Shown one piece after another: positions 1 to 44,509 of a stretch of 44,509 nt of DNA (positions are counted from its first letter, which is position 1; each line of letters begins with the position of its first letter). Below the pieces are notes generated by a model. The model worked only from the letters and a program-made list of their open reading frames with translations. It was not told where the DNA came from and searched no databases. The position numbers and the translations under genes are program-made. The stretch covers positions 1 through 44,509 of the forward strand of contig JBECUL010000014.1 in the NCBI GenBank assembly GCA_040225955.1. Direction: 5' to 3'. The stretch comes from Candidatus Asgardarchaeum abyssi. GTDB taxonomy: Archaea; Asgardarchaeota; Asgardarchaeia; Asgardarchaeales; Asgardarchaeaceae.

Positions 1-357
1 AGCCGAGGTTTAGAGAGTTTCGTGAGGACATCCGTGAGTCGTTTTACGTTTTTGTGCTGGTTTGGGAGGGAGTTGTCGAGTTTGAGGTTACTGAGGTTAT
101 TACTATTAGTGGGGTTCGTGGTATCCCGTACAAGTGTGAGCGTGAGAGCTGGCCGCCGCCGGTGATGATAGCAATATGACTTGTGATTGTGATGTCTACT
201 GGTTATTCTAATATTTGATGCGTACGATGCTTTCACATGACTTTTTGGTGTGTGCGCGGAATATTTTTATTGGGGAATTTTGAAAATTCATGGAGGACTG
301 AGGCGGATCTTGGTGTCTAGGGAGCGTACTCATTTCGAAAATAGTGCGGAAGTACTG
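1..357 (+). mobile_element. Right part of an insertion sequence (ISH3/IS701-like TIR), cut by the window edge
   Basis: GC-richer segment. An open frame 3..179 (PRFREFREDIRESF...ESWPPPVMIAI*) is followed by a non-coding end that terminates in TAGTGCGGAAGTACTG (342-357). The 210-357 end recurs in reverse complement at 11416-11560 and 33475-~33560. Family assignment rests on the CAGTA terminus and the 5-bp TSDs of its MITE relatives. Confidence 0.7.
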
Positions 358-504
358 AGTATAGAAAAATATTTTTAACACATGTTAATTTTTCCATAAA
401 AAATAATAACTTAATGTATAAAAGTTTATCAAAAAAATTCACAACATTTATTAGCAAGTGAACCTTAAAATCAATCGAATAACAACTAAAAGAGGTTGAT
501 AGAT

Positions 505-1758
505 GTGGCTAATGTTTTTAAAGATCCATATGAAATGGCTATTGAACAACTTGAACATGTTGCTAAAATAATGAATCTTGATAAAGGTATTGTAAAGTAT
601 CTTAAGAAGCCTAAAAGATCAGTTGAAGTAGCTATACCTGTTATCATGGATAATGGGGAGATTGAAGTTTTCATGGGATATAGAGTACATCATAATGATG
701 TTAGAGGCCCCTGTAAAGGTGGTATTCGTTATCACCCTAGTGTAACTCTCAATGAGGTAAAGGCTCTTGCTATGTGGATGACTTGGAAAACGGCAGTTGT
801 GAATTTACCCTATGGTGGTGCAAAAGGAGGCGTTGTTTGTGATCCAAAAAAGATGTCTGAAAAAGAGCTAGAGAAATTAACAAGAAGGTATATTGTCGCA
901 ATACTTGATGTTATTGGACCATATAAGGATGTTCCTGCACCAGATATTAATACAAATCCGAAAGTTATGGCATGGATAATGGATACATATAGCATGTACC
1001 ATGGATATGCAATACCAGAGGTTGTAACGGGTAAACCACTATCAGTTGGTGGTATTGCTGGAAGATTAGAAGCTACAGGTCGTGGTGTCATTATTGTTCT
1101 CAGAGAATTTTTAAAAAAACTTAACATGAATAGTAGTAACATAAAAATTGCGATTCAAGGCTTTGGTAATGTCGGCTCTCATGCGGCATTAACAGCAAAG
1201 GAATTTGGATATAAGGTGGTTGCCGTAAGTGATGTCGAAGGAGGCGTTTATAATCCAGATGGCTTAGAACCAGAAAAGGTACTCGAATACTCCAGGAAAA
1301 CTGGATCTGTTGTAGGATATCCTGAGGCAAAGACTATAACAAATGAAGAACTACTAGCTTTAGATGTTGACGTTCTAATTCCTGCAGCAATTGAAGGTAC
1401 TATTCATAGAAAGAATGCCGATAATATAAATGCAAAAATAATTATCGAAGGAGCTAACGGTCCTGTAACCCCTGAAGCAGATAGAATACTCAATGAGAAG
1501 GGTGTTGTAATAGTTCCTGACATTTTAGCCAATGCTGGTGGTGTAATCGTTAGCTACTTAGAATGGAATCAGAATCTGCACAGGGAAATATGGACTTTGG
1601 AGGAAGTACGTGCAAAACTTATGGCCCAGATGACTACAGCATTCAATGAAGTCTATTCTGTTTTTAAGGAAAAAGAAGTCACGATGAGAGAGGCCGCATA
1701 TATTGTTGCTCTAACAAGAGTCGTAGATGCACTGATGGACAGAGGCATATGGCCTTAA
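505..1758 (+). CDS. gdhA: Glu/Leu/Phe/Val dehydrogenase, glutamate dehydrogenase
   Basis: Motifs GPCKGGIRYHP, LPYGGAKGGV, DVPAPDINT, IQGFGNVG, EGANGP and PDILANAGGV. ORF opens at TTG 496; GTG 505 follows a GAGGT RBS. Confidence 0.95.
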   Translation: MANVFKDPYEMAIEQLEHVAKIMNLDKGIVKYLKKPKRSVEVAIPVIMDNGEIEVFMGYRVHHNDVRGPCKGGIRYHPSVTLNEVKALAMWMTWKTAVVNLPYGGAKGGVVCDPKKMSEKELEKLTRRYIVAILDVIGPYKDVPAPDINTNPKVMAWIMDTYSMYHGYAIPEVVTGKPLSVGGIAGRLEATGRGVIIVLREFLKKLNMNSSNIKIAIQGFGNVGSHAALTAKEFGYKVVAVSDVEGGVYNPDGLEPEKVLEYSRKTGSVVGYPEAKTITNEELLALDVDVLIPAAIEGTIHRKNADNINAKIIIEGANGPVTPEADRILNEKGVVIVPDILANAGGVIVSYLEWNQNLHREIWTLEEVRAKLMAQMTTAFNEVYSVFKEKEVTMREAAYIVALTRVVDALMDRGIWP

Positions 1759-1790
1759 CTTTCTTCGCTTTTATGTTTATTTATTTTTTT
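1759..1790 (+). terminator. T-rich archaeal terminator of gdhA
   Basis: Several oligo-T runs directly after the stop codon (…TTTATTTATTTTTTTT). Confidence 0.5.
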
Positions 1791-2090
1791 CTATGAAAAA
1801 CTTGCCGATCCCACTCTATCTTCCACTCCGCCACTTTTAAATATTTCTAACATCCGCCTTAGCTCGTTTATCTCGACTTTTATCATCTTCTCGTATCTCC
1901 TCGCATACGCCTCTATCCGTTTCAGCTTCCTCGTAATTAATTGACTCTTACTGGCATCTCTATACTTCTCCCCCTTCATCACCAGCGCATGCATCACTAC
2001 CAAAAGCTTCCTTGCCAACGCCACTAACGCTACCTTGTGCCCTCTTCTCTTCATAATATTGTAATAGAACAAGTATAAGCTCTTCGTAGT
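1791..2090 (-). pseudogene. IS110-family transposase, C-terminal remnant
   Basis: FYYNIMKRRGHKVALVALARKLLVVMHALVMKGEKY matches the typical IS110 C-terminal helix. The N-terminal DEDD domain is absent and the upstream frame runs into unrelated DNA. Confidence 0.8.
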
Positions 2091-2199
2091 AATTAAGAAA
2101 AAAATTGTCCATAGTGATTCAGAAAAATAATGTCCATTTTCTTTTAGTATTGTACAAGCACGAGTTGAGTTGGTGTAATCTGCAAGACATGCGTTATTA

Positions 2200-2270
2200 C
2201 AGTACTTCCGCACTAATTAGGTGAAAAATCCGTATTGGTTGCGAAAAAATTATTTTTTCCGCCGCACTCC
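2200..2270 (+). mobile_element. Solo left end of the CAGTACTTCCGCACTA element family
   Basis: CAGTACTTCCGCACTAATTAGGTGAAAAATCCGTATTGGTTGCGAAAA matches the reverse complement of 33559-33614 and, more loosely, of 2440-2487. Confidence 0.75.
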
Positions 2271-2325
2271 TTTTTGTCAGTGAAAAAATGATAGAAATGG
2301 AATTTTTATCATACACAACGAAATA

Positions 2326-2607
2326 AAGATTTCGTCTGGTACAGTACTTCCGCACTATTTTTTGGCTGGAGATGGACGTTAGTGGTTGGAAGGATGCTTG
2401 GAATTGCCGCCTCAACCTATGAAAATCAAATCGTAATAACCTTCCGCAACCAATACGGATTTTCATCAAATTAGTGCGGAAGTACTGTGGTAACATCTTG
2501 AGAATAGGTGATATAACACCGTTTTGGCACTTAGGAGTTGAAGGCTCATGGTAAATCATTTATAAATCACCCATTTTCGGATGTTACCTTCGTCTAGACG
2601 AAATCTT
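2326..2607. mobile_element. Outer MITE with long imperfect TIRs, interrupted by a nested MITE
   Basis: Perfect 16-bp inverted repeat 2322-2337 / 2596-2611. With the nested element removed, the arms continue as GGTAACATC-N-GA-N-AAT-R-GGTGAT (2489-2512 / 2566-2588). The right arm is 21/23 identical to 44376-44398. Flanked by TA on both sides. Confidence 0.6.
2342..2487. mobile_element. 146-bp MITE
   Basis: Perfect 16-bp TIRs CAGTACTTCCGCACTA (2342-2357) / TAGTGCGGAAGTACTG (2472-2487) and a 5-bp target duplication TGGTA (2337-2341, 2488-2492). Confidence 0.9.
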
Positions 2608-2629
2608 TATTAATGACCAAGTTATTAAT
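2597..2629 (+). promoter_or_regulatory. Candidate BRE/TATA promoter of the hdr-glt operon
   Basis: GACGAAATC followed by TTTATTAA (2606-2613), with a second TTATTAAT at 2622-2629. AGGAG RBS precedes ATG 2678. Confidence 0.4.
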
Positions 2630-2677
2630 AGAAAGGGCGGAAATCTACCATCTACAATTTAAAAGGAGTCTGCTGAA

Positions 2678-5600
2678 ATGGAAAGTGCAACAGGCGATAT
2701 ACTTGTAGTCGGTGGTGGAGTTGCTGGCATTACAGCATCCTTAGAACTTGCTGAAAAAGGATTTAAAGTCTACTTAGTAGAGAAAGAGCCTTCAATTGGG
2801 GGTCGTATGGCTCAATTAGACAAAACTTTTCCAACTCTTGATTGTTCTATTTGTATTCTTGGACCAAAAATGGTTGAGGTTTCCAGGCATCCTAACATAC
2901 AACTTCTTACATATTCTGAAGTTATAGACGTAAAACCCATAAAAAACGGCTCCGCATTCAAGGTCAAAATACTTAAAAAACCACGATATGTAGATGAAGA
3001 AAAGTGTACAGGGTGTCGAAGGTGTACAGAAAAATGTCCAGTTAAGGTTCCTAGTGAATTTGAAGAACGAACAGGCTTAAGAAAAGCAATTTATATTCCT
3101 TTTCCTCAAGCTGTACCAAATATTGCAACCATTGACAAAAATCATTGTCTTTATTTTACTAAAGGGATTTGTAGAGTCTGTGAAAAAGTTTGCCCCATAA
3201 ATGCAATCAATTTTAACCAAAAGCCTCAAGAAATTGTAGTAGAAGTTGCTTCTATAATTATTGCAACTGGTTTTTCCCTCTTAGATCCGTCTATTCTACC
3301 ACAGTACGGGTATGGCAGATTTAAAGACGTTATAACCTCCTTACAATACGAACGTATTATGAATGCAGCTGGACCAACAGGTGGAGAAATCATTAGACCT
3401 TCAGATAAAACACATCCAAAAAGGATTGCAATTATTCAATGCATTGGATCTAGGAACAAAAAAATAAAGGACTATTGTTCGCAGATTTGTTGCATGTATG
3501 CAGCAAAACAGGCTATAGTTACGAAAGAACATAATCCAAATATAGATGTAATGGTTTTCTACAATGATCTAAATGCATCTGGCAAGGGTCACGAAGACTT
3601 ACTAAGAAGAGCTATTGAAGAATATGGAATTAAATACATAAAGGGTTTACCAAGCGAAGTTTTATGGGACGAAAAAAGTAAAAAATTATTAATAAGGTAT
3701 GCTGATCTTCTCAGCGGAGAAATTAAATCCATAGACGTGGATTTAGTAGTGCTTTGTCCTGCAGTAGTACCAAGGGAGGATACAACCAAATTAGCTGAAA
3801 TTTTCGGAGTAGAACTAAACAAGTTTGGGTTCTTTAAGTCTACTGGTAGTGTACCGGTCAATACTAATGTCCCCGGCATATATGTATGTGGTGCATGTCA
3901 AAACCCCAAAGATATTTCTCATAGCGTAATACAAGCACTAGCTGCTGCAGCTCAAGCAGCAAGCAGAGTAAAACATGTGAACAAGCAAAAAAACACTTCA
4001 AGTGGGGAAAAGCCTGTGAAAGATGAAAGATCGTTGAATCAAGAGCCGAGAATAGGGGTTTTCGTGTGTCACTGTGGTCTTAATATAGCTGCTGTTGTAG
4101 ATGTTAAGGCAGTCGTGGAGGAAGCGAAGAATCTTGATAATGTTGTTCATGCTGAAGATTTAATGTTCGCATGTTCTAAGGATGGGACAGAAAGAATTAA
4201 AGAAGCTATTAAAAAGTACAACCTTAACAGAGTTGTAGTGGCTTCATGTACTCCGAGAACTCATGAACCGTTGTTTCGCACCGCATGTGAAGAAGCTGGA
4301 CTAAATCCATACTTATTTGAAATGGTTAACATCAGGGAACAAGTTGCTTGGGTTCATAAAAATTACCCCGAAAAGGCAACCGAGAAAGCAAAAGAACTTG
4401 TTAGAATGGCTGTAGCGAAAGCAAGGCTCTTAGAACCGTTAGAGCGAATGGAAGTAGAAGTTACTCCTGCTGCTCTTGTTATTGGCGGAACAGTTAGTGG
4501 TCTTATAGCCGCGAAAAATATCGCTGACAGCGGATTTAAAACATATCTTGTCGAAAGCAGAGAGAAAATGGGATATGATCTATATCTCTACGAATACAAT
4601 GAAGGTGTTAAATGGATCTCTGAATTAATTAGCTCCATAAAAAAACATGAAAACATCGAGGTTCTTTCTTCCACCAAAATAGAAGATATTAAAGGCTCAA
4701 TAGGAAATTTTAGTGTTAAATTAAATCAAAATGGAGCTAATAAAGAAATTAAAGTTGGAACAGTTATTGTTGCAACCGGCGCCGAAGAGTTTAAACCAAA
4801 GGGTTTGTATGGCTACGGAAAATTCAGTAACATCTATACCCTAACTGAATTTCAGCAGATAGATGGCAACGTGAAAAATGAAGAAACCATAGTGTTTATC
4901 CTATGTGCTGGTAGTAGGGAAAATCTTGATCGAACGTACTGCTCTGCTGTTTGTTGTGAAAGAACTTTAATGGAAGCAGTTAAGATAAAGAATAAACATC
5001 CAAAACTGAATGTCTATGTGCTATACAGAGACATAAGGTTGCCAGTTAAAGGCGAAAAACTTTACCGCCAAGCTCGTGAACTTGGAATAATTTTCATAAG
5101 ATATAATTTAGATAAAAGACCTGAGGTCTATCAAGAAGACGGAAAACTTATCGTAAGTGCTTATGACATCACATCCTATGTAGACCTAAAAATATCCGCT
5201 GATAAAGTAGTTCTAGCTACACCAATTGTGCCTCCTGAAGAAAACCGTGAACTCGCATCTAAACTTAAAGTTCCTCTTAATAATTATGGATTTTTCTTAG
5301 AAGCCCATCCAAAACTTAGACCTGTAGATTTTGCTACCGATGGTATTTTTCTCTGCGGATTGGCGTATGGTCCGCAAAGATTAGATGAAAGTGTTTCCCA
5401 AGCGTTAGCTGCTGCTTCTAGAGCTCTTACTATACTAATGCGAGGAAAAGTGGCTACCGAGGGTATCATAGCTGATGTTAACCCGGAACTTTGTACAGGC
5501 TGTGGACGATGTGTAAACGTCTGCGAATTTGGCGCAATTAAACTAGAAATTGCTTCAAATGAACAGTTAGTGGCTAAAGTTAATCCACTATTATGTAAAG

Positions 5601-6130
5601 GCTGTGGCTCGTGCTCGGTTGAATGTCCAGCAAGAGCCATAACGATGCATCACTTTAGAACTGATCAAATTTTAAACATGCTTAGGGCGGCGTTTGAAAA
5701 ACCATTGCCAAGAGATCAAGTGAAAATCATAGCTTTTTTCTGTAATTGGTGCGGTTATGCTGCAGCAGATATGGCAGGTATAAGCCGCTACGAATATCCT
5801 CCAGCCGTTGAAATTATTCGAGTAATGTGTAGTGCTAGAGTAGATCCACTTCATATTTTATATGCTTTTCTACTAGGAGCCGATGGTGTGTTGATTGTTG
5901 GGTGTCATCCAGGTGATTGTCATTATATTTCAGGCAACTTAAGGGCCGAAGAACGCATATTAAGGGTAAAAGAATGGCTAAGAGACATTGGTTTGGAACC
6001 GGAAAGAGTTAGACTTGAATGGGCTTCGGCAGGAGAAGGATTAAGATTAGCCAAAATTATTGAGGAATTCACACTTCAAATAGAAGAGCTTGGATTAAAT
6101 CCTTTAAGAAGGAGGTTAATTGATGAGTAA
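2678..6130 (+). CDS. hdrA: Heterodisulfide reductase subunit A-like flavoprotein, tandem HdrA modules fused to C-terminal MvhD
   Basis: Module 1: GGGVAG FAD motif, LDKTFPTLDCSIC, inserted 2x[4Fe-4S], CSQICCMYAAK. Module 2: begins RIGVFVCHCG (~4049) with ASCTPRTHEPLF. Then a C-terminal ferredoxin and the MvhD motifs FCNWCGY, RVMCSARVD and GCHPGDCHY (~5720-6130). Confidence 0.93.
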   Translation: MESATGDILVVGGGVAGITASLELAEKGFKVYLVEKEPSIGGRMAQLDKTFPTLDCSICILGPKMVEVSRHPNIQLLTYSEVIDVKPIKNGSAFKVKILKKPRYVDEEKCTGCRRCTEKCPVKVPSEFEERTGLRKAIYIPFPQAVPNIATIDKNHCLYFTKGICRVCEKVCPINAINFNQKPQEIVVEVASIIIATGFSLLDPSILPQYGYGRFKDVITSLQYERIMNAAGPTGGEIIRPSDKTHPKRIAIIQCIGSRNKKIKDYCSQICCMYAAKQAIVTKEHNPNIDVMVFYNDLNASGKGHEDLLRRAIEEYGIKYIKGLPSEVLWDEKSKKLLIRYADLLSGEIKSIDVDLVVLCPAVVPREDTTKLAEIFGVELNKFGFFKSTGSVPVNTNVPGIYVCGACQNPKDISHSVIQALAAAAQAASRVKHVNKQKNTSSGEKPVKDERSLNQEPRIGVFVCHCGLNIAAVVDVKAVVEEAKNLDNVVHAEDLMFACSKDGTERIKEAIKKYNLNRVVVASCTPRTHEPLFRTACEEAGLNPYLFEMVNIREQVAWVHKNYPEKATEKAKELVRMAVAKARLLEPLERMEVEVTPAALVIGGTVSGLIAAKNIADSGFKTYLVESREKMGYDLYLYEYNEGVKWISELISSIKKHENIEVLSSTKIEDIKGSIGNFSVKLNQNGANKEIKVGTVIVATGAEEFKPKGLYGYGKFSNIYTLTEFQQIDGNVKNEETIVFILCAGSRENLDRTYCSAVCCERTLMEAVKIKNKHPKLNVYVLYRDIRLPVKGEKLYRQARELGIIFIRYNLDKRPEVYQEDGKLIVSAYDITSYVDLKISADKVVLATPIVPPEENRELASKLKVPLNNYGFFLEAHPKLRPVDFATDGIFLCGLAYGPQRLDESVSQALAAASRALTILMRGKVATEGIIADVNPELCTGCGRCVNVCEFGAIKLEIASNEQLVAKVNPLLCKGCGSCSVECPARAITMHHFRTDQILNMLRAAFEKPLPRDQVKIIAFFCNWCGYAAADMAGISRYEYPPAVEIIRVMCSARVDPLHILYAFLLGADGVLIVGCHPGDCHYISGNLRAEERILRVKEWLRDIGLEPERVRLEWASAGEGLRLAKIIEEFTLQIEELGLNPLRRRLIDE

Positions 6131-6635
6131 AGTAGTAATTTCTCCTAAATTAGTTGAGATAGATTCTAACTTAAAATTTGAGATTGCAAATACGGAATTA
6201 GGGGGTAAAGCTTTCTGGTGCATACAGTGTGGTATGTGTACCTCTGGATGTCCTGTTGCCGATTTTTTAAAACCCCACCGAATAGTTAGGATGGTAATGT
6301 TGGGACTTAAGGATCAACTAATCAACTGTAAGGAAATCTGGTTGTGTACTACATGTTTTACATGTTCAGAGAGATGTCCGCAAGAAGTTGATCCAGCAAA
6401 TATTATATTTTCATTAAAAAACATGGCAGCAGAACAAGGTGCAATTCCCAAAGGACTGAGAGATATAGGTAAGAATCTAGCCAAAACTGGGAGGGTTATT
6501 AAGGTTGGTACTGCTCGAGAAAGGGAAAGAATGAAACTTGGGCTTCCAAAGATTCCGCAAGTGCATGTTGAGAAAAATAGGAAAATACTGGAAGAAACTA
6601 GTCTTATAAAAACTTTGGAGAGGGCAAAGCAATGA
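6123..6635 (+). CDS. hdrC: Heterodisulfide reductase subunit C
   Basis: CIQCGMCTSGCP and WLCTTCFTCSERCPQ, plus C-terminal R..LGLP. Overlaps the hdrA stop. Confidence 0.92.
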   Translation: MSKVVISPKLVEIDSNLKFEIANTELGGKAFWCIQCGMCTSGCPVADFLKPHRIVRMVMLGLKDQLINCKEIWLCTTCFTCSERCPQEVDPANIIFSLKNMAAEQGAIPKGLRDIGKNLAKTGRVIKVGTARERERMKLGLPKIPQVHVEKNRKILEETSLIKTLERAKQ

Positions 6636-7513
6636 AATACGCATACTACTTGGGATGTTGGGTTCCAGCAAGAGTGAATCAGTATGATTTGTCTACGCGT
6701 GTTGTAGCAAAAAAACTTGGAATTGAACTTGTTGACCTAGAAGGTGCGGGTTGTTGCGGTACGGTACTTGTTCGTTCTGTAAACCTTAAGACTAATCTGG
6801 TGATGAGCGCTAGGATATTAGCGCTAGCTAAAAACATGGGACTTGATCTCCTTGTCATCTGCAACGGTTGTTACGAGTCTCTCATGGAAGCTGAGTATTT
6901 GGTTAAAACAAACGAAAATTTTAGAGAACAAGTTAATACCATACTCAAATCCACAGATAACATAGTCTATGAAGGTAATGAAAAAATTAAACACTTAATT
7001 CAAGTATTATATGATGATATAGGGCTTGAAAGACTTAGAGATGAGATCAAAAGACCGCTTGATGGGTTAAGAGTAGCAGTTCATTATGGCTGTCATATCT
7101 TACGTCCATCTTATAGATTGAAGTTTGACAATGCTGAGAATCCAAAAATACTCGATGATCTTGTTGAAATCACTGGTGCAAAGAGTATTTACTGGCCTTT
7201 AAAACTCTGGTGTTGCGGTTCGCCAATATTGGCGGTAAATAGGAATTTAAGTTTATCTATAGCTGGAATGAAACTTAAAAGTGCTAAAGAAGCTGGGGCT
7301 GACTGTATTGTAACCATTTGTCCATCATGTCAAATTCAATTTGACACTTTGCAACCAGAGATAAGCAAAGTTACTGGTGAGCAATACAATATGCCTGTAC
7401 TCCTTTATCCTCAGCTGCTCGGACTCGCTTTGGGTTTTACACCAGAAGAAGTAGGTTTACATCTCAATAAGATAAGTGCAGAAAGCTTGTTAAAGCATCA
7501 AAGTAAAGCTTAG
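6632..7513 (+). CDS. hdrB: Heterodisulfide reductase subunit B
   Basis: Two complete CCG domains (YYLGC…GCCG…CNGC and HYGCH…WCCG…CPSC). ATGA overlap with hdrC. Confidence 0.93.
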   Translation: MKYAYYLGCWVPARVNQYDLSTRVVAKKLGIELVDLEGAGCCGTVLVRSVNLKTNLVMSARILALAKNMGLDLLVICNGCYESLMEAEYLVKTNENFREQVNTILKSTDNIVYEGNEKIKHLIQVLYDDIGLERLRDEIKRPLDGLRVAVHYGCHILRPSYRLKFDNAENPKILDDLVEITGAKSIYWPLKLWCCGSPILAVNRNLSLSIAGMKLKSAKEAGADCIVTICPSCQIQFDTLQPEISKVTGEQYNMPVLLYPQLLGLALGFTPEEVGLHLNKISAESLLKHQSKA

Positions 7514-7515
7514 AG

Positions 7516-8631
7516 GTGAAAAGTGTGGTTAAGGTGCTTAAAAAGAAAGTTTGGGATGTAAATAGGTGTAGTGGGTGTGGGATGTGTGTTTCAACATGTG
7601 CAAAGAATGTTATACACTTTCCCGAAGATAGTGATCAACCAATTTTGGAGGTCAAAGAGAGAAACATTGGTTTGTCTCATGTAGTGGTAGATACTTGCTT
7701 CTTCTGCGAGAAGCCATGCGAAGAAAGTTGTCCCCGATTGAAAGAATGGAAAAATGGACCTGTAATTCGTATAATTTCCGCAGTTTCAAGGTTGCCGAGT
7801 GGTGACGTTATTGATGCATTACTAATTTCAGCACTTAGATGTGGACTCATTGACGGAGCAATTTTATGGGATGTAGAGAGAAATTCTTTTAAACCACTAC
7901 CTAGAGTTGCGACAAATGAAGATGAAATACTGAAAAGCGCAGGTTATCAACACTTATGGTTTCCAGTTCTTACAGCTTTAAATGACGCAATTTATGGAAG
8001 AGGATTAAGAAAAATAGCAATTGTTGGACCACCTTGCGTTGCCCAAGCGGTTAAAACCGTGCTTTCATCTACAAATAAAAAGCTTGAAATATATAGAGAA
8101 CGAATACGTTTAACCATCGGACTATTTTGTGATGGTATCTATTCCTATCAATTAGTAACCAACGAAATAGTTAATAGATTTAACATTAAACCCTACGATA
8201 TTAACACGGTAAAAGTAGATCTTAGAAACGCATTACTAAGAACTATAATGCATGATGGATCGGAAAAGGTTATCCCGTTGCCAGATATTCGAAAATATAT
8301 GAGGAACGGTTGCGCTCGCTGTACAGACTTCACATCGGAATGGGCTGATTTATCAGTTGGAGATTTAGGTTCAGAGAAAGGAAAAACTACTGTCATTGTT
8401 AGAACGCCTATTGGTGAAAACTGCTTGGATTATGCTATCAGAGAGGGAACTATAGAGATTGCGAAAACCCCCGTTAATATGGAAGAGATACAAAGATTTG
8501 TTTCAGACAAGAAAAGAAGAGAACAGGCACAAGAGGTAGATTCTCTTCTTTTATCAACGCTAAATGCTCTATCAGGCGAAAAAAGTAGAGAGGAAATCGA
8601 AGAAATGTTAAAGTCTATTGGGAGGAGGTAA
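7516..8631 (+). CDS. Coenzyme F420 hydrogenase/dehydrogenase beta-subunit family (FrhB/FdhB-like) protein with N-terminal ferredoxin
   Basis: CSGCGMCVSTC…CFFCEKPCEESCP, AIVGPPC, IGLFC, GCARCTDFTSEWADLSVGD and TVIVRT..G. Start may be GTG 7525. Confidence 0.88.
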   Translation: MKSVVKVLKKKVWDVNRCSGCGMCVSTCAKNVIHFPEDSDQPILEVKERNIGLSHVVVDTCFFCEKPCEESCPRLKEWKNGPVIRIISAVSRLPSGDVIDALLISALRCGLIDGAILWDVERNSFKPLPRVATNEDEILKSAGYQHLWFPVLTALNDAIYGRGLRKIAIVGPPCVAQAVKTVLSSTNKKLEIYRERIRLTIGLFCDGIYSYQLVTNEIVNRFNIKPYDINTVKVDLRNALLRTIMHDGSEKVIPLPDIRKYMRNGCARCTDFTSEWADLSVGDLGSEKGKTTVIVRTPIGENCLDYAIREGTIEIAKTPVNMEEIQRFVSDKKRREQAQEVDSLLLSTLNALSGEKSREEIEEMLKSIGRR

Positions 8632-8634
8632 ACG

Positions 8635-9294
8635 ATGGAATATAAAATAGATGCAAGTAATAAAGACTTAAAAACGGTAAATTCTGAGATTAGAAAGGTA
8701 ATTAAGAACGGAGTCGAGAAAATAGTAGTTGAAAATGCTTCCCATATTCATGGTCTTGCGGCAGGATTAAAAAACGGTAATGTTATCATAAACGGAGATG
8801 TAGGAGATTACACAGCTGCATTGAACGACGGTGCAACAATTACCATAAACGGTAATGCTGGTAAATTTTTGGCTGATAACATGACTAAAGGCACAATTAT
8901 TGTTAATGGAAATGCAGGATATGGAGCTGCAGAATATTGTTACGGTGGGTTAGTGGTAATACGTGGAGATGGCGGAGATTTTTTAGGCGCTTTAAATAAG
9001 GGGGCAACAATATTAGTTGCAGGGAATGCTGGAAACGACGTGGGGACCTACATGGTGGGAGGAGAAATAATAATAGTTGGAAATGTGGGTGAAAATGTGG
9101 GAAACTGGTTTATTCGCGGTAGCATTTTTGTTGGAGGAAAATGGCAAAGTTTAGGGCATAATTGCAAAGAGACACCGATAGAAAACGAAGATGTAAGGAA
9201 ACTTGAAGAATATTTTAATAAGTATAATATAAGCGCGGATCCGAAAAAATTTAAAAAAATAGTACCCATTTCGGTGAAGCCATTCTATAAATAA
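8635..9294 (+). CDS. Glutamate synthase domain 3 (GltB3, GXGXG/FwdC-like beta-helix)
   Basis: Repeated I-x-I-x-G-[DN]-[AV]-G-x-[FY]-x-[GA]-x-x-M-x-x-G units; ends FKKIVP. Confidence 0.88.
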   Translation: MEYKIDASNKDLKTVNSEIRKVIKNGVEKIVVENASHIHGLAAGLKNGNVIINGDVGDYTAALNDGATITINGNAGKFLADNMTKGTIIVNGNAGYGAAEYCYGGLVVIRGDGGDFLGALNKGATILVAGNAGNDVGTYMVGGEIIIVGNVGENVGNWFIRGSIFVGGKWQSLGHNCKETPIENEDVRKLEEYFNKYNISADPKKFKKIVPISVKPFYK

Positions 9295-9308
9295 GAGGTG
9301 ATAGTAGG

Positions 9309-10847
9309 ATGCCTATAGTAGGAGCCTATTGTGTTACAATGGATAGAGAACGTTGTATTAGTTGGAACATGCCTGGGAAATGTTCAACTTGTGTAGAGGT
9401 GTGTCCAAATTCTGTTTTTTCAACAGATGATATGGGTAGAGTCTATGTACTTAATGACTTGGCGTGCGTTGGTTGTAGAATTTGTATTGCAAATTGTCCT
9501 AACAATGTGATCCATATTCGACCAGCTGAATCTGAACGTTTCTCAAGAGGATTGTGGACATTTCAAGCAATTGAAGAAGTTCATTATAAAGCTGAAACTG
9601 GAAAATATTTACTCAGAGGATTTGGAACAATGGGATTAATGCCACATTTCGATGATTTAGTCATTGTACCAGCTCAACTTTATCCACCTGCCCCCAAAGA
9701 CAAATATAGAGAAGAGTGTAGAATGGATGTTGTAATTGGCGAAGGAAGAGTGAAAAAGCCTTTAAAGCTTAAAATACCCATTATGTTTGCTGCTATGTCA
9801 TATGGAGCTATTTCGAGGGAAGCTAAGATAGCTTTATCTATAGCAGCTGCCAAAATGGGAATTGCCACGTGTACAGGTGAAGGAGGTTCTTTTCCTGAGG
9901 AATATTATCTCGTACATGGCTATAAGAATGAAGAGGATTTCAAACGTGGTAAAAAAACATACAAACCTGGTGGACAGTTGATAGTTCAATGGGCTAGTGG
10001 CAGATGGGGGGTTTCTATCGATTACCTTAACAGATCAGACGCTATTGAAATTAAAATAGGACAAGGAGCAAAACCTGGCATGGGCGGTCATCTACTTGGA
10101 GAAAAGGTTACAGAGGAAATAGCTAAGATCCGTGGTATACCAGTTGGTACAGATTGCCTCTCACCATGCCGACACTATGATATTTACAATGTTAAAGAAG
10201 ATTTTAAAAAACAAATCGAGCTTCTTCGGGATGTAACAGGTTACGAAAAGCCAATTATTGTAAAACTAGGTCCTGGAAGGGTATATAAAGATGTTAAACT
10301 TGCTGCTGAAGCAGGTGCTGACGCAATTGCCATAGATGGGACACAAGGTGGAACGGGGGCTGCGCCAGAAATGGCTATTCAAACTGCTGGAATTCCAACA
10401 ATAGGATGTATTCCGCTTGCTGTTAAAGCGCTCGAAGATTTAGGTTTACGTGATGAAGTGAAAATTATTGCAATGGGCGGAATCCGTAATGGGGCAGATG
10501 CGGTAAAAGCTTTAGCGCTAGGCGCTGATTGTGTAGCGATAGCTTCTGCAGCCTTGATTGCAATGGGATGTCGTGTATGTACACAATGTCTCAGAGGAAA
10601 ATGTCCATATGGTATAACATCTCAAGATCCAGAACTCCGAAAGAGGCTTCAACCAGAAAAAGCTGCCGAGCGACTAGTTAACTTCTTAAAAGCTATGGCT
10701 GAGGAGATTAAGATGCTTACGATGCTTTCAGGTCACGATGATATTCATCAATTATCAAAGGAGGATCTACGAGCTTTAGATGTCAATGCTGCAGCCATAA
10801 CTGGTGTAAAGCTTGTGGGCTTAGAAAAATATATCCTCGAAAAATAG
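9309..10847 (+). CDS. gltB2: Archaeal glutamate synthase FMN-binding subunit (GltB2) with N-terminal 2x[4Fe-4S] ferredoxin
   Basis: AMSYGAIS, TGEGG, QWASGRWG, IEIKIGQGAKPGMGGHL, DGTQGGTGAAP, GGIRNGADAVKALALGAD and CRVCTQCLRGKCPYGI. Confidence 0.92.
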   Translation: MPIVGAYCVTMDRERCISWNMPGKCSTCVEVCPNSVFSTDDMGRVYVLNDLACVGCRICIANCPNNVIHIRPAESERFSRGLWTFQAIEEVHYKAETGKYLLRGFGTMGLMPHFDDLVIVPAQLYPPAPKDKYREECRMDVVIGEGRVKKPLKLKIPIMFAAMSYGAISREAKIALSIAAAKMGIATCTGEGGSFPEEYYLVHGYKNEEDFKRGKKTYKPGGQLIVQWASGRWGVSIDYLNRSDAIEIKIGQGAKPGMGGHLLGEKVTEEIAKIRGIPVGTDCLSPCRHYDIYNVKEDFKKQIELLRDVTGYEKPIIVKLGPGRVYKDVKLAAEAGADAIAIDGTQGGTGAAPEMAIQTAGIPTIGCIPLAVKALEDLGLRDEVKIIAMGGIRNGADAVKALALGADCVAIASAALIAMGCRVCTQCLRGKCPYGITSQDPELRKRLQPEKAAERLVNFLKAMAEEIKMLTMLSGHDDIHQLSKEDLRALDVNAAAITGVKLVGLEKYILEK

Positions 10848-11415
10848 AAATAAAAATCACTTAGATAACGTCGCAAGTGATTGTCTGATTTCTCACGCTA
10901 GGTATCATTACTAAAACACAATAACACGAAGCTTCTGTCTTATTATTTAATTATTACAATTATTATTCTAAATCTTTTTAGAGTTAAGTGGAACACAACT
11001 AACGCGTACTTCATCAAATTGATTTTCTTGTAAGATCTTTCCTTAATACACTGTCTACATAGGTTTATTAATCTATTTTTGATCTAAATATTTAATTAAC
11101 TCACTAATCACTAAATTATACATGAGAACATCTGTTTTCCCTTTTGTCAAGGGATGTTCAATTTGTTTCGGAAGATAGGATATCTTCAAGGGTATAATCT
11201 ATATAGATTAACGTAGGGAATGCATTATTTCAACTTATGATTCAAGAAACATACGATCTATTTAGTTTTAGCTTCAAAAATGTTTAGAATATGCAAACAA
11301 GATGACAATAACCTTAAATTAGAGAACCGCTAACAGAAGACTGTATATAAATTTTTTATGCTCAATTTGAACCCGTAAAAAATAGTTTAACGAATATTAA
11401 AAATCTTCATTTGAA

Positions 11416-11560
11416 CAGTACTTCCACATTATTTTCGAAATGAATACGCTCCTAGACGCCAAGATTCGCCTCGGTCACCATGAAATTTCAAAATCCTCCA
11501 ATAAAAAATATTCCGCGCACATCCCAAAAAATCATGTGAAAGCATTATGCATAAAATATT
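11416..11560 (-). mobile_element. Degenerate right end of the same IS family, inverted relative to 210-357
   Basis: CAGTACTTCCACATTATTTTCGAAATG…CATGTGAAAGCAT is the reverse complement of 210-357 with scattered substitutions. No partner end follows. Confidence 0.85.
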
Positions 11561-11675
11561 TTTTACATACGCTCAACCTACCATAGAATACCTAATTTTC
11601 AAACGGAGATAATAAATTATATACCACTGATAACTATTTTTTAAAGTGTATATTTCCAATATTTTGGTGGTTTCT

Positions 11676-12842
11676 ATGCTAGATATTACTAAGATTCTAA
11701 AGAGAAAAGACTACTTTGCCTTTATGTTTACAATGGGTGTTTTACTTAACTTGACTTTGCATTTCATTTTAGATAATAATTTACACATGCCAATTTTCTT
11801 AGATAAGGTCGGTGTACTCTTGATGGCATACTCCTTTGGTCCAGTTTCAGCTGTTATAGTTGGTATTGTTACATCATTAATACTGACGTTAACAGATCCA
11901 TTCTACATATTCAGAACCGTAACTTGGGCCGCCATCGGACTTGTGTGGGGACTCGGTTTTTCTTATGCCAAACGAAAGAAAAATGATATTCTTCTTATAA
12001 TAATAGCTTTACTTGGGTCCATAGTTGTATATCTGAGTGACTTGGCTGTCTTTACTACAACTATGTACTTTCCCTTCAAGGAAGATGTATTACCATACAC
12101 ACGGTGGTTTAATTTATTTACAGCGCAAGCTGTAGATGCACTTATCAGTTTTATCTTTGGATTGATAATTCTTCGTGCAGCGGGTATCACAAAGTTTACA
12201 GAGGAAAAGGATTTAGAGCTAAAATTTAAAGCCGTTTTCATAATAATTCTAATGATACTTACTCCCACTCTTATGTATGTTTCGTATACCAATGAAACAG
12301 CGTTAGTTCCTTATTTACCGAAGAAAGAAGGTTGGGTTTTTGTAAATGTACGTATGGACTTTGTGTGGGCGCCGATGGGTGTCAAAGGTTCAAACAACTA
12401 TTACTATCCTGAGGGAAGGTTTAATCGCAGTGATCCAGGATATCAGGTATGGTTTGGCTTATATTGGGTTCAAGGCCGTTTTGGAATATATGATGATAAT
12501 ACTTACGTTCAAGAAGAGATCTTCGCCTTCTCAATATTGGACCAAGATACTTGGCTAAGCTTGCATGGACATAAGACACCTGTTACAAAAGTTCATAATA
12601 TCACAGGAGTTGCGTGGGGTACTTTCAAAGGATATCGCGCACTTTTCATGAATGGTAGCTATGAGTCGCAATCTGATGTTCCTCCATATGAGGATGTTAT
12701 ATTGGTTGGCTTTTTCATAGTGTTTTACATGCCAAAGTATGACCGGACAGTAATTATCTATGCATGCGCGGTTGATCGATATTATCACATAATGGAACCC
12801 ATTCTCTGGGAAATGGTCAACTCGATAGAACTTCCACCATAA
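11676..12842 (+). CDS. Membrane protein: ECF S-component-like N-terminus fused to a ~180-aa soluble C-terminal domain
   Basis: PIFLDKVGVLLMAYSFGP..A.IVG resembles the ECF S-component LFLD..G…GP motif. About 7 hydrophobic helices precede an aromatic-rich hydrophilic domain. GGTGG RBS before ATG 11676 (ORF opens at 11646). Confidence 0.55.
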   Translation: MLDITKILKRKDYFAFMFTMGVLLNLTLHFILDNNLHMPIFLDKVGVLLMAYSFGPVSAVIVGIVTSLILTLTDPFYIFRTVTWAAIGLVWGLGFSYAKRKKNDILLIIIALLGSIVVYLSDLAVFTTTMYFPFKEDVLPYTRWFNLFTAQAVDALISFIFGLIILRAAGITKFTEEKDLELKFKAVFIIILMILTPTLMYVSYTNETALVPYLPKKEGWVFVNVRMDFVWAPMGVKGSNNYYYPEGRFNRSDPGYQVWFGLYWVQGRFGIYDDNTYVQEEIFAFSILDQDTWLSLHGHKTPVTKVHNITGVAWGTFKGYRALFMNGSYESQSDVPPYEDVILVGFFIVFYMPKYDRTVIIYACAVDRYYHIMEPILWEMVNSIELPP

Positions 12843-12844
12843 TC

Positions 12845-13834
12845 TTATTTCCTTATTTTTTCTTCATTTATGGCTATTATAACAAGAATCGCAATTGTAA
12901 GCCCTACCGTAGCAAGATATGGCAAAATATCGATTTCTATTGTTGTTTTTTCTAAAAGAATACGCAATGTGATATTTCCATAACCTCTAATTGCTTTAAT
13001 AAATAGTACTACGCTTGTGTCATTTTTATGTTCATAACCTCTTCTTCCAACGATAAATGATATCTCTACAGTCTCTCCTATTTTCCCCGATGAACTATCA
13101 ATAAGAATATCCTCGTCATTACTATCCAGACTGTATTTTATTCGATCAAGATACGATGTATATTCGTAGAGGGAAACCTCAACTGCAATGTTACTTGTCG
13201 GATCAGCGATTATTGTTACTTTATATTCCTTAATTTCTTTAACATTCATCACAAACCCATAAGTCGAATTGTACACCGGAGCCGTATAGGTCTTATTACT
13301 ACCAACCATATTATTTAATGATAGCTCTACGTTATTTTTGTCCGTAGATAAATCTAATTGTTCAAACACTACTAACGTAGCATAGCTTTGCGATTCTGAC
13401 GTATATGGATTATTTACGATTTCGAAGAAGTAAATATCTGTTTTTTTAGGTGTGAAAGAGTCATGCTCCTCAACTCCAGGATCATTAAGAAGCTCCTTTA
13501 CTTTTGCAAAATTAGAATCCAGCACAATAACATCATAATCTGCATTAGCGTTAACAAACCCACCATAAAGAAAAATTTCATACGTTTTGTTTGCATATAA
13601 GTAATACTTAAAAAAGGTCAAATTTCCAACTGGAAGAGAAACCGTATATGGTAAACCAATCGCAGCCAGTTCTAGCTCCTTTGTCCAATTCAAATTTACT
13701 TTTTTTGATATATCTAATAAGTGGAAAGTTTTTCGAGGCTCGTTATACTTACTTGTTATGCTTGTTACTAGTGAGCTATTATTTAGCGAGGTGATTAGCA
13801 ATAAACATATTATTAGGATAACCTTGTTTTTCAA
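12845..13834 (-). CDS. Secreted, C-terminally anchored surface protein with PPC-like beta-sandwich domains
   Basis: N-terminal signal peptide, YLYANKTYEIFL…ADYDVIVLD…E.DSFTP..T..YFFEI (PPC-like), and a C-terminal TM helix with charged tail. Abuts the ABC permease gene. Confidence 0.6.
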   Translation of the reverse strand: MKNKVILIICLLLITSLNNSSLVTSITSKYNEPRKTFHLLDISKKVNLNWTKELELAAIGLPYTVSLPVGNLTFFKYYLYANKTYEIFLYGGFVNANADYDVIVLDSNFAKVKELLNDPGVEEHDSFTPKKTDIYFFEIVNNPYTSESQSYATLVVFEQLDLSTDKNNVELSLNNMVGSNKTYTAPVYNSTYGFVMNVKEIKEYKVTIIADPTSNIAVEVSLYEYTSYLDRIKYSLDSNDEDILIDSSSGKIGETVEISFIVGRRGYEHKNDTSVVLFIKAIRGYGNITLRILLEKTTIEIDILPYLATVGLTIAILVIIAINEEKIRK

Positions 13835-14668
13835 TTATGGCACCTCCTTTCTTATGAGGGCTATTTCAGCTATGATTAAATCTATAATTGTTGCGGTTAC
13901 AAAGAATGTAAGTGATAATAAGGGGTCTCCTCTGTAAAGGTTGGAATCACTTAAATAGTAAACCTCCTCGATTATTACTCCCATCTGATATGTGAAAGTG
14001 TATCTCGTTGGATCAGAAATGAATGGAATTAACCCTATGAATAATTGTATACCAACTAAGAAAATTATTGCTGCTAATGCCGCATAGAGTGGTTTTTTCA
14101 TCAAAGATGAGATTAAAATTCCTAGTGATGATATGAATATCAATCCAAGCATAATTATGCCCAATCCCCACCAGAAAGAAGAGGATAAAATTGCAATTAG
14201 CTCATCATATCCCTTGTTAAAAATTAATATAAAAGCTGAAGTCCTAATTAGTAGAACAGGAATCATAACAGTTAGCATTAAAATTATAAATGCTATCAAC
14301 TTCCCGAGAATTATATCAATTTTCCTCATTGGTTTAGTAAATAGCAGCTTAAGAGTTTCCTTATCCAGTTCTCCTGCTATAAATTCGCTTGCAATCATAA
14401 TAGCGATTATCTGTCCAGGCAAACCAACCCAATATGATAGTATAATATTGCCAATATCCTTTTCAAAGTAACGTACAAATTCAGTAATCGGTATTTTATT
14501 CAAATTATTAATCGAGGGATAGCTAGCTACAATGACTGGAAAAAGCATTACGAGAAATATTGCTAAAAACTTCTTAGTTGGAATTAACACTGATAATTCC
14601 ATTGCCGCAATGGCAATAATCTTATTTTGGTAAATTTTTTCTAAAATTAAATTTGATATGTGTATCAA
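13835..14668 (-). CDS. ABC-2 type exporter permease
   Basis: IAGELDKETLKLLFTKPMRKIDIILGK motif and 6 TM helices. ORF opens at 14722; TTG 14668 is the likelier start. Confidence 0.88.
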   Translation of the reverse strand: MIHISNLILEKIYQNKIIAIAAMELSVLIPTKKFLAIFLVMLFPVIVASYPSINNLNKIPITEFVRYFEKDIGNIILSYWVGLPGQIIAIMIASEFIAGELDKETLKLLFTKPMRKIDIILGKLIAFIILMLTVMIPVLLIRTSAFILIFNKGYDELIAILSSSFWWGLGIIMLGLIFISSLGILISSLMKKPLYAALAAIIFLVGIQLFIGLIPFISDPTRYTFTYQMGVIIEEVYYLSDSNLYRGDPLLSLTFFVTATIIDLIIAEIALIRKEVP

Positions 14669-14675
14669 CCTATCT

Positions 14676-15653
14676 TTAAAGGATAAATTCTTCGCCAAGG
14701 GTCTTAACCCCCAGTGCATCAATAAAACTCTTCTCCAATGAGCTTCTTAAAGGCCGGAACTCTCTTAGTTCAATATTTAATGTTGTAATTATTTTTGGGA
14801 TATCTTTCCAAAGTCTATCGGCATCATTTAAATCGATGGAGATATAAACAGCATTATCTCTTACATACACATCCTTAACATAGCTGAGAGTCTCTACAGA
14901 ATCCTTTAATTTCTCAGTTTCTGAAGCAACAACCACATAAACTGTATCCTTTACATCTTTAACCAAATCCGAAATTTTCCCTTGAATTACAAGCCTACCA
15001 TTATTTATAATAGCAACATGGTCGCAGATTCTCTCTATTTCAGGCAGAATGTGTGATGAAATGAAAATAGTTACGTTTTTTTCTTTAACTAACTCTTTTA
15101 TCTTGTCCATTATTTCTATTCTGCCAAGAGGATCCAAGTTCGAGGTAGGCTCATCTAAAATAAGCAACTCAGGTTCGTTTATTAATGCTTGAGCAAGCGA
15201 GAGTCTTTGCTTCTGACCAGCAGAAAAATTCTTAATTATCGTAAATGCCAATTTCCCCAGACCAACAAAGTCTAGACATTCCCTAGCTTTTTCTGTAGCG
15301 ACTTTCGGTGAATATCCATATAGTCTTGCCATAAATTTAAGAAAGCTAAATGCTGTTAAGTTTTCATAAGCAATTGGTTTTTCTGGCTGATAACCCACTT
15401 TTTTCATGATTTCTCTATGGAAAAGGGTAGAATCCAGCCCAAACACCCTCGCCTCCCCAAAAGTGGGTCTTAGTAATCCTAAAATTAATTTTATAGTTGT
15501 AGATTTTCCTGCACCATTAGGCCCTAAAAAGCCAAAAATGGTATTTTTAGGGACCTTCAAATTTAAGTTATAAACGACATTCTTAGAACCGAAGAACTTA
15601 GTAAGTTCTATGGTCTCAATTACATAATTCTTCTCGTCACTCAATCCACTCAC
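14676..15653 (-). CDS. ABC exporter ATP-binding protein
   Basis: GPNGAGKST, FSAGQKQR, LLILDEPT and SSH. Confidence 0.95.
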   Translation of the reverse strand: MSGLSDEKNYVIETIELTKFFGSKNVVYNLNLKVPKNTIFGFLGPNGAGKSTTIKLILGLLRPTFGEARVFGLDSTLFHREIMKKVGYQPEKPIAYENLTAFSFLKFMARLYGYSPKVATEKARECLDFVGLGKLAFTIIKNFSAGQKQRLSLAQALINEPELLILDEPTSNLDPLGRIEIMDKIKELVKEKNVTIFISSHILPEIERICDHVAIINNGRLVIQGKISDLVKDVKDTVYVVVASETEKLKDSVETLSYVKDVYVRDNAVYISIDLNDADRLWKDIPKIITTLNIELREFRPLRSSLEKSFIDALGVKTLGEEFIL

Positions 15654-15738
15654 CTTTTAAGATAACCTTATTGTTTTTCCTATAATTACATTACGTTAGG
15701 TGCATAAGAAGAATGAAGCCGTAAAAATATACCTATTT

Positions 15739-16761
15739 TTAAATATTCCAGTTAGTGTCTAAAAAGAAGTTCTCCAAAGTAATGTAGAAGTCATTATCCT
15801 CAAAAAATATTCTAATGAAGCAATAGTTTACCAACTTAATAAACACAGACTTAGATAGATTCTTCTTAAAGACTCTGAGTGGGACTCTTCTTTCTTTTGA
15901 ATTTTTTATTAATAAAATTCTTTCATGGAGAGCTCTTCTTAGATCGTTGCTTAATTCGAGAAAATCATATATGTGCGCAGTTTTGAATACCTTGTATTCT
16001 CTGTTATATATTTTCCTCATGAATAATGGATAGCGAAAGACATCTTGAAATTCACTAGGAATACTTATCTTATATTTCATTTTTGCTTCTCTGAACTCTC
16101 TGTAATTAAAGATACCTAATAACGCTGAGATAGGTCTTAATGTGATAGGGTCTCTCTCAAATTGGTATATATACTTCCTAAGCTCTCCATAGTTTTCAGA
16201 AAATCTTGGATTAAAACAAAAATCGCCTCTTTGAATACTAAGAATAAATGAGACTCCCTTAATGCCTCCGAGTTGTTTTACGACTTGAAATAGCTTTTTA
16301 GTCTCGATTTCGCTAAGGGAATCAATAGAATCAAGAAAAACGTATGTTATGGTGCCTGTATTTTCATATAAATCTAAGATTGTGTCTCTTAAATCTTTAA
16401 GAGTACTTACTTTAAATGCTGATATGAAAGGCTCCCAAAATTTATCTCTAAGTAATAAAAAAAGAACGTTTTTTCCTTTTTGCTCAAGTAGCGTTGATAA
16501 TCTAACTAAGCTCCATGTTTTTCCTGACCCTTTACATCCAACCAAGAGATAAATATTTCTTGGTAATTTTATTTTTTCACTTTCGCTCATTAAGAGAAAT
16601 CTTTCAAATGATTCTTTTACATTTTCTCGTTCAACGAATAATTTTTCAGAAAATAAAGAAGATTCATAAATACCCTTTAACTCTGTTGTCTCTGATTGAA
16701 AAAACCTCCTAAATGATCTGCTTGAGAAAACCATAGTTTCGGTAATCAAGCCAAACACCAT
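15739..16761 (-). CDS. P-loop NTPase (AAA/NACHT/STAND-like), uncharacterised
   Basis: FVERE pre-P-loop motif, Walker A GCKGSGKT, Walker B YVFLDSID, YPLFM (GxP-like position). Confidence 0.65.
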   Translation of the reverse strand: MVFGLITETMVFSSRSFRRFFQSETTELKGIYESSLFSEKLFVERENVKESFERFLLMSESEKIKLPRNIYLLVGCKGSGKTWSLVRLSTLLEQKGKNVLFLLLRDKFWEPFISAFKVSTLKDLRDTILDLYENTGTITYVFLDSIDSLSEIETKKLFQVVKQLGGIKGVSFILSIQRGDFCFNPRFSENYGELRKYIYQFERDPITLRPISALLGIFNYREFREAKMKYKISIPSEFQDVFRYPLFMRKIYNREYKVFKTAHIYDFLELSNDLRRALHERILLIKNSKERRVPLRVFKKNLSKSVFIKLVNYCFIRIFFEDNDFYITLENFFLDTNWNI

Positions 16762-16850
16762 AATTTATAAACAGTATCCTTACTCGCACTACCAATAATA
16801 TCTTTATACGTACACTATATCATCTATTTATAGCTTATAGGATGCATTGA

Positions 16851-17420
16851 TTAATAACTACTATTATCTCCCTGATCGTACATAATGAGGTATTGCTCAT
16901 CTGTTTTTGTGAGGATTTCTTTAATTCTTGTATAAACAATCATAATTTTTTTCTTTTTCTCCTCAATGGATTCTGGAGTAAGTATTTGTTCGTGAAAGCA
17001 GTCTCTATGCAACCGTAGAGCGTCTTCCCATGCATCATAAAAAGGTAAATCCTTGTCTAATCCCTTTTCTTTAAACAGCTTTGAAATTTCTAATGCTGCT
17101 TGTTCAAGAAGTCGCGTATACCAAAATCCAGAATTTTTTACTTTTTCAATAATTTTACTAATTTTTTCATTAGAACTTTGATATAGTTCAGCCAGCTTTT
17201 TAATAATTTCCTCCATTACCTTATAATATTTCTCACATGCCTGAATGTAATTATGTGCTTCAAATAATTTATTAGCATCCTCTATTAAAGCATCAAGAGA
17301 AGACGTTGATAGTCTTGCAAGCTTTTGATTTTGATAAAAAATAGATACAACAGTCGTATCACCAATTTTTCCAAAAGTGCTTACAGAATACATGTTATTT
17401 GTTTTCATCATTAATACCAC
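16851..17420 (-). CDS. PaREP1-family (HEPN-fold) protein
   Basis: QACEKYYK..EEIIK.LA…W….LE.A…AW..A..LHRDCFHE is the PaREP1 signature. Confidence 0.85.
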   Translation of the reverse strand: MVLMMKTNNMYSVSTFGKIGDTTVVSIFYQNQKLARLSTSSLDALIEDANKLFEAHNYIQACEKYYKVMEEIIKKLAELYQSSNEKISKIIEKVKNSGFWYTRLLEQAALEISKLFKEKGLDKDLPFYDAWEDALRLHRDCFHEQILTPESIEEKKKKIMIVYTRIKEILTKTDEQYLIMYDQGDNSSY

Positions 17421-17846
17421 CTATTTAGCTGGTATCCAGGATACCTTATATATCCACATTGCTCGATAAATGGGCTCATCAGTTATTGTTTTGTAGAGAA
17501 GATTTCTTGCTACCATAAGAACTTCGGCTCTGACTTTTACAATAAACTTACCCTTAGATGTAGTAATTAATCCCTCATGAGTTGCCTCCTCTTGTTGTTT
17601 TATTCCTACTAATTCCCAACCATCTTGAGGTTCTATAGGTGGTATCAAGGGTCTATTCTTCACTTGTTGCTTTAGTTTAGATGGCACTTCTTTTGTAGCG
17701 ATACCTCCCATTGGTTTTACTACTATGTTAACACCTCCAAAGGGTGAAAATCCCAATTCACGGATGTCAACGATTTCAATTTTTAGTTTAAGAATTGTGC
17801 CATCATCAAGATGTATTACGCCCTCTCTGGAGTTCAGTATCTCCAT
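17421..17846 (-). CDS. Hypothetical protein (141 aa) coupled to PaREP1
   Basis: AGGTG RBS before ATG 17846 (MEILNSREG…). Its stop abuts the PaREP1 start. Beta-rich, possibly two related halves. Confidence 0.7.
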   Translation of the reverse strand: MEILNSREGVIHLDDGTILKLKIEIVDIRELGFSPFGGVNIVVKPMGGIATKEVPSKLKQQVKNRPLIPPIEPQDGWELVGIKQQEEATHEGLITTSKGKFIVKVRAEVLMVARNLLYKTITDEPIYRAMWIYKVSWIPAK

Positions 17847-18026
17847 AGCTTTACACCTTTTCGTACTCCTAAAAAAAATACAAAAATTAATATTAATAAA
17901 CTTTATTAGTAACTTCAGGAAGGTTAACTTAAAAGAGGATAGCGATAGATCGTACATGTGCGAAATGCATGTGCTAACCTTGTTAGAGAAGAATTTAATG
18001 ATGATGAATTATATATTAGCAAATTA

Positions 18027-18854
18027 TCAATCTTTCGAGGTTGTAAATATATCATCGAAAGAGTTTATAGTAAAATCAGGACGTTCATTGTCATCAAGTT
18101 TATCTAATATCTCCTTGCCATATCTTCCTCTATTTATCAACATTGTGTGTATTCCAGCTTTCTTTCCTCCTTTTATATCGGTTTCCAGCTTATCACCAAT
18201 TATTATAACTTTACTCCTATCGACTTGATATGATGAAAGAATTATATCAAATATTATTTTATGAGGTTTGCCTATCATGATTGGTTTAATGGATGTTGCT
18301 TTGCTGAGCATATAAACAAAAGCTTCTTCGCCTAAGAATTTTCCTTTTTCACCTAAATATGTCCCCTCTACTATGAATCCTCCTCCAACACCAATAAGTT
18401 TAGCCCCCTCTAACAGCATTCTAGCAGCAAAATTAAGTTTCTGATATGTTAGCCCTCTATCCATAGCAACCACGACAAAGTCAACAGGAGGATTGCTAAC
18501 AATATTTAATCCAGCTCTTAAGAAGTCTTCTAAGACACCACCTTCGGAAATTAAATATATTCGAGCATTCTCATAACCATTCTCCTTGAAGTACAGTGTT
18601 GCAAGTCTTCCAGCAGAAAAAATGTTCTCTGGTGTTACTGGAAATCCTAATTTCTTTAGATTTTCATAGATATATCTATGGGATTTTCGACCTATATTTG
18701 ACAAGCAAACGAATTGTTTTTTCTCATTCTTAAGATATGTCATGAACTTGTAGGCATCTTCAAATCTTTTTGGGTTATCTATGTCATCTACTAATACTCC
18801 TTCTACATCAAAAATAAATAAGTCGTAGTCGTTAATATCAAAATTAATTGCCAT
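18027..18854 (-). CDS. HAD-IIA (NagD-like) hydrolase
   Basis: FDVEGVL, LSN, IGKP and IGDKLETDIKGG. GGTGAT RBS before ATG 18854 (ORF opens at 18902). Confidence 0.9.
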   Translation of the reverse strand: MAINFDINDYDLFIFDVEGVLVDDIDNPKRFEDAYKFMTYLKNEKKQFVCLSNIGRKSHRYIYENLKKLGFPVTPENIFSAGRLATLYFKENGYENARIYLISEGGVLEDFLRAGLNIVSNPPVDFVVVAMDRGLTYQKLNFAARMLLEGAKLIGVGGGFIVEGTYLGEKGKFLGEEAFVYMLSKATSIKPIMIGKPHKIIFDIILSSYQVDRSKVIIIGDKLETDIKGGKKAGIHTMLINRGRYGKEILDKLDDNERPDFTINSFDDIFTTSKD

Positions 18855-19156
18855 ATCATAGATCACCATCTTTTTGGAAATCGGTTTCAATAGTTCTTCC
18901 AAAGCATTTTAAACTTTTCTTTCTTTAATTTTTATAGTTTAGACTTTTTTGGTATTTTTAAAGCTTTATTTGAAAGTTAATTTTGTATTTTTTTGTGTTT
19001 TCCGATTTTCACGTCGGAAGCGAAACATAATTCTCATTATGTTGTTATTGCAAATCGAATATACTTAAACTTTAGAAAAATATTCCTAAAGTATTATGTG
19101 TGGAGCTGATATCATGATCTTGGTAAACCGCTTATGGAGCGAGCTTCTATCACTAT

Positions 19157-20119
19157 TTAATCTGGATAGAATGGTGGTGTTATTTCAATTTTATTCAGTT
19201 CTCTAGGTCCCACATATATTAGAAAACCATCGGAGTATGCACTCAAATAAACACTAACTCTTAAGTAGTATAATGTCGGATATTCAACAACAAATACTGG
19301 TTTATTATCGTCAAGTAATTTCTTTAAAAATGGGCGCATCGACTCCGTGTAGTTTGCTGGACGAGGTTGATCACCTAGACAATACAAATCCTCTACAACA
19401 ATCCCTGAGATTGCTTTTGAAAGTGTATCATTTTCTAGGAGTTCCACTCCATTTTGGATTAGCACTATAAAATTTGGACTTTTGTTTTTTGCATAATCAA
19501 TTATTGATAGCACGAAGTTAATCATAAGAATGCTTGCGTTTTCAACCTCATCTTCAAAGTATTCATATTCATCTACCTTGTCTAGCATAACTCCATCAAA
19601 GCCAGCGTTAATTATCTTATCTAAATAACTATCTTCTGAACCAAAGATTATTTTTTGCCATTCCGGGTTCCAATATTCAACTGCATAGTTACCTTCCCAT
19701 TCTGGATTTTCTTCTCTTAGCCATTCTGGTGCATCATCATCTGGAATTCCATCATTATCGGAGTCCCAACTAGAATTCCAGTAGTATCTGTAACTCTCTG
19801 CTTCGCCTATAGAAAGGTATGCTAAAACTATTCTTCCTCCGGGTTTGCTTTCTTTTAGCATAATCTCTTCTCTTGTGAAAGCATTTTCATCCGTTCCATC
19901 TTTAGAGTAATCCATAATAATAAGGTCAAATGCGGTGTTCTTAATTCTTGATATGTCTGGATTATTTAGCCAATAGGCAAAATCATTAATTTTAATACCA
20001 TTAAGCACGTACGAGGGTCTATTTAAATGACGTATATCAATGTATCCAAATGAAACTAAAACTAGTAATATAATAACTGCAACGGAAAATACGAGTATCC
20101 TTCTTCGTTTTAAAAACAT
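19157..20119 (-). CDS. MJ1477/TM1410-family putative glycoside hydrolase (GH114-like), membrane-anchored
   Basis: AYLSIGEAESYRYYW, ENPEWEGNY.V.YW..EWQ, GFDGVMLDKVD and QNG, plus an N-terminal TM/signal. Confidence 0.88.
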   Translation of the reverse strand: MFLKRRRILVFSVAVIILLVLVSFGYIDIRHLNRPSYVLNGIKINDFAYWLNNPDISRIKNTAFDLIIMDYSKDGTDENAFTREEIMLKESKPGGRIVLAYLSIGEAESYRYYWNSSWDSDNDGIPDDDAPEWLREENPEWEGNYAVEYWNPEWQKIIFGSEDSYLDKIINAGFDGVMLDKVDEYEYFEDEVENASILMINFVLSIIDYAKNKSPNFIVLIQNGVELLENDTLSKAISGIVVEDLYCLGDQPRPANYTESMRPFLKKLLDDNKPVFVVEYPTLYYLRVSVYLSAYSDGFLIYVGPRELNKIEITPPFYPD

Positions 20120-20305
20120 CTATCATCCCTAAGACATTTTTCTAATCAAGGTTATATACTTTGCATTTGTTGTCATTCTATACTTGCAATTTTCTAATTT
20201 TACGAGTAAATTAAGCCTTTTTCTTCTTTAATTGAAAACGTAATCTTTTAATAATCAAGAATAAATGATTACATGGCTTTTCTATAGTGATAAACAAATG
20301 GGGGA

Positions 20306-21034
20306 ATGGCTATGGTCACCATATTAGGCGTGAATGGGTCTCCCAGAAAGTATGGAAATGTTTCGTTTCTTCTGAATCTAGCCCTAAAGGGTGCTGAGAT
20401 GGAGGGCGCAAAAGTAAGAATCATTCACTTATATGATTATGATATAAAACCATGTTTAGGTTGCTTATCTGACGATCAATATGCATGCAGATATCCTTGT
20501 GTTATCGAAGATGATATGCGTAAGCTATATGAAATGGTCCTAGAGAGCAATGGAATAATTTTTGCTACACCAATTTATTGGTACGCACCGAGCGGTGTCA
20601 TGAAAAACTTTATTGATCGTTTAACTGTTTTCGAAAATATGTTATACATTGATGGTACATGCTGGACTGAGGGTAAAGTAGCTGGAATTATTGCTGTTGG
20701 CAATGATAGCGGTGGGGTGAACACATTTTCCACTTTAATGGCTACGTTAAATTCTATGGGTTTCATAATTCCACCATGGGCAACTGCTGTTTTTAATAAA
20801 ATGAGTGATATAACAAAAGAAAGAAATGTGCTGCTGGATGCGATAAATATAGGTCGTATTGTAACAATGATGTCTAAACGCGTTGAAGGATTGGAGCGTA
20901 AATGGTTTAAAGTCATTGGGGATCAAGAACTTGAAAATATGATAAATGACATAGCCTTAACCGTTAATAAGGAAAAGAATACGCAATGGCCTTCTAGAAA
21001 AAAGGAGATACTCAAGCTAAGAAAGCAACAGTAA
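20306..21034 (+). CDS. Iron-sulfur flavoprotein / NADPH-dependent FMN reductase family
   Basis: GSPRKYGN, CLGC…C…C..EDDM and ATPIYW…MKNFIDR. Confidence 0.9.
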   Translation: MAMVTILGVNGSPRKYGNVSFLLNLALKGAEMEGAKVRIIHLYDYDIKPCLGCLSDDQYACRYPCVIEDDMRKLYEMVLESNGIIFATPIYWYAPSGVMKNFIDRLTVFENMLYIDGTCWTEGKVAGIIAVGNDSGGVNTFSTLMATLNSMGFIIPPWATAVFNKMSDITKERNVLLDAINIGRIVTMMSKRVEGLERKWFKVIGDQELENMINDIALTVNKEKNTQWPSRKKEILKLRKQQ

Positions 21035-21218
21035 CTTTTTTCTAAATAAATCTCTAATTTTATGTCTATCTATTTCTTTCAATAAGTGAATATGGATGCA
21101 AAATGGATTTTATTAGAAAAGTATAATTTATCTTACAATACTTGTATAGAAAATTTTCCAAAAAAGCTTATAATTTTCTATTTCTCATATGAGTATAGTT
21201 ATATAAAAGAAGCAGAAG

Positions 21219-21959
21219 GTGTTTACGTTGGATTATGTACCAGTTATTATCACTTTAATTGTTCTTGCGTTTTTGCCTTGGCTACTATTTTTCGTATATT
21301 ATTCAAAATTGAAAGGAGAGCACCTTAAATTATTTGTAATTGCTGGAGCTGGCTGGCTAGTGGCTCTTATATTAAGATTACCTATACTCTATGGTACTAG
21401 TTTCATCTTAGATTTGCTGATGTATTATGTCATGTCAGCTATATTAGCAGGAGTATTTGAAGAAAGCTTCAGATACATTTTGGCTAAAAAACTTACCTTA
21501 GATGAAAGAACCAATGGCGAAATTTTAAGCTTTGGTATAGGCTGGGGTATATTTGAAGTCTGGGTTCTTCATACATCCAACTTGACTACATTACTAATTC
21601 TCATATTAATGAATATTTCAATTCCTGGAATGCCAGTAATCCCACCTCCAGAACAATTATTCATATCTGGGATGGCTGGTGTAGTTGAAAGATGGATTGC
21701 TGTATCATTTCATGTAATAGCTACTTTGGTGATTACCAAAGCCTTGTTAAATAAAAATTATCTTTGGATAGCAATAATCTTGCACTCAGTTTTAGACCTT
21801 ATAGCAGTCCTAAGTAGTTTCATTGAGTTAAACATTTGGCTGATTGAGTTAAATCTCTTAATTACAGTGATGTTGATCTACATCTTAATACATATTGGTT
21901 TCAAGCTAAACGTTATAGCTCTTTTCACAAAATTAGAAATTCCATTTAAAGAAGTATAA
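21219..21959 (+). CDS. YhfC-family intramembrane glutamic/metalloprotease
   Basis: AGVFEESFRY, GIGWGIFE, ER…..FH and AIILH..LD in a multi-TM protein. Confidence 0.85.
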   Translation: MFTLDYVPVIITLIVLAFLPWLLFFVYYSKLKGEHLKLFVIAGAGWLVALILRLPILYGTSFILDLLMYYVMSAILAGVFEESFRYILAKKLTLDERTNGEILSFGIGWGIFEVWVLHTSNLTTLLILILMNISIPGMPVIPPPEQLFISGMAGVVERWIAVSFHVIATLVITKALLNKNYLWIAIILHSVLDLIAVLSSFIELNIWLIELNLLITVMLIYILIHIGFKLNVIALFTKLEIPFKEV

Positions 21960-21990
21960 ATATAAAATAATTCTTATTTTTTATTACCCT

Positions 21991-22974
21991 ATGGTGATTA
22001 TAATGAGCGTGAAAGTAGCCGATTTGCATCACGATTTAATACGTAGGCTTCGAACACCAATCTTCTTGGGATCTTATAAGAAACTGCCAGAGAAGGATTT
22101 AATTAAATTATACTCATCAAATTTTCATATTGTATTAACTGCCATATTTACGCTAATGACCTATGATACTCAGTTTCGTGAGATTGCATTATTAGATCCT
22201 TTTCGTGAGGCTATAACACAAATAATCTATTACGATCACTTAATACGAAGAAACAGTAATCTCTTGAAAAAAATTCTTACATTTGATAATTATCTTGATG
22301 CCAAGAGTAGCGATACTGCTGGTTTTCTATATCATGTCGAAGGCATTTATGGCGTTGAAACACTAAGCGATTTTGAAGCACTTTATAATTTGGGTATGCG
22401 TTCTTTTTCACTAACATGGAATCTTGGAAATTCATTTGGCAGCGGTTGTAAAGATAAAAAAGATATAGGCCTAACTAGCAGAGGTGAAGAAATAATCAAT
22501 TTTGCACTAGGACATAGTATTCTTATAGATTTGGCTCATCTTAGTACAAAAACGGCTTTAGATGTCCTCGAAATTGCAGATAGAAATGTTTTCATCAGTC
22601 ATACTGGATTAAGGCCATTAACCAATATAAGTAGAAATGCTGATGAAAAAGTAATTGAAGGCGTTGTGGACCGAAAAGGGGTAATCGGTATAATCTTCCA
22701 TAAAGGTATGCTAAAAGTTAATGATTGTAAGCCACTAGATTGTTTCCTTAAACACATGGATTATATCATTGAAAATTATGGAATTGACTATGTAGCTATA
22801 GGAAGTGACTTATACGGAATTATGCCAGAGGACTCAATATATTTCAAATCTGGCGAAGTTGATGATGTTGGAGCAGTAATATCTCTCTTAAGTGAAAGAT
22901 ATAGTAAGACCGAAATTGAAAAAATCGCATATCTTAATTTTGAGAATTTTCTTAAGAGGTCGTTGAGTAAATAA
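21991..22974 (+). CDS. Membrane dipeptidase family (peptidase M19)
   Basis: DLHHD, HVEG, LTWN..N.FG.G, IDLAH, SHTG, RN and IGSD. Start may be 22003. Confidence 0.88.
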   Translation: MVIIMSVKVADLHHDLIRRLRTPIFLGSYKKLPEKDLIKLYSSNFHIVLTAIFTLMTYDTQFREIALLDPFREAITQIIYYDHLIRRNSNLLKKILTFDNYLDAKSSDTAGFLYHVEGIYGVETLSDFEALYNLGMRSFSLTWNLGNSFGSGCKDKKDIGLTSRGEEIINFALGHSILIDLAHLSTKTALDVLEIADRNVFISHTGLRPLTNISRNADEKVIEGVVDRKGVIGIIFHKGMLKVNDCKPLDCFLKHMDYIIENYGIDYVAIGSDLYGIMPEDSIYFKSGEVDDVGAVISLLSERYSKTEIEKIAYLNFENFLKRSLSK

Positions 22975-22990
22975 AATAAGAAATTAAGAG

Positions 22991-23653
22991 TTACCTTTTC
23001 TTTTTTCTTTTTCTTCTTTGACTAAGATCAATTTCATGCCATCTATGCTTTTTCGACAAATACCACGTATAAAAGTTGATAGCTATTGATATTATTGATG
23101 CAAGGCTTAATATTATCATATCTATAGTTCCATATACTCCTACTTCTGTGAGTTCTTCCGTCTTGTGTCTATAAAGAAGTAGAAAGCCTCCTTCTGCAAC
23201 CTTATGTATGATACCTATTGCAGTTATATTCCCGTAATGTTGATCTCCAAGAATTAACTCCCCAACAAGAATGACTCTGTCTCCGATTTCTGGATTAAGG
23301 AATCCCCTACCTAGGAAATCAATGTTATATATCACAACCAAACTAGTATTTCCATCACTAATTACGAATCTTTCATGTCTTACACCTGAAAGATCTGGGC
23401 TGGCTATGTAGATAACCTCTCCTTTCACAGAAATAATTTTATTATTCAACGTGTAATTATTTGCTTCGGTAACTGTAAGAAAATCCTCACTATTATATAT
23501 TTTATCAAAATTTTCAGGTGAAATCTTATACGTTGTTGGAGAAACAATAATATAAGCAGCGGTTAACATTATGATAATACCAATGATGAGTGCAAATGTT
23601 TTCATCGCAACGGACTTTTTCATTCCCTTACTCTCCTTTGTTTCGATTTTCAT
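22991..23653 (-). CDS. Membrane protein with extracytoplasmic OB-fold
   Basis: Two TM helices flank ISVKGEV…FVISDG…PEIGDRVILVG; basic C-terminal tail. Confidence 0.6.
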   Translation of the reverse strand: MKIETKESKGMKKSVAMKTFALIIGIIIMLTAAYIIVSPTTYKISPENFDKIYNSEDFLTVTEANNYTLNNKIISVKGEVIYIASPDLSGVRHERFVISDGNTSLVVIYNIDFLGRGFLNPEIGDRVILVGELILGDQHYGNITAIGIIHKVAEGGFLLLYRHKTEELTEVGVYGTIDMIILSLASIISIAINFYTWYLSKKHRWHEIDLSQRRKRKKKR

Positions 23654-23761
23654 TATGATCTCTATTTATTTTTCCTTTGAGATTTATATACTTTAAAATA
23701 GAGAAATATCATGCTAATATTTCCATTTATGAAGTAAATTAAATTGTTAGGAGGAAGTCTT

Positions 23762-24166
23762 ATGGTTGTTTTCAGTAAGAAAATCAAATTTAACACAAAA
23801 GGAGAGTTAGACATCGTAGATATTACTCATATGGTAGAAAAAGTGGTTGATGAGTCAAAAATTAAAAATGGAATCGTTGTTGTTTTTGTTCCAGGTGCAA
23901 CTGGGGCCATTACGACAATAGAATATGAGCCGAATCTCTTGCAGGATTTTAGAGATGCATTAGAAGAGATAGTTCCCTCAACAAAACATTATAGACATCC
24001 CATAAATGGGCGTAGTCATATTAGAGCATCTCTAATAGGACCAAGCGTGTCATTTCCAATTTCTGATGGCCAAGTAATTTTAGGAACTTGGCAACAAATA
24101 GTTTTCTTAGAACTTGATACCAGACCAAGGTCAAGGACTATAATCGTACAAGTAGTAGGGGAATAA
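23762..24166 (+). CDS. yjbQ: YjbQ/UPF0047 family protein
   Basis: DIT..V, NGRSHIRASLIG and LGTWQQIVFLELD.RPR. GGAGG RBS before ATG 23762. Confidence 0.9.
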   Translation: MVVFSKKIKFNTKGELDIVDITHMVEKVVDESKIKNGIVVVFVPGATGAITTIEYEPNLLQDFRDALEEIVPSTKHYRHPINGRSHIRASLIGPSVSFPISDGQVILGTWQQIVFLELDTRPRSRTIIVQVVGE

Positions 24167-24190
24167 TAAAAATAAATAGAAAAACGGAGA

Positions 24191-26008
24191 TTATTTGACA
24201 GTAACACTTTTTGCAAGCGCTCTAGGCCTATCTGGATCGTATCCTCTTAATTTAGTTGTATATACTGCAAGAAGTTGCAGAGGAACTATATATACGATTG
24301 GAGAGAATAGGGGATTGACATCGGGTACCTTGATTATATAGTCCGATTTCTCTTCTAACTCTTTTGTAACATAAGAAGCTACCGAGATTACTTTACCCCC
24401 TCTACTCTTGCATTCTTGTATGTTACCTAGTATATCCTCATATGTCTTATCATTTTGAACGATTGCTACAACAAACATATCATTATCTATCAGGGATATG
24501 CTACCGTGCTTTAATTCGCCTGCACCATCAAAGCTCATTGAGAAACCATATGTTATCTCTCTTAACTTTAATGAGCCTTCCTTAGCGGTTGGAACGCCAA
24601 TTCCACGTCCTATGTAAAATGACTTATCATAAGTATAAATTTCCCTAGCTATCTGGTGAACAAGACCTGCTGTTTTATCTATTGTTTTCTTAACTATATC
24701 TGGGATCTTTTCAAATTCTTTTATTAATTTCTCTAATTCTTCTCTAGGAATCGTATTTTTGATTTTTGCTATCTCAAAAGCAATCTGATAAATTATTGAT
24801 AACTGATTCAGATAGGACTTTGTTGCACAAACAGCAATTTCTGGACCTGCATTTATGTATATTGTGTAATCACATTCTCTTGCTATTGAACTCCCTACTA
24901 CATTTACGATACCTATAGAAATACCATTATATCTCTTAGTATATCTTAATGCTGTTAAAGTGTCTGCAGTCTCTCCGCTTTGACTAATAAAAACGACAGC
25001 AGTTTTATCATCTATTATAGCATAATTATCAAACTCGCTTGAAATTATAGGAATTGCCGCTATTCCGCCAAATTCTTTTAGCAAGTATTGCATAACTAAT
25101 CCAGCATGATACGATGTTCCACTTGCTGTAACATATACCCTATTAGCCTTAATGAGTATTTCTGCAACTTTTCTAATCATTTCCTTGTCTGCATAAAATG
25201 ATTCTCTTAATGCAACTGGTTGCTCATAGATTTCCTTCTCCATAAAGCTATCAAACGCACCTTTCTTAGCCATTTCATAAGTCCATGGAACCTCTTGCGG
25301 CTGGGCTTCTACTATTTTCATTGTTCTCCAATCCTTAATGACATAAGAGTCACGAGTAACAACAACATACCAATAATCATCCAATGGAATTATCTTATTC
25401 GTATATTCCAAAAATGAGACAACATCACTTGCTAAAAAGAAGGCATCTTCTCCTATTCCCAAAATAAGAGGACTCTCTTTTCTAAAACCTAGTAACATAT
25501 CGGGGTAATCTTCACTACCAATAACTAAGGCAAATGAACCTTTCAATTTTCTTATTGCATTAACTGCTGCCAATTCAAAATCTTTTACCTTTTTTAATTC
25601 TTCCTCAATTAGGTGTGCCACAACTTCCGTATCTGTCTCACTTCTGAAAGTGTGCCCCCTTTTTTCAAGCCTCTCTCTAAGCTCTCTATGATTAATAATA
25701 ATTCCATTATGAACAACAGCAATCTTTCCTTTGCAATCCAAGTGAGGATGAGCATTTGTAGTAGTAACTCCTCCGTGGGTTGCCCACCTAGTGTGTGCAA
25801 ACCCAATATCCCCACTAAGCGGAAAGGTCTCCAGTCTTAAGTCTTTAGTAACCGCACCCACTCTCTTTAAAACTTTCAATTTTGGGTTAATCGATGCAAA
25901 TCCGTAACTATCATATCCGCGATACTCTAATCTTTTTAAGCACTCATAAACCATTGGCATTATATTTTTTCCTTGATGCTTTGATACTATGCCGATAATG
26001 CCACACAT
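24191..26008 (-). CDS. glmS: Glutamine--fructose-6-phosphate aminotransferase (isomerizing)
   Basis: MCGIIG start at 26008, LEYRGYDS, HTRWATHG, SQSGETADT, ELKHG and PRALAKSVTV. Confidence 0.96.
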   Translation of the reverse strand: MCGIIGIVSKHQGKNIMPMVYECLKRLEYRGYDSYGFASINPKLKVLKRVGAVTKDLRLETFPLSGDIGFAHTRWATHGGVTTTNAHPHLDCKGKIAVVHNGIIINHRELRERLEKRGHTFRSETDTEVVAHLIEEELKKVKDFELAAVNAIRKLKGSFALVIGSEDYPDMLLGFRKESPLILGIGEDAFFLASDVVSFLEYTNKIIPLDDYWYVVVTRDSYVIKDWRTMKIVEAQPQEVPWTYEMAKKGAFDSFMEKEIYEQPVALRESFYADKEMIRKVAEILIKANRVYVTASGTSYHAGLVMQYLLKEFGGIAAIPIISSEFDNYAIIDDKTAVVFISQSGETADTLTALRYTKRYNGISIGIVNVVGSSIARECDYTIYINAGPEIAVCATKSYLNQLSIIYQIAFEIAKIKNTIPREELEKLIKEFEKIPDIVKKTIDKTAGLVHQIAREIYTYDKSFYIGRGIGVPTAKEGSLKLREITYGFSMSFDGAGELKHGSISLIDNDMFVVAIVQNDKTYEDILGNIQECKSRGGKVISVASYVTKELEEKSDYIIKVPDVNPLFSPIVYIVPLQLLAVYTTKLRGYDPDRPRALAKSVTVK

Positions 26009-26187
26009 CGAAATCCCTCTCAAGAATGAGATTATGAAAATTTTAATGCCTAAATTAATATATGTTGCTCAAACTTTCTTATAAATGGTAAAACTCTTTT
26101 TTGTACGGTTTATATATGTTTTGGAGAAATCTGTCAAAAAATTTTTTATCCTAGTAAAATAAACTTTTTATTAGTTGGTGCAGAAAA

Positions 26188-27126
26188 ATGGAGTTTTTCA
26201 TTAGAATGAATGGAAAAATAAAAAAGGTAGATATTCTCTACACGGAGAAATTAGATATATTAAAGGCACTAATTCATCCAATTAGACTAAAAATATTAAA
26301 CGCATTGCTTATAAAGCCAAATTATCCAAAAGCTTTAGCTAAAGAGTTGAATATACAACCACAAAAACTCCTTTATCATTTTAAAAAACTCGAAGAACTG
26401 GGTCTTGTTGAGAAGATCAAAGAAGAGAGAATTTCTGGTTCTGTTGCCAGATTCTATAAGGTCTCACCTAAACTTTTTGTTTTTAATTTTTTAGGTGACT
26501 CAATTTTTGAAACTGCGATAGAGATTCCAATAAATACCCCAATCATAAGTGGATGGGTGGCTCATTTTGTGCAGGATAGTAAACTTAATGCAAAAATAGT
26601 TGTTGGAAGTCCTGATCTTCATGGTCCATTTTCTGCAAGAGCTAGAGATGCTTGGAGTGCTGCTGAGCTTAGTTTATATTTAGGGAGGTTTATATCGGTG
26701 CTCGATAAAAACCCAATAGTACTAGATACTGCTGTTGACGCTGATATTATTAAAGAAAATTTAATTCTAATAGGCGGTCCAATTACAAATTCGATTACAT
26801 GGAAAGTAAATAGGTATCTACCGTTATATTTTGATATAGAATCTGGAAATACTATAGTTGATAAGGTAGAGATGAAAAGATACACTGATGATAACCTTGG
26901 AATTGTTGCTCTGATAGATAATCCATTTGTTGAGGAAGAAAAAAGGAAAATTCTAGTTTGTGCGGGAAAGAAAATAGCTGGAACAAGAGCTGCAATTCTC
27001 TCTCTAATCCGATATGAAGAACGGTTTCCGCATAATAGTAATTTTGCATTCCTTGTAGAAGGTATTGATAAAGACAGTGACGGAATAATAGATGACGTAA
27101 CTTTTGTGAAAGAATTAAGGCTGTAA
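26188..27126 (+). CDS. ArsR-type wHTH regulator with C-terminal alpha/beta domain
   Basis: LKALIHPIRLKIL…LAKEL…LYHFKKLEELGLV, then VVGSPD.HGP and NLILIGGPITN. Divergent from glmS. Confidence 0.8.
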   Translation: MEFFIRMNGKIKKVDILYTEKLDILKALIHPIRLKILNALLIKPNYPKALAKELNIQPQKLLYHFKKLEELGLVEKIKEERISGSVARFYKVSPKLFVFNFLGDSIFETAIEIPINTPIISGWVAHFVQDSKLNAKIVVGSPDLHGPFSARARDAWSAAELSLYLGRFISVLDKNPIVLDTAVDADIIKENLILIGGPITNSITWKVNRYLPLYFDIESGNTIVDKVEMKRYTDDNLGIVALIDNPFVEEEKRKILVCAGKKIAGTRAAILSLIRYEERFPHNSNFAFLVEGIDKDSDGIIDDVTFVKELRL

Positions 27127-27804
27127 AGTCATAACTATCATCGTAACTACCAGGAAAAGATTAAGAAAGGCATGTGAAATTATCGTATTTTCTAAGGTTC
27201 TAGTTTTTATATACAGAAGACCGAGGAGGTATCCCATTACAAGTGTAAAAGGCCACCCTAATAATATCCCAAAATACCAATGCCATAGCATAAATAAAAA
27301 TGCCTGAAACCTTATTACCCACTTAGAGGAATATCCTTGTTTTAACAAACTCTCGATCAAGGTAAATCTGAAATATAATTCCTCGACTATCGAATGTATG
27401 CCTATTGAAACTATTGTAGTAACTATAATCAACTCTATTGAAGGTTTAGCTATGCTTGTTTCTCCAATGAGAATAGTTTTCCGCATTGCTATATTTAACT
27501 CGGCTAGAAAATTGACTATAGAAAATGTTATAATGAGTGTAACGAATGATACCACTGCTATCAAAAATGCCATACTAACTTGCAAATCTTTTTTCTTAGT
27601 ACCTAAAGAAAGACCATTTCTTTTTATCGTGAAGATTGTTGTTATGAATAGAGACCCCTCAACTGAGGTAGTTCTAATTGATAATAGATAAATATCTGCA
27701 AAAATATTTTGATTAAAGGTTAAATGAACTATAAACATAAAAATCTGAGCTACTATGGACGGAAGAATTAAGTATCCAAAGCTCTGTATTTTCTTTTCGC
27801 TCAA
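27115..27804 (-). CDS. CPBP (Abi/CAAX type II) intramembrane protease
   Basis: EELYFR, F.LWH and SHAFLN motifs in a multi-TM protein. Confidence 0.88.
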   Translation of the reverse strand: MSEKKIQSFGYLILPSIVAQIFMFIVHLTFNQNIFADIYLLSIRTTSVEGSLFITTIFTIKRNGLSLGTKKKDLQVSMAFLIAVVSFVTLIITFSIVNFLAELNIAMRKTILIGETSIAKPSIELIIVTTIVSIGIHSIVEELYFRFTLIESLLKQGYSSKWVIRFQAFLFMLWHWYFGILLGWPFTLVMGYLLGLLYIKTRTLENTIISHAFLNLFLVVTMIVMTLQP

Positions 27805-27927
27805 TGTTATCAGCCTATTTAAATTATTTTCTTAAGGAAAAATTTAAGTTTTTATAGAAGCGGAATATTTAAATACATTTGTTCCCAATTTATACTTAGA
27901 TATGATATCTAAGTATAAATTTCAAAT

Positions 27928-28530
27928 ATGGTGATATCCATGGAGTCTGAAATTTATACAGAAAAAATAGAATTCATCGAGCTCTTAGGAAGGATACTAC
28001 TAAGGCCACGAGAAACCTTTTCATTACTTATAAATAAACCTTCACGATTCTTAATGTACGATGTTTTCTTGGTGTATCTCTTTTTTACATCCGTGAAAAT
28101 CTCAACATTAATTGTTGTGCTTGAAACAATTAATGGCTCTATTTTTCCTGGATTTCCCTCCAGTTTATCATTTATCAATCTTACATTGATATTATCATTA
28201 GTGGCTGTAGCGTCACTTTTCGCATCATCTTTTCTCTCACATTTTGTTGCTAAGGAAATATTCAAAGGAGTAGGGAACATGAACGAACTTCTGAATCTTT
28301 ATGGATATTCATCAATATCAAATGTAGTAGTTGTTGCCCTATCTTTAGTTGCAATTTTTCTACCAACTCCTATAAATATAGGCCTAATCGTAGTCTCCTA
28401 TATTATATATCTCCTCTGGAAAGCAATACTTTACATGATCTCAGTAGAAGAAGTCTATGGACTAGACGAATTTAAGGCATTCATATCCGGTGTCATAGTA
28501 CCATCATTTCTTCTAGTGTTTCTATTTTAA
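27928..28530 (+). CDS. Yip1-domain membrane protein
   Basis: ILLRPRETF, HFVAK.IFKG.G…LL…GYS and EVYGL..FKA; 5 TM helices. Start may be 27940. Confidence 0.8.
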   Translation: MVISMESEIYTEKIEFIELLGRILLRPRETFSLLINKPSRFLMYDVFLVYLFFTSVKISTLIVVLETINGSIFPGFPSSLSFINLTLILSLVAVASLFASSFLSHFVAKEIFKGVGNMNELLNLYGYSSISNVVVVALSLVAIFLPTPINIGLIVVSYIIYLLWKAILYMISVEEVYGLDEFKAFISGVIVPSFLLVFLF

Positions 28531-28542
28531 GGAGGAATTTGA

Positions 28543-29571
28543 ATGAAGACAAATACGGAGAACATATTAGGAGTATTCATAATAGCTATAATGACTCTTG
28601 GCTTTGCATATTCAGTTTATTATTCCTATGTAAATAATTGGTGGACTTTCACATGGCCTTCATGGTCTTGGAAGCCTCACGACTCTTATAGAGTCGAATA
28701 CCTCTATGAATATCTAAACTATACAGAAGAATTCGAGAATTTATCCTCTTCCTCTCTTAGCATACGTGCTACTAAAGGAAGTATATTCATATATTGGGAG
28801 GAATTTGAGTCAAAAATATGTAAAATCATCATGAAAATTCCGAAAAATGAAATGGCTAACTATAGCATAAACTACAAGCTTGACCAGAATAATACTCATC
28901 TCGAGCTTATAATTATATCAGATATTCCATCAGTAGAATTAATTTTTAACCCAAAGTACATCTACAACCTAACCTATATAAGTGCTGAAACCGAGACGGG
29001 TAGCATATCAATTAGCACGCCAGGTCCATATAAGCATGTCTCAATAGGTGAATTAAGAGTTAGCTCAAGTGCAGGAGGGTTCGAAGGAGAACTTAAAGAT
29101 GCATCCATAGACCAAATGATAGTGGACTTAGATATGGGCAGCATTGATATGTATGCTGATAATGCAACAATAAAATCGACAATGACACTTATAACCAATA
29201 TGGGTAGCATAACCATGGAACTCTTAAATTCTCAACTTCCTAAGAAGATATCCATTTCAACAAATATGGGGTCTATCTCATTAAAGTTGAATAATGTTTG
29301 CTGCGATAATTCCTCTAATGTGCATATAGATACTGATATGGGCTCCATAAGTTTTCAAATGCTCCTAAACCCAAATATACCAGGAAGAATTAAAGCGTCA
29401 ACAGACGCGGGCAATTTGTCATATACTATTGATGAAAACTTTGAGGTGGTAAATAGTCAGAGAAATTTTGTAGAGCTGAAAACAAGTGATTTCAGCGAGG
29501 GAAATGGAATAGATGTAACATTAATATCGAATATGGGTTCTATAGATATAACTGCAGAAAGGTTGGGATAA
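28543..29571 (+). CDS. Membrane-anchored DUF4097/adhesin-like beta-solenoid protein
   Basis: N-terminal TM helix and repeated x-T-[ND]-M-G-S-I-x units. Confidence 0.75.
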   Translation: MKTNTENILGVFIIAIMTLGFAYSVYYSYVNNWWTFTWPSWSWKPHDSYRVEYLYEYLNYTEEFENLSSSSLSIRATKGSIFIYWEEFESKICKIIMKIPKNEMANYSINYKLDQNNTHLELIIISDIPSVELIFNPKYIYNLTYISAETETGSISISTPGPYKHVSIGELRVSSSAGGFEGELKDASIDQMIVDLDMGSIDMYADNATIKSTMTLITNMGSITMELLNSQLPKKISISTNMGSISLKLNNVCCDNSSNVHIDTDMGSISFQMLLNPNIPGRIKASTDAGNLSYTIDENFEVVNSQRNFVELKTSDFSEGNGIDVTLISNMGSIDITAERLG

Positions 29572-29573
29572 TC

Positions 29574-30221
29574 ATGGTTTTTATTTCAAAAGATGACCCA
29601 TATAGAGCAAGAATTCTCATAGATGCTCTCTCTGATAAGACTAGATTGGAGATTCTTAAACTACTAATGAGTAATCCAACCGGCATGACCGCAGCTCAAA
29701 TAGCAAGAATTCTAAACAAAACGATCCCAACAATTTTAAGCCATCTTGAAATTCTAACAGAAGCCGGAATTCTTCGAATTGATTATACCATGTATCGTGG
29801 TCGTGCTCTTAAATTATATAGCATATCAGAAAAAGAAATCTCTGTTGAAATCGACCTACAAAAATTTGTATGGATTCCATTAAGAAGTTATTTAGACCTC
29901 TGGGTATCTCAATATATCAAAATAAAAAGGGAAACTGATATCCTGCCATCTAAAGTTAGTGCAAAGGATATAGCAAAAATATTGGGAATTGACGAAAGAA
30001 CGGCGGTTCATATTAAGGAGCAGATTGAAAATAACCCCAGCTGGCTATCATCTCTAGTGAATGAAGCTCTTCAAATTCTCTCTCAAAGAGGATTCATCAC
30101 AATTGCAGATCTGAGTAAATCCCTAAGTATTGCTAGAATATGGGCTAAAAAATTAGCAGAATTAATTGTTCAACAAGGGTATGCTTACCTTAAGGATGAT
30201 ACTCTTTATAGAAGATTTTGA
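29574..30221 (+). CDS. ArsR-family transcriptional regulator with additional C-terminal HTH-like regions
   Basis: DALSDKTRLEILKLL…TAAQIA…TILSHLEILTEAGIL. Confidence 0.85.
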   Translation: MVFISKDDPYRARILIDALSDKTRLEILKLLMSNPTGMTAAQIARILNKTIPTILSHLEILTEAGILRIDYTMYRGRALKLYSISEKEISVEIDLQKFVWIPLRSYLDLWVSQYIKIKRETDILPSKVSAKDIAKILGIDERTAVHIKEQIENNPSWLSSLVNEALQILSQRGFITIADLSKSLSIARIWAKKLAELIVQQGYAYLKDDTLYRRF

Positions 30222-30233
30222 TAAATTGTTTTT

Positions 30234-30293
30234 AATAAAATGTTAGGGGGCAAACTTATTTTTTATGAAAAAAATCCCCCTAACACCTTTATT
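30234..30293. repeat. Inverted repeat (operator or hairpin) between arsR and the WOR operon
   Basis: TGTTAGGGGG (30241-30250) / CCCCCTAACA (30276-30285) is perfect, has a 25-nt spacer, and extends imperfectly with AATAAA/TTTATT. Confidence 0.65.
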
Positions 30294-30392
30294 GCAAAAC
30301 ACATATTCGTAGTTAAATAGGTTACAAAATTTTATATTCTAGAGCTAATGTTTTTTATTAATGGGTTATACATTAATAATGGGTGTTATTTT

Positions 30393-30920
30393 ATGACGGA
30401 AACTGAGGAAAGGCAGAGAATCTGGATTTTTGTAGATCCTTTAAGATGTAGCGGATGTAGACTTTGTGAAATTGCTTGTTCTTTGAAACATGAAAATATC
30501 ATATGGCCTGAAGCGTCCAGAATCAGAGTTTTTGAACTAATCCCTGGAGTTGATGTACCACATCTTTGTGTCCAATGTCCTGATTATCCATGCGTGAATT
30601 CATGTCCAACTAAGGCTCTCTCCATTGATGAAGCTACGGGTGCTGTTTTAGTTGATGAAGAAAAATGCGTGCGCTGTGGAGTATGTATAAAAGCATGCCC
30701 TGGAAATATTCCAAGAATACCAAATAATAGGAAGTCTGTTGTTATTTGCGATCTCTGTGGGGGAAATCCTGCTTGTGTTGATATATGTCAAGAAGCAGGG
30801 TATGGAGCGTTATCATTATTTAAAGGAATTTACAATCAAATATTTCAAACGTATGCCAAGAATCCTCTTGAAAAGAGCTTTGATATAGCCAAAAAAATGT
30901 ATAACTGGGAGGAGATATGA
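30393..30920 (+). CDS. 4x[4Fe-4S] polyferredoxin small subunit, WOR5-S type
   Basis: Four Cys cluster motifs. RIWI…CSGCRLCE..CSL.HE.IIWPEASRIRVFEL closely recalls the Pyrococcus WOR5 small subunit (from memory). ORF opens at 30348. Confidence 0.88.
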   Translation: MTETEERQRIWIFVDPLRCSGCRLCEIACSLKHENIIWPEASRIRVFELIPGVDVPHLCVQCPDYPCVNSCPTKALSIDEATGAVLVDEEKCVRCGVCIKACPGNIPRIPNNRKSVVICDLCGGNPACVDICQEAGYGALSLFKGIYNQIFQTYAKNPLEKSFDIAKKMYNWEEI

Positions 30921-30921
30921 T

Positions 30922-32799
30922 ATGCTTTACGGCTATACTGGCAAACTACTAGATGTAGATTTGTCGTCCGAAAGCATTAGAATGCGTACTTTAACCGAAG
31001 ACGAAGCTAAAAAATGGTTTGGTGGGCGTGGACTAGGAACTTACATCCTTTGGAAAGAGCTTGGTGATAGATGGGAGTATGTTGATCCATTAGGTGAGGA
31101 AAACCTATTACTTATATTAAATGGGCCTTTAAGTGGATATTATCCGGGGACAAAAGTTGCTGTGGTCTCTAAATCGCCAGAAAGTAATGGTGTAGTTGGA
31201 TCAGTACTCTCAAGTGAAGTTGGAATGGAGCTAAAAACAGCTGGTTACGATGGAATTATTATTCGTGGCAAGGCTGACGGTCCAAGATATTTAATTATTC
31301 ATGATGATTACATTGAACTAAGAGATGCATCCAAGTATTGGGGAATGCGTGGTGTTAAATTCGTAAGAACCATTATTAAAGAAATATATGATGAATTCAT
31401 TAAGAGAGAAGGGGTAAAGGGAATTCCAAAGGAACCAGCAATAATGTACATTGGACCGGGTGGTGAAAATAAAGTAAGATTTTCAGCAGTTATGGCTAAA
31501 TGGGCCCATGCTGCTGGCTATGGTGGATATGGTGCTGTAATGGGATCAAAAAATCTGAAGGCTATAATAGTTAAAGGAACCGGACCATTACCTCCAGTTG
31601 CTAATATTGAGAGACTTAAAGAGTTGATTAAGCAAGTCTATAAGAGAATTTTCGAAAAAGCGTCTTTCAGAAATTGGGGAACTGTTGCTGGTGGTTACAA
31701 TGTGGGTGCTGTTAAATCAAGCGAACCGGTAAGGAATTGGCAAGAAGAGTGGCATGAGAATTCAGAGATAAGTGTAATAAATTTTGAAAATAGAGCTTGG
31801 ATAAAGCGATTTTGGGGAGATTACGGATGTCCCGTAACTTGCATGAAAATTTCATGTTTAAAATTTGGCCCTTATAAAGGTGCAATCACAGATGGCCCTG
31901 ATTACGAGTTAATTGCATATGTAGGTCCGAATCTTGGAATTTTCGAACCAGAAAAAATTGTTTATCTATCCTGGTTAATGGACGAGTACGGATTAGACGC
32001 TATAAATGCTGGTAATATCTTAGGATTCACTGCTGAGTTATTTGAACGTGGGATTCTTACAAAAGAAGATTTAAATGGCATTGAACCCAAATGGGGAGAT
32101 GCTGACGCGTTTGCTAAATTAATTGAGTTGATCGTTAAGAGAGAAGGTATTGGTAAAATTCTTGCCGAAGGAACATACCGTGCTGCTGTAAAAATAAGTG
32201 AAATGAAAAATGTTGATGTGTTAAAATATGCTGTTCAAGTAAAGGGAATCGCTGTTGGAGCTCATGGCATTAGAAGCGAAATGGATTACACTAACCCGAT
32301 ATCATATGTCCCATCAGTGCAAGGCGGTGATCATACATCCACAGCTAACCCATTAATAAAGCAAAAAGGTGAACTAGCAATAATCTTTAATGATTCAGCC
32401 GTTACGTGTGCATTCCTAGATTGGGGTGTTTCTGAAGAACTTATAGAATTCACTCGAGTAATCACAGGATGGAATATAACTTTAGAAGAGTGGTACGATG
32501 AAATAGCACTCAGGATATTACATCTACAACGAATTCTTCTTTTACTGGGAGGTCCAGATGTGTACTGGGATCCTCGGATACATGATGATAATCCACTTAG
32601 ATTTTATGATCCTCTCCCAAGTGGTCCATTTAAAGGAAAAGCTCCAAAAAGAGAAGATGTCATCAGTATGAAAAAACAGTACTATACTGAAATAGGATAT
32701 GACGAATATGGAATTCCAAGAGAGGAGGTTCTTGATAGATTGGGAATCCCAGATGCAAAAAGGGCGATCATGAGAATACGAGAACGACTGAAAATATAA
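30922..32799 (+). CDS. Tungsten aldehyde:ferredoxin oxidoreductase family, WOR5-like large subunit
   Basis: GGRGLG, SKSPE, G.ELK.AGYDG, GAVMGSKNLKA, DYGCPVTC, GPDYE and DEYGLD. AAGYGGYG is WOR5-like. Confidence 0.92.
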   Translation: MLYGYTGKLLDVDLSSESIRMRTLTEDEAKKWFGGRGLGTYILWKELGDRWEYVDPLGEENLLLILNGPLSGYYPGTKVAVVSKSPESNGVVGSVLSSEVGMELKTAGYDGIIIRGKADGPRYLIIHDDYIELRDASKYWGMRGVKFVRTIIKEIYDEFIKREGVKGIPKEPAIMYIGPGGENKVRFSAVMAKWAHAAGYGGYGAVMGSKNLKAIIVKGTGPLPPVANIERLKELIKQVYKRIFEKASFRNWGTVAGGYNVGAVKSSEPVRNWQEEWHENSEISVINFENRAWIKRFWGDYGCPVTCMKISCLKFGPYKGAITDGPDYELIAYVGPNLGIFEPEKIVYLSWLMDEYGLDAINAGNILGFTAELFERGILTKEDLNGIEPKWGDADAFAKLIELIVKREGIGKILAEGTYRAAVKISEMKNVDVLKYAVQVKGIAVGAHGIRSEMDYTNPISYVPSVQGGDHTSTANPLIKQKGELAIIFNDSAVTCAFLDWGVSEELIEFTRVITGWNITLEEWYDEIALRILHLQRILLLLGGPDVYWDPRIHDDNPLRFYDPLPSGPFKGKAPKREDVISMKKQYYTEIGYDEYGIPREEVLDRLGIPDAKRAIMRIRERLKI

Positions 32800-32817
32800 G
32801 CATATATTGGTGATGTC

Positions 32818-33075
32818 ATGAGAGTTAAAGTTCGCTTCTTCTCAGAGCTAGCAAGAATAATAGGAAAAGAACATCTTATAGAGATTCGTGAAAATACAAG
32901 TGTTAAAGAGGCCCTTGAAACCATACTTAAAGAGAAAAAAATTAAACTTAAAGATATTTATAATGACTACTTTATAATCATTAACGGAAAAGTGGTTAAA
33001 CCAGACCTCATCCTCAAGGAGAATGATGAAATTCTTATAGTTCCAATGATATTTGGAGGACTTATATTTAAATGA
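32818..33075 (+). CDS. MoaD/ThiS/SAMP ubiquitin-like protein
   Basis: MRVKVRFF, IIINGK, LKENDEILIVP..GG followed by a LIFK extension. Confidence 0.88.
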   Translation: MRVKVRFFSELARIIGKEHLIEIRENTSVKEALETILKEKKIKLKDIYNDYFIIINGKVVKPDLILKENDEILIVPMIFGGLIFK

Positions 33076-33161
33076 ATGACTGCTAGTTGTATTCGCTAAA
33101 GCGCATAAAAATAGAGAATGAGAAGTCCTAAATCTTTCTTACATATGTACTCTAAAAATAT

Positions 33162-33407
33162 CTATCTATCGTTGCCTTTAAGAGATATTTTAGAAAAATA
33201 ACTTTTAAGCATGTCTGAAAGCATGTCATCAATACTTGGATATTTTGAGAAATCAATGTACTTATTCTTCGCGATGCTCATTATGGTCTTATCGAGTGAT
33301 CTTATTATCCACGGTATTTTGTATATACGGTAAAGATAGAGAAATGCCAAAAAAGATGCTATTATGATAAGAAGCACAATAATAACGATATAAAAGTTAT
33401 TTATCAT
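33162..33407 (-). CDS. Small single-TM protein, possibly the C-terminal remnant of a larger anchored protein
   Basis: One TM helix followed by YKIPWIIRSLDKTIMSIAK. AGGGA RBS-like site upstream. Confidence 0.5.
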   Translation of the reverse strand: MINNFYIVIIVLLIIIASFLAFLYLYRIYKIPWIIRSLDKTIMSIAKNKYIDFSKYPSIDDMLSDMLKSYFSKISLKGNDR

Positions 33408-33474
33408 GTGGAAGTCCCTCTTCTGCTAATTTTTATTTAAAACAATTTCATCTATATAAACGTTACCTTGGTCT

Positions 33475-33614
33475 CAGTACTTCTGCACTATTTTCGAAAT
33501 GAATACGCTCCTAGACGCCAAGATTCGCCTCGGTTCCATGAAATTTCGAAATCTCAATAAAAATAATTTTCGCAGCCAATACAAATTTTTCACCTAATTA
33601 GTGCGGAAGTACTG
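33475..33614. mobile_element. 140-bp MITE (right end fused to left end of the IS family)
   Basis: TIRs CAGTACTTCTGCACTA / TAGTGCGGAAGTACTG (15/16) and a 5-bp TSD GGTCT (33470-33474, 33615-33619). Confidence 0.92.
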
Positions 33615-33632
33615 GGTCTTAATTCATTATTC

Positions 33633-34239
33633 TTAATATCGAATTCTTGGATCCAATATTTTCCATAAATTATATCAATAATCAAACTTGTCAAAACTAC
33701 AATAATCGCAAAAAATAGCGTTACTCCCATTATTATCACAACGTCATATAAAAAGAGAGAATAATACAAGAATGACCCTAAGCCGGGCACATTAAATACT
33801 ATTTCCACAATAACTGCCCCACCTAAAAGGCTGCTAAAGCTGAATCCAATAATAACTGTTATCATCGGAACTGATATATTCTTCAAGGCATGCTTTAAAA
33901 TCACTTTTTGCGGAACACCTTTAGCTTTAAGATACATTATGAATTCAGAGTTAAGCACATCCAGAATACAATTTCTAATAAATCTCGCGTAGATACCATC
34001 ATATATTAATCCTAAAGTTAGTGCTGGCAAAGAATATATAAACAGAAGATAATAAAATGCATCAAAATCTCCCAAAAGCAGGGCATCTAAATCGGTAGAC
34101 CAATAATTCTATGCGATGGCATACGTTTAATTAAAGGAGGTATAATATATCCAATGGTAAATGTTATAAACACAACTCCAAGGATCGTTGGAATCAATGT
34201 TATAAGTCTCCTTATTAAGTATCTTGAAAAGTCTGCCAT
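33633..34239 (-). pseudogene. Oligopeptide/dipeptide ABC permease (DppB/OppB) pseudogene
   Basis: N-terminus MADFSRYLIRRLITLIPTILGV from 34239, then a large internal deletion and frameshift. The core LPALTLG…EFI..LKAKG…KHALKN follows. A second frameshift hides the native end ILDPRIRY* (stop 33633). No partner ABC genes nearby. Confidence 0.88.
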
Positions 34240-34466
34240 GCAGATCACTTAGCCAAGTGATATTTGCATTAAACATTCAATATTTTCCTCATCAACATTA
34301 TATATTTTTCTTTAGGGGATATCAAATTAATTTAAGATTGAGTATAAAAGCAAATAATAAATTTTCATTTCTTTAATTACGATACCGTTCATCCTAAACA
34401 ATGTGGTACATATGCAAGTATATTTATATCTTTATTTCTTTAAGTATTAGTGAGGCGAAAATCCAA

Positions 34467-36880
34467 ATGATGCCTGCAATCGTTGAGAGAGAAAGAATTG
34501 TTTACCCTTTTGCAGCCATTGTGAATAAAGACCCTCTAAAGTTAGCTTTGATAATAAATGCAATAAACCCTAGAATAGGAGGCCTTCTTATACGAGGTGA
34601 GAAAGGGTCTGGAAAGAGTATGGCAGTTAGAGCTCTAGCAGATTTACTTCCAGAAATTGAAGTTGTCAAAGGTTGTCCTTTTAATTGCAATCCTCACGAC
34701 CCAACAAATATGTGTGATGTTTGCCGTGAGAAATATTATAAAGGTGAATAACTACCTATTGAGAAGAAGAAAATGAAGGTAGTCATTCTACCAATTGGTG
34801 CCACAGAAGATAGAGTTATAGGTTCTCTTGATATGAAAAAGCAATAAGAGAAGGTATAAAAGCGTTGCAACCTGGAATTCTTGCAGAGGCTAACCAGAAT
34901 ATCTTATATGTTGATGAGATAAATTTATTGCCTGATCATATTGTTGATGACATCCTTGATGCTGCGGCATCTGGATGGAATATCATTGAAAGAGAGGGAA
35001 TTTCTGTTTCCCATCCATCAAGGTTTATTCTTGTCGGAACCATGAATCCTGAGGAGGGTGAACTGAGACCTCAACTTCTTGATAGATTGCCATTATCGGT
35101 TACAATACGTGGAATTAGAGATGAAGACTTACGAATAGAAGTAATTAGACGAAACATAGAGTTTTCCGAAAACCCTATTGAGTTCCGAAAAAAGTATGAG
35201 GAAGAACAAAATAAGCTTAAAGAACGCATAATTAAAGCTAGAGAGCTTCTTGAAAAAGTGGAAGTACCAGAGCCTATATTGAGGGCGGTCGCTAGATTAT
35301 GTTTATCTTTAAATGTAGATGGACATAGACCCGATATTGTAATAATTCAAGCAGCTAAAGCATTGGCTGCATTCTCTGGTCGAACAGCTGTAGAGGTGAA
35401 TGATATAAAGATAGCTGCTAAATTAGCATTATCCCATAGAACGCGTCGCGGTGGGTTTGAGGAACCTGCATCTTCAGATGAAATTGAGCAGACATTAAAT
35501 AAAGTTATATCATCGCTTAAGGATTTTTTCGTTCAGGAAAGAATTAAACAAGCTCAAAAAGAGTCAGAGCTTCCTATAGATCAGCAAGCTCAGAAAGCAT
35601 ATCATCATAAAAAAGAAGAGAAAGAGTTTTCATGGGTAAAAACAAAAAAGCAAATTCTATTTAAACGAAGCACCGTCATTGCGCTTAAGAAAACAAAAAG
35701 ATGGGATTTCTCGTTTTTCAGAAGAAAAGCATTTTCATCACTCACAGACAGATTTAAACCTAAGGGGCAACTCAAAATTGGTGAAAAAATAAAGACAATA
35801 CGAGATACAAGAACATCAGATGGTGTTGTGTTGAGGAAAAAAGCTAGCAAAGAAGAAGAGAAAGTAATGATTGAGATACCCTCTATAGGCGCTGCTTTAA
35901 TTGATGTATCTAAATCTACAAGGCTTGATATAAATAGAGATCTCCTCGAAAAACGGTTAATGCCTAAAGATATCGGAATTAATATAGCTAAAATAAAGAC
36001 AAAAGTTAGACTTAGAACACATATAGGTAAAAGCGCATTAGCGATAGTCTCTGTTAACAAGGGGCGAATTATAGGATTTGAAACACCAACATCCCCTATA
36101 ACCGATATCTCTTTTATCCCTACACTAAGGTATGCTGCTTTACGAAGTATAGGGTCTGACAAAAGAATTCCTGTAAAAATTAGGCCCCCAGATATTAAGA
36201 AAAATGTTAGAATGTATAAGGCTCCACTAACAATAGTATTTGTTATAGACTTGAGTAAAAGTATGGAGTTTTATTTAAAAATAATATCAGAAGCTATTCT
36301 CTATTTGCATAAAAAGGCCTATAGAAAGCGTGATAGGGTAGGCCTAATAACCCTTCAGGGCGATGAAGCAAAGATAAGATTTCATCCAACAACAAACATA
36401 AATATTGTCGCTAGGAAGATTGGTGAATTAGAGGTAGGGGGAACAACGCCTCTTGCTGATGGACTAATAAAAGCAGCATACGTCTTAACATATGAGGCTA
36501 GACGAAATCCAGATTCAATTCCGATAGTATTTTTAATCAGTGATGGTATGGCTAATGTCCCTCTTAGATATCCATACTTTAGATATCCTGACCTAAAAGC
36601 ATTAATGGATGCTCAAAATGATGTAATAACAGCAGCTAGGTTATTAGCATTAAGGAAAATCCCAGTTGTGGTTATTAATCCTCCTCACATTGATAAATGG
36701 TCATCTGATCAAATAATTTCTCCAACAGCTTTGTTGATATGGATTGCACAGATAACTAAAGGTTACTACTTTGGTTTTAGAGAGAAATGGTTTAGAGGAA
36801 CACTAACAAAAGAAAGGTTGCTAAAATCTATTGAAAAAACCATTAATATAATCTCAGCATCGAGGAATACTTATCAATAA
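34467..36880 (+). pseudogene. Mg/Co-chelatase ChlI/ChlD-like AAA+ ATPase-vWA fusion, disrupted
   Basis: [60 protein letters not shown] and the vWA motifs DLSKSM, GGTTPL, SDG. In-frame TAA at 34749-34751 and a 1-nt deletion at ~34835-34840. Confidence 0.88.
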
Positions 36881-36994
36881 AATACTGTTGCTGCCTTAAA
36901 CTATTAAATTCTCACTCAGGTGACACAAAATAATAAATAGGATAATGATGTATACATATTGATAGTTAATATCAAGTAAATCTTAATAGCGTAG

Positions 36995-37828
36995 GTGATA
37001 ATTTTGTCGCAACAAGATTATGATGATATTTATGAAGTAGTTAAATCAAAAACGGGGTTGAGTAAAGAAGAATTTAAGGAGAAGGTTGAATCTGTAATTA
37101 AAGACTACGAAGGATTTATAACGCCTAGAGCTGCTGCACTTATAGTTGCTAAAGATTTAGGCATAGATACGGAAGAGATTATTAATCCTCCAATTACTGG
37201 GCGGCTCTTAGAGGTAGGGCCTATCAGAAAAACCTCCGGCGTGTCAGGAGAGACACCGTATGTTTTATTTGTTGTTGTAAATGAAAATTCAAGAATATGG
37301 TGTGTAGCATTTGGAGAAGAGAATATTCGTAAACTGAGAGAACTTGACGATATGGTTATCAAGATAAGAGGTTATACTAGAGCAAAGATAAGGGGAAGAG
37401 AGTGGGTTAGAGTAACCGAAAAATCTACAATTGAAGTACTAGAAGATGAAACTCTACCGAAAATAACAGAATTAAAAACAGCTTGGGCTGAGTCGCTAAA
37501 GGCAGCAAAAGAGTCATTTGGATCATTTATAGTTAAAGCTGCTGTTGTTGAGGAAGATACAAGCGAATACTTTGCATGCCCTATTTGTAAGAAAAGTTTA
37601 GATGTTTCGGATTCAGAGTTTGTTTGTCAAGAACATGGCCCAGTAGAGCCGATTGTCCGAAAAGTGTACCATTATGTAATATCTGATCCCTCTGGCATGT
37701 TCCCTGCAGTTTTCTTTGGTGAACCACCATCAGAGTCCCTCTTTAAGAAAATAATTATAACTAAAGGATACTTTAAGGGAGATGAGTTTCAAATCTCAAA
37801 AATTTATGAAGTAAAAGAAAAGCCATAA
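36995..37828 (+). CDS. Replication protein A-like ssDNA-binding protein (OB-folds + zinc ribbon)
   Basis: N-terminal KTGLSKEEF…GFIT..AA..IVAKDLGI helix typical of archaeal RPA, OB-fold, CPICKK…CQEHG and ISDPSG. Confidence 0.75.
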   Translation: MIILSQQDYDDIYEVVKSKTGLSKEEFKEKVESVIKDYEGFITPRAAALIVAKDLGIDTEEIINPPITGRLLEVGPIRKTSGVSGETPYVLFVVVNENSRIWCVAFGEENIRKLRELDDMVIKIRGYTRAKIRGREWVRVTEKSTIEVLEDETLPKITELKTAWAESLKAAKESFGSFIVKAAVVEEDTSEYFACPICKKSLDVSDSEFVCQEHGPVEPIVRKVYHYVISDPSGMFPAVFFGEPPSESLFKKIIITKGYFKGDEFQISKIYEVKEKP

Positions 37829-37882
37829 CATTTTCTTTTTAAATTATAAAAATGATTAGTTCAATGTTATCTAGGTGATATT

Positions 37883-38887
37883 ATGAGTGTTATTGATTCT
37901 GCAAAAAATGCATTACTTGCAGTGCTTGAAGCTGAGCCGGGAGAGAAAATCTTAATTATAGCAGATCAAGAAAAAGAAGAAGTTGCAAATGCCTTTTCTA
38001 ATGCAGCACTAGAAATTGGATTATGGGTAAGGCGAATTATCTTGGAGAAACCAAAAGAGTATAGAAAAGAGGTACCTGTGTATCTTAAGGAAATTGTTTT
38101 ATCAAGTAACGTAGATATTTTCATGAATCTACTGCGTGGTGTAGCCGAAGAGGTATCATTTAGAATACGGTTAATTAAGCTTGAAACAAGACGAAAACTT
38201 AGGCTTGCTCATTGTCCTGGAGTCACAATTGATATGTTAAAGGATGGTGCATTGTCTCTAACAATAGATGAATATAGAAAAATGCAGGATTTAGCTCAGC
38301 GATTACTTTTAGCTCTTTCCGACGTTGAAAAGGTTATCGTTAGAAATCCACATGGTACAGATGTGGAATTTTCTGTAAAGGGAAGAACCTTCTTTACGGA
38401 CGTTAAATTTGACTGGAAGACAATGAAATGGATAAATATACCAGTAGGTGAAGTCATAGTGGCCCCTGTTGAAAATGGTATGAATGGAGTAATTGTAGCG
38501 GATCTAGCAGCAGGTGGAATTGGTAAACTAAAAAGCCCAATTAAATTCATTGTTGAGGAAGGAAGTATTAGAAGCATAGAATGTGAAGATCGAGAGGTTA
38601 AGAATCGAGTAACTAATCTTCTTCTAAATACTGATAGTATGTCCAAAACAATAGGCGAGTTTGCAATCGGGTTGAATAAAAAAGCAAGGATAACTGATGA
38701 ATTTTTAGAAGCTGAGAAAGTAGACAAAACCGTACATTTTGCATTTGGGAATAATGAAGACTTCCCTGGAGGTAAAAACACATCGCGAATTCATATAGAT
38801 TTTCTATTAAGCAAGCCCGATGTTACAATTATATACGAAGATGGTAGAGAAAAAGATATCATGAGGAATGGGCAGTTATTACTTTAA
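37883..38887 (+). CDS. Aminopeptidase, M29 (thermophilic metalloprotease) family
   Basis: GTD..F, NIPVGEV, GEFAIGLN, EAEK…TVHFAFG and HIDF. Confidence 0.9.
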   Translation: MSVIDSAKNALLAVLEAEPGEKILIIADQEKEEVANAFSNAALEIGLWVRRIILEKPKEYRKEVPVYLKEIVLSSNVDIFMNLLRGVAEEVSFRIRLIKLETRRKLRLAHCPGVTIDMLKDGALSLTIDEYRKMQDLAQRLLLALSDVEKVIVRNPHGTDVEFSVKGRTFFTDVKFDWKTMKWINIPVGEVIVAPVENGMNGVIVADLAAGGIGKLKSPIKFIVEEGSIRSIECEDREVKNRVTNLLLNTDSMSKTIGEFAIGLNKKARITDEFLEAEKVDKTVHFAFGNNEDFPGGKNTSRIHIDFLLSKPDVTIIYEDGREKDIMRNGQLLL

Positions 38888-38911
38888 TACAATTAATTGT
38901 TATAACATCAC

Positions 38912-39892
38912 TCACTCTATTATGGAAAATAAGCTTTTCAAACTTGAAATCTCACCCCAAACAATTAGCACATCCCCCTCTTTAAAAGATTTAGTATCTC
39001 TTAATAATTTATTTTCCCTAATAATTGCAAGAATATTTAGACTCGTTTTTTCTTCAAATGTTTCTGGTGTCATGGTAATGATCGGACTATTTTTATTGAT
39101 TCTTAATGGGATGGGTGGTGGTATTTCCGTTGCAATGTCATGATAACAACCAACAATATATTTCGCAACAGATAGTGCAGTCGTACTCAGTACCTCGTCG
39201 GCAAATTTGCTTTTTAGAAGAAGATTAGCAATTTCATCCCAGTATACTCTTGCAATAACTTTAACATTTGGATTAATTTCCTTAGCTCGTTCTGCAATTA
39301 TAGGATTGATGGTGTCATTATTGATAGATATAATAACAGCTCTAGCGTTCTCAATACCAGCAGACTTAAGAATATTTCTTGATGTGGCATCTCCAAAAAT
39401 TACTGGTATATCATCTGCTATCAATTCATTTACCACATCACTATCCTTTACATCAGATAGTGTAACTAAGACAAATGGTATCTCAAGTTCCCTAAGAACC
39501 TTTACAATACGTTTACCTAAATGTCCAAGGCCAATAACAATTATATGATTTCTCATCCTTTGAGCCTTCAATACAGCCTTCTCCTCATAAGTCAAGGTTC
39601 GCACCTCTACAAATGCCATAATCGGTGATGTTTGAATTAAAAACATTATTATCTGAGCTATGGTCTCTGCGATATTAGTGGGATTATAATTTAAAGTCAG
39701 AAAGAGGGTAAATTTCTCTGGCGTTAAGTCAATATTCCCTAAAATCGCAACAATAAAAAACAAAAACAACAAGATCAAAAAGTAGCTTAAAGCAAATTTT
39801 AGAAGCTTGATATAATAAATTAGCTGCAGAAGGATAATTAATAAGTTATCTCTTATTCGCTTAGCTATTTTCGACAATTGACACCATCTCAT
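38912..39892 (-). CDS. TrkA/RCK (NAD-binding) domain membrane protein, K+-channel-like architecture
   Basis: N-terminal TM helices, HIIVIGLGHLG, IFGDAT..IL..AGIENA.AVI, NP.VKVIAR and a TrkA-C-like tail. Start may be ~39874. Confidence 0.8.
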   Translation of the reverse strand: MRWCQLSKIAKRIRDNLLIILLQLIYYIKLLKFALSYFLILLFLFFIVAILGNIDLTPEKFTLFLTLNYNPTNIAETIAQIIMFLIQTSPIMAFVEVRTLTYEEKAVLKAQRMRNHIIVIGLGHLGKRIVKVLRELEIPFVLVTLSDVKDSDVVNELIADDIPVIFGDATSRNILKSAGIENARAVIISINNDTINPIIAERAKEINPNVKVIARVYWDEIANLLLKSKFADEVLSTTALSVAKYIVGCYHDIATEIPPPIPLRINKNSPIITMTPETFEEKTSLNILAIIRENKLLRDTKSFKEGDVLIVWGEISSLKSLFSIIE

Positions 39893-40100
39893 TACGCTAT
39901 GAGATTCAAGTATTGTCTATTTCTTCTTGATAACAATTTGTATTTTAAATTTATAATTCTTATAGCCATGATACCACAAAACTTTTTAGTTTTGCAATCT
40001 TTAAGTTTAAATTGGCAAAAGGAACTTGTAAAAAACAATTTAGCAATACGTTCAATAATAACAATTTTGATATTGCATAGTAGCAAATGTTGGTGGAAAA

Positions 40101-40916
40101 ATGTCTAGTAAAAAAGGTAGTATATTGATGATTATAGGGCGTTTACTGTTATTAGTTGCTGTATTCTTCTCAATAGCAGTAATAATTCTTACAGGAATAG
40201 GGTTATTTCTTATAATTATGCTAAGTATTTTTCTTGGGGTTATAGTGTGGAACATCGTTGGAAGCAAATCAATAGTCCTGCTAGATAAATTGCTTATAGC
40301 ACCTACAAAAAAGGTTTATGGAAAAAACCTTTTCTTACTTCATTCAGAAAAGCCGCCGATGGGTTCAATTTTGGATCGACTATTTGCCGCAGTTGACGAC
40401 TCGATACTACCAACTCTCTTTCTCTTCGGGATATTCAACTATGTTCTCGGAGCTTTAGGAACTTTAAATGCCCCTATTTTTAACTATTTAGCTGTATTCT
40501 CAGCACCAATTCTAGGACTCATAATTCCAATTCTTAAGGTCATGCTGGACTCAGACTTGGTAAGATTTTACCCAGATAAGCGTCTACTAGAACCAGTTGG
40601 TCGTATGTATTTACTCTATTTACGTAGCATAGCTGGTTACACTGCAGTTGCATCTTTTTTAATTACAATAATTCAAGTAGCGGGAGATATTACTCAAGCA
40701 TTAATTACAATGGCGGCCGTGTTTGCACTGGCGTATATACAGATATTCTTCACAGTTTTCGTATATAATTTCTTTCATGGAAAGTATGTTGAAAAACTGA
40801 ATGAGAAACTAAGAAACGAAATGGAGTACCTAGAAATTCGATATCGTGAGCTTCCCATGGGCATATTCGGGCATGTTATTAAGGTTGCTGAAGAGGAAAA
40901 ACCTATGTCAGAGTAA
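40101..40916 (+). CDS. Hypothetical multi-pass membrane protein
   Basis: 271-aa ORF with about 6 hydrophobic segments and a GGTGG RBS. Confidence 0.75.
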   Translation: MSSKKGSILMIIGRLLLLVAVFFSIAVIILTGIGLFLIIMLSIFLGVIVWNIVGSKSIVLLDKLLIAPTKKVYGKNLFLLHSEKPPMGSILDRLFAAVDDSILPTLFLFGIFNYVLGALGTLNAPIFNYLAVFSAPILGLIIPILKVMLDSDLVRFYPDKRLLEPVGRMYLLYLRSIAGYTAVASFLITIIQVAGDITQALITMAAVFALAYIQIFFTVFVYNFFHGKYVEKLNEKLRNEMEYLEIRYRELPMGIFGHVIKVAEEEKPMSE

Positions 40917-41069
40917 CGATATCCTTTTGGAAGATAGACAAGTTCGGCTTAAGGTAATCCTAGAAATAGCTACATTCTTTTTTATTTTGTTTTCATTTAT
41001 TTTCATATAAGATATTTTTATAAGACTGCTAAACCATATAGTAAATAGTTTTTCTTAAGAATTTTTAGG

Positions 41070-44000
41070 ATGATGAGAAAATTGTGGTTTAGAAGGCTTT
41101 TGTCGCTGATTTTAATTATAATTTTAGTATCAAGTCCTCTGTACTCGCTATTTTTACCTTATAGATCAGATTGGGTTATGGAAACTAAAAGTGCAAATAC
41201 ATCTCCAAATCAAAATGCTTTGTCTCTTAATGTATATTCCCAACAGAAAAAAAATATATTTCATAGCAGTCTTGTTTCGCTTCAAAAAACATATGATACT
41301 AACGGAAATAAAATTTCTGATAAATTAGAGAAGGCACTTCTAAATATTTCTAATGATGATAAACTAAGAGTTGGAATTATTTGTTTTTCGAAAGAGGATG
41401 CTAAAGACGTTCTAAATACACTCAAAGAAACGAATATTCCAATTATTGGTTTTTGGGAAAGTATATCCACAATACATATAATCACTACTAAGGCTCAACT
41501 TTCACAATTATTATCCGTAGAATTCAGGAAAATAGCTCTTATATACCCTGCTTGGTATCACGCTAAACCGCTTAATAATATTGCAAATAGACTAACACAT
41601 GTTAGGCCTTTTATCTGGAACACTTATGGGTATATGGGGGATCCTAATTCTGCTATTGCAATAGTCGATAGTGGTGTTGATGATACTCACTCAATGTTGA
41701 GTATTTATTCGGATAAAGACTTCTCTAATCCAAATGTAAAAATTGTTGGATGGTATGACCCCACAGGAACTAGCTTAACACCCTATGATAATGATGGACA
41801 CGGTACTCATGTTGCAAGTATTGCTGCTGGTAATTTTTATGATGGTGATCCTGATGATGATAACCTTACAGAAATAACAGTTGATATAACTTATGTGGAT
41901 GTGGAAAATGATGGAAATGAATATTCATACATAATAGGTTTTTATTTAAACACAACAGGGCTGATTAACGCTACAGTAATCTGGACATCTGATAATCCGT
42001 CAACAGCTTATGTATCAAGTTTGGCTTTAGTAGATCCTAGTGCATCAAGAAAAGCTGAAGATCTAACAGATCCCTTCAATGTAACTTACAATTTAACAAC
42101 AAATAACTTTGGAATATGGCGTGTGATTGTTGGAGTTAGAAATTCAAGTTCAACAGCAAACTCGCTTAAAATGCAAGTAATTCTTGAGGTGCCAGTAGTG
42201 AATTCAAGCGATGGCTACATAGAATACTCTGGTGTAGCTCCAAATGCAAAAATAGTTGCTGTGGCCGCACTAGCTGATGGCTCAACAGCAGACATTCTAG
42301 ATTCACTAAATTGGATATATAATCATGCTGAGGAATATCACATTTTAGTTGTGTCAAACAGCTGGACCATCGTTGATGATTATGGTAATCCAACAACAGA
42401 CCCGGGAATAGAACTTGCTATAAGAAACTTAATTAAGAAAGGTTTAGTTGTAGTAGCTGCTGCAGGAAATTGGGGTAATACCCTATTATCTAATCAAATG
42501 GGCACACCTGCAAATATTGAAGAGGCCATCACAGTTGCTGCAGCAGACAATCTATTAAATATTGCATATTATTCAAGTAATGGACCTGCTGGTGACTGTG
42601 ATGTTATTAAACCTGATATAGCAGCCCCTGGCGGAGACTTTAGTTATGGTGCAATTATTGGTGCTGATACGAACGATTATGAGGAATACGGGTACGAGAT
42701 ATTAAACTCACTGTCTATGCTTCAAGGGACCTCAATGGCAACTCCTCATGTAGCAGGAATTGCAGCTTTACTGGCTCAAGCACTAGGTGGTTATAATAAC
42801 TGGGATTATGACCCTCCAAATAAAGTTAAATCTAAAGCTTTTAAGATAAAGCAAGTTCTGCTAATGACATCTTGGGAAATAAGCACAAGAAATGGTTGGA
42901 AGGATTATAAAGAAGGATTTGGCTTAGTACAAGCCGATGCAGCAATAGAAGCCTTAACAAAAACTTGGGACCTTAACTATGTCGCTAGTGATTATCTTTA
43001 TGGCAAGGACCATCCATTTAAAAAACATGTATGGGCTAGAGGTGTTGATCTATTAGCTGGAGGAAATTATACATTTTACCTTCACGTTCCTGATACTGGG
43101 GATTTCGACTTATACGTTTATGATCCGGATCCCAACGAATATGGTGAACCGGTTCTGGTAGCTTATTCTAATCAAACACAATACGGGGGAACTGAGATTG
43201 TAAACTTTCAACCAACAAAGGACGGAAGGTATTATGTGATTGTAAAACAAGCTGAGGGATATGGTGAGTTTCAATTATCCTCATTCTACCTATCACCTAT
43301 CTACGTTAATATCTTGTCTCCATCTAATAATACATTGACAAATAAAGAAAATATCACAATAAAGTGGGATGTTGAGACAGAGTATACGATAGATCATTTC
43401 GAAATAAAACTAAACGAAACTCTTATACTCTCTAATATTCCAGCAGAGAATCTTAATTCAACCGTTACTCTGCCCATAGAAGGGTTCTGGAAAATAATGG
43501 TAACAGCTGTTGCAACAAATGGTGCTAAAGGATCAAATTATACATTTGTAATGTTGGATACTACTCCGCCCGAGATAAATATCTCAGTGATACACCCTCA
43601 AACAATCGTTGTGTTTAACGTGATGGCGGAAGAAATTATAGTGCCAGAAGGTTCACAAATAGTCATTTCTCTCATGGACAATTTCTATCTAAAGAATGCA
43701 ACATATTCAATAGATAATACTATTAATGAAACGTATGAAATTTCATCAAAATCTTATGAAATTACAATCTCCTCATCCGTGATCCAAGAACTCTCAACAG
43801 GTAATCATACTCTATACGTAATAGCGTTTGATGCAGCAGATAATTTTAATGAAACAATATTCATTATCGAGATTGTGTCCTCATATCCAACGGCTCCAGA
43901 GATGCCTCCATATAAGTATGTTGTCCTTCCATTTGTCTTAATAGGACTATTTTTCGTCGCAATAGTTTACTTTATCTCAACACTTCCTGCTCCAGCAAAT

Positions 44001-44078
44001 ACAATAACAACGGTAATCATTTTGGTATCTACGATGATAGCAGTTATACTTAGAAAAAGAAAAGCTAAAAAGCATTAA
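41070..44078 (+). CDS. Cell-surface S8 (subtilisin-like) serine protease with PPC and Ig-like domains
   Basis: Signal peptide and propeptide, IVDSG, HGTHVA, AAGN, KPDIAAPG, GTSMATPHVAG; ~130-aa insertion after the His motif; DFDLYVYDP (PPC), DTTPPEI and C-terminal TM helices with a basic tail. Confidence 0.95.
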   Translation: MMRKLWFRRLLSLILIIILVSSPLYSLFLPYRSDWVMETKSANTSPNQNALSLNVYSQQKKNIFHSSLVSLQKTYDTNGNKISDKLEKALLNISNDDKLRVGIICFSKEDAKDVLNTLKETNIPIIGFWESISTIHIITTKAQLSQLLSVEFRKIALIYPAWYHAKPLNNIANRLTHVRPFIWNTYGYMGDPNSAIAIVDSGVDDTHSMLSIYSDKDFSNPNVKIVGWYDPTGTSLTPYDNDGHGTHVASIAAGNFYDGDPDDDNLTEITVDITYVDVENDGNEYSYIIGFYLNTTGLINATVIWTSDNPSTAYVSSLALVDPSASRKAEDLTDPFNVTYNLTTNNFGIWRVIVGVRNSSSTANSLKMQVILEVPVVNSSDGYIEYSGVAPNAKIVAVAALADGSTADILDSLNWIYNHAEEYHILVVSNSWTIVDDYGNPTTDPGIELAIRNLIKKGLVVVAAAGNWGNTLLSNQMGTPANIEEAITVAAADNLLNIAYYSSNGPAGDCDVIKPDIAAPGGDFSYGAIIGADTNDYEEYGYEILNSLSMLQGTSMATPHVAGIAALLAQALGGYNNWDYDPPNKVKSKAFKIKQVLLMTSWEISTRNGWKDYKEGFGLVQADAAIEALTKTWDLNYVASDYLYGKDHPFKKHVWARGVDLLAGGNYTFYLHVPDTGDFDLYVYDPDPNEYGEPVLVAYSNQTQYGGTEIVNFQPTKDGRYYVIVKQAEGYGEFQLSSFYLSPIYVNILSPSNNTLTNKENITIKWDVETEYTIDHFEIKLNETLILSNIPAENLNSTVTLPIEGFWKIMVTAVATNGAKGSNYTFVMLDTTPPEINISVIHPQTIVVFNVMAEEIIVPEGSQIVISLMDNFYLKNATYSIDNTINETYEISSKSYEITISSSVIQELSTGNHTLYVIAFDAADNFNETIFIIEIVSSYPTAPEMPPYKYVVLPFVLIGLFFVAIVYFISTLPAPANTITTVIILVSTMIAVILRKRKAKKH

Positions 44079-44123
44079 AATAAATAACATTATTCATTTT
44101 TATTTAAATTCTAAATTCACTAA

Positions 44124-44325
44124 GGTTAGGGGTTCAGTGGATGTCCACATTGGTGGGTGAACATCCACCCTGGGCCACATCAGCCTCAGCTCCCTCTGGG
44201 TTCATAGGGAACAAGTCATCGGTCTCGACCCCGTTCAGGGTAACCCCACAAGCCCCACATCGCAGCGTCCTTTCACATTGCGGTGTCCTTTCGGTGCTTT
44301 ACTCCCACCACATTCGGACACTATC
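44124..44325 (-). ncRNA. Structured RNA with kink-turn, TnpB omega-RNA (IS200/IS605/IS607 right-end)-like, ORF-less
   Basis: GC-rich island in AT-rich DNA. Stems at 44321-44316/44288-44283 and 44168-44157/44148-44137, a K-turn CC-GAU-GA…UGA-GG (44222-44184), an embedded MWGLWGYPERG frame like archaeal TnpB tails, and an upstream TTAAATAT box. Confidence 0.55.
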
Positions 44326-44356
44326 TCAATACTCACAAATGCTCATAAAATATTTA

Positions 44357-44509
44357 ACTGTTTCGGAAGGCGGTTGGTAACATCAGAGAATGGGTGATGC
44401 GCCAAATACATGATTCGCCACCTCCTCGCTCCTTATATTGTTGCCAACGGTCCCTAAGACGTAGCTCAGCATCATTACAAATACATAATCCACACTCTTC
44501 AACCCGTGC
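44357..44509 (-). mobile_element. End of a second IS with probable transposase C-terminus, cut by the window edge
   Basis: Minus-strand frame HGLKSVDYVFVMMLSYVL…SPIL* (44508-44383) resembles DDE transposase tails. The end motif 44376-44398 is 21/23 identical to the outer MITE arm 2566-2588. Confidence 0.55.

What the first reader, a model, noticed from the sequence alone, without database searches (positions are those of the whole stretch)
2678..10847. Hdr-MvhD / FrhB / GltB3 / GltB2 operon with no amidotransferase: candidate electron-bifurcating glutamate oxidoreductase
Seen: six same-strand genes with overlaps or gaps of 14 nt or less (hdrA-mvhD, hdrC, hdrB, frhB-like, gltB3, fd-gltB2). There is no hydrogenase, formate dehydrogenase or Flx gene and no GltB1 glutamine amidotransferase, and gdhA lies just upstream. 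Established: HdrABC-MvhD bifurcates electrons from a docked donor module (MvhAG, or FdhAB whose FdhB is an FrhB-family F420H2 entry point). FrhB+GltB2+GltB3 has been proposed as an F420-dependent glutamate synthase in methanogens, and the GltB FMN domain interconverts glutamate and 2-iminoglutarate. Inference: the Glt module may be the donor arm of the Hdr, oxidising glutamate to 2-oxoglutarate + NH3 (no glutaminase needed) and passing electrons via its ferredoxins and FrhB to MvhD-HdrA, which reduces ferredoxin plus a disulfide. The reverse (confurcating ammonia assimilation) is also possible. I know of no characterised Hdr-glutamate synthase complex.
Basis: partly seen in the sequence, partly recalled or inferred. 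Interest (0 to 1): 0.9.

Follow-up and report, generated by a model that had tools for sequence, protein, structure and literature searches.

The report
Hdr-wired, amidotransferase-free glutamate synthase operon
An uncultured heat-loving archaeon carries a tight six-gene operon that joins an electron-splitting heterodisulfide-reductase module, through an iron-sulfur adaptor, to a glutamate synthase core with no glutamine-splitting part. The same four-gene core recurs in many archaeal phyla and in bacteria, and no paper I could search describes it.

Summary
Six + strand genes at 2678-10847 overlap or lie 14 nt or less apart: tandem hdrA-mvhD, hdrC, hdrB, an frhB-like gene, gltB3 and fd-gltB2. 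The genome's only gdhA lies upstream. The MAG is Culexarchaeia-like and 93.5% complete, and no GltB1, MCR, ComA or CofG/H was found in it.

The linkage is not a local accident. HdrA-MvhD + FrhB-like + GltB3 + fd-GltB2 forms an invariant core. I found it in Culexarchaeia, other Thermoproteota, Geothermarchaeales, Bathyarchaeia, Loki- and Hodarchaeales, Methanomassiliicoccales and Anaerolineae.

In a tree of 82 GltB2 sequences, all 25 Hdr-linked ones fall in one clade. None of the 35 GltB1-linked ones lies inside it, and no locus has both.

The accessory modules differ between lineages: HdrCB, NuoEF (NADH), MvhGA (H2) or none.

Glutamate (E0' about -0.14 V) cannot drive reduction of both ferredoxin and a disulfide.

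My best reading is a reversible flavin-based bifurcating or confurcating enzyme. In it the glutamate/2-oxoglutarate+NH3 couple is the high-potential arm.

The FrhB-like subunit lacks two motifs kept by F420-reducing relatives, so it is probably an Fe-S adaptor.

Earlier notes of this scan describe the same system on other DNA (Asgard, Anaerolineae). I found no paper on it.

The parts
496..1758 (+). gdhA, glutamate dehydrogenase (420 aa). It is the only GDH detected in the assembly. It is separated from hdrA by a 0.9-kb spacer that holds short ORFs and repeats on the opposite strand.
   Evidence: ELFV_dehydrog and ELFV_dehydrog_N hits. NF040817 GdhA_Arch scores 617 bits, below its 750-bit cut-off. 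PS00074 motif LPYGGAKGGVVCDP and Rossmann motif GFGNVG are present. It is the only tblastn hit in the genome. A canonical GDH also flanks the cluster in L011, L013, L014, L028 and L036.
2678..6130 (+). Tandem ('type II', A3+MVH-like) HdrA fused to MvhD, 1150 aa. Unit 1 (residues 5-429) is a canonical FAD core with the inserted ferredoxin domain. Residues 455-560 form the N-terminal [4Fe-4S] domain of unit 2. The unit 2 core is degenerate. It is followed by a C-terminal 2x[4Fe-4S] domain (939-983) and the MvhD domain (1017-1139).
   Evidence: Unit 1 has the only GxGxxG motif (GGGVAG at residue 12). It keeps E225 and K277, the equivalents of E356 and K409 that PMC12054007 names as marks of bifurcating HdrA. 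Unit 2 reads GGTVSG and has Q and M at those two sites. The MvhD cysteines are conserved in 21 homologues (A3).
6120..6635 (+). hdrC, with 2x[4Fe-4S]. The likely start is the ATG at 6123.
   Evidence: TIGR03290 scores 110 bits, below its cut-off of 160. Two CxxCxxCxxxC motifs are present. It overlaps the end of hdrA.
6632..7513 (+). hdrB, the disulfide-reducing subunit with two CCG domains.
   Evidence: TIGR03288 scores 302 bits, below its cut-off of 345. Two CCG domains are found. All ten cysteines of the two non-cubane cluster motifs are present: C9, C41, C42, C77, C80 and C154, C194, C195, C230, C233.
7516..8631 (+). FrhB-family subunit ('FrhB1'). It has an N-terminal 2x[4Fe-4S] ferredoxin domain, an FrhB core with its [4Fe-4S] cysteines, and a C-terminal helical tail. 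The canonical flavin/F420-type motifs are altered.
   Evidence: The best solved relatives are the F420-reductase modules of 8RIU_B and 8RJA_E (PMC11493965). The xGG(V/I) loop reads SGDV, and GSxY reads GYQH. Both changes are shared by all 35 clade members.
8635..9294 (+). gltB3, the GXGXG beta-helix domain protein (219 aa).
   Evidence: PF01493. It lies immediately upstream of gltB2 in the window and in the related loci, except L033 and L036, where it sits upstream of hdrA.
9309..10847 (+). fd-gltB2: an N-terminal 2x[4Fe-4S] ferredoxin domain followed by the FMN/Fe-S glutamate synthase domain (512 aa). There is no amidotransferase domain and no central domain.
   Evidence: PF01645 scores 392 bits. 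It aligns to GOGAT alpha-subunit residues 854-1156. The motifs QGAKPGxGG, GEGG and R275, and the cluster motif C421xxC424xxC427xxxxC432P, are invariant across the 14 sequences of alignment A2.

Best explanation
The six genes most likely encode one soluble iron-sulfur flavoprotein complex of the Hdr/MvhD electron-bifurcating kind. Its special catalytic module is an ammonia-dependent glutamate synthase core, GltB2 (FMN) with GltB3.

Inferred wiring: GltB2 FMN <-> its [Fe-S] cluster <-> the GltB2 N-terminal 2x[4Fe-4S] <-> three [4Fe-4S] clusters of the FrhB-like adaptor <-> the MvhD [2Fe-2S] <-> the single competent FAD of the tandem HdrA. From that FAD, further branches run to ferredoxin (the HdrA ferredoxin domains) and to HdrC-HdrB (a thiol/disulfide).

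In energy terms, the 2-oxoglutarate+NH3/glutamate couple (E0' about -0.14 V, the same as CoM-S-S-CoB) is the high-potential arm.
- In the reductive direction, its exergonic reduction pays for ferredoxin reduction by a mid-potential donor.
- In the oxidative direction, reduced ferredoxin (for example from 2-oxoacid:ferredoxin oxidoreductases) is co-oxidised to pull the otherwise unfavourable oxidation of glutamate. This would suit a peptide fermenter.

The mid-potential partner differs by lineage: NADH via NuoEF in Anaerolineae, and H2 via MvhGA in one archaeal variant. In this window it is unresolved. Candidates are the HdrBC thiol couple, F420H2 acting directly on the HdrA2-like subunit, or a module supplied in trans.

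What is shown: gene content, motifs, conservation, mutual exclusion with GltB1, and a separate GltB2 clade. What is inferred: physical assembly, wiring, substrate, bifurcation and direction.
For: (1) Translationally coupled genes.

(2) The four-gene core HdrA-MvhD/FrhB1/GltB3/fd-GltB2 is conserved in:
- 5 Culexarchaeia-type MAGs
- a 'Nitrososphaeria'-labelled Thermoproteota MAG
- Geothermarchaeales
- Bathyarchaeia
- Hodarchaeales, Promethearchaeota and one unnamed metagenome contig with the same architecture
- Methanomassiliicoccales
- Anaerolineales
- 10 HdrA-linked loci (plus L034, which starts with HdrC-HdrB-FrhB at the contig edge) among the 80 metagenome loci

(3) In the tree, the 25 HdrA-linked GltB2 lie in one clade (SH-aLRT 96) that contains no GltB1-linked row. 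Among loci with at least 5 kb upstream, 22/24 in that clade have HdrA against 0/27 outside it. GltB1 is present in 0/24 against 21/27.

(4) Accessory modules swap. NuoE/NuoF occur without HdrBC (L032, L041, L043, L044, L048). MvhG/MvhA occur without HdrBC (L012). The core occurs alone in L031, L042 and L009. Where the only other redox partners are NADH or H2, thermodynamics leaves Glt as the high-potential arm.

(5) HdrA unit 1 keeps the FAD motif and the E356/K409 equivalents; unit 2 does not. That leaves one bifurcation site.

(6) GltB2 keeps the GOGAT FMN-domain motifs.

(7) A canonical GDH lies next to the cluster in 8 of 24 clade loci against 1 of 27 others. AsnC-type regulators lie upstream in L012 and L025. 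The window itself is rich in peptidases and has an AOR.

(8) Precedent: FrhB-type modules with the same domain layout plug into CODH and Fwd as electron ports (PMC11493965). HdrA2B2C2 bifurcates from F420H2 (PMC5296606).
Against: - There is no biochemical, structural or expression evidence for any member.
- In this window both HdrBC and Glt are present and no mid-potential donor is encoded in the operon, so the three-arm scheme is incomplete here.
- In canonical Mvh-Hdr, the MvhD path carries the mid-potential donor, not the high-potential acceptor.
- Why a separate, canonical GDH should sit beside an enzyme that acts on the same couple is unexplained.
- The residue-level assignment of 2-oxoglutarate ligands rests on my memory of the Synechocystis Fd-GOGAT numbering.
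- Conservation counts include related genomes, and part of the sample was reached through FrhB1 homologues.
Confidence: 0.5

Rival explanations
1. The Glt module is the electron donor: glutamate is oxidised, and HdrA bifurcates its electrons to ferredoxin and to a disulfide at HdrBC.
For: The topology fits canonical Mvh/Fdh-Hdr complexes, where the MvhD-linked module is the donor. HdrB has intact CCG clusters. GDH adjacency and the peptidase-rich context suggest glutamate catabolism.
Against: Thermodynamics, using textbook potentials and my own arithmetic. A donor at -0.14 V (about -0.25 V at cell-like concentrations) cannot reduce ferredoxin (-0.45 V or lower) unless the co-acceptor lies at roughly 0 to +0.17 V. 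Known disulfides lie at -0.14 to -0.3 V. HdrBC is also dispensable in close and distant relatives (L009, L012, L031, L032).
Confidence: 0.05
2. A non-bifurcating assimilatory enzyme. The complex would be an ammonia-dependent glutamate synthase that simply takes electrons from reduced ferredoxin, and/or from thiols via HdrBC. HdrA-MvhD-FrhB1 would serve only as an electron-input wire.
For: The genome has glutamine synthetase but no GltB1-type GOGAT. The reaction is strongly exergonic. The core also occurs in Methanomassiliicoccales, which are not known as amino-acid fermenters.
Against: Plant-type Fd-GOGAT needs no flavoprotein between ferredoxin and its Fe-S/FMN centres (established knowledge). 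Yet a bifurcation-competent HdrA unit with E356/K409 equivalents is conserved throughout. It also recruits NADH or H2 modules in other lineages. The organism already has a GDH for ammonia assimilation.
Confidence: 0.2
3. Two enzymes share an operon. FrhB1-GltB3-GltB2 would be a free-standing F420H2-dependent (FGltS-like) ammonia-type glutamate synthase. HdrA-MvhD/HdrCB would be a separate HdrA2B2C2-like F420H2:disulfide/ferredoxin enzyme. They would be co-transcribed because both use F420.
For: FGltS has been proposed for methanogens and ANME (PMC3087415; PMC9012536). The HdrA scores above the HdrA2 cut-off, although the tandem duplication inflates that score. CofD and CofE are present.
Against: FrhB1 lacks the motifs kept by the classical FGltS-linked FrhB and by solved F420 reductases. 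CofG/CofH were not found. Classical FGltS loci carry GltB1 and no Hdr, and their GltB2 falls in other clades. The HdrA-FrhB1-Glt link persists in bacteria with NuoEF and without HdrBC.
Confidence: 0.12
4. The GltB2/GltB3 module acts on a substrate other than glutamate/2-oxoglutarate, such as another 2-oxo or imino acid. Alternatively it is only an FMN/Fe-S electron-transfer module.
For: Loss of GltB1 and of the central domain removes the glutamine-coupled context. Some sources annotate relatives as 'alpha-hydroxy-acid oxidizing protein' or 'methylamine-glutamate N-methyltransferase subunit C'. In Asgard and Bathyarchaeia loci the upstream GDH paralogue lacks the catalytic-Lys signature.
Against: The GOGAT FMN-domain motifs are invariant between the Hdr-linked sequences and the one GltB1-linked (L027) sequence in alignment A2. 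Canonical GDH genes co-localise with the cluster.
Confidence: 0.1

Closest known systems
MvhAGD-HdrABC and FdhAB-MvhD-HdrABC electron-bifurcating complexes of methanogens (PDB 5ODC, 7BKB, 8RVU)
   Same: The HdrA FAD core, the inserted and C-terminal ferredoxin domains, the MvhD [2Fe-2S] adaptor, HdrC and the HdrB CCG clusters are all present. In FdhAB-MvhD-HdrABC the docked donor module also contains an FrhB-family subunit (FdhB).
   Different: HdrA is a single-chain pseudo-dimer with one competent FAD unit. The operon has no hydrogenase or formate dehydrogenase. The organism has no MCR or ComA. The module next to MvhD is a glutamate synthase core whose couple is high-potential, not a low- or mid-potential donor.
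HdrA2B2C2 of Methanosarcina acetivorans (F420H2- and ferredoxin-dependent bifurcating Hdr; PMC5296606)
   Same: It has an HdrA-MvhD fusion with HdrB and HdrC and no hydrogenase partner. The NCBIfam HdrA2 model is the best hit.
   Different: HdrA2 has one thioredoxin-reductase unit, whereas this protein is tandem ('type II, A3+MVH' in the scheme of PMC12054007). The above-cut-off score is the sum over two units. No Glt module is known for HdrA2B2C2.
Putative F420-dependent glutamate synthase (FGltS) of methanogens and ANME (FrhB + GltB1 + GltB2 + GltB3)
   Same: A split GOGAT with an FrhB-family subunit next to GltB3 and GltB2.
   Different: FGltS-type loci contain GltB1 and no HdrA (L027, L056, L065, L071). 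Their FrhB keeps the xGG(V/I) and GSxY motifs. Their GltB2 lies in other clades. FGltS itself has not been purified (PMC3087415).
F420-reductase modules of the Ethanoperedens CODH and Fwd complexes (PDB 8RIU zeta subunit, 8RJA FwdI; PMC11493965)
   Same: These are the best solved relatives of the FrhB-like subunit. They share its layout: an N-terminal 2x[4Fe-4S] ferredoxin domain, an FrhB core, and a C-terminal extension (present in the 8RIU zeta subunit; FwdI of 8RJA lacks it). They show that such modules plug onto other oxidoreductases.
   Different: Those modules bind FAD and reduce F420. The window's protein differs at two motifs they conserve.
Lactate dehydrogenase/Etf of Acetobacterium woodii and other confurcating dehydrogenases (from my own knowledge, not checked here)
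   Same: The proposed logic is the same. Oxidation of a high-potential substrate is made feasible by co-oxidising reduced ferredoxin.
   Different: The proteins are unrelated (Etf-based). The comparison is an analogy of mechanism only.

Membership tests
HdrABC-MvhD flavin-based electron-bifurcating heterodisulfide reductase | HdrA with an FAD-binding thioredoxin-reductase core and the residues associated with bifurcation (E356, K409) | tested here: met
   Unit 1 has GGGVAG, E225 and K277, aligned to 5ODC_A residues 143-563 (residues named in PMC12054007). Unit 2 lacks all three.
HdrABC-MvhD flavin-based electron-bifurcating heterodisulfide reductase | HdrB with two CCG motifs (non-cubane [4Fe-4S] clusters) and HdrC with 2x[4Fe-4S] | tested here: met
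   Ten HdrB cysteines and two CCG motifs are present. HdrC has two CxxCxxCxxxC motifs. The TIGR03288 and TIGR03290 scores are below their equivalog cut-offs.
HdrABC-MvhD flavin-based electron-bifurcating heterodisulfide reductase | CoM-S-S-CoB as substrate (the organism makes CoM/CoB and has MCR) | tested here: not met
   PF02249 (MCR alpha) and PF02679 (ComA) were not found in the 93.5%-complete assembly. PMC9723716 also reports incomplete CoM/CoB pathways in Culexarchaeia.
HdrABC-MvhD flavin-based electron-bifurcating heterodisulfide reductase | A docked mid-potential donor module (MvhAG, FdhAB or similar) encoded with it | tested here: not met
   None is present in the operon or the window. 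A separate MvhD-MvhG-MvhA-HdrC-HdrB cluster lies on contig C85.
Glutamate synthase (GOGAT) | Ntn-type glutamine amidotransferase domain (GltB1, PF00310) | tested here: not met
   Not found in the operon, the window or the whole assembly. Also not found in any of the 25 HdrA-linked loci.
Glutamate synthase (GOGAT) | FMN/Fe-S synthase domain with the conserved substrate and FMN motifs | tested here: met
   PF01645 scores 392 bits. The protein aligns to residues 854-1156 of the A. brasilense alpha subunit. QGAKPGxGG, GEGG and R275 are invariant. The cluster motif has four cysteines instead of three. The mapping of residues to 2-oxoglutarate ligands is from memory.
Glutamate synthase (GOGAT) | C-terminal GXGXG beta-helix domain | tested here: met
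   Present as the separate gene gltB3, PF01493.
Glutamate synthase (GOGAT) | Catalysis of 2-oxoglutarate amination or glutamate oxidation | not testable with these tools
   An enzyme assay is needed.
Putative F420-dependent glutamate synthase (FGltS) | FrhB-family subunit able to oxidise F420H2, together with GltB1, GltB2 and GltB3 | tested here: not met
   GltB1 is absent. FrhB1 lacks the xGG(V/I) and GSxY motifs kept by FGltS-linked FrhB proteins (P0059, P0063). GltB2 lies in a different clade. CofG/CofH were not found, while CofD/CofE are present.
FrhB/FdhB family (PF04422 and PF04432) | The two Pfam domains and the [4Fe-4S] cysteines | tested here: met
   PF04432 scores 123 bits and PF04422 scores 41 bits. 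C174, C205, C266 and C269 are invariant.
FrhB/FdhB family (PF04422 and PF04432) | FAD and F420 binding | tested here: inconclusive
   Two motifs conserved in 8RIU_B, 8RJA_E and 9R51_B are replaced throughout the clade. I could not verify which residues contact FAD or F420.

The most novel reading that the evidence does not exclude
A previously unrecognised, widespread class of reversible electron-bifurcating glutamate dehydrogenase/synthase. It would be present from Asgard archaea to Anaerolineae. An HdrA flavin would couple the glutamate/2-oxoglutarate+NH3 couple to ferredoxin and to a lineage-specific mid-potential carrier (NADH, H2, F420H2 or a low-potential dithiol). This would let peptide fermenters oxidise glutamate at H2 or NADH levels that would otherwise forbid it. 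In the reverse direction it would let anaerobes gain reduced ferredoxin from nitrogen assimilation.
Probability: 0.4. Interest if true: 0.85.

Novelty: new variant of a known kind. Interest (0 to 1): 0.75.

Why it matters
Glutamate is the hub of amino-acid catabolism and of nitrogen assimilation.

A bifurcating or confurcating enzyme on this couple would change the energy budgets drawn for peptide-fermenting Bathyarchaeia, Culexarchaeia and Asgard archaea. The latter include the lineages used to model the metabolism of the archaeal ancestor of eukaryotes. It would also add a new substrate class to flavin-based electron bifurcation.

The modular swaps between NuoEF, MvhGA and HdrCB amount to natural experiments. 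The Anaerolineae version offers a tractable route to biochemistry.

The finding also matters for annotation. A large share of the proteins annotated 'glutamate synthase-related' belong to this Hdr-linked clade, not to a conventional GOGAT.

Tried and rejected
- **Complex prediction**, MvhD domain (A3) against FrhB1 (A4): scores 0.08 and 0.21, below the mark. No verdict, so it is not used as evidence either way.
- **Literature searches** for an Hdr-Glt complex returned only unrelated uses: GltD-type HdrL or type III HdrA, FGltS, and Flx-Hdr in rTCA clusters.
- **Chance juxtaposition of two operons:** rejected on conservation and phylogeny.
- **HdrBC as an obligatory part:** rejected, because it is absent in L009, L012, L031, L032 and L042.
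- **F420H2 entry at FrhB1:** considered and down-weighted on the motif evidence and the missing CofG/H.
- **HdrBC working on a lipoyl-type dithiol** (E0' about -0.29 V, which would balance the three arms): considered but untested. No lipoyl-carrier gene lies in the operon.
- **Not done:** I did not fold FrhB1 or GltB2. I could not verify the FAD-contact residues of FrhB from a paper.

Full report
**Observation**

The window is contig C14 of a 2.64-Mb, 189-contig assembly that is 93.5% complete with 7.8% contamination. The nearest public relatives of its genes are MAGs labelled Candidatus Baldrarchaeota, Culexmicrobium profundum and Thermoproteota 'Kor1'. That places it in the Culexarchaeia lineage described in PMC9723716.

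Six + strand ORFs lie at 2678-6130, 6120-6635, 6632-7513, 7516-8631, 8635-9294 and 9309-10847. Their junctions are -11 nt (or -8 nt from the ATG at 6123), -4, +2, +3 and +14 nt, and each is preceded by a purine-rich ribosome-binding box.

Pfam and NCBIfam identify them as follows:
- an HdrA fused to MvhD
- HdrC
- HdrB with two CCG domains
- an FrhB/FdhB-family protein with an N-terminal ferredoxin domain
- a GXGXG protein (GltB3)
- a ferredoxin-fused glutamate synthase FMN domain (GltB2)

A canonical glutamate dehydrogenase lies upstream at 496-1758. It is the only GDH that tblastn finds in the assembly.

The rest of the window holds transporters, peptidases (M19, M29, S8), GlmS and an aldehyde:ferredoxin oxidoreductase. 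It has no hydrogenase, formate dehydrogenase or Flx gene. About 0.8 kb of AT-rich non-coding DNA follows the operon.

PF00310 (GltB1) is not found in the genome, while glutamine synthetase is present. MCR, ComA, CofG and CofH were not found. CofD and several CofE copies are present. A separate, conventional MvhD-MvhG-MvhA-protease-HdrC-HdrB cluster sits on contig C85, and a lone 525-aa FrhB paralogue sits on C82.

**Anatomy of the subunits**

*HdrA.* The 1150-aa HdrA is a single-chain pseudo-dimer.
- Residues 5-429 align to residues 143-563 of the Methanothermococcus HdrA of 5ODC at 471 bits. They carry the only GxGxxG motif, plus E225 and K277. These are the equivalents of E356 and K409, which PMC12054007 gives as marks of bifurcating HdrA.
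- Residues 455-560 are a second N-terminal [4Fe-4S] domain.
- The second core reads GGTVSG, has lost the GGRMxQLDKTFPTxDCSxC stretch and the inserted ferredoxin domain, and has Q and M at the two marker positions.
- It is followed by a 2x[4Fe-4S] domain and MvhD.

This matches the 'type II, A3+MVH' class of PMC12054007. So there is probably one bifurcating flavin, one MvhD port and one HdrC port.

*HdrB.* It has all ten cysteines of the two CCG motifs.

*The FrhB-like protein.* It keeps eleven cluster cysteines, enough for three [4Fe-4S] clusters. However, it reads SGDV where 8RIU_B, 8RJA_E and FrhB (9R51_B) have (N/D)GG(V/I), and GYQH where they have G(S/T)x-Y. All 35 members of its clade share these changes, including bacterial and Methanomassiliicoccales ones. 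The FrhB proteins of classical GltB1-containing loci, and a second FrhB next to hdrCB in Bathyarchaeia and Hodarchaeales, keep the canonical motifs.

Its solved relatives are F420-reductase modules that plug onto CODH and Fwd (PMC11493965). I therefore read this subunit as an Fe-S adaptor. Whether it still binds a flavin is untested.

*GltB2.* It aligns to the FMN domain of bacterial GOGAT and keeps QGAKPGxGG, GEGG and R275. Its cluster motif has four cysteines, CxxCxxCxxxxCP, and this is shared with GltB1-linked archaeal-type GltB2.

**Conservation**

*Close relatives.* The same six genes in the same order occur in four other Culexarchaeia-type MAGs. A fifth close relative (L009) has hdrA-frhB-gltB3-gltB2 without hdrCB.

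*Distant relatives, reached through FrhB1 and GltB2 homologues.* All share the core HdrA-MvhD, FrhB1, GltB3 and fd-GltB2:
- a 'Nitrososphaeria'-labelled Thermoproteota MAG with HdrCB and a downstream GDH
- Geothermarchaeales with hdrC-hdrB first
- two Bathyarchaeia
- Hodarchaeales and Promethearchaeota, plus one unnamed metagenome contig with the same architecture
- Methanomassiliicoccales with the four-gene core alone
- Anaerolineales bacteria, where NuoE, NuoF and a 2Fe-2S/4Fe-4S protein precede a single-unit HdrA-MvhD and there is no HdrBC
- one archaeal contig with two HdrA, two MvhD and MvhG-MvhA but no HdrBC

*Metagenome survey.* A scan seeded with a GltB2 alignment returned 80 loci. Ten are HdrA-linked, 34 are GltB1-linked and none is both.

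*Tree.* In a maximum-likelihood tree of 82 GltB2 sequences, all 25 HdrA-linked rows lie in one 38-row clade (SH-aLRT 96). That clade contains no GltB1-linked row. Its other members are mostly contig-edge fragments.

*Counts.* Among loci with at least 5 kb upstream:

| Feature near GltB2 | Hdr-linked clade | Other clades |
|---|---|---|
| HdrA present | 22 of 24 | 0 of 27 |
| GltB1 present | 0 of 24 | 21 of 27 |
| GDH nearby | 8 of 24 | 1 of 27 |

Related genomes are not independent, and part of the sample was reached through FrhB1, so the exact P-values overstate the case. The pattern itself is unambiguous.

*Within the phylum.* In 400 sampled genomes of the window's phylum, 10 carry a GltB2 at 63% identity or more, which is the clade's range. 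The rest are at 51% or less.

**Mechanism**

The gene-level evidence supports one complex. The glutamate synthase core would be wired through its own ferredoxin domain, FrhB1 and MvhD to the HdrA flavin.

The direction can only be argued from energetics. The textbook E0' of 2-oxoglutarate + NH4+/glutamate is about -0.14 V. My Nernst estimate with millimolar 2-oxoglutarate and ammonium and tens of millimolar glutamate is about -0.25 V.

Reducing ferredoxin (-0.45 V or lower) with this donor would need a co-acceptor at roughly 0 to +0.17 V. No known thiol/disulfide couple is that positive.

The couple does have the same potential as CoM-S-S-CoB, the high-potential acceptor of Mvh-Hdr. In the variants whose only other partners are NADH (NuoEF) or H2 (MvhGA), the one sensible three-arm arrangement is a mid-potential donor, ferredoxin as the low arm and Glt as the high arm.
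- Forward, this is an energy-conserving, ammonia-dependent glutamate synthase.
- In reverse, it is a confurcating glutamate dehydrogenase. Co-oxidation of reduced ferredoxin would allow NADH or H2 formation from glutamate at much higher product levels.

The reverse direction would suit the peptide-fermenting lifestyles proposed for Culexarchaeia, Bathyarchaeia and Asgard archaea (PMC9723716; PMC7015854).

In this window the third arm is open. The options are:
- the HdrBC thiol couple, if it is low-potential
- F420H2 acting directly on the HdrA2-like subunit, as in M. acetivorans HdrA2B2C2 (PMC5296606), although FO synthase genes were not found
- a partner supplied in trans

The role of the adjacent canonical GDH is not explained. 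In Asgard and Bathyarchaeia loci an additional upstream GDH paralogue lacks the catalytic-lysine signature.

**Comparison and novelty**

The parts belong to known families: type II HdrA-MvhD, HdrBC, the FrhB family and the archaeal split GOGAT. The assembly fails defining features of each named system.
- It is not a CoM-S-S-CoB reductase.
- It has no donor hydrogenase or formate dehydrogenase.
- It is not a glutamine-dependent GOGAT.
- It is not the proposed FGltS.

The Culexarchaeia paper mentions only a possible HdrABC-FrhB complex. The HdrA survey of methane-metabolising archaea reports type II HdrA with a molybdopterin protein and FdhB. No paper in the searchable library links HdrA/MvhD with GltB2/GltB3. 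Subscription journals are largely outside that library.

Earlier AI notes of this scan describe the same system on other DNA, in Asgard archaea and Anaerolineae. I had reached those lineages independently, and I treat the notes as leads only.

I class the finding as a new variant of a known kind: an Hdr-type bifurcating complex with a new catalytic module. It is of high interest because of its breadth and its position in central nitrogen and amino-acid metabolism.

**Limits**

- There is no expression, binding or activity evidence.
- The cofactor content of FrhB1, the identity of the HdrB substrate and the physiological direction remain open.

Noticed in passing
window 2180-2620: The gdhA-hdrA spacer holds inverted copies of CAGTACTTCCGCACTAATT / AATTAGTGCGGAAGTACTG and other short repeats. 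They look like small non-autonomous mobile elements sitting just upstream of the operon's likely promoter. Another note of the scan (e1-5593538) calls them nested MITEs.
   Followed up: no
L014:6816-7997, L026:10001-11182, L013:10001-11182, L025:10001-11188, L032:6132-7301: The FrhB1 proteins of Asgard archaea, Bathyarchaeia, Geothermarchaeales and Anaerolineae end in a cysteine-rich tail, for example GGCNGCSGC or VSCGEC. The tail is absent from the window's protein and from the Methanomassiliicoccales one. It could be an extra cluster ligand set or a redox-active thiol arm.
   Followed up: partly
L013:5111-6310, L014:1621-2706, L026:4815-6008, L028:4745-5998: In Bathyarchaeia and Asgard loci, a GDH-family paralogue directly upstream of hdrA lacks the catalytic-lysine signature (PS00074). 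A canonical GDH lies downstream of hdrB. The window has only the canonical type.
   Followed up: partly
L005:6812-8199: In one close relative, hdrC and hdrB are only 46% and 57% identical to the window's genes. The flanking hdrA, frhB, gltB3 and gltB2 are 84-93% identical. This suggests replacement of the hdrCB cassette.
   Followed up: no
L009:4039-11554: A close relative (81-88% identity) has hdrA-frhB-gltB3-gltB2 with no hdrCB. It also has a 0.6-kb gap between frhB and gltB3.
   Followed up: partly
L012:5216-15692: This variant operon has two separate HdrA genes (792 aa with MvhD, and 656 aa), a free MvhD, FrhB1, GltB3, GltB2 and then MvhG-MvhA. It has no HdrBC. Two AsnC-type regulators lie upstream.
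   Followed up: partly
G000 contig C85 (L030:1-7578): The genome has a second, conventional cluster: MvhD-MvhG-MvhA, a HycI-type protease, HdrC-HdrB, then a 2Fe-2S/4Fe-4S protein and a fumarate-reductase-type flavoprotein.
   Followed up: partly
G000 contigs C12, C3, C101, C1, C6: Four CofE-type genes and one CofD score above their curated cut-offs, but no CofG or CofH was found. The organism may salvage the FO headgroup, may use these genes for something else, or the assembly may miss the synthase.
   Followed up: partly
L055, L064 (GltB3-GltB2 alone); L075:6552-8884 (GDH directly upstream of GltB2): Other GltB2 contexts have neither HdrA nor GltB1. In L055 and L064, which lie on a long branch inside the Hdr-linked clade, a GltB3-GltB2 pair stands alone. 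In L075 a GDH gene abuts GltB2.
   Followed up: no
L026:13432-13772: A short FrhB-like remnant lies between gltB2 and hdrC in a Promethearchaeota locus. Hodarchaeales and Bathyarchaeia have an intact second FrhB at that position.
   Followed up: no
window 30348-32799: A 4Fe-4S protein gene and an aldehyde:ferredoxin oxidoreductase gene lie in tandem. Several peptidase genes are also in the window: M19 at 21991-22974, M29 at 37883-38887 and S8 at 41070-44078. This fits a peptide-fermenting lifestyle.
   Followed up: no

Follow-up and report, generated by a model that had tools for sequence, protein, structure and literature searches.

The minus strand at the end of the analysed DNA carries a 243-bp element (44129..44371, including the target G and both CC cores), which is very probably a non-autonomous member of the IS607 family, MITE- or PATE-like, formed by internal deletions of a tnpA-tnpB transposon. 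Its 119-nt 3' part is recognizable from covariation and a K-turn motif as an omega-RNA scaffold. The evidence below establishes the parentage, both ends, some 20 insertions, the conserved fold of the right-end RNA and integration at G-CC with no longer duplication, and the element is a clean, fairly ordinary case of a known type of selfish DNA. It leaves the general picture of IS607/TnpB biology unchanged. What it offers is a natural minimal IS607 unit with exact boundaries (a left end of 44 bp plus a 119-nt scaffold), a predicted GCC target motif for an archaeal TnpB clade of hydrothermal settings and a simple test bed for the recruitment of TnpB in trans that the literature proposes for gene-less elements.

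The element, its copies and its insertion site

The window (the whole stretch analysed, 44,509 nucleotides) is the entire contig C14 of a 2.6-Mb assembly with 34% GC, 189 contigs and 7.8% contamination. GC content was 52% in the element region vs 34% in the genome. The element sits between the contig end and a convergent, uninterrupted host gene (41070..44078, plus strand) for a 1002-aa subtilase-like protease, named from its motifs. Motifs alone also give this protein an N-terminal signal, an inserted domain and a C-terminal membrane anchor.

BLAST of the last 460 bases of the window revealed two separate repeats, one of which is 44371-44129. About 20 copies of the latter were found genome-wide (15 full and about five degraded or split between contigs), with identical ends and unrelated flanks; the full copies show 87-99% pairwise identity. 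In two DNA runs the depth of the element far exceeded that of single-copy flank, mainly in the 3' part, to which related elements contribute. The first-pass annotation read a scaffold freed from its ORF and named as its test the presence of multiple copies in which the scaffold stays constant while the flanks vary. Such copies exist, and each motif it listed is present on the minus strand where it was placed, as is the absence of a tnpB ORF, but they belong to a non-autonomous IS607 transposon that is complete at its two ends. The left end is at 44371, beyond the interval 44100-44357 first delimited, and 18 right junctions, which end in AACCCC, fix the 3' boundary at 44129 rather than at ~44123, so that the predicted guide starts at 44128.

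At the left junction the target G and CC core (44369..44371, minus strand) form a candidate TAM, (H)GCC, as indicated by the junctions, an empty allele and paralogue alignment. GCC was present at 18 of 19 left junctions, and relatives in other archaea likewise begin with GCC. The CC core recurs at both junctions, and there is no target duplication and there are no terminal inverted repeats. A contig in run X20 extends from the protease gene to 44128, then through a single GCC into sequence identical to the flank on C177; it is the empty allele, free of both the mini-element and the adjoining IS. Comparison with this allele gives a net insertion of 240 bp with a CC core (element 44371-44129). 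Rejoining at GCC restored long frames at four other sites, and at a fifth it gave a gap-free alignment to three paralogous sequences. As frame restoration by itself cannot tell a 3-base from a 0-base core, the core assignment rests on the empty allele and the paralogue alignments. IS607 elements carry a core dinucleotide, do not duplicate the target and use a target motif identical to the TAM of TnpB (PMC10690162); the present element matches them in its insertion behaviour.

Host frames are broken by four copies (C9:36871, C39:7036, C110:1746 and C144:1918; a permease, a membrane protein, one ORF and a methyltransferase), which makes the element relevant to annotation of this genome. The copy at C55:414 lies in a sequence that has paralogues at other places in the genome. 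C177 (616-858, 1741-1880) adjoins the window contig across a collapsed IS and carries, some 0.9 kb beyond, a second mini-element copy of the same orientation. Another copy is nested in the left part of a different, decayed IS607 (C53:1-220 and C91:7019-7098, joined by L059). A further insertion site, in L039, has no counterpart in the assembly and hence supplied no empty site. L002 and L031 (Ca. Baldrarchaeum yapensis, of the same phylum) have the same element end and flank, which marks the host as an Asgard archaeon.

Parentage and the right-end RNA

Using the right-end pattern, 33 loci were drawn from named genomes and metagenomes. The parent, represented by L038/L061 of Ca. Baldrarchaeum, is a 2.7- to 2.8-kb element with tnpA, tnpB and a LAGLIDADG-like cargo gene; TnpA of L061 scores 244 bits on NF033518 (cut-off 110), and the parent TnpB has the domains PF01385 and PF07282. 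Our element aligns to it in three collinear blocks. Positions 1-44 (44328..44371, minus strand) are the parent left end (84% over 44 nt, E 1e-8). Positions 54-85 (44287..44318) correspond to decayed tnpB zinc-ribbon codons, the C..CGG..KHRKGQ region (82%, 28/34 identity, E 3e-4 within the 2.8-kb parent). Positions 125-243 comprise the tnpB tail and right end (82% over 119 nt). A TnpB-like tail had been read at 44260-44216, of which only MWG (44249..44260, minus strand) lies in the tnpB frame. It is followed by a one-base frame shift, and the true tail, GVTLNGVETDDL...VDIH-stop, is encoded at 44247-44134 in the next frame and matches the tnpB ends of relatives. In tnpB of C1, L043, L007 and L011, MWG likewise follows the last RuvC motif.

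The left end contains two 10-bp direct repeats (44349-44340 and 44339-44330, minus strand), which are likely to be TnpA binding sites, and a strong promoter-like site (44350..44365, minus strand; BRE 44365-44361, TATA box 44357-44350) at the 95th percentile among best upstream sites scored with a genome-trained matrix. The site had been noted correctly. It had been taken for the own promoter of a free RNA gene; the parent has an equivalent TATA box in its left end, ~40 bp before the tnpA start, and the alignment identifies the TATA box of the element as the parent's presumed tnpA promoter, inherited with the left end.

Downstream of the promoter, three 5' stems (44321/44283, 44309/44293 and 44282/44261) had been regarded as new hairpins. 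As the element aligns to parent tnpB there, the outer and inner stems lie on old coding sequence, the decayed zinc-ribbon codons, while the CGCA/TGCG stem lies in a variable spacer and is absent from several copies. Two of the three stems were fully paired in only 10/15 and 9/15 copies; the small inner stem was kept in 14/15.

Two more independent gene-less IS607 families occur in other archaea (L036, L046, L049, L052, L053, L057; and L047, L060). Their members, of 224-328 bp, have the same ends and different middles, and the scaffold is kept in at least two such families of about 290-330 bp. In the Baldrarchaeum elements L038/L061 the LAGLIDADG-like gene (L061 7508-8146, minus strand) lies between tnpB and the right end, and at L009 (514-1341) such a gene splits the zinc ribbon of tnpB. 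PMC10691335 mentions cargo of meganuclease-like type.

The 119-nt right end (44129..44247, minus strand) is assigned as an omega-RNA scaffold because of covariation across 29 ends and a K-turn motif; together with the parent match, this covariation bears out the earlier proposal of a TnpB-type scaffold derived from the tnpB 3' end. The scaffold overlaps the tnpB tail, stops at the right junction and has a hairpin within 10 nt of its end; an omega-RNA hairpin near the 3' end has been described (PMC10278001). The consensus fold, built from 29 distinct right ends, comprises a long-range closing helix P1 (44247-44242/44134-44129), an inner helix P2 (44231-44227/44176-44172), one position of which shows six pair types, a K-turn arm (44222-44184) and a terminal hairpin of 13 bp in the consensus (44169-44136), all on the minus strand. 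In this fold 97.1% of cells were paired and 17 pairs changed on both sides vs 31-53% and 0-4 in slid controls, although counts of this kind are inflated by kinship, and elements with tnpB contribute much of the signal, which could be inherited. P1 is the long-range GGGGTT/AACCCC pair anticipated in the first-pass annotation; the pseudoknot suggested with it is not needed because the pair nests in the consensus fold. A hairpin from single-sequence prediction (44240-44238/44232-44230) was set aside, since it never varies and competes with the covarying P2. Each of 200 shuffled versions folded less well than the region itself (z = -2.43).

Among gene-less copies alone, transitions at Watson-Crick pairs kept pairing seven times and broke it once (p = 0.035, a small sample), and variable columns made up 36/66 of the middle vs 29/119 of the scaffold (p = 5e-5). 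The K-turn motif itself (C-stem, 3-nt bulge, tandem G.A/A.G, helix), already recognized, is visible at 44222-44184, and the parents keep it with U.U at the third position. Elsewhere in the comparison of copies, the window copy has an A-U pair where most others have G-C. The C-stem and distal helix of the arm were fully paired in 15/15 copies, some of them up to 13% apart. The arm is optional in the clade, since a short hairpin takes its place in some relatives. Binding of L7Ae is reported for archaeal tnpB RNAs with a K-turn. Searches with the K-turn-region pattern gave no match in named genomes.

A proposed guide function and alternative readings

The predicted guide is host flank (44109..44128, minus strand), the first bases past the conserved end, starting at 44128 with TAACCTTAG... 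and of an assumed length of about 16-20 nt by analogy with PMC10690162. Predicted guides differ at every copy. As each is just the flank of its insertion site, the natural target would be the empty allele.

From IS607 biology, the serine recombinase TnpA would act in trans to excise and integrate the element via the CC core. The deletion would have set the left-end promoter ~110 bp upstream of the scaffold, allowing each copy to make an RNA of scaffold plus flank. With this RNA, TnpB of another IS607 copy may cut the empty allele (GCC, then flank), and repair of the cut would restore the element, protecting the insertion. Such a guide step, leading from the promoter-scaffold fusion through the scaffold-plus-flank RNA to cutting of the empty allele by a borrowed TnpB, is proposed tentatively, at rather less than even chances; that the RNA would work in trans with TnpB from another locus is plausible. 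It is possible, if doubtful, that the element lives as a guide-only hyperparasite, in which every copy would express a guide of its own and, in defence of its site, borrow TnpB (perhaps with host L7Ae) from IS607 elements elsewhere, and which would have had at least three independent origins in these archaea. In RNA contigs from two libraries of one sample, depth was low, at ~2.5 for the element and 2-4 for the neighbouring gene, which speaks neither for nor against expression; the contig of the element came from another copy, and contigs cannot give level, strand or ends.

A full-length IS607 tnpA (C44:108-752, minus strand) has Tyr at the catalytic Ser (RVYS), and the tnpB next to it is cut by the contig end. 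The tnpA fragment on C135 keeps Ser (RVSS), the IS607 repeats being collapsed and cut at contig ends. Present-day mobility is uncertain, because the C44 gene is the sole full-length tnpA assembled. The C1 TnpB has its full set of three acidic RuvC residues, and the locus has the first and the last scaffold motif in common with the element; C97 and C135 hold tnpB ends with a 78% similar K-turn arm. Cutting is not assured, since tnpB genes with the K-turn arm encode Gln where the last RuvC Asp normally lies; rearranged catalytic sites are common in archaeal TnpBs and may remain active (PMC10691335). No tnpB with exactly this right end was present in the assembled genome, where repeats are collapsed.

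The main rival contests the guide step and not the identity of the transposon: the RNA may be a passenger with no TnpB user, its fold kept through the right end that TnpA needs and through the youth of the copies. This has about an even chance of being correct. It gains from the lack of an exact cognate tnpB in the assembly and from the nature of the changes, which are mostly transitions (59:10), many of them tolerated as G-U pairs. However, a distant IS607 can be excised with just 40 bp of its left and 60 bp of its right end (PMC10690162), and the right end kept here, at 119 nt or more, is double that requirement; the 5' half of the scaffold lies beyond those 60 bp and was yet kept in three deletion families. 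Retention of the long right end across these families favours a live guide but does not prove it. The pair-keeping bias of 7:1 among gene-less copies and the completely paired K-turn arm of divergent copies likewise weigh against a mere passenger.

The first-pass annotation favoured a domesticated stand-alone guide RNA, equipped with new 5' hairpins and leading a TnpB/Cas12f-like protein, or a nuclease-dead one, to targets in the host or in viruses. A promoter-like site, an intact scaffold and the altered last RuvC motif in some TnpBs of the clade are what such an RNA might show, but its guides vary from copy to copy as insertion flanks do, another population lacks the insertion at this site, host genes are broken by several copies and the 5' stems are tnpB remnants or variable spacer. 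The flank search suggested at that stage also yielded nothing above chance in the genome and nothing in viral contigs: both the right-end pattern and exact GCC plus the first 15 guide bases were absent from viral contigs, and 2 of 17 guides had a 12-nt near match in the genome, neither of which extended (chance level). No regulatory or other chromosomal guide target was found in the genome, GCC-adjacent matches not being above chance length. Domestication is therefore very unlikely. A housekeeping or box C/D-type small RNA, repeated by chance, would account for a motif resembling the box C/D K-turn, but neither the window end nor any of four related loci scored close to the cut-off of an Rfam family, and the alignment places the sequence on IS607 ends and tnpB codons. 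We reject this explanation, whose probability is negligible, in view of the match to the parent and of the empty site.

Related elements and an IS1-like neighbour

As a gene-less IS607 derivative, the element resembles IS607/IStron of C. botulinum (TnpA(S), TnpB and omega-RNA; PMC10690162) in its serine-recombinase parent, in a core dinucleotide at either junction, in a target motif that ends in the core and a scaffold that ends with it, and in a left end of ~40 bp; both lack inverted repeats and target duplication. It differs from that system in lacking proteins and a group I intron, in its K-turn arm and archaeal host and in its core, which in the tnpB direction is CC (target GCC) here and GG (TGGG) there. 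The IS607 version in Asgard archaea follows the plan known from gene-less IS200/IS605 omega-RNA elements; in our incomplete coverage of the literature, no paper on IS607-derived gene-less omega-RNA elements in Asgard archaea was found. PATE-like IS200/IS605 elements of Geobacillus stearothermophilus also consist of a left and a right end without genes, and omega-RNAs dependent on TnpB in trans are often encoded by PATEs (PMC10055086). Those elements have a Y1 (HUH) transposase and hairpin ends, whereas ours belongs to the serine-recombinase branch; a strict IS200/IS605 PATE of Y1 type was rejected because the parent encodes a serine recombinase, and the element is PATE-like in its working.

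SMN1 of Sulfolobus islandicus is likewise archaeal, gene-less, similar in size, multi-copy and moved in trans (320 bp, mobilised by ISC1733; PMC3718332). It has a different parent element, and the comparison here covers host, gene content, size, copy number and mobilisation. Archaeal sotRNAs (PMC4615843) are structured non-coding RNAs over the tnpB tail that overlap intact genes, whereas our element is gene-less and has no Rfam match.

Beside the left end lies the end of an unrelated IS1-like element (44376..44509), with an inverted repeat starting GGTAAC, a 7-bp target duplication (44375-44369) and its other end on C177. This IS1-like element has a zinc ribbon and HTH at its N-terminus, target duplications of 7-8 bp and 99-bp MITEs, and about 41 of its ends occur genome-wide (window 44376-44509 and 2566-2588; C5, C10, C16, C24, C34, C40, C46, C81, C93, C177 and others). 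Both the element and its MITEs go in at a set distance upstream of BRE-TATA promoters: 21 of the 41 ends were accompanied by a promoter-like site in the offset range 6-10 vs 11.7% of intergenic positions, with the offset window picked after inspection and the 41 ends non-independent. Insertion may be tethered by TBP/TFB. No paper on targeting of promoters by archaeal IS was found in the same incomplete literature coverage, and this preference could outrank the mini-element in interest. The family landed twice in BRE-TATA register at the left end of the mini-element, a hint that the cell does recognise this promoter. In two independent cases the end of the IS1-like target duplication falls precisely on the GCC core of an IS607 mini-element (window 44369-44376; C24:867-971).
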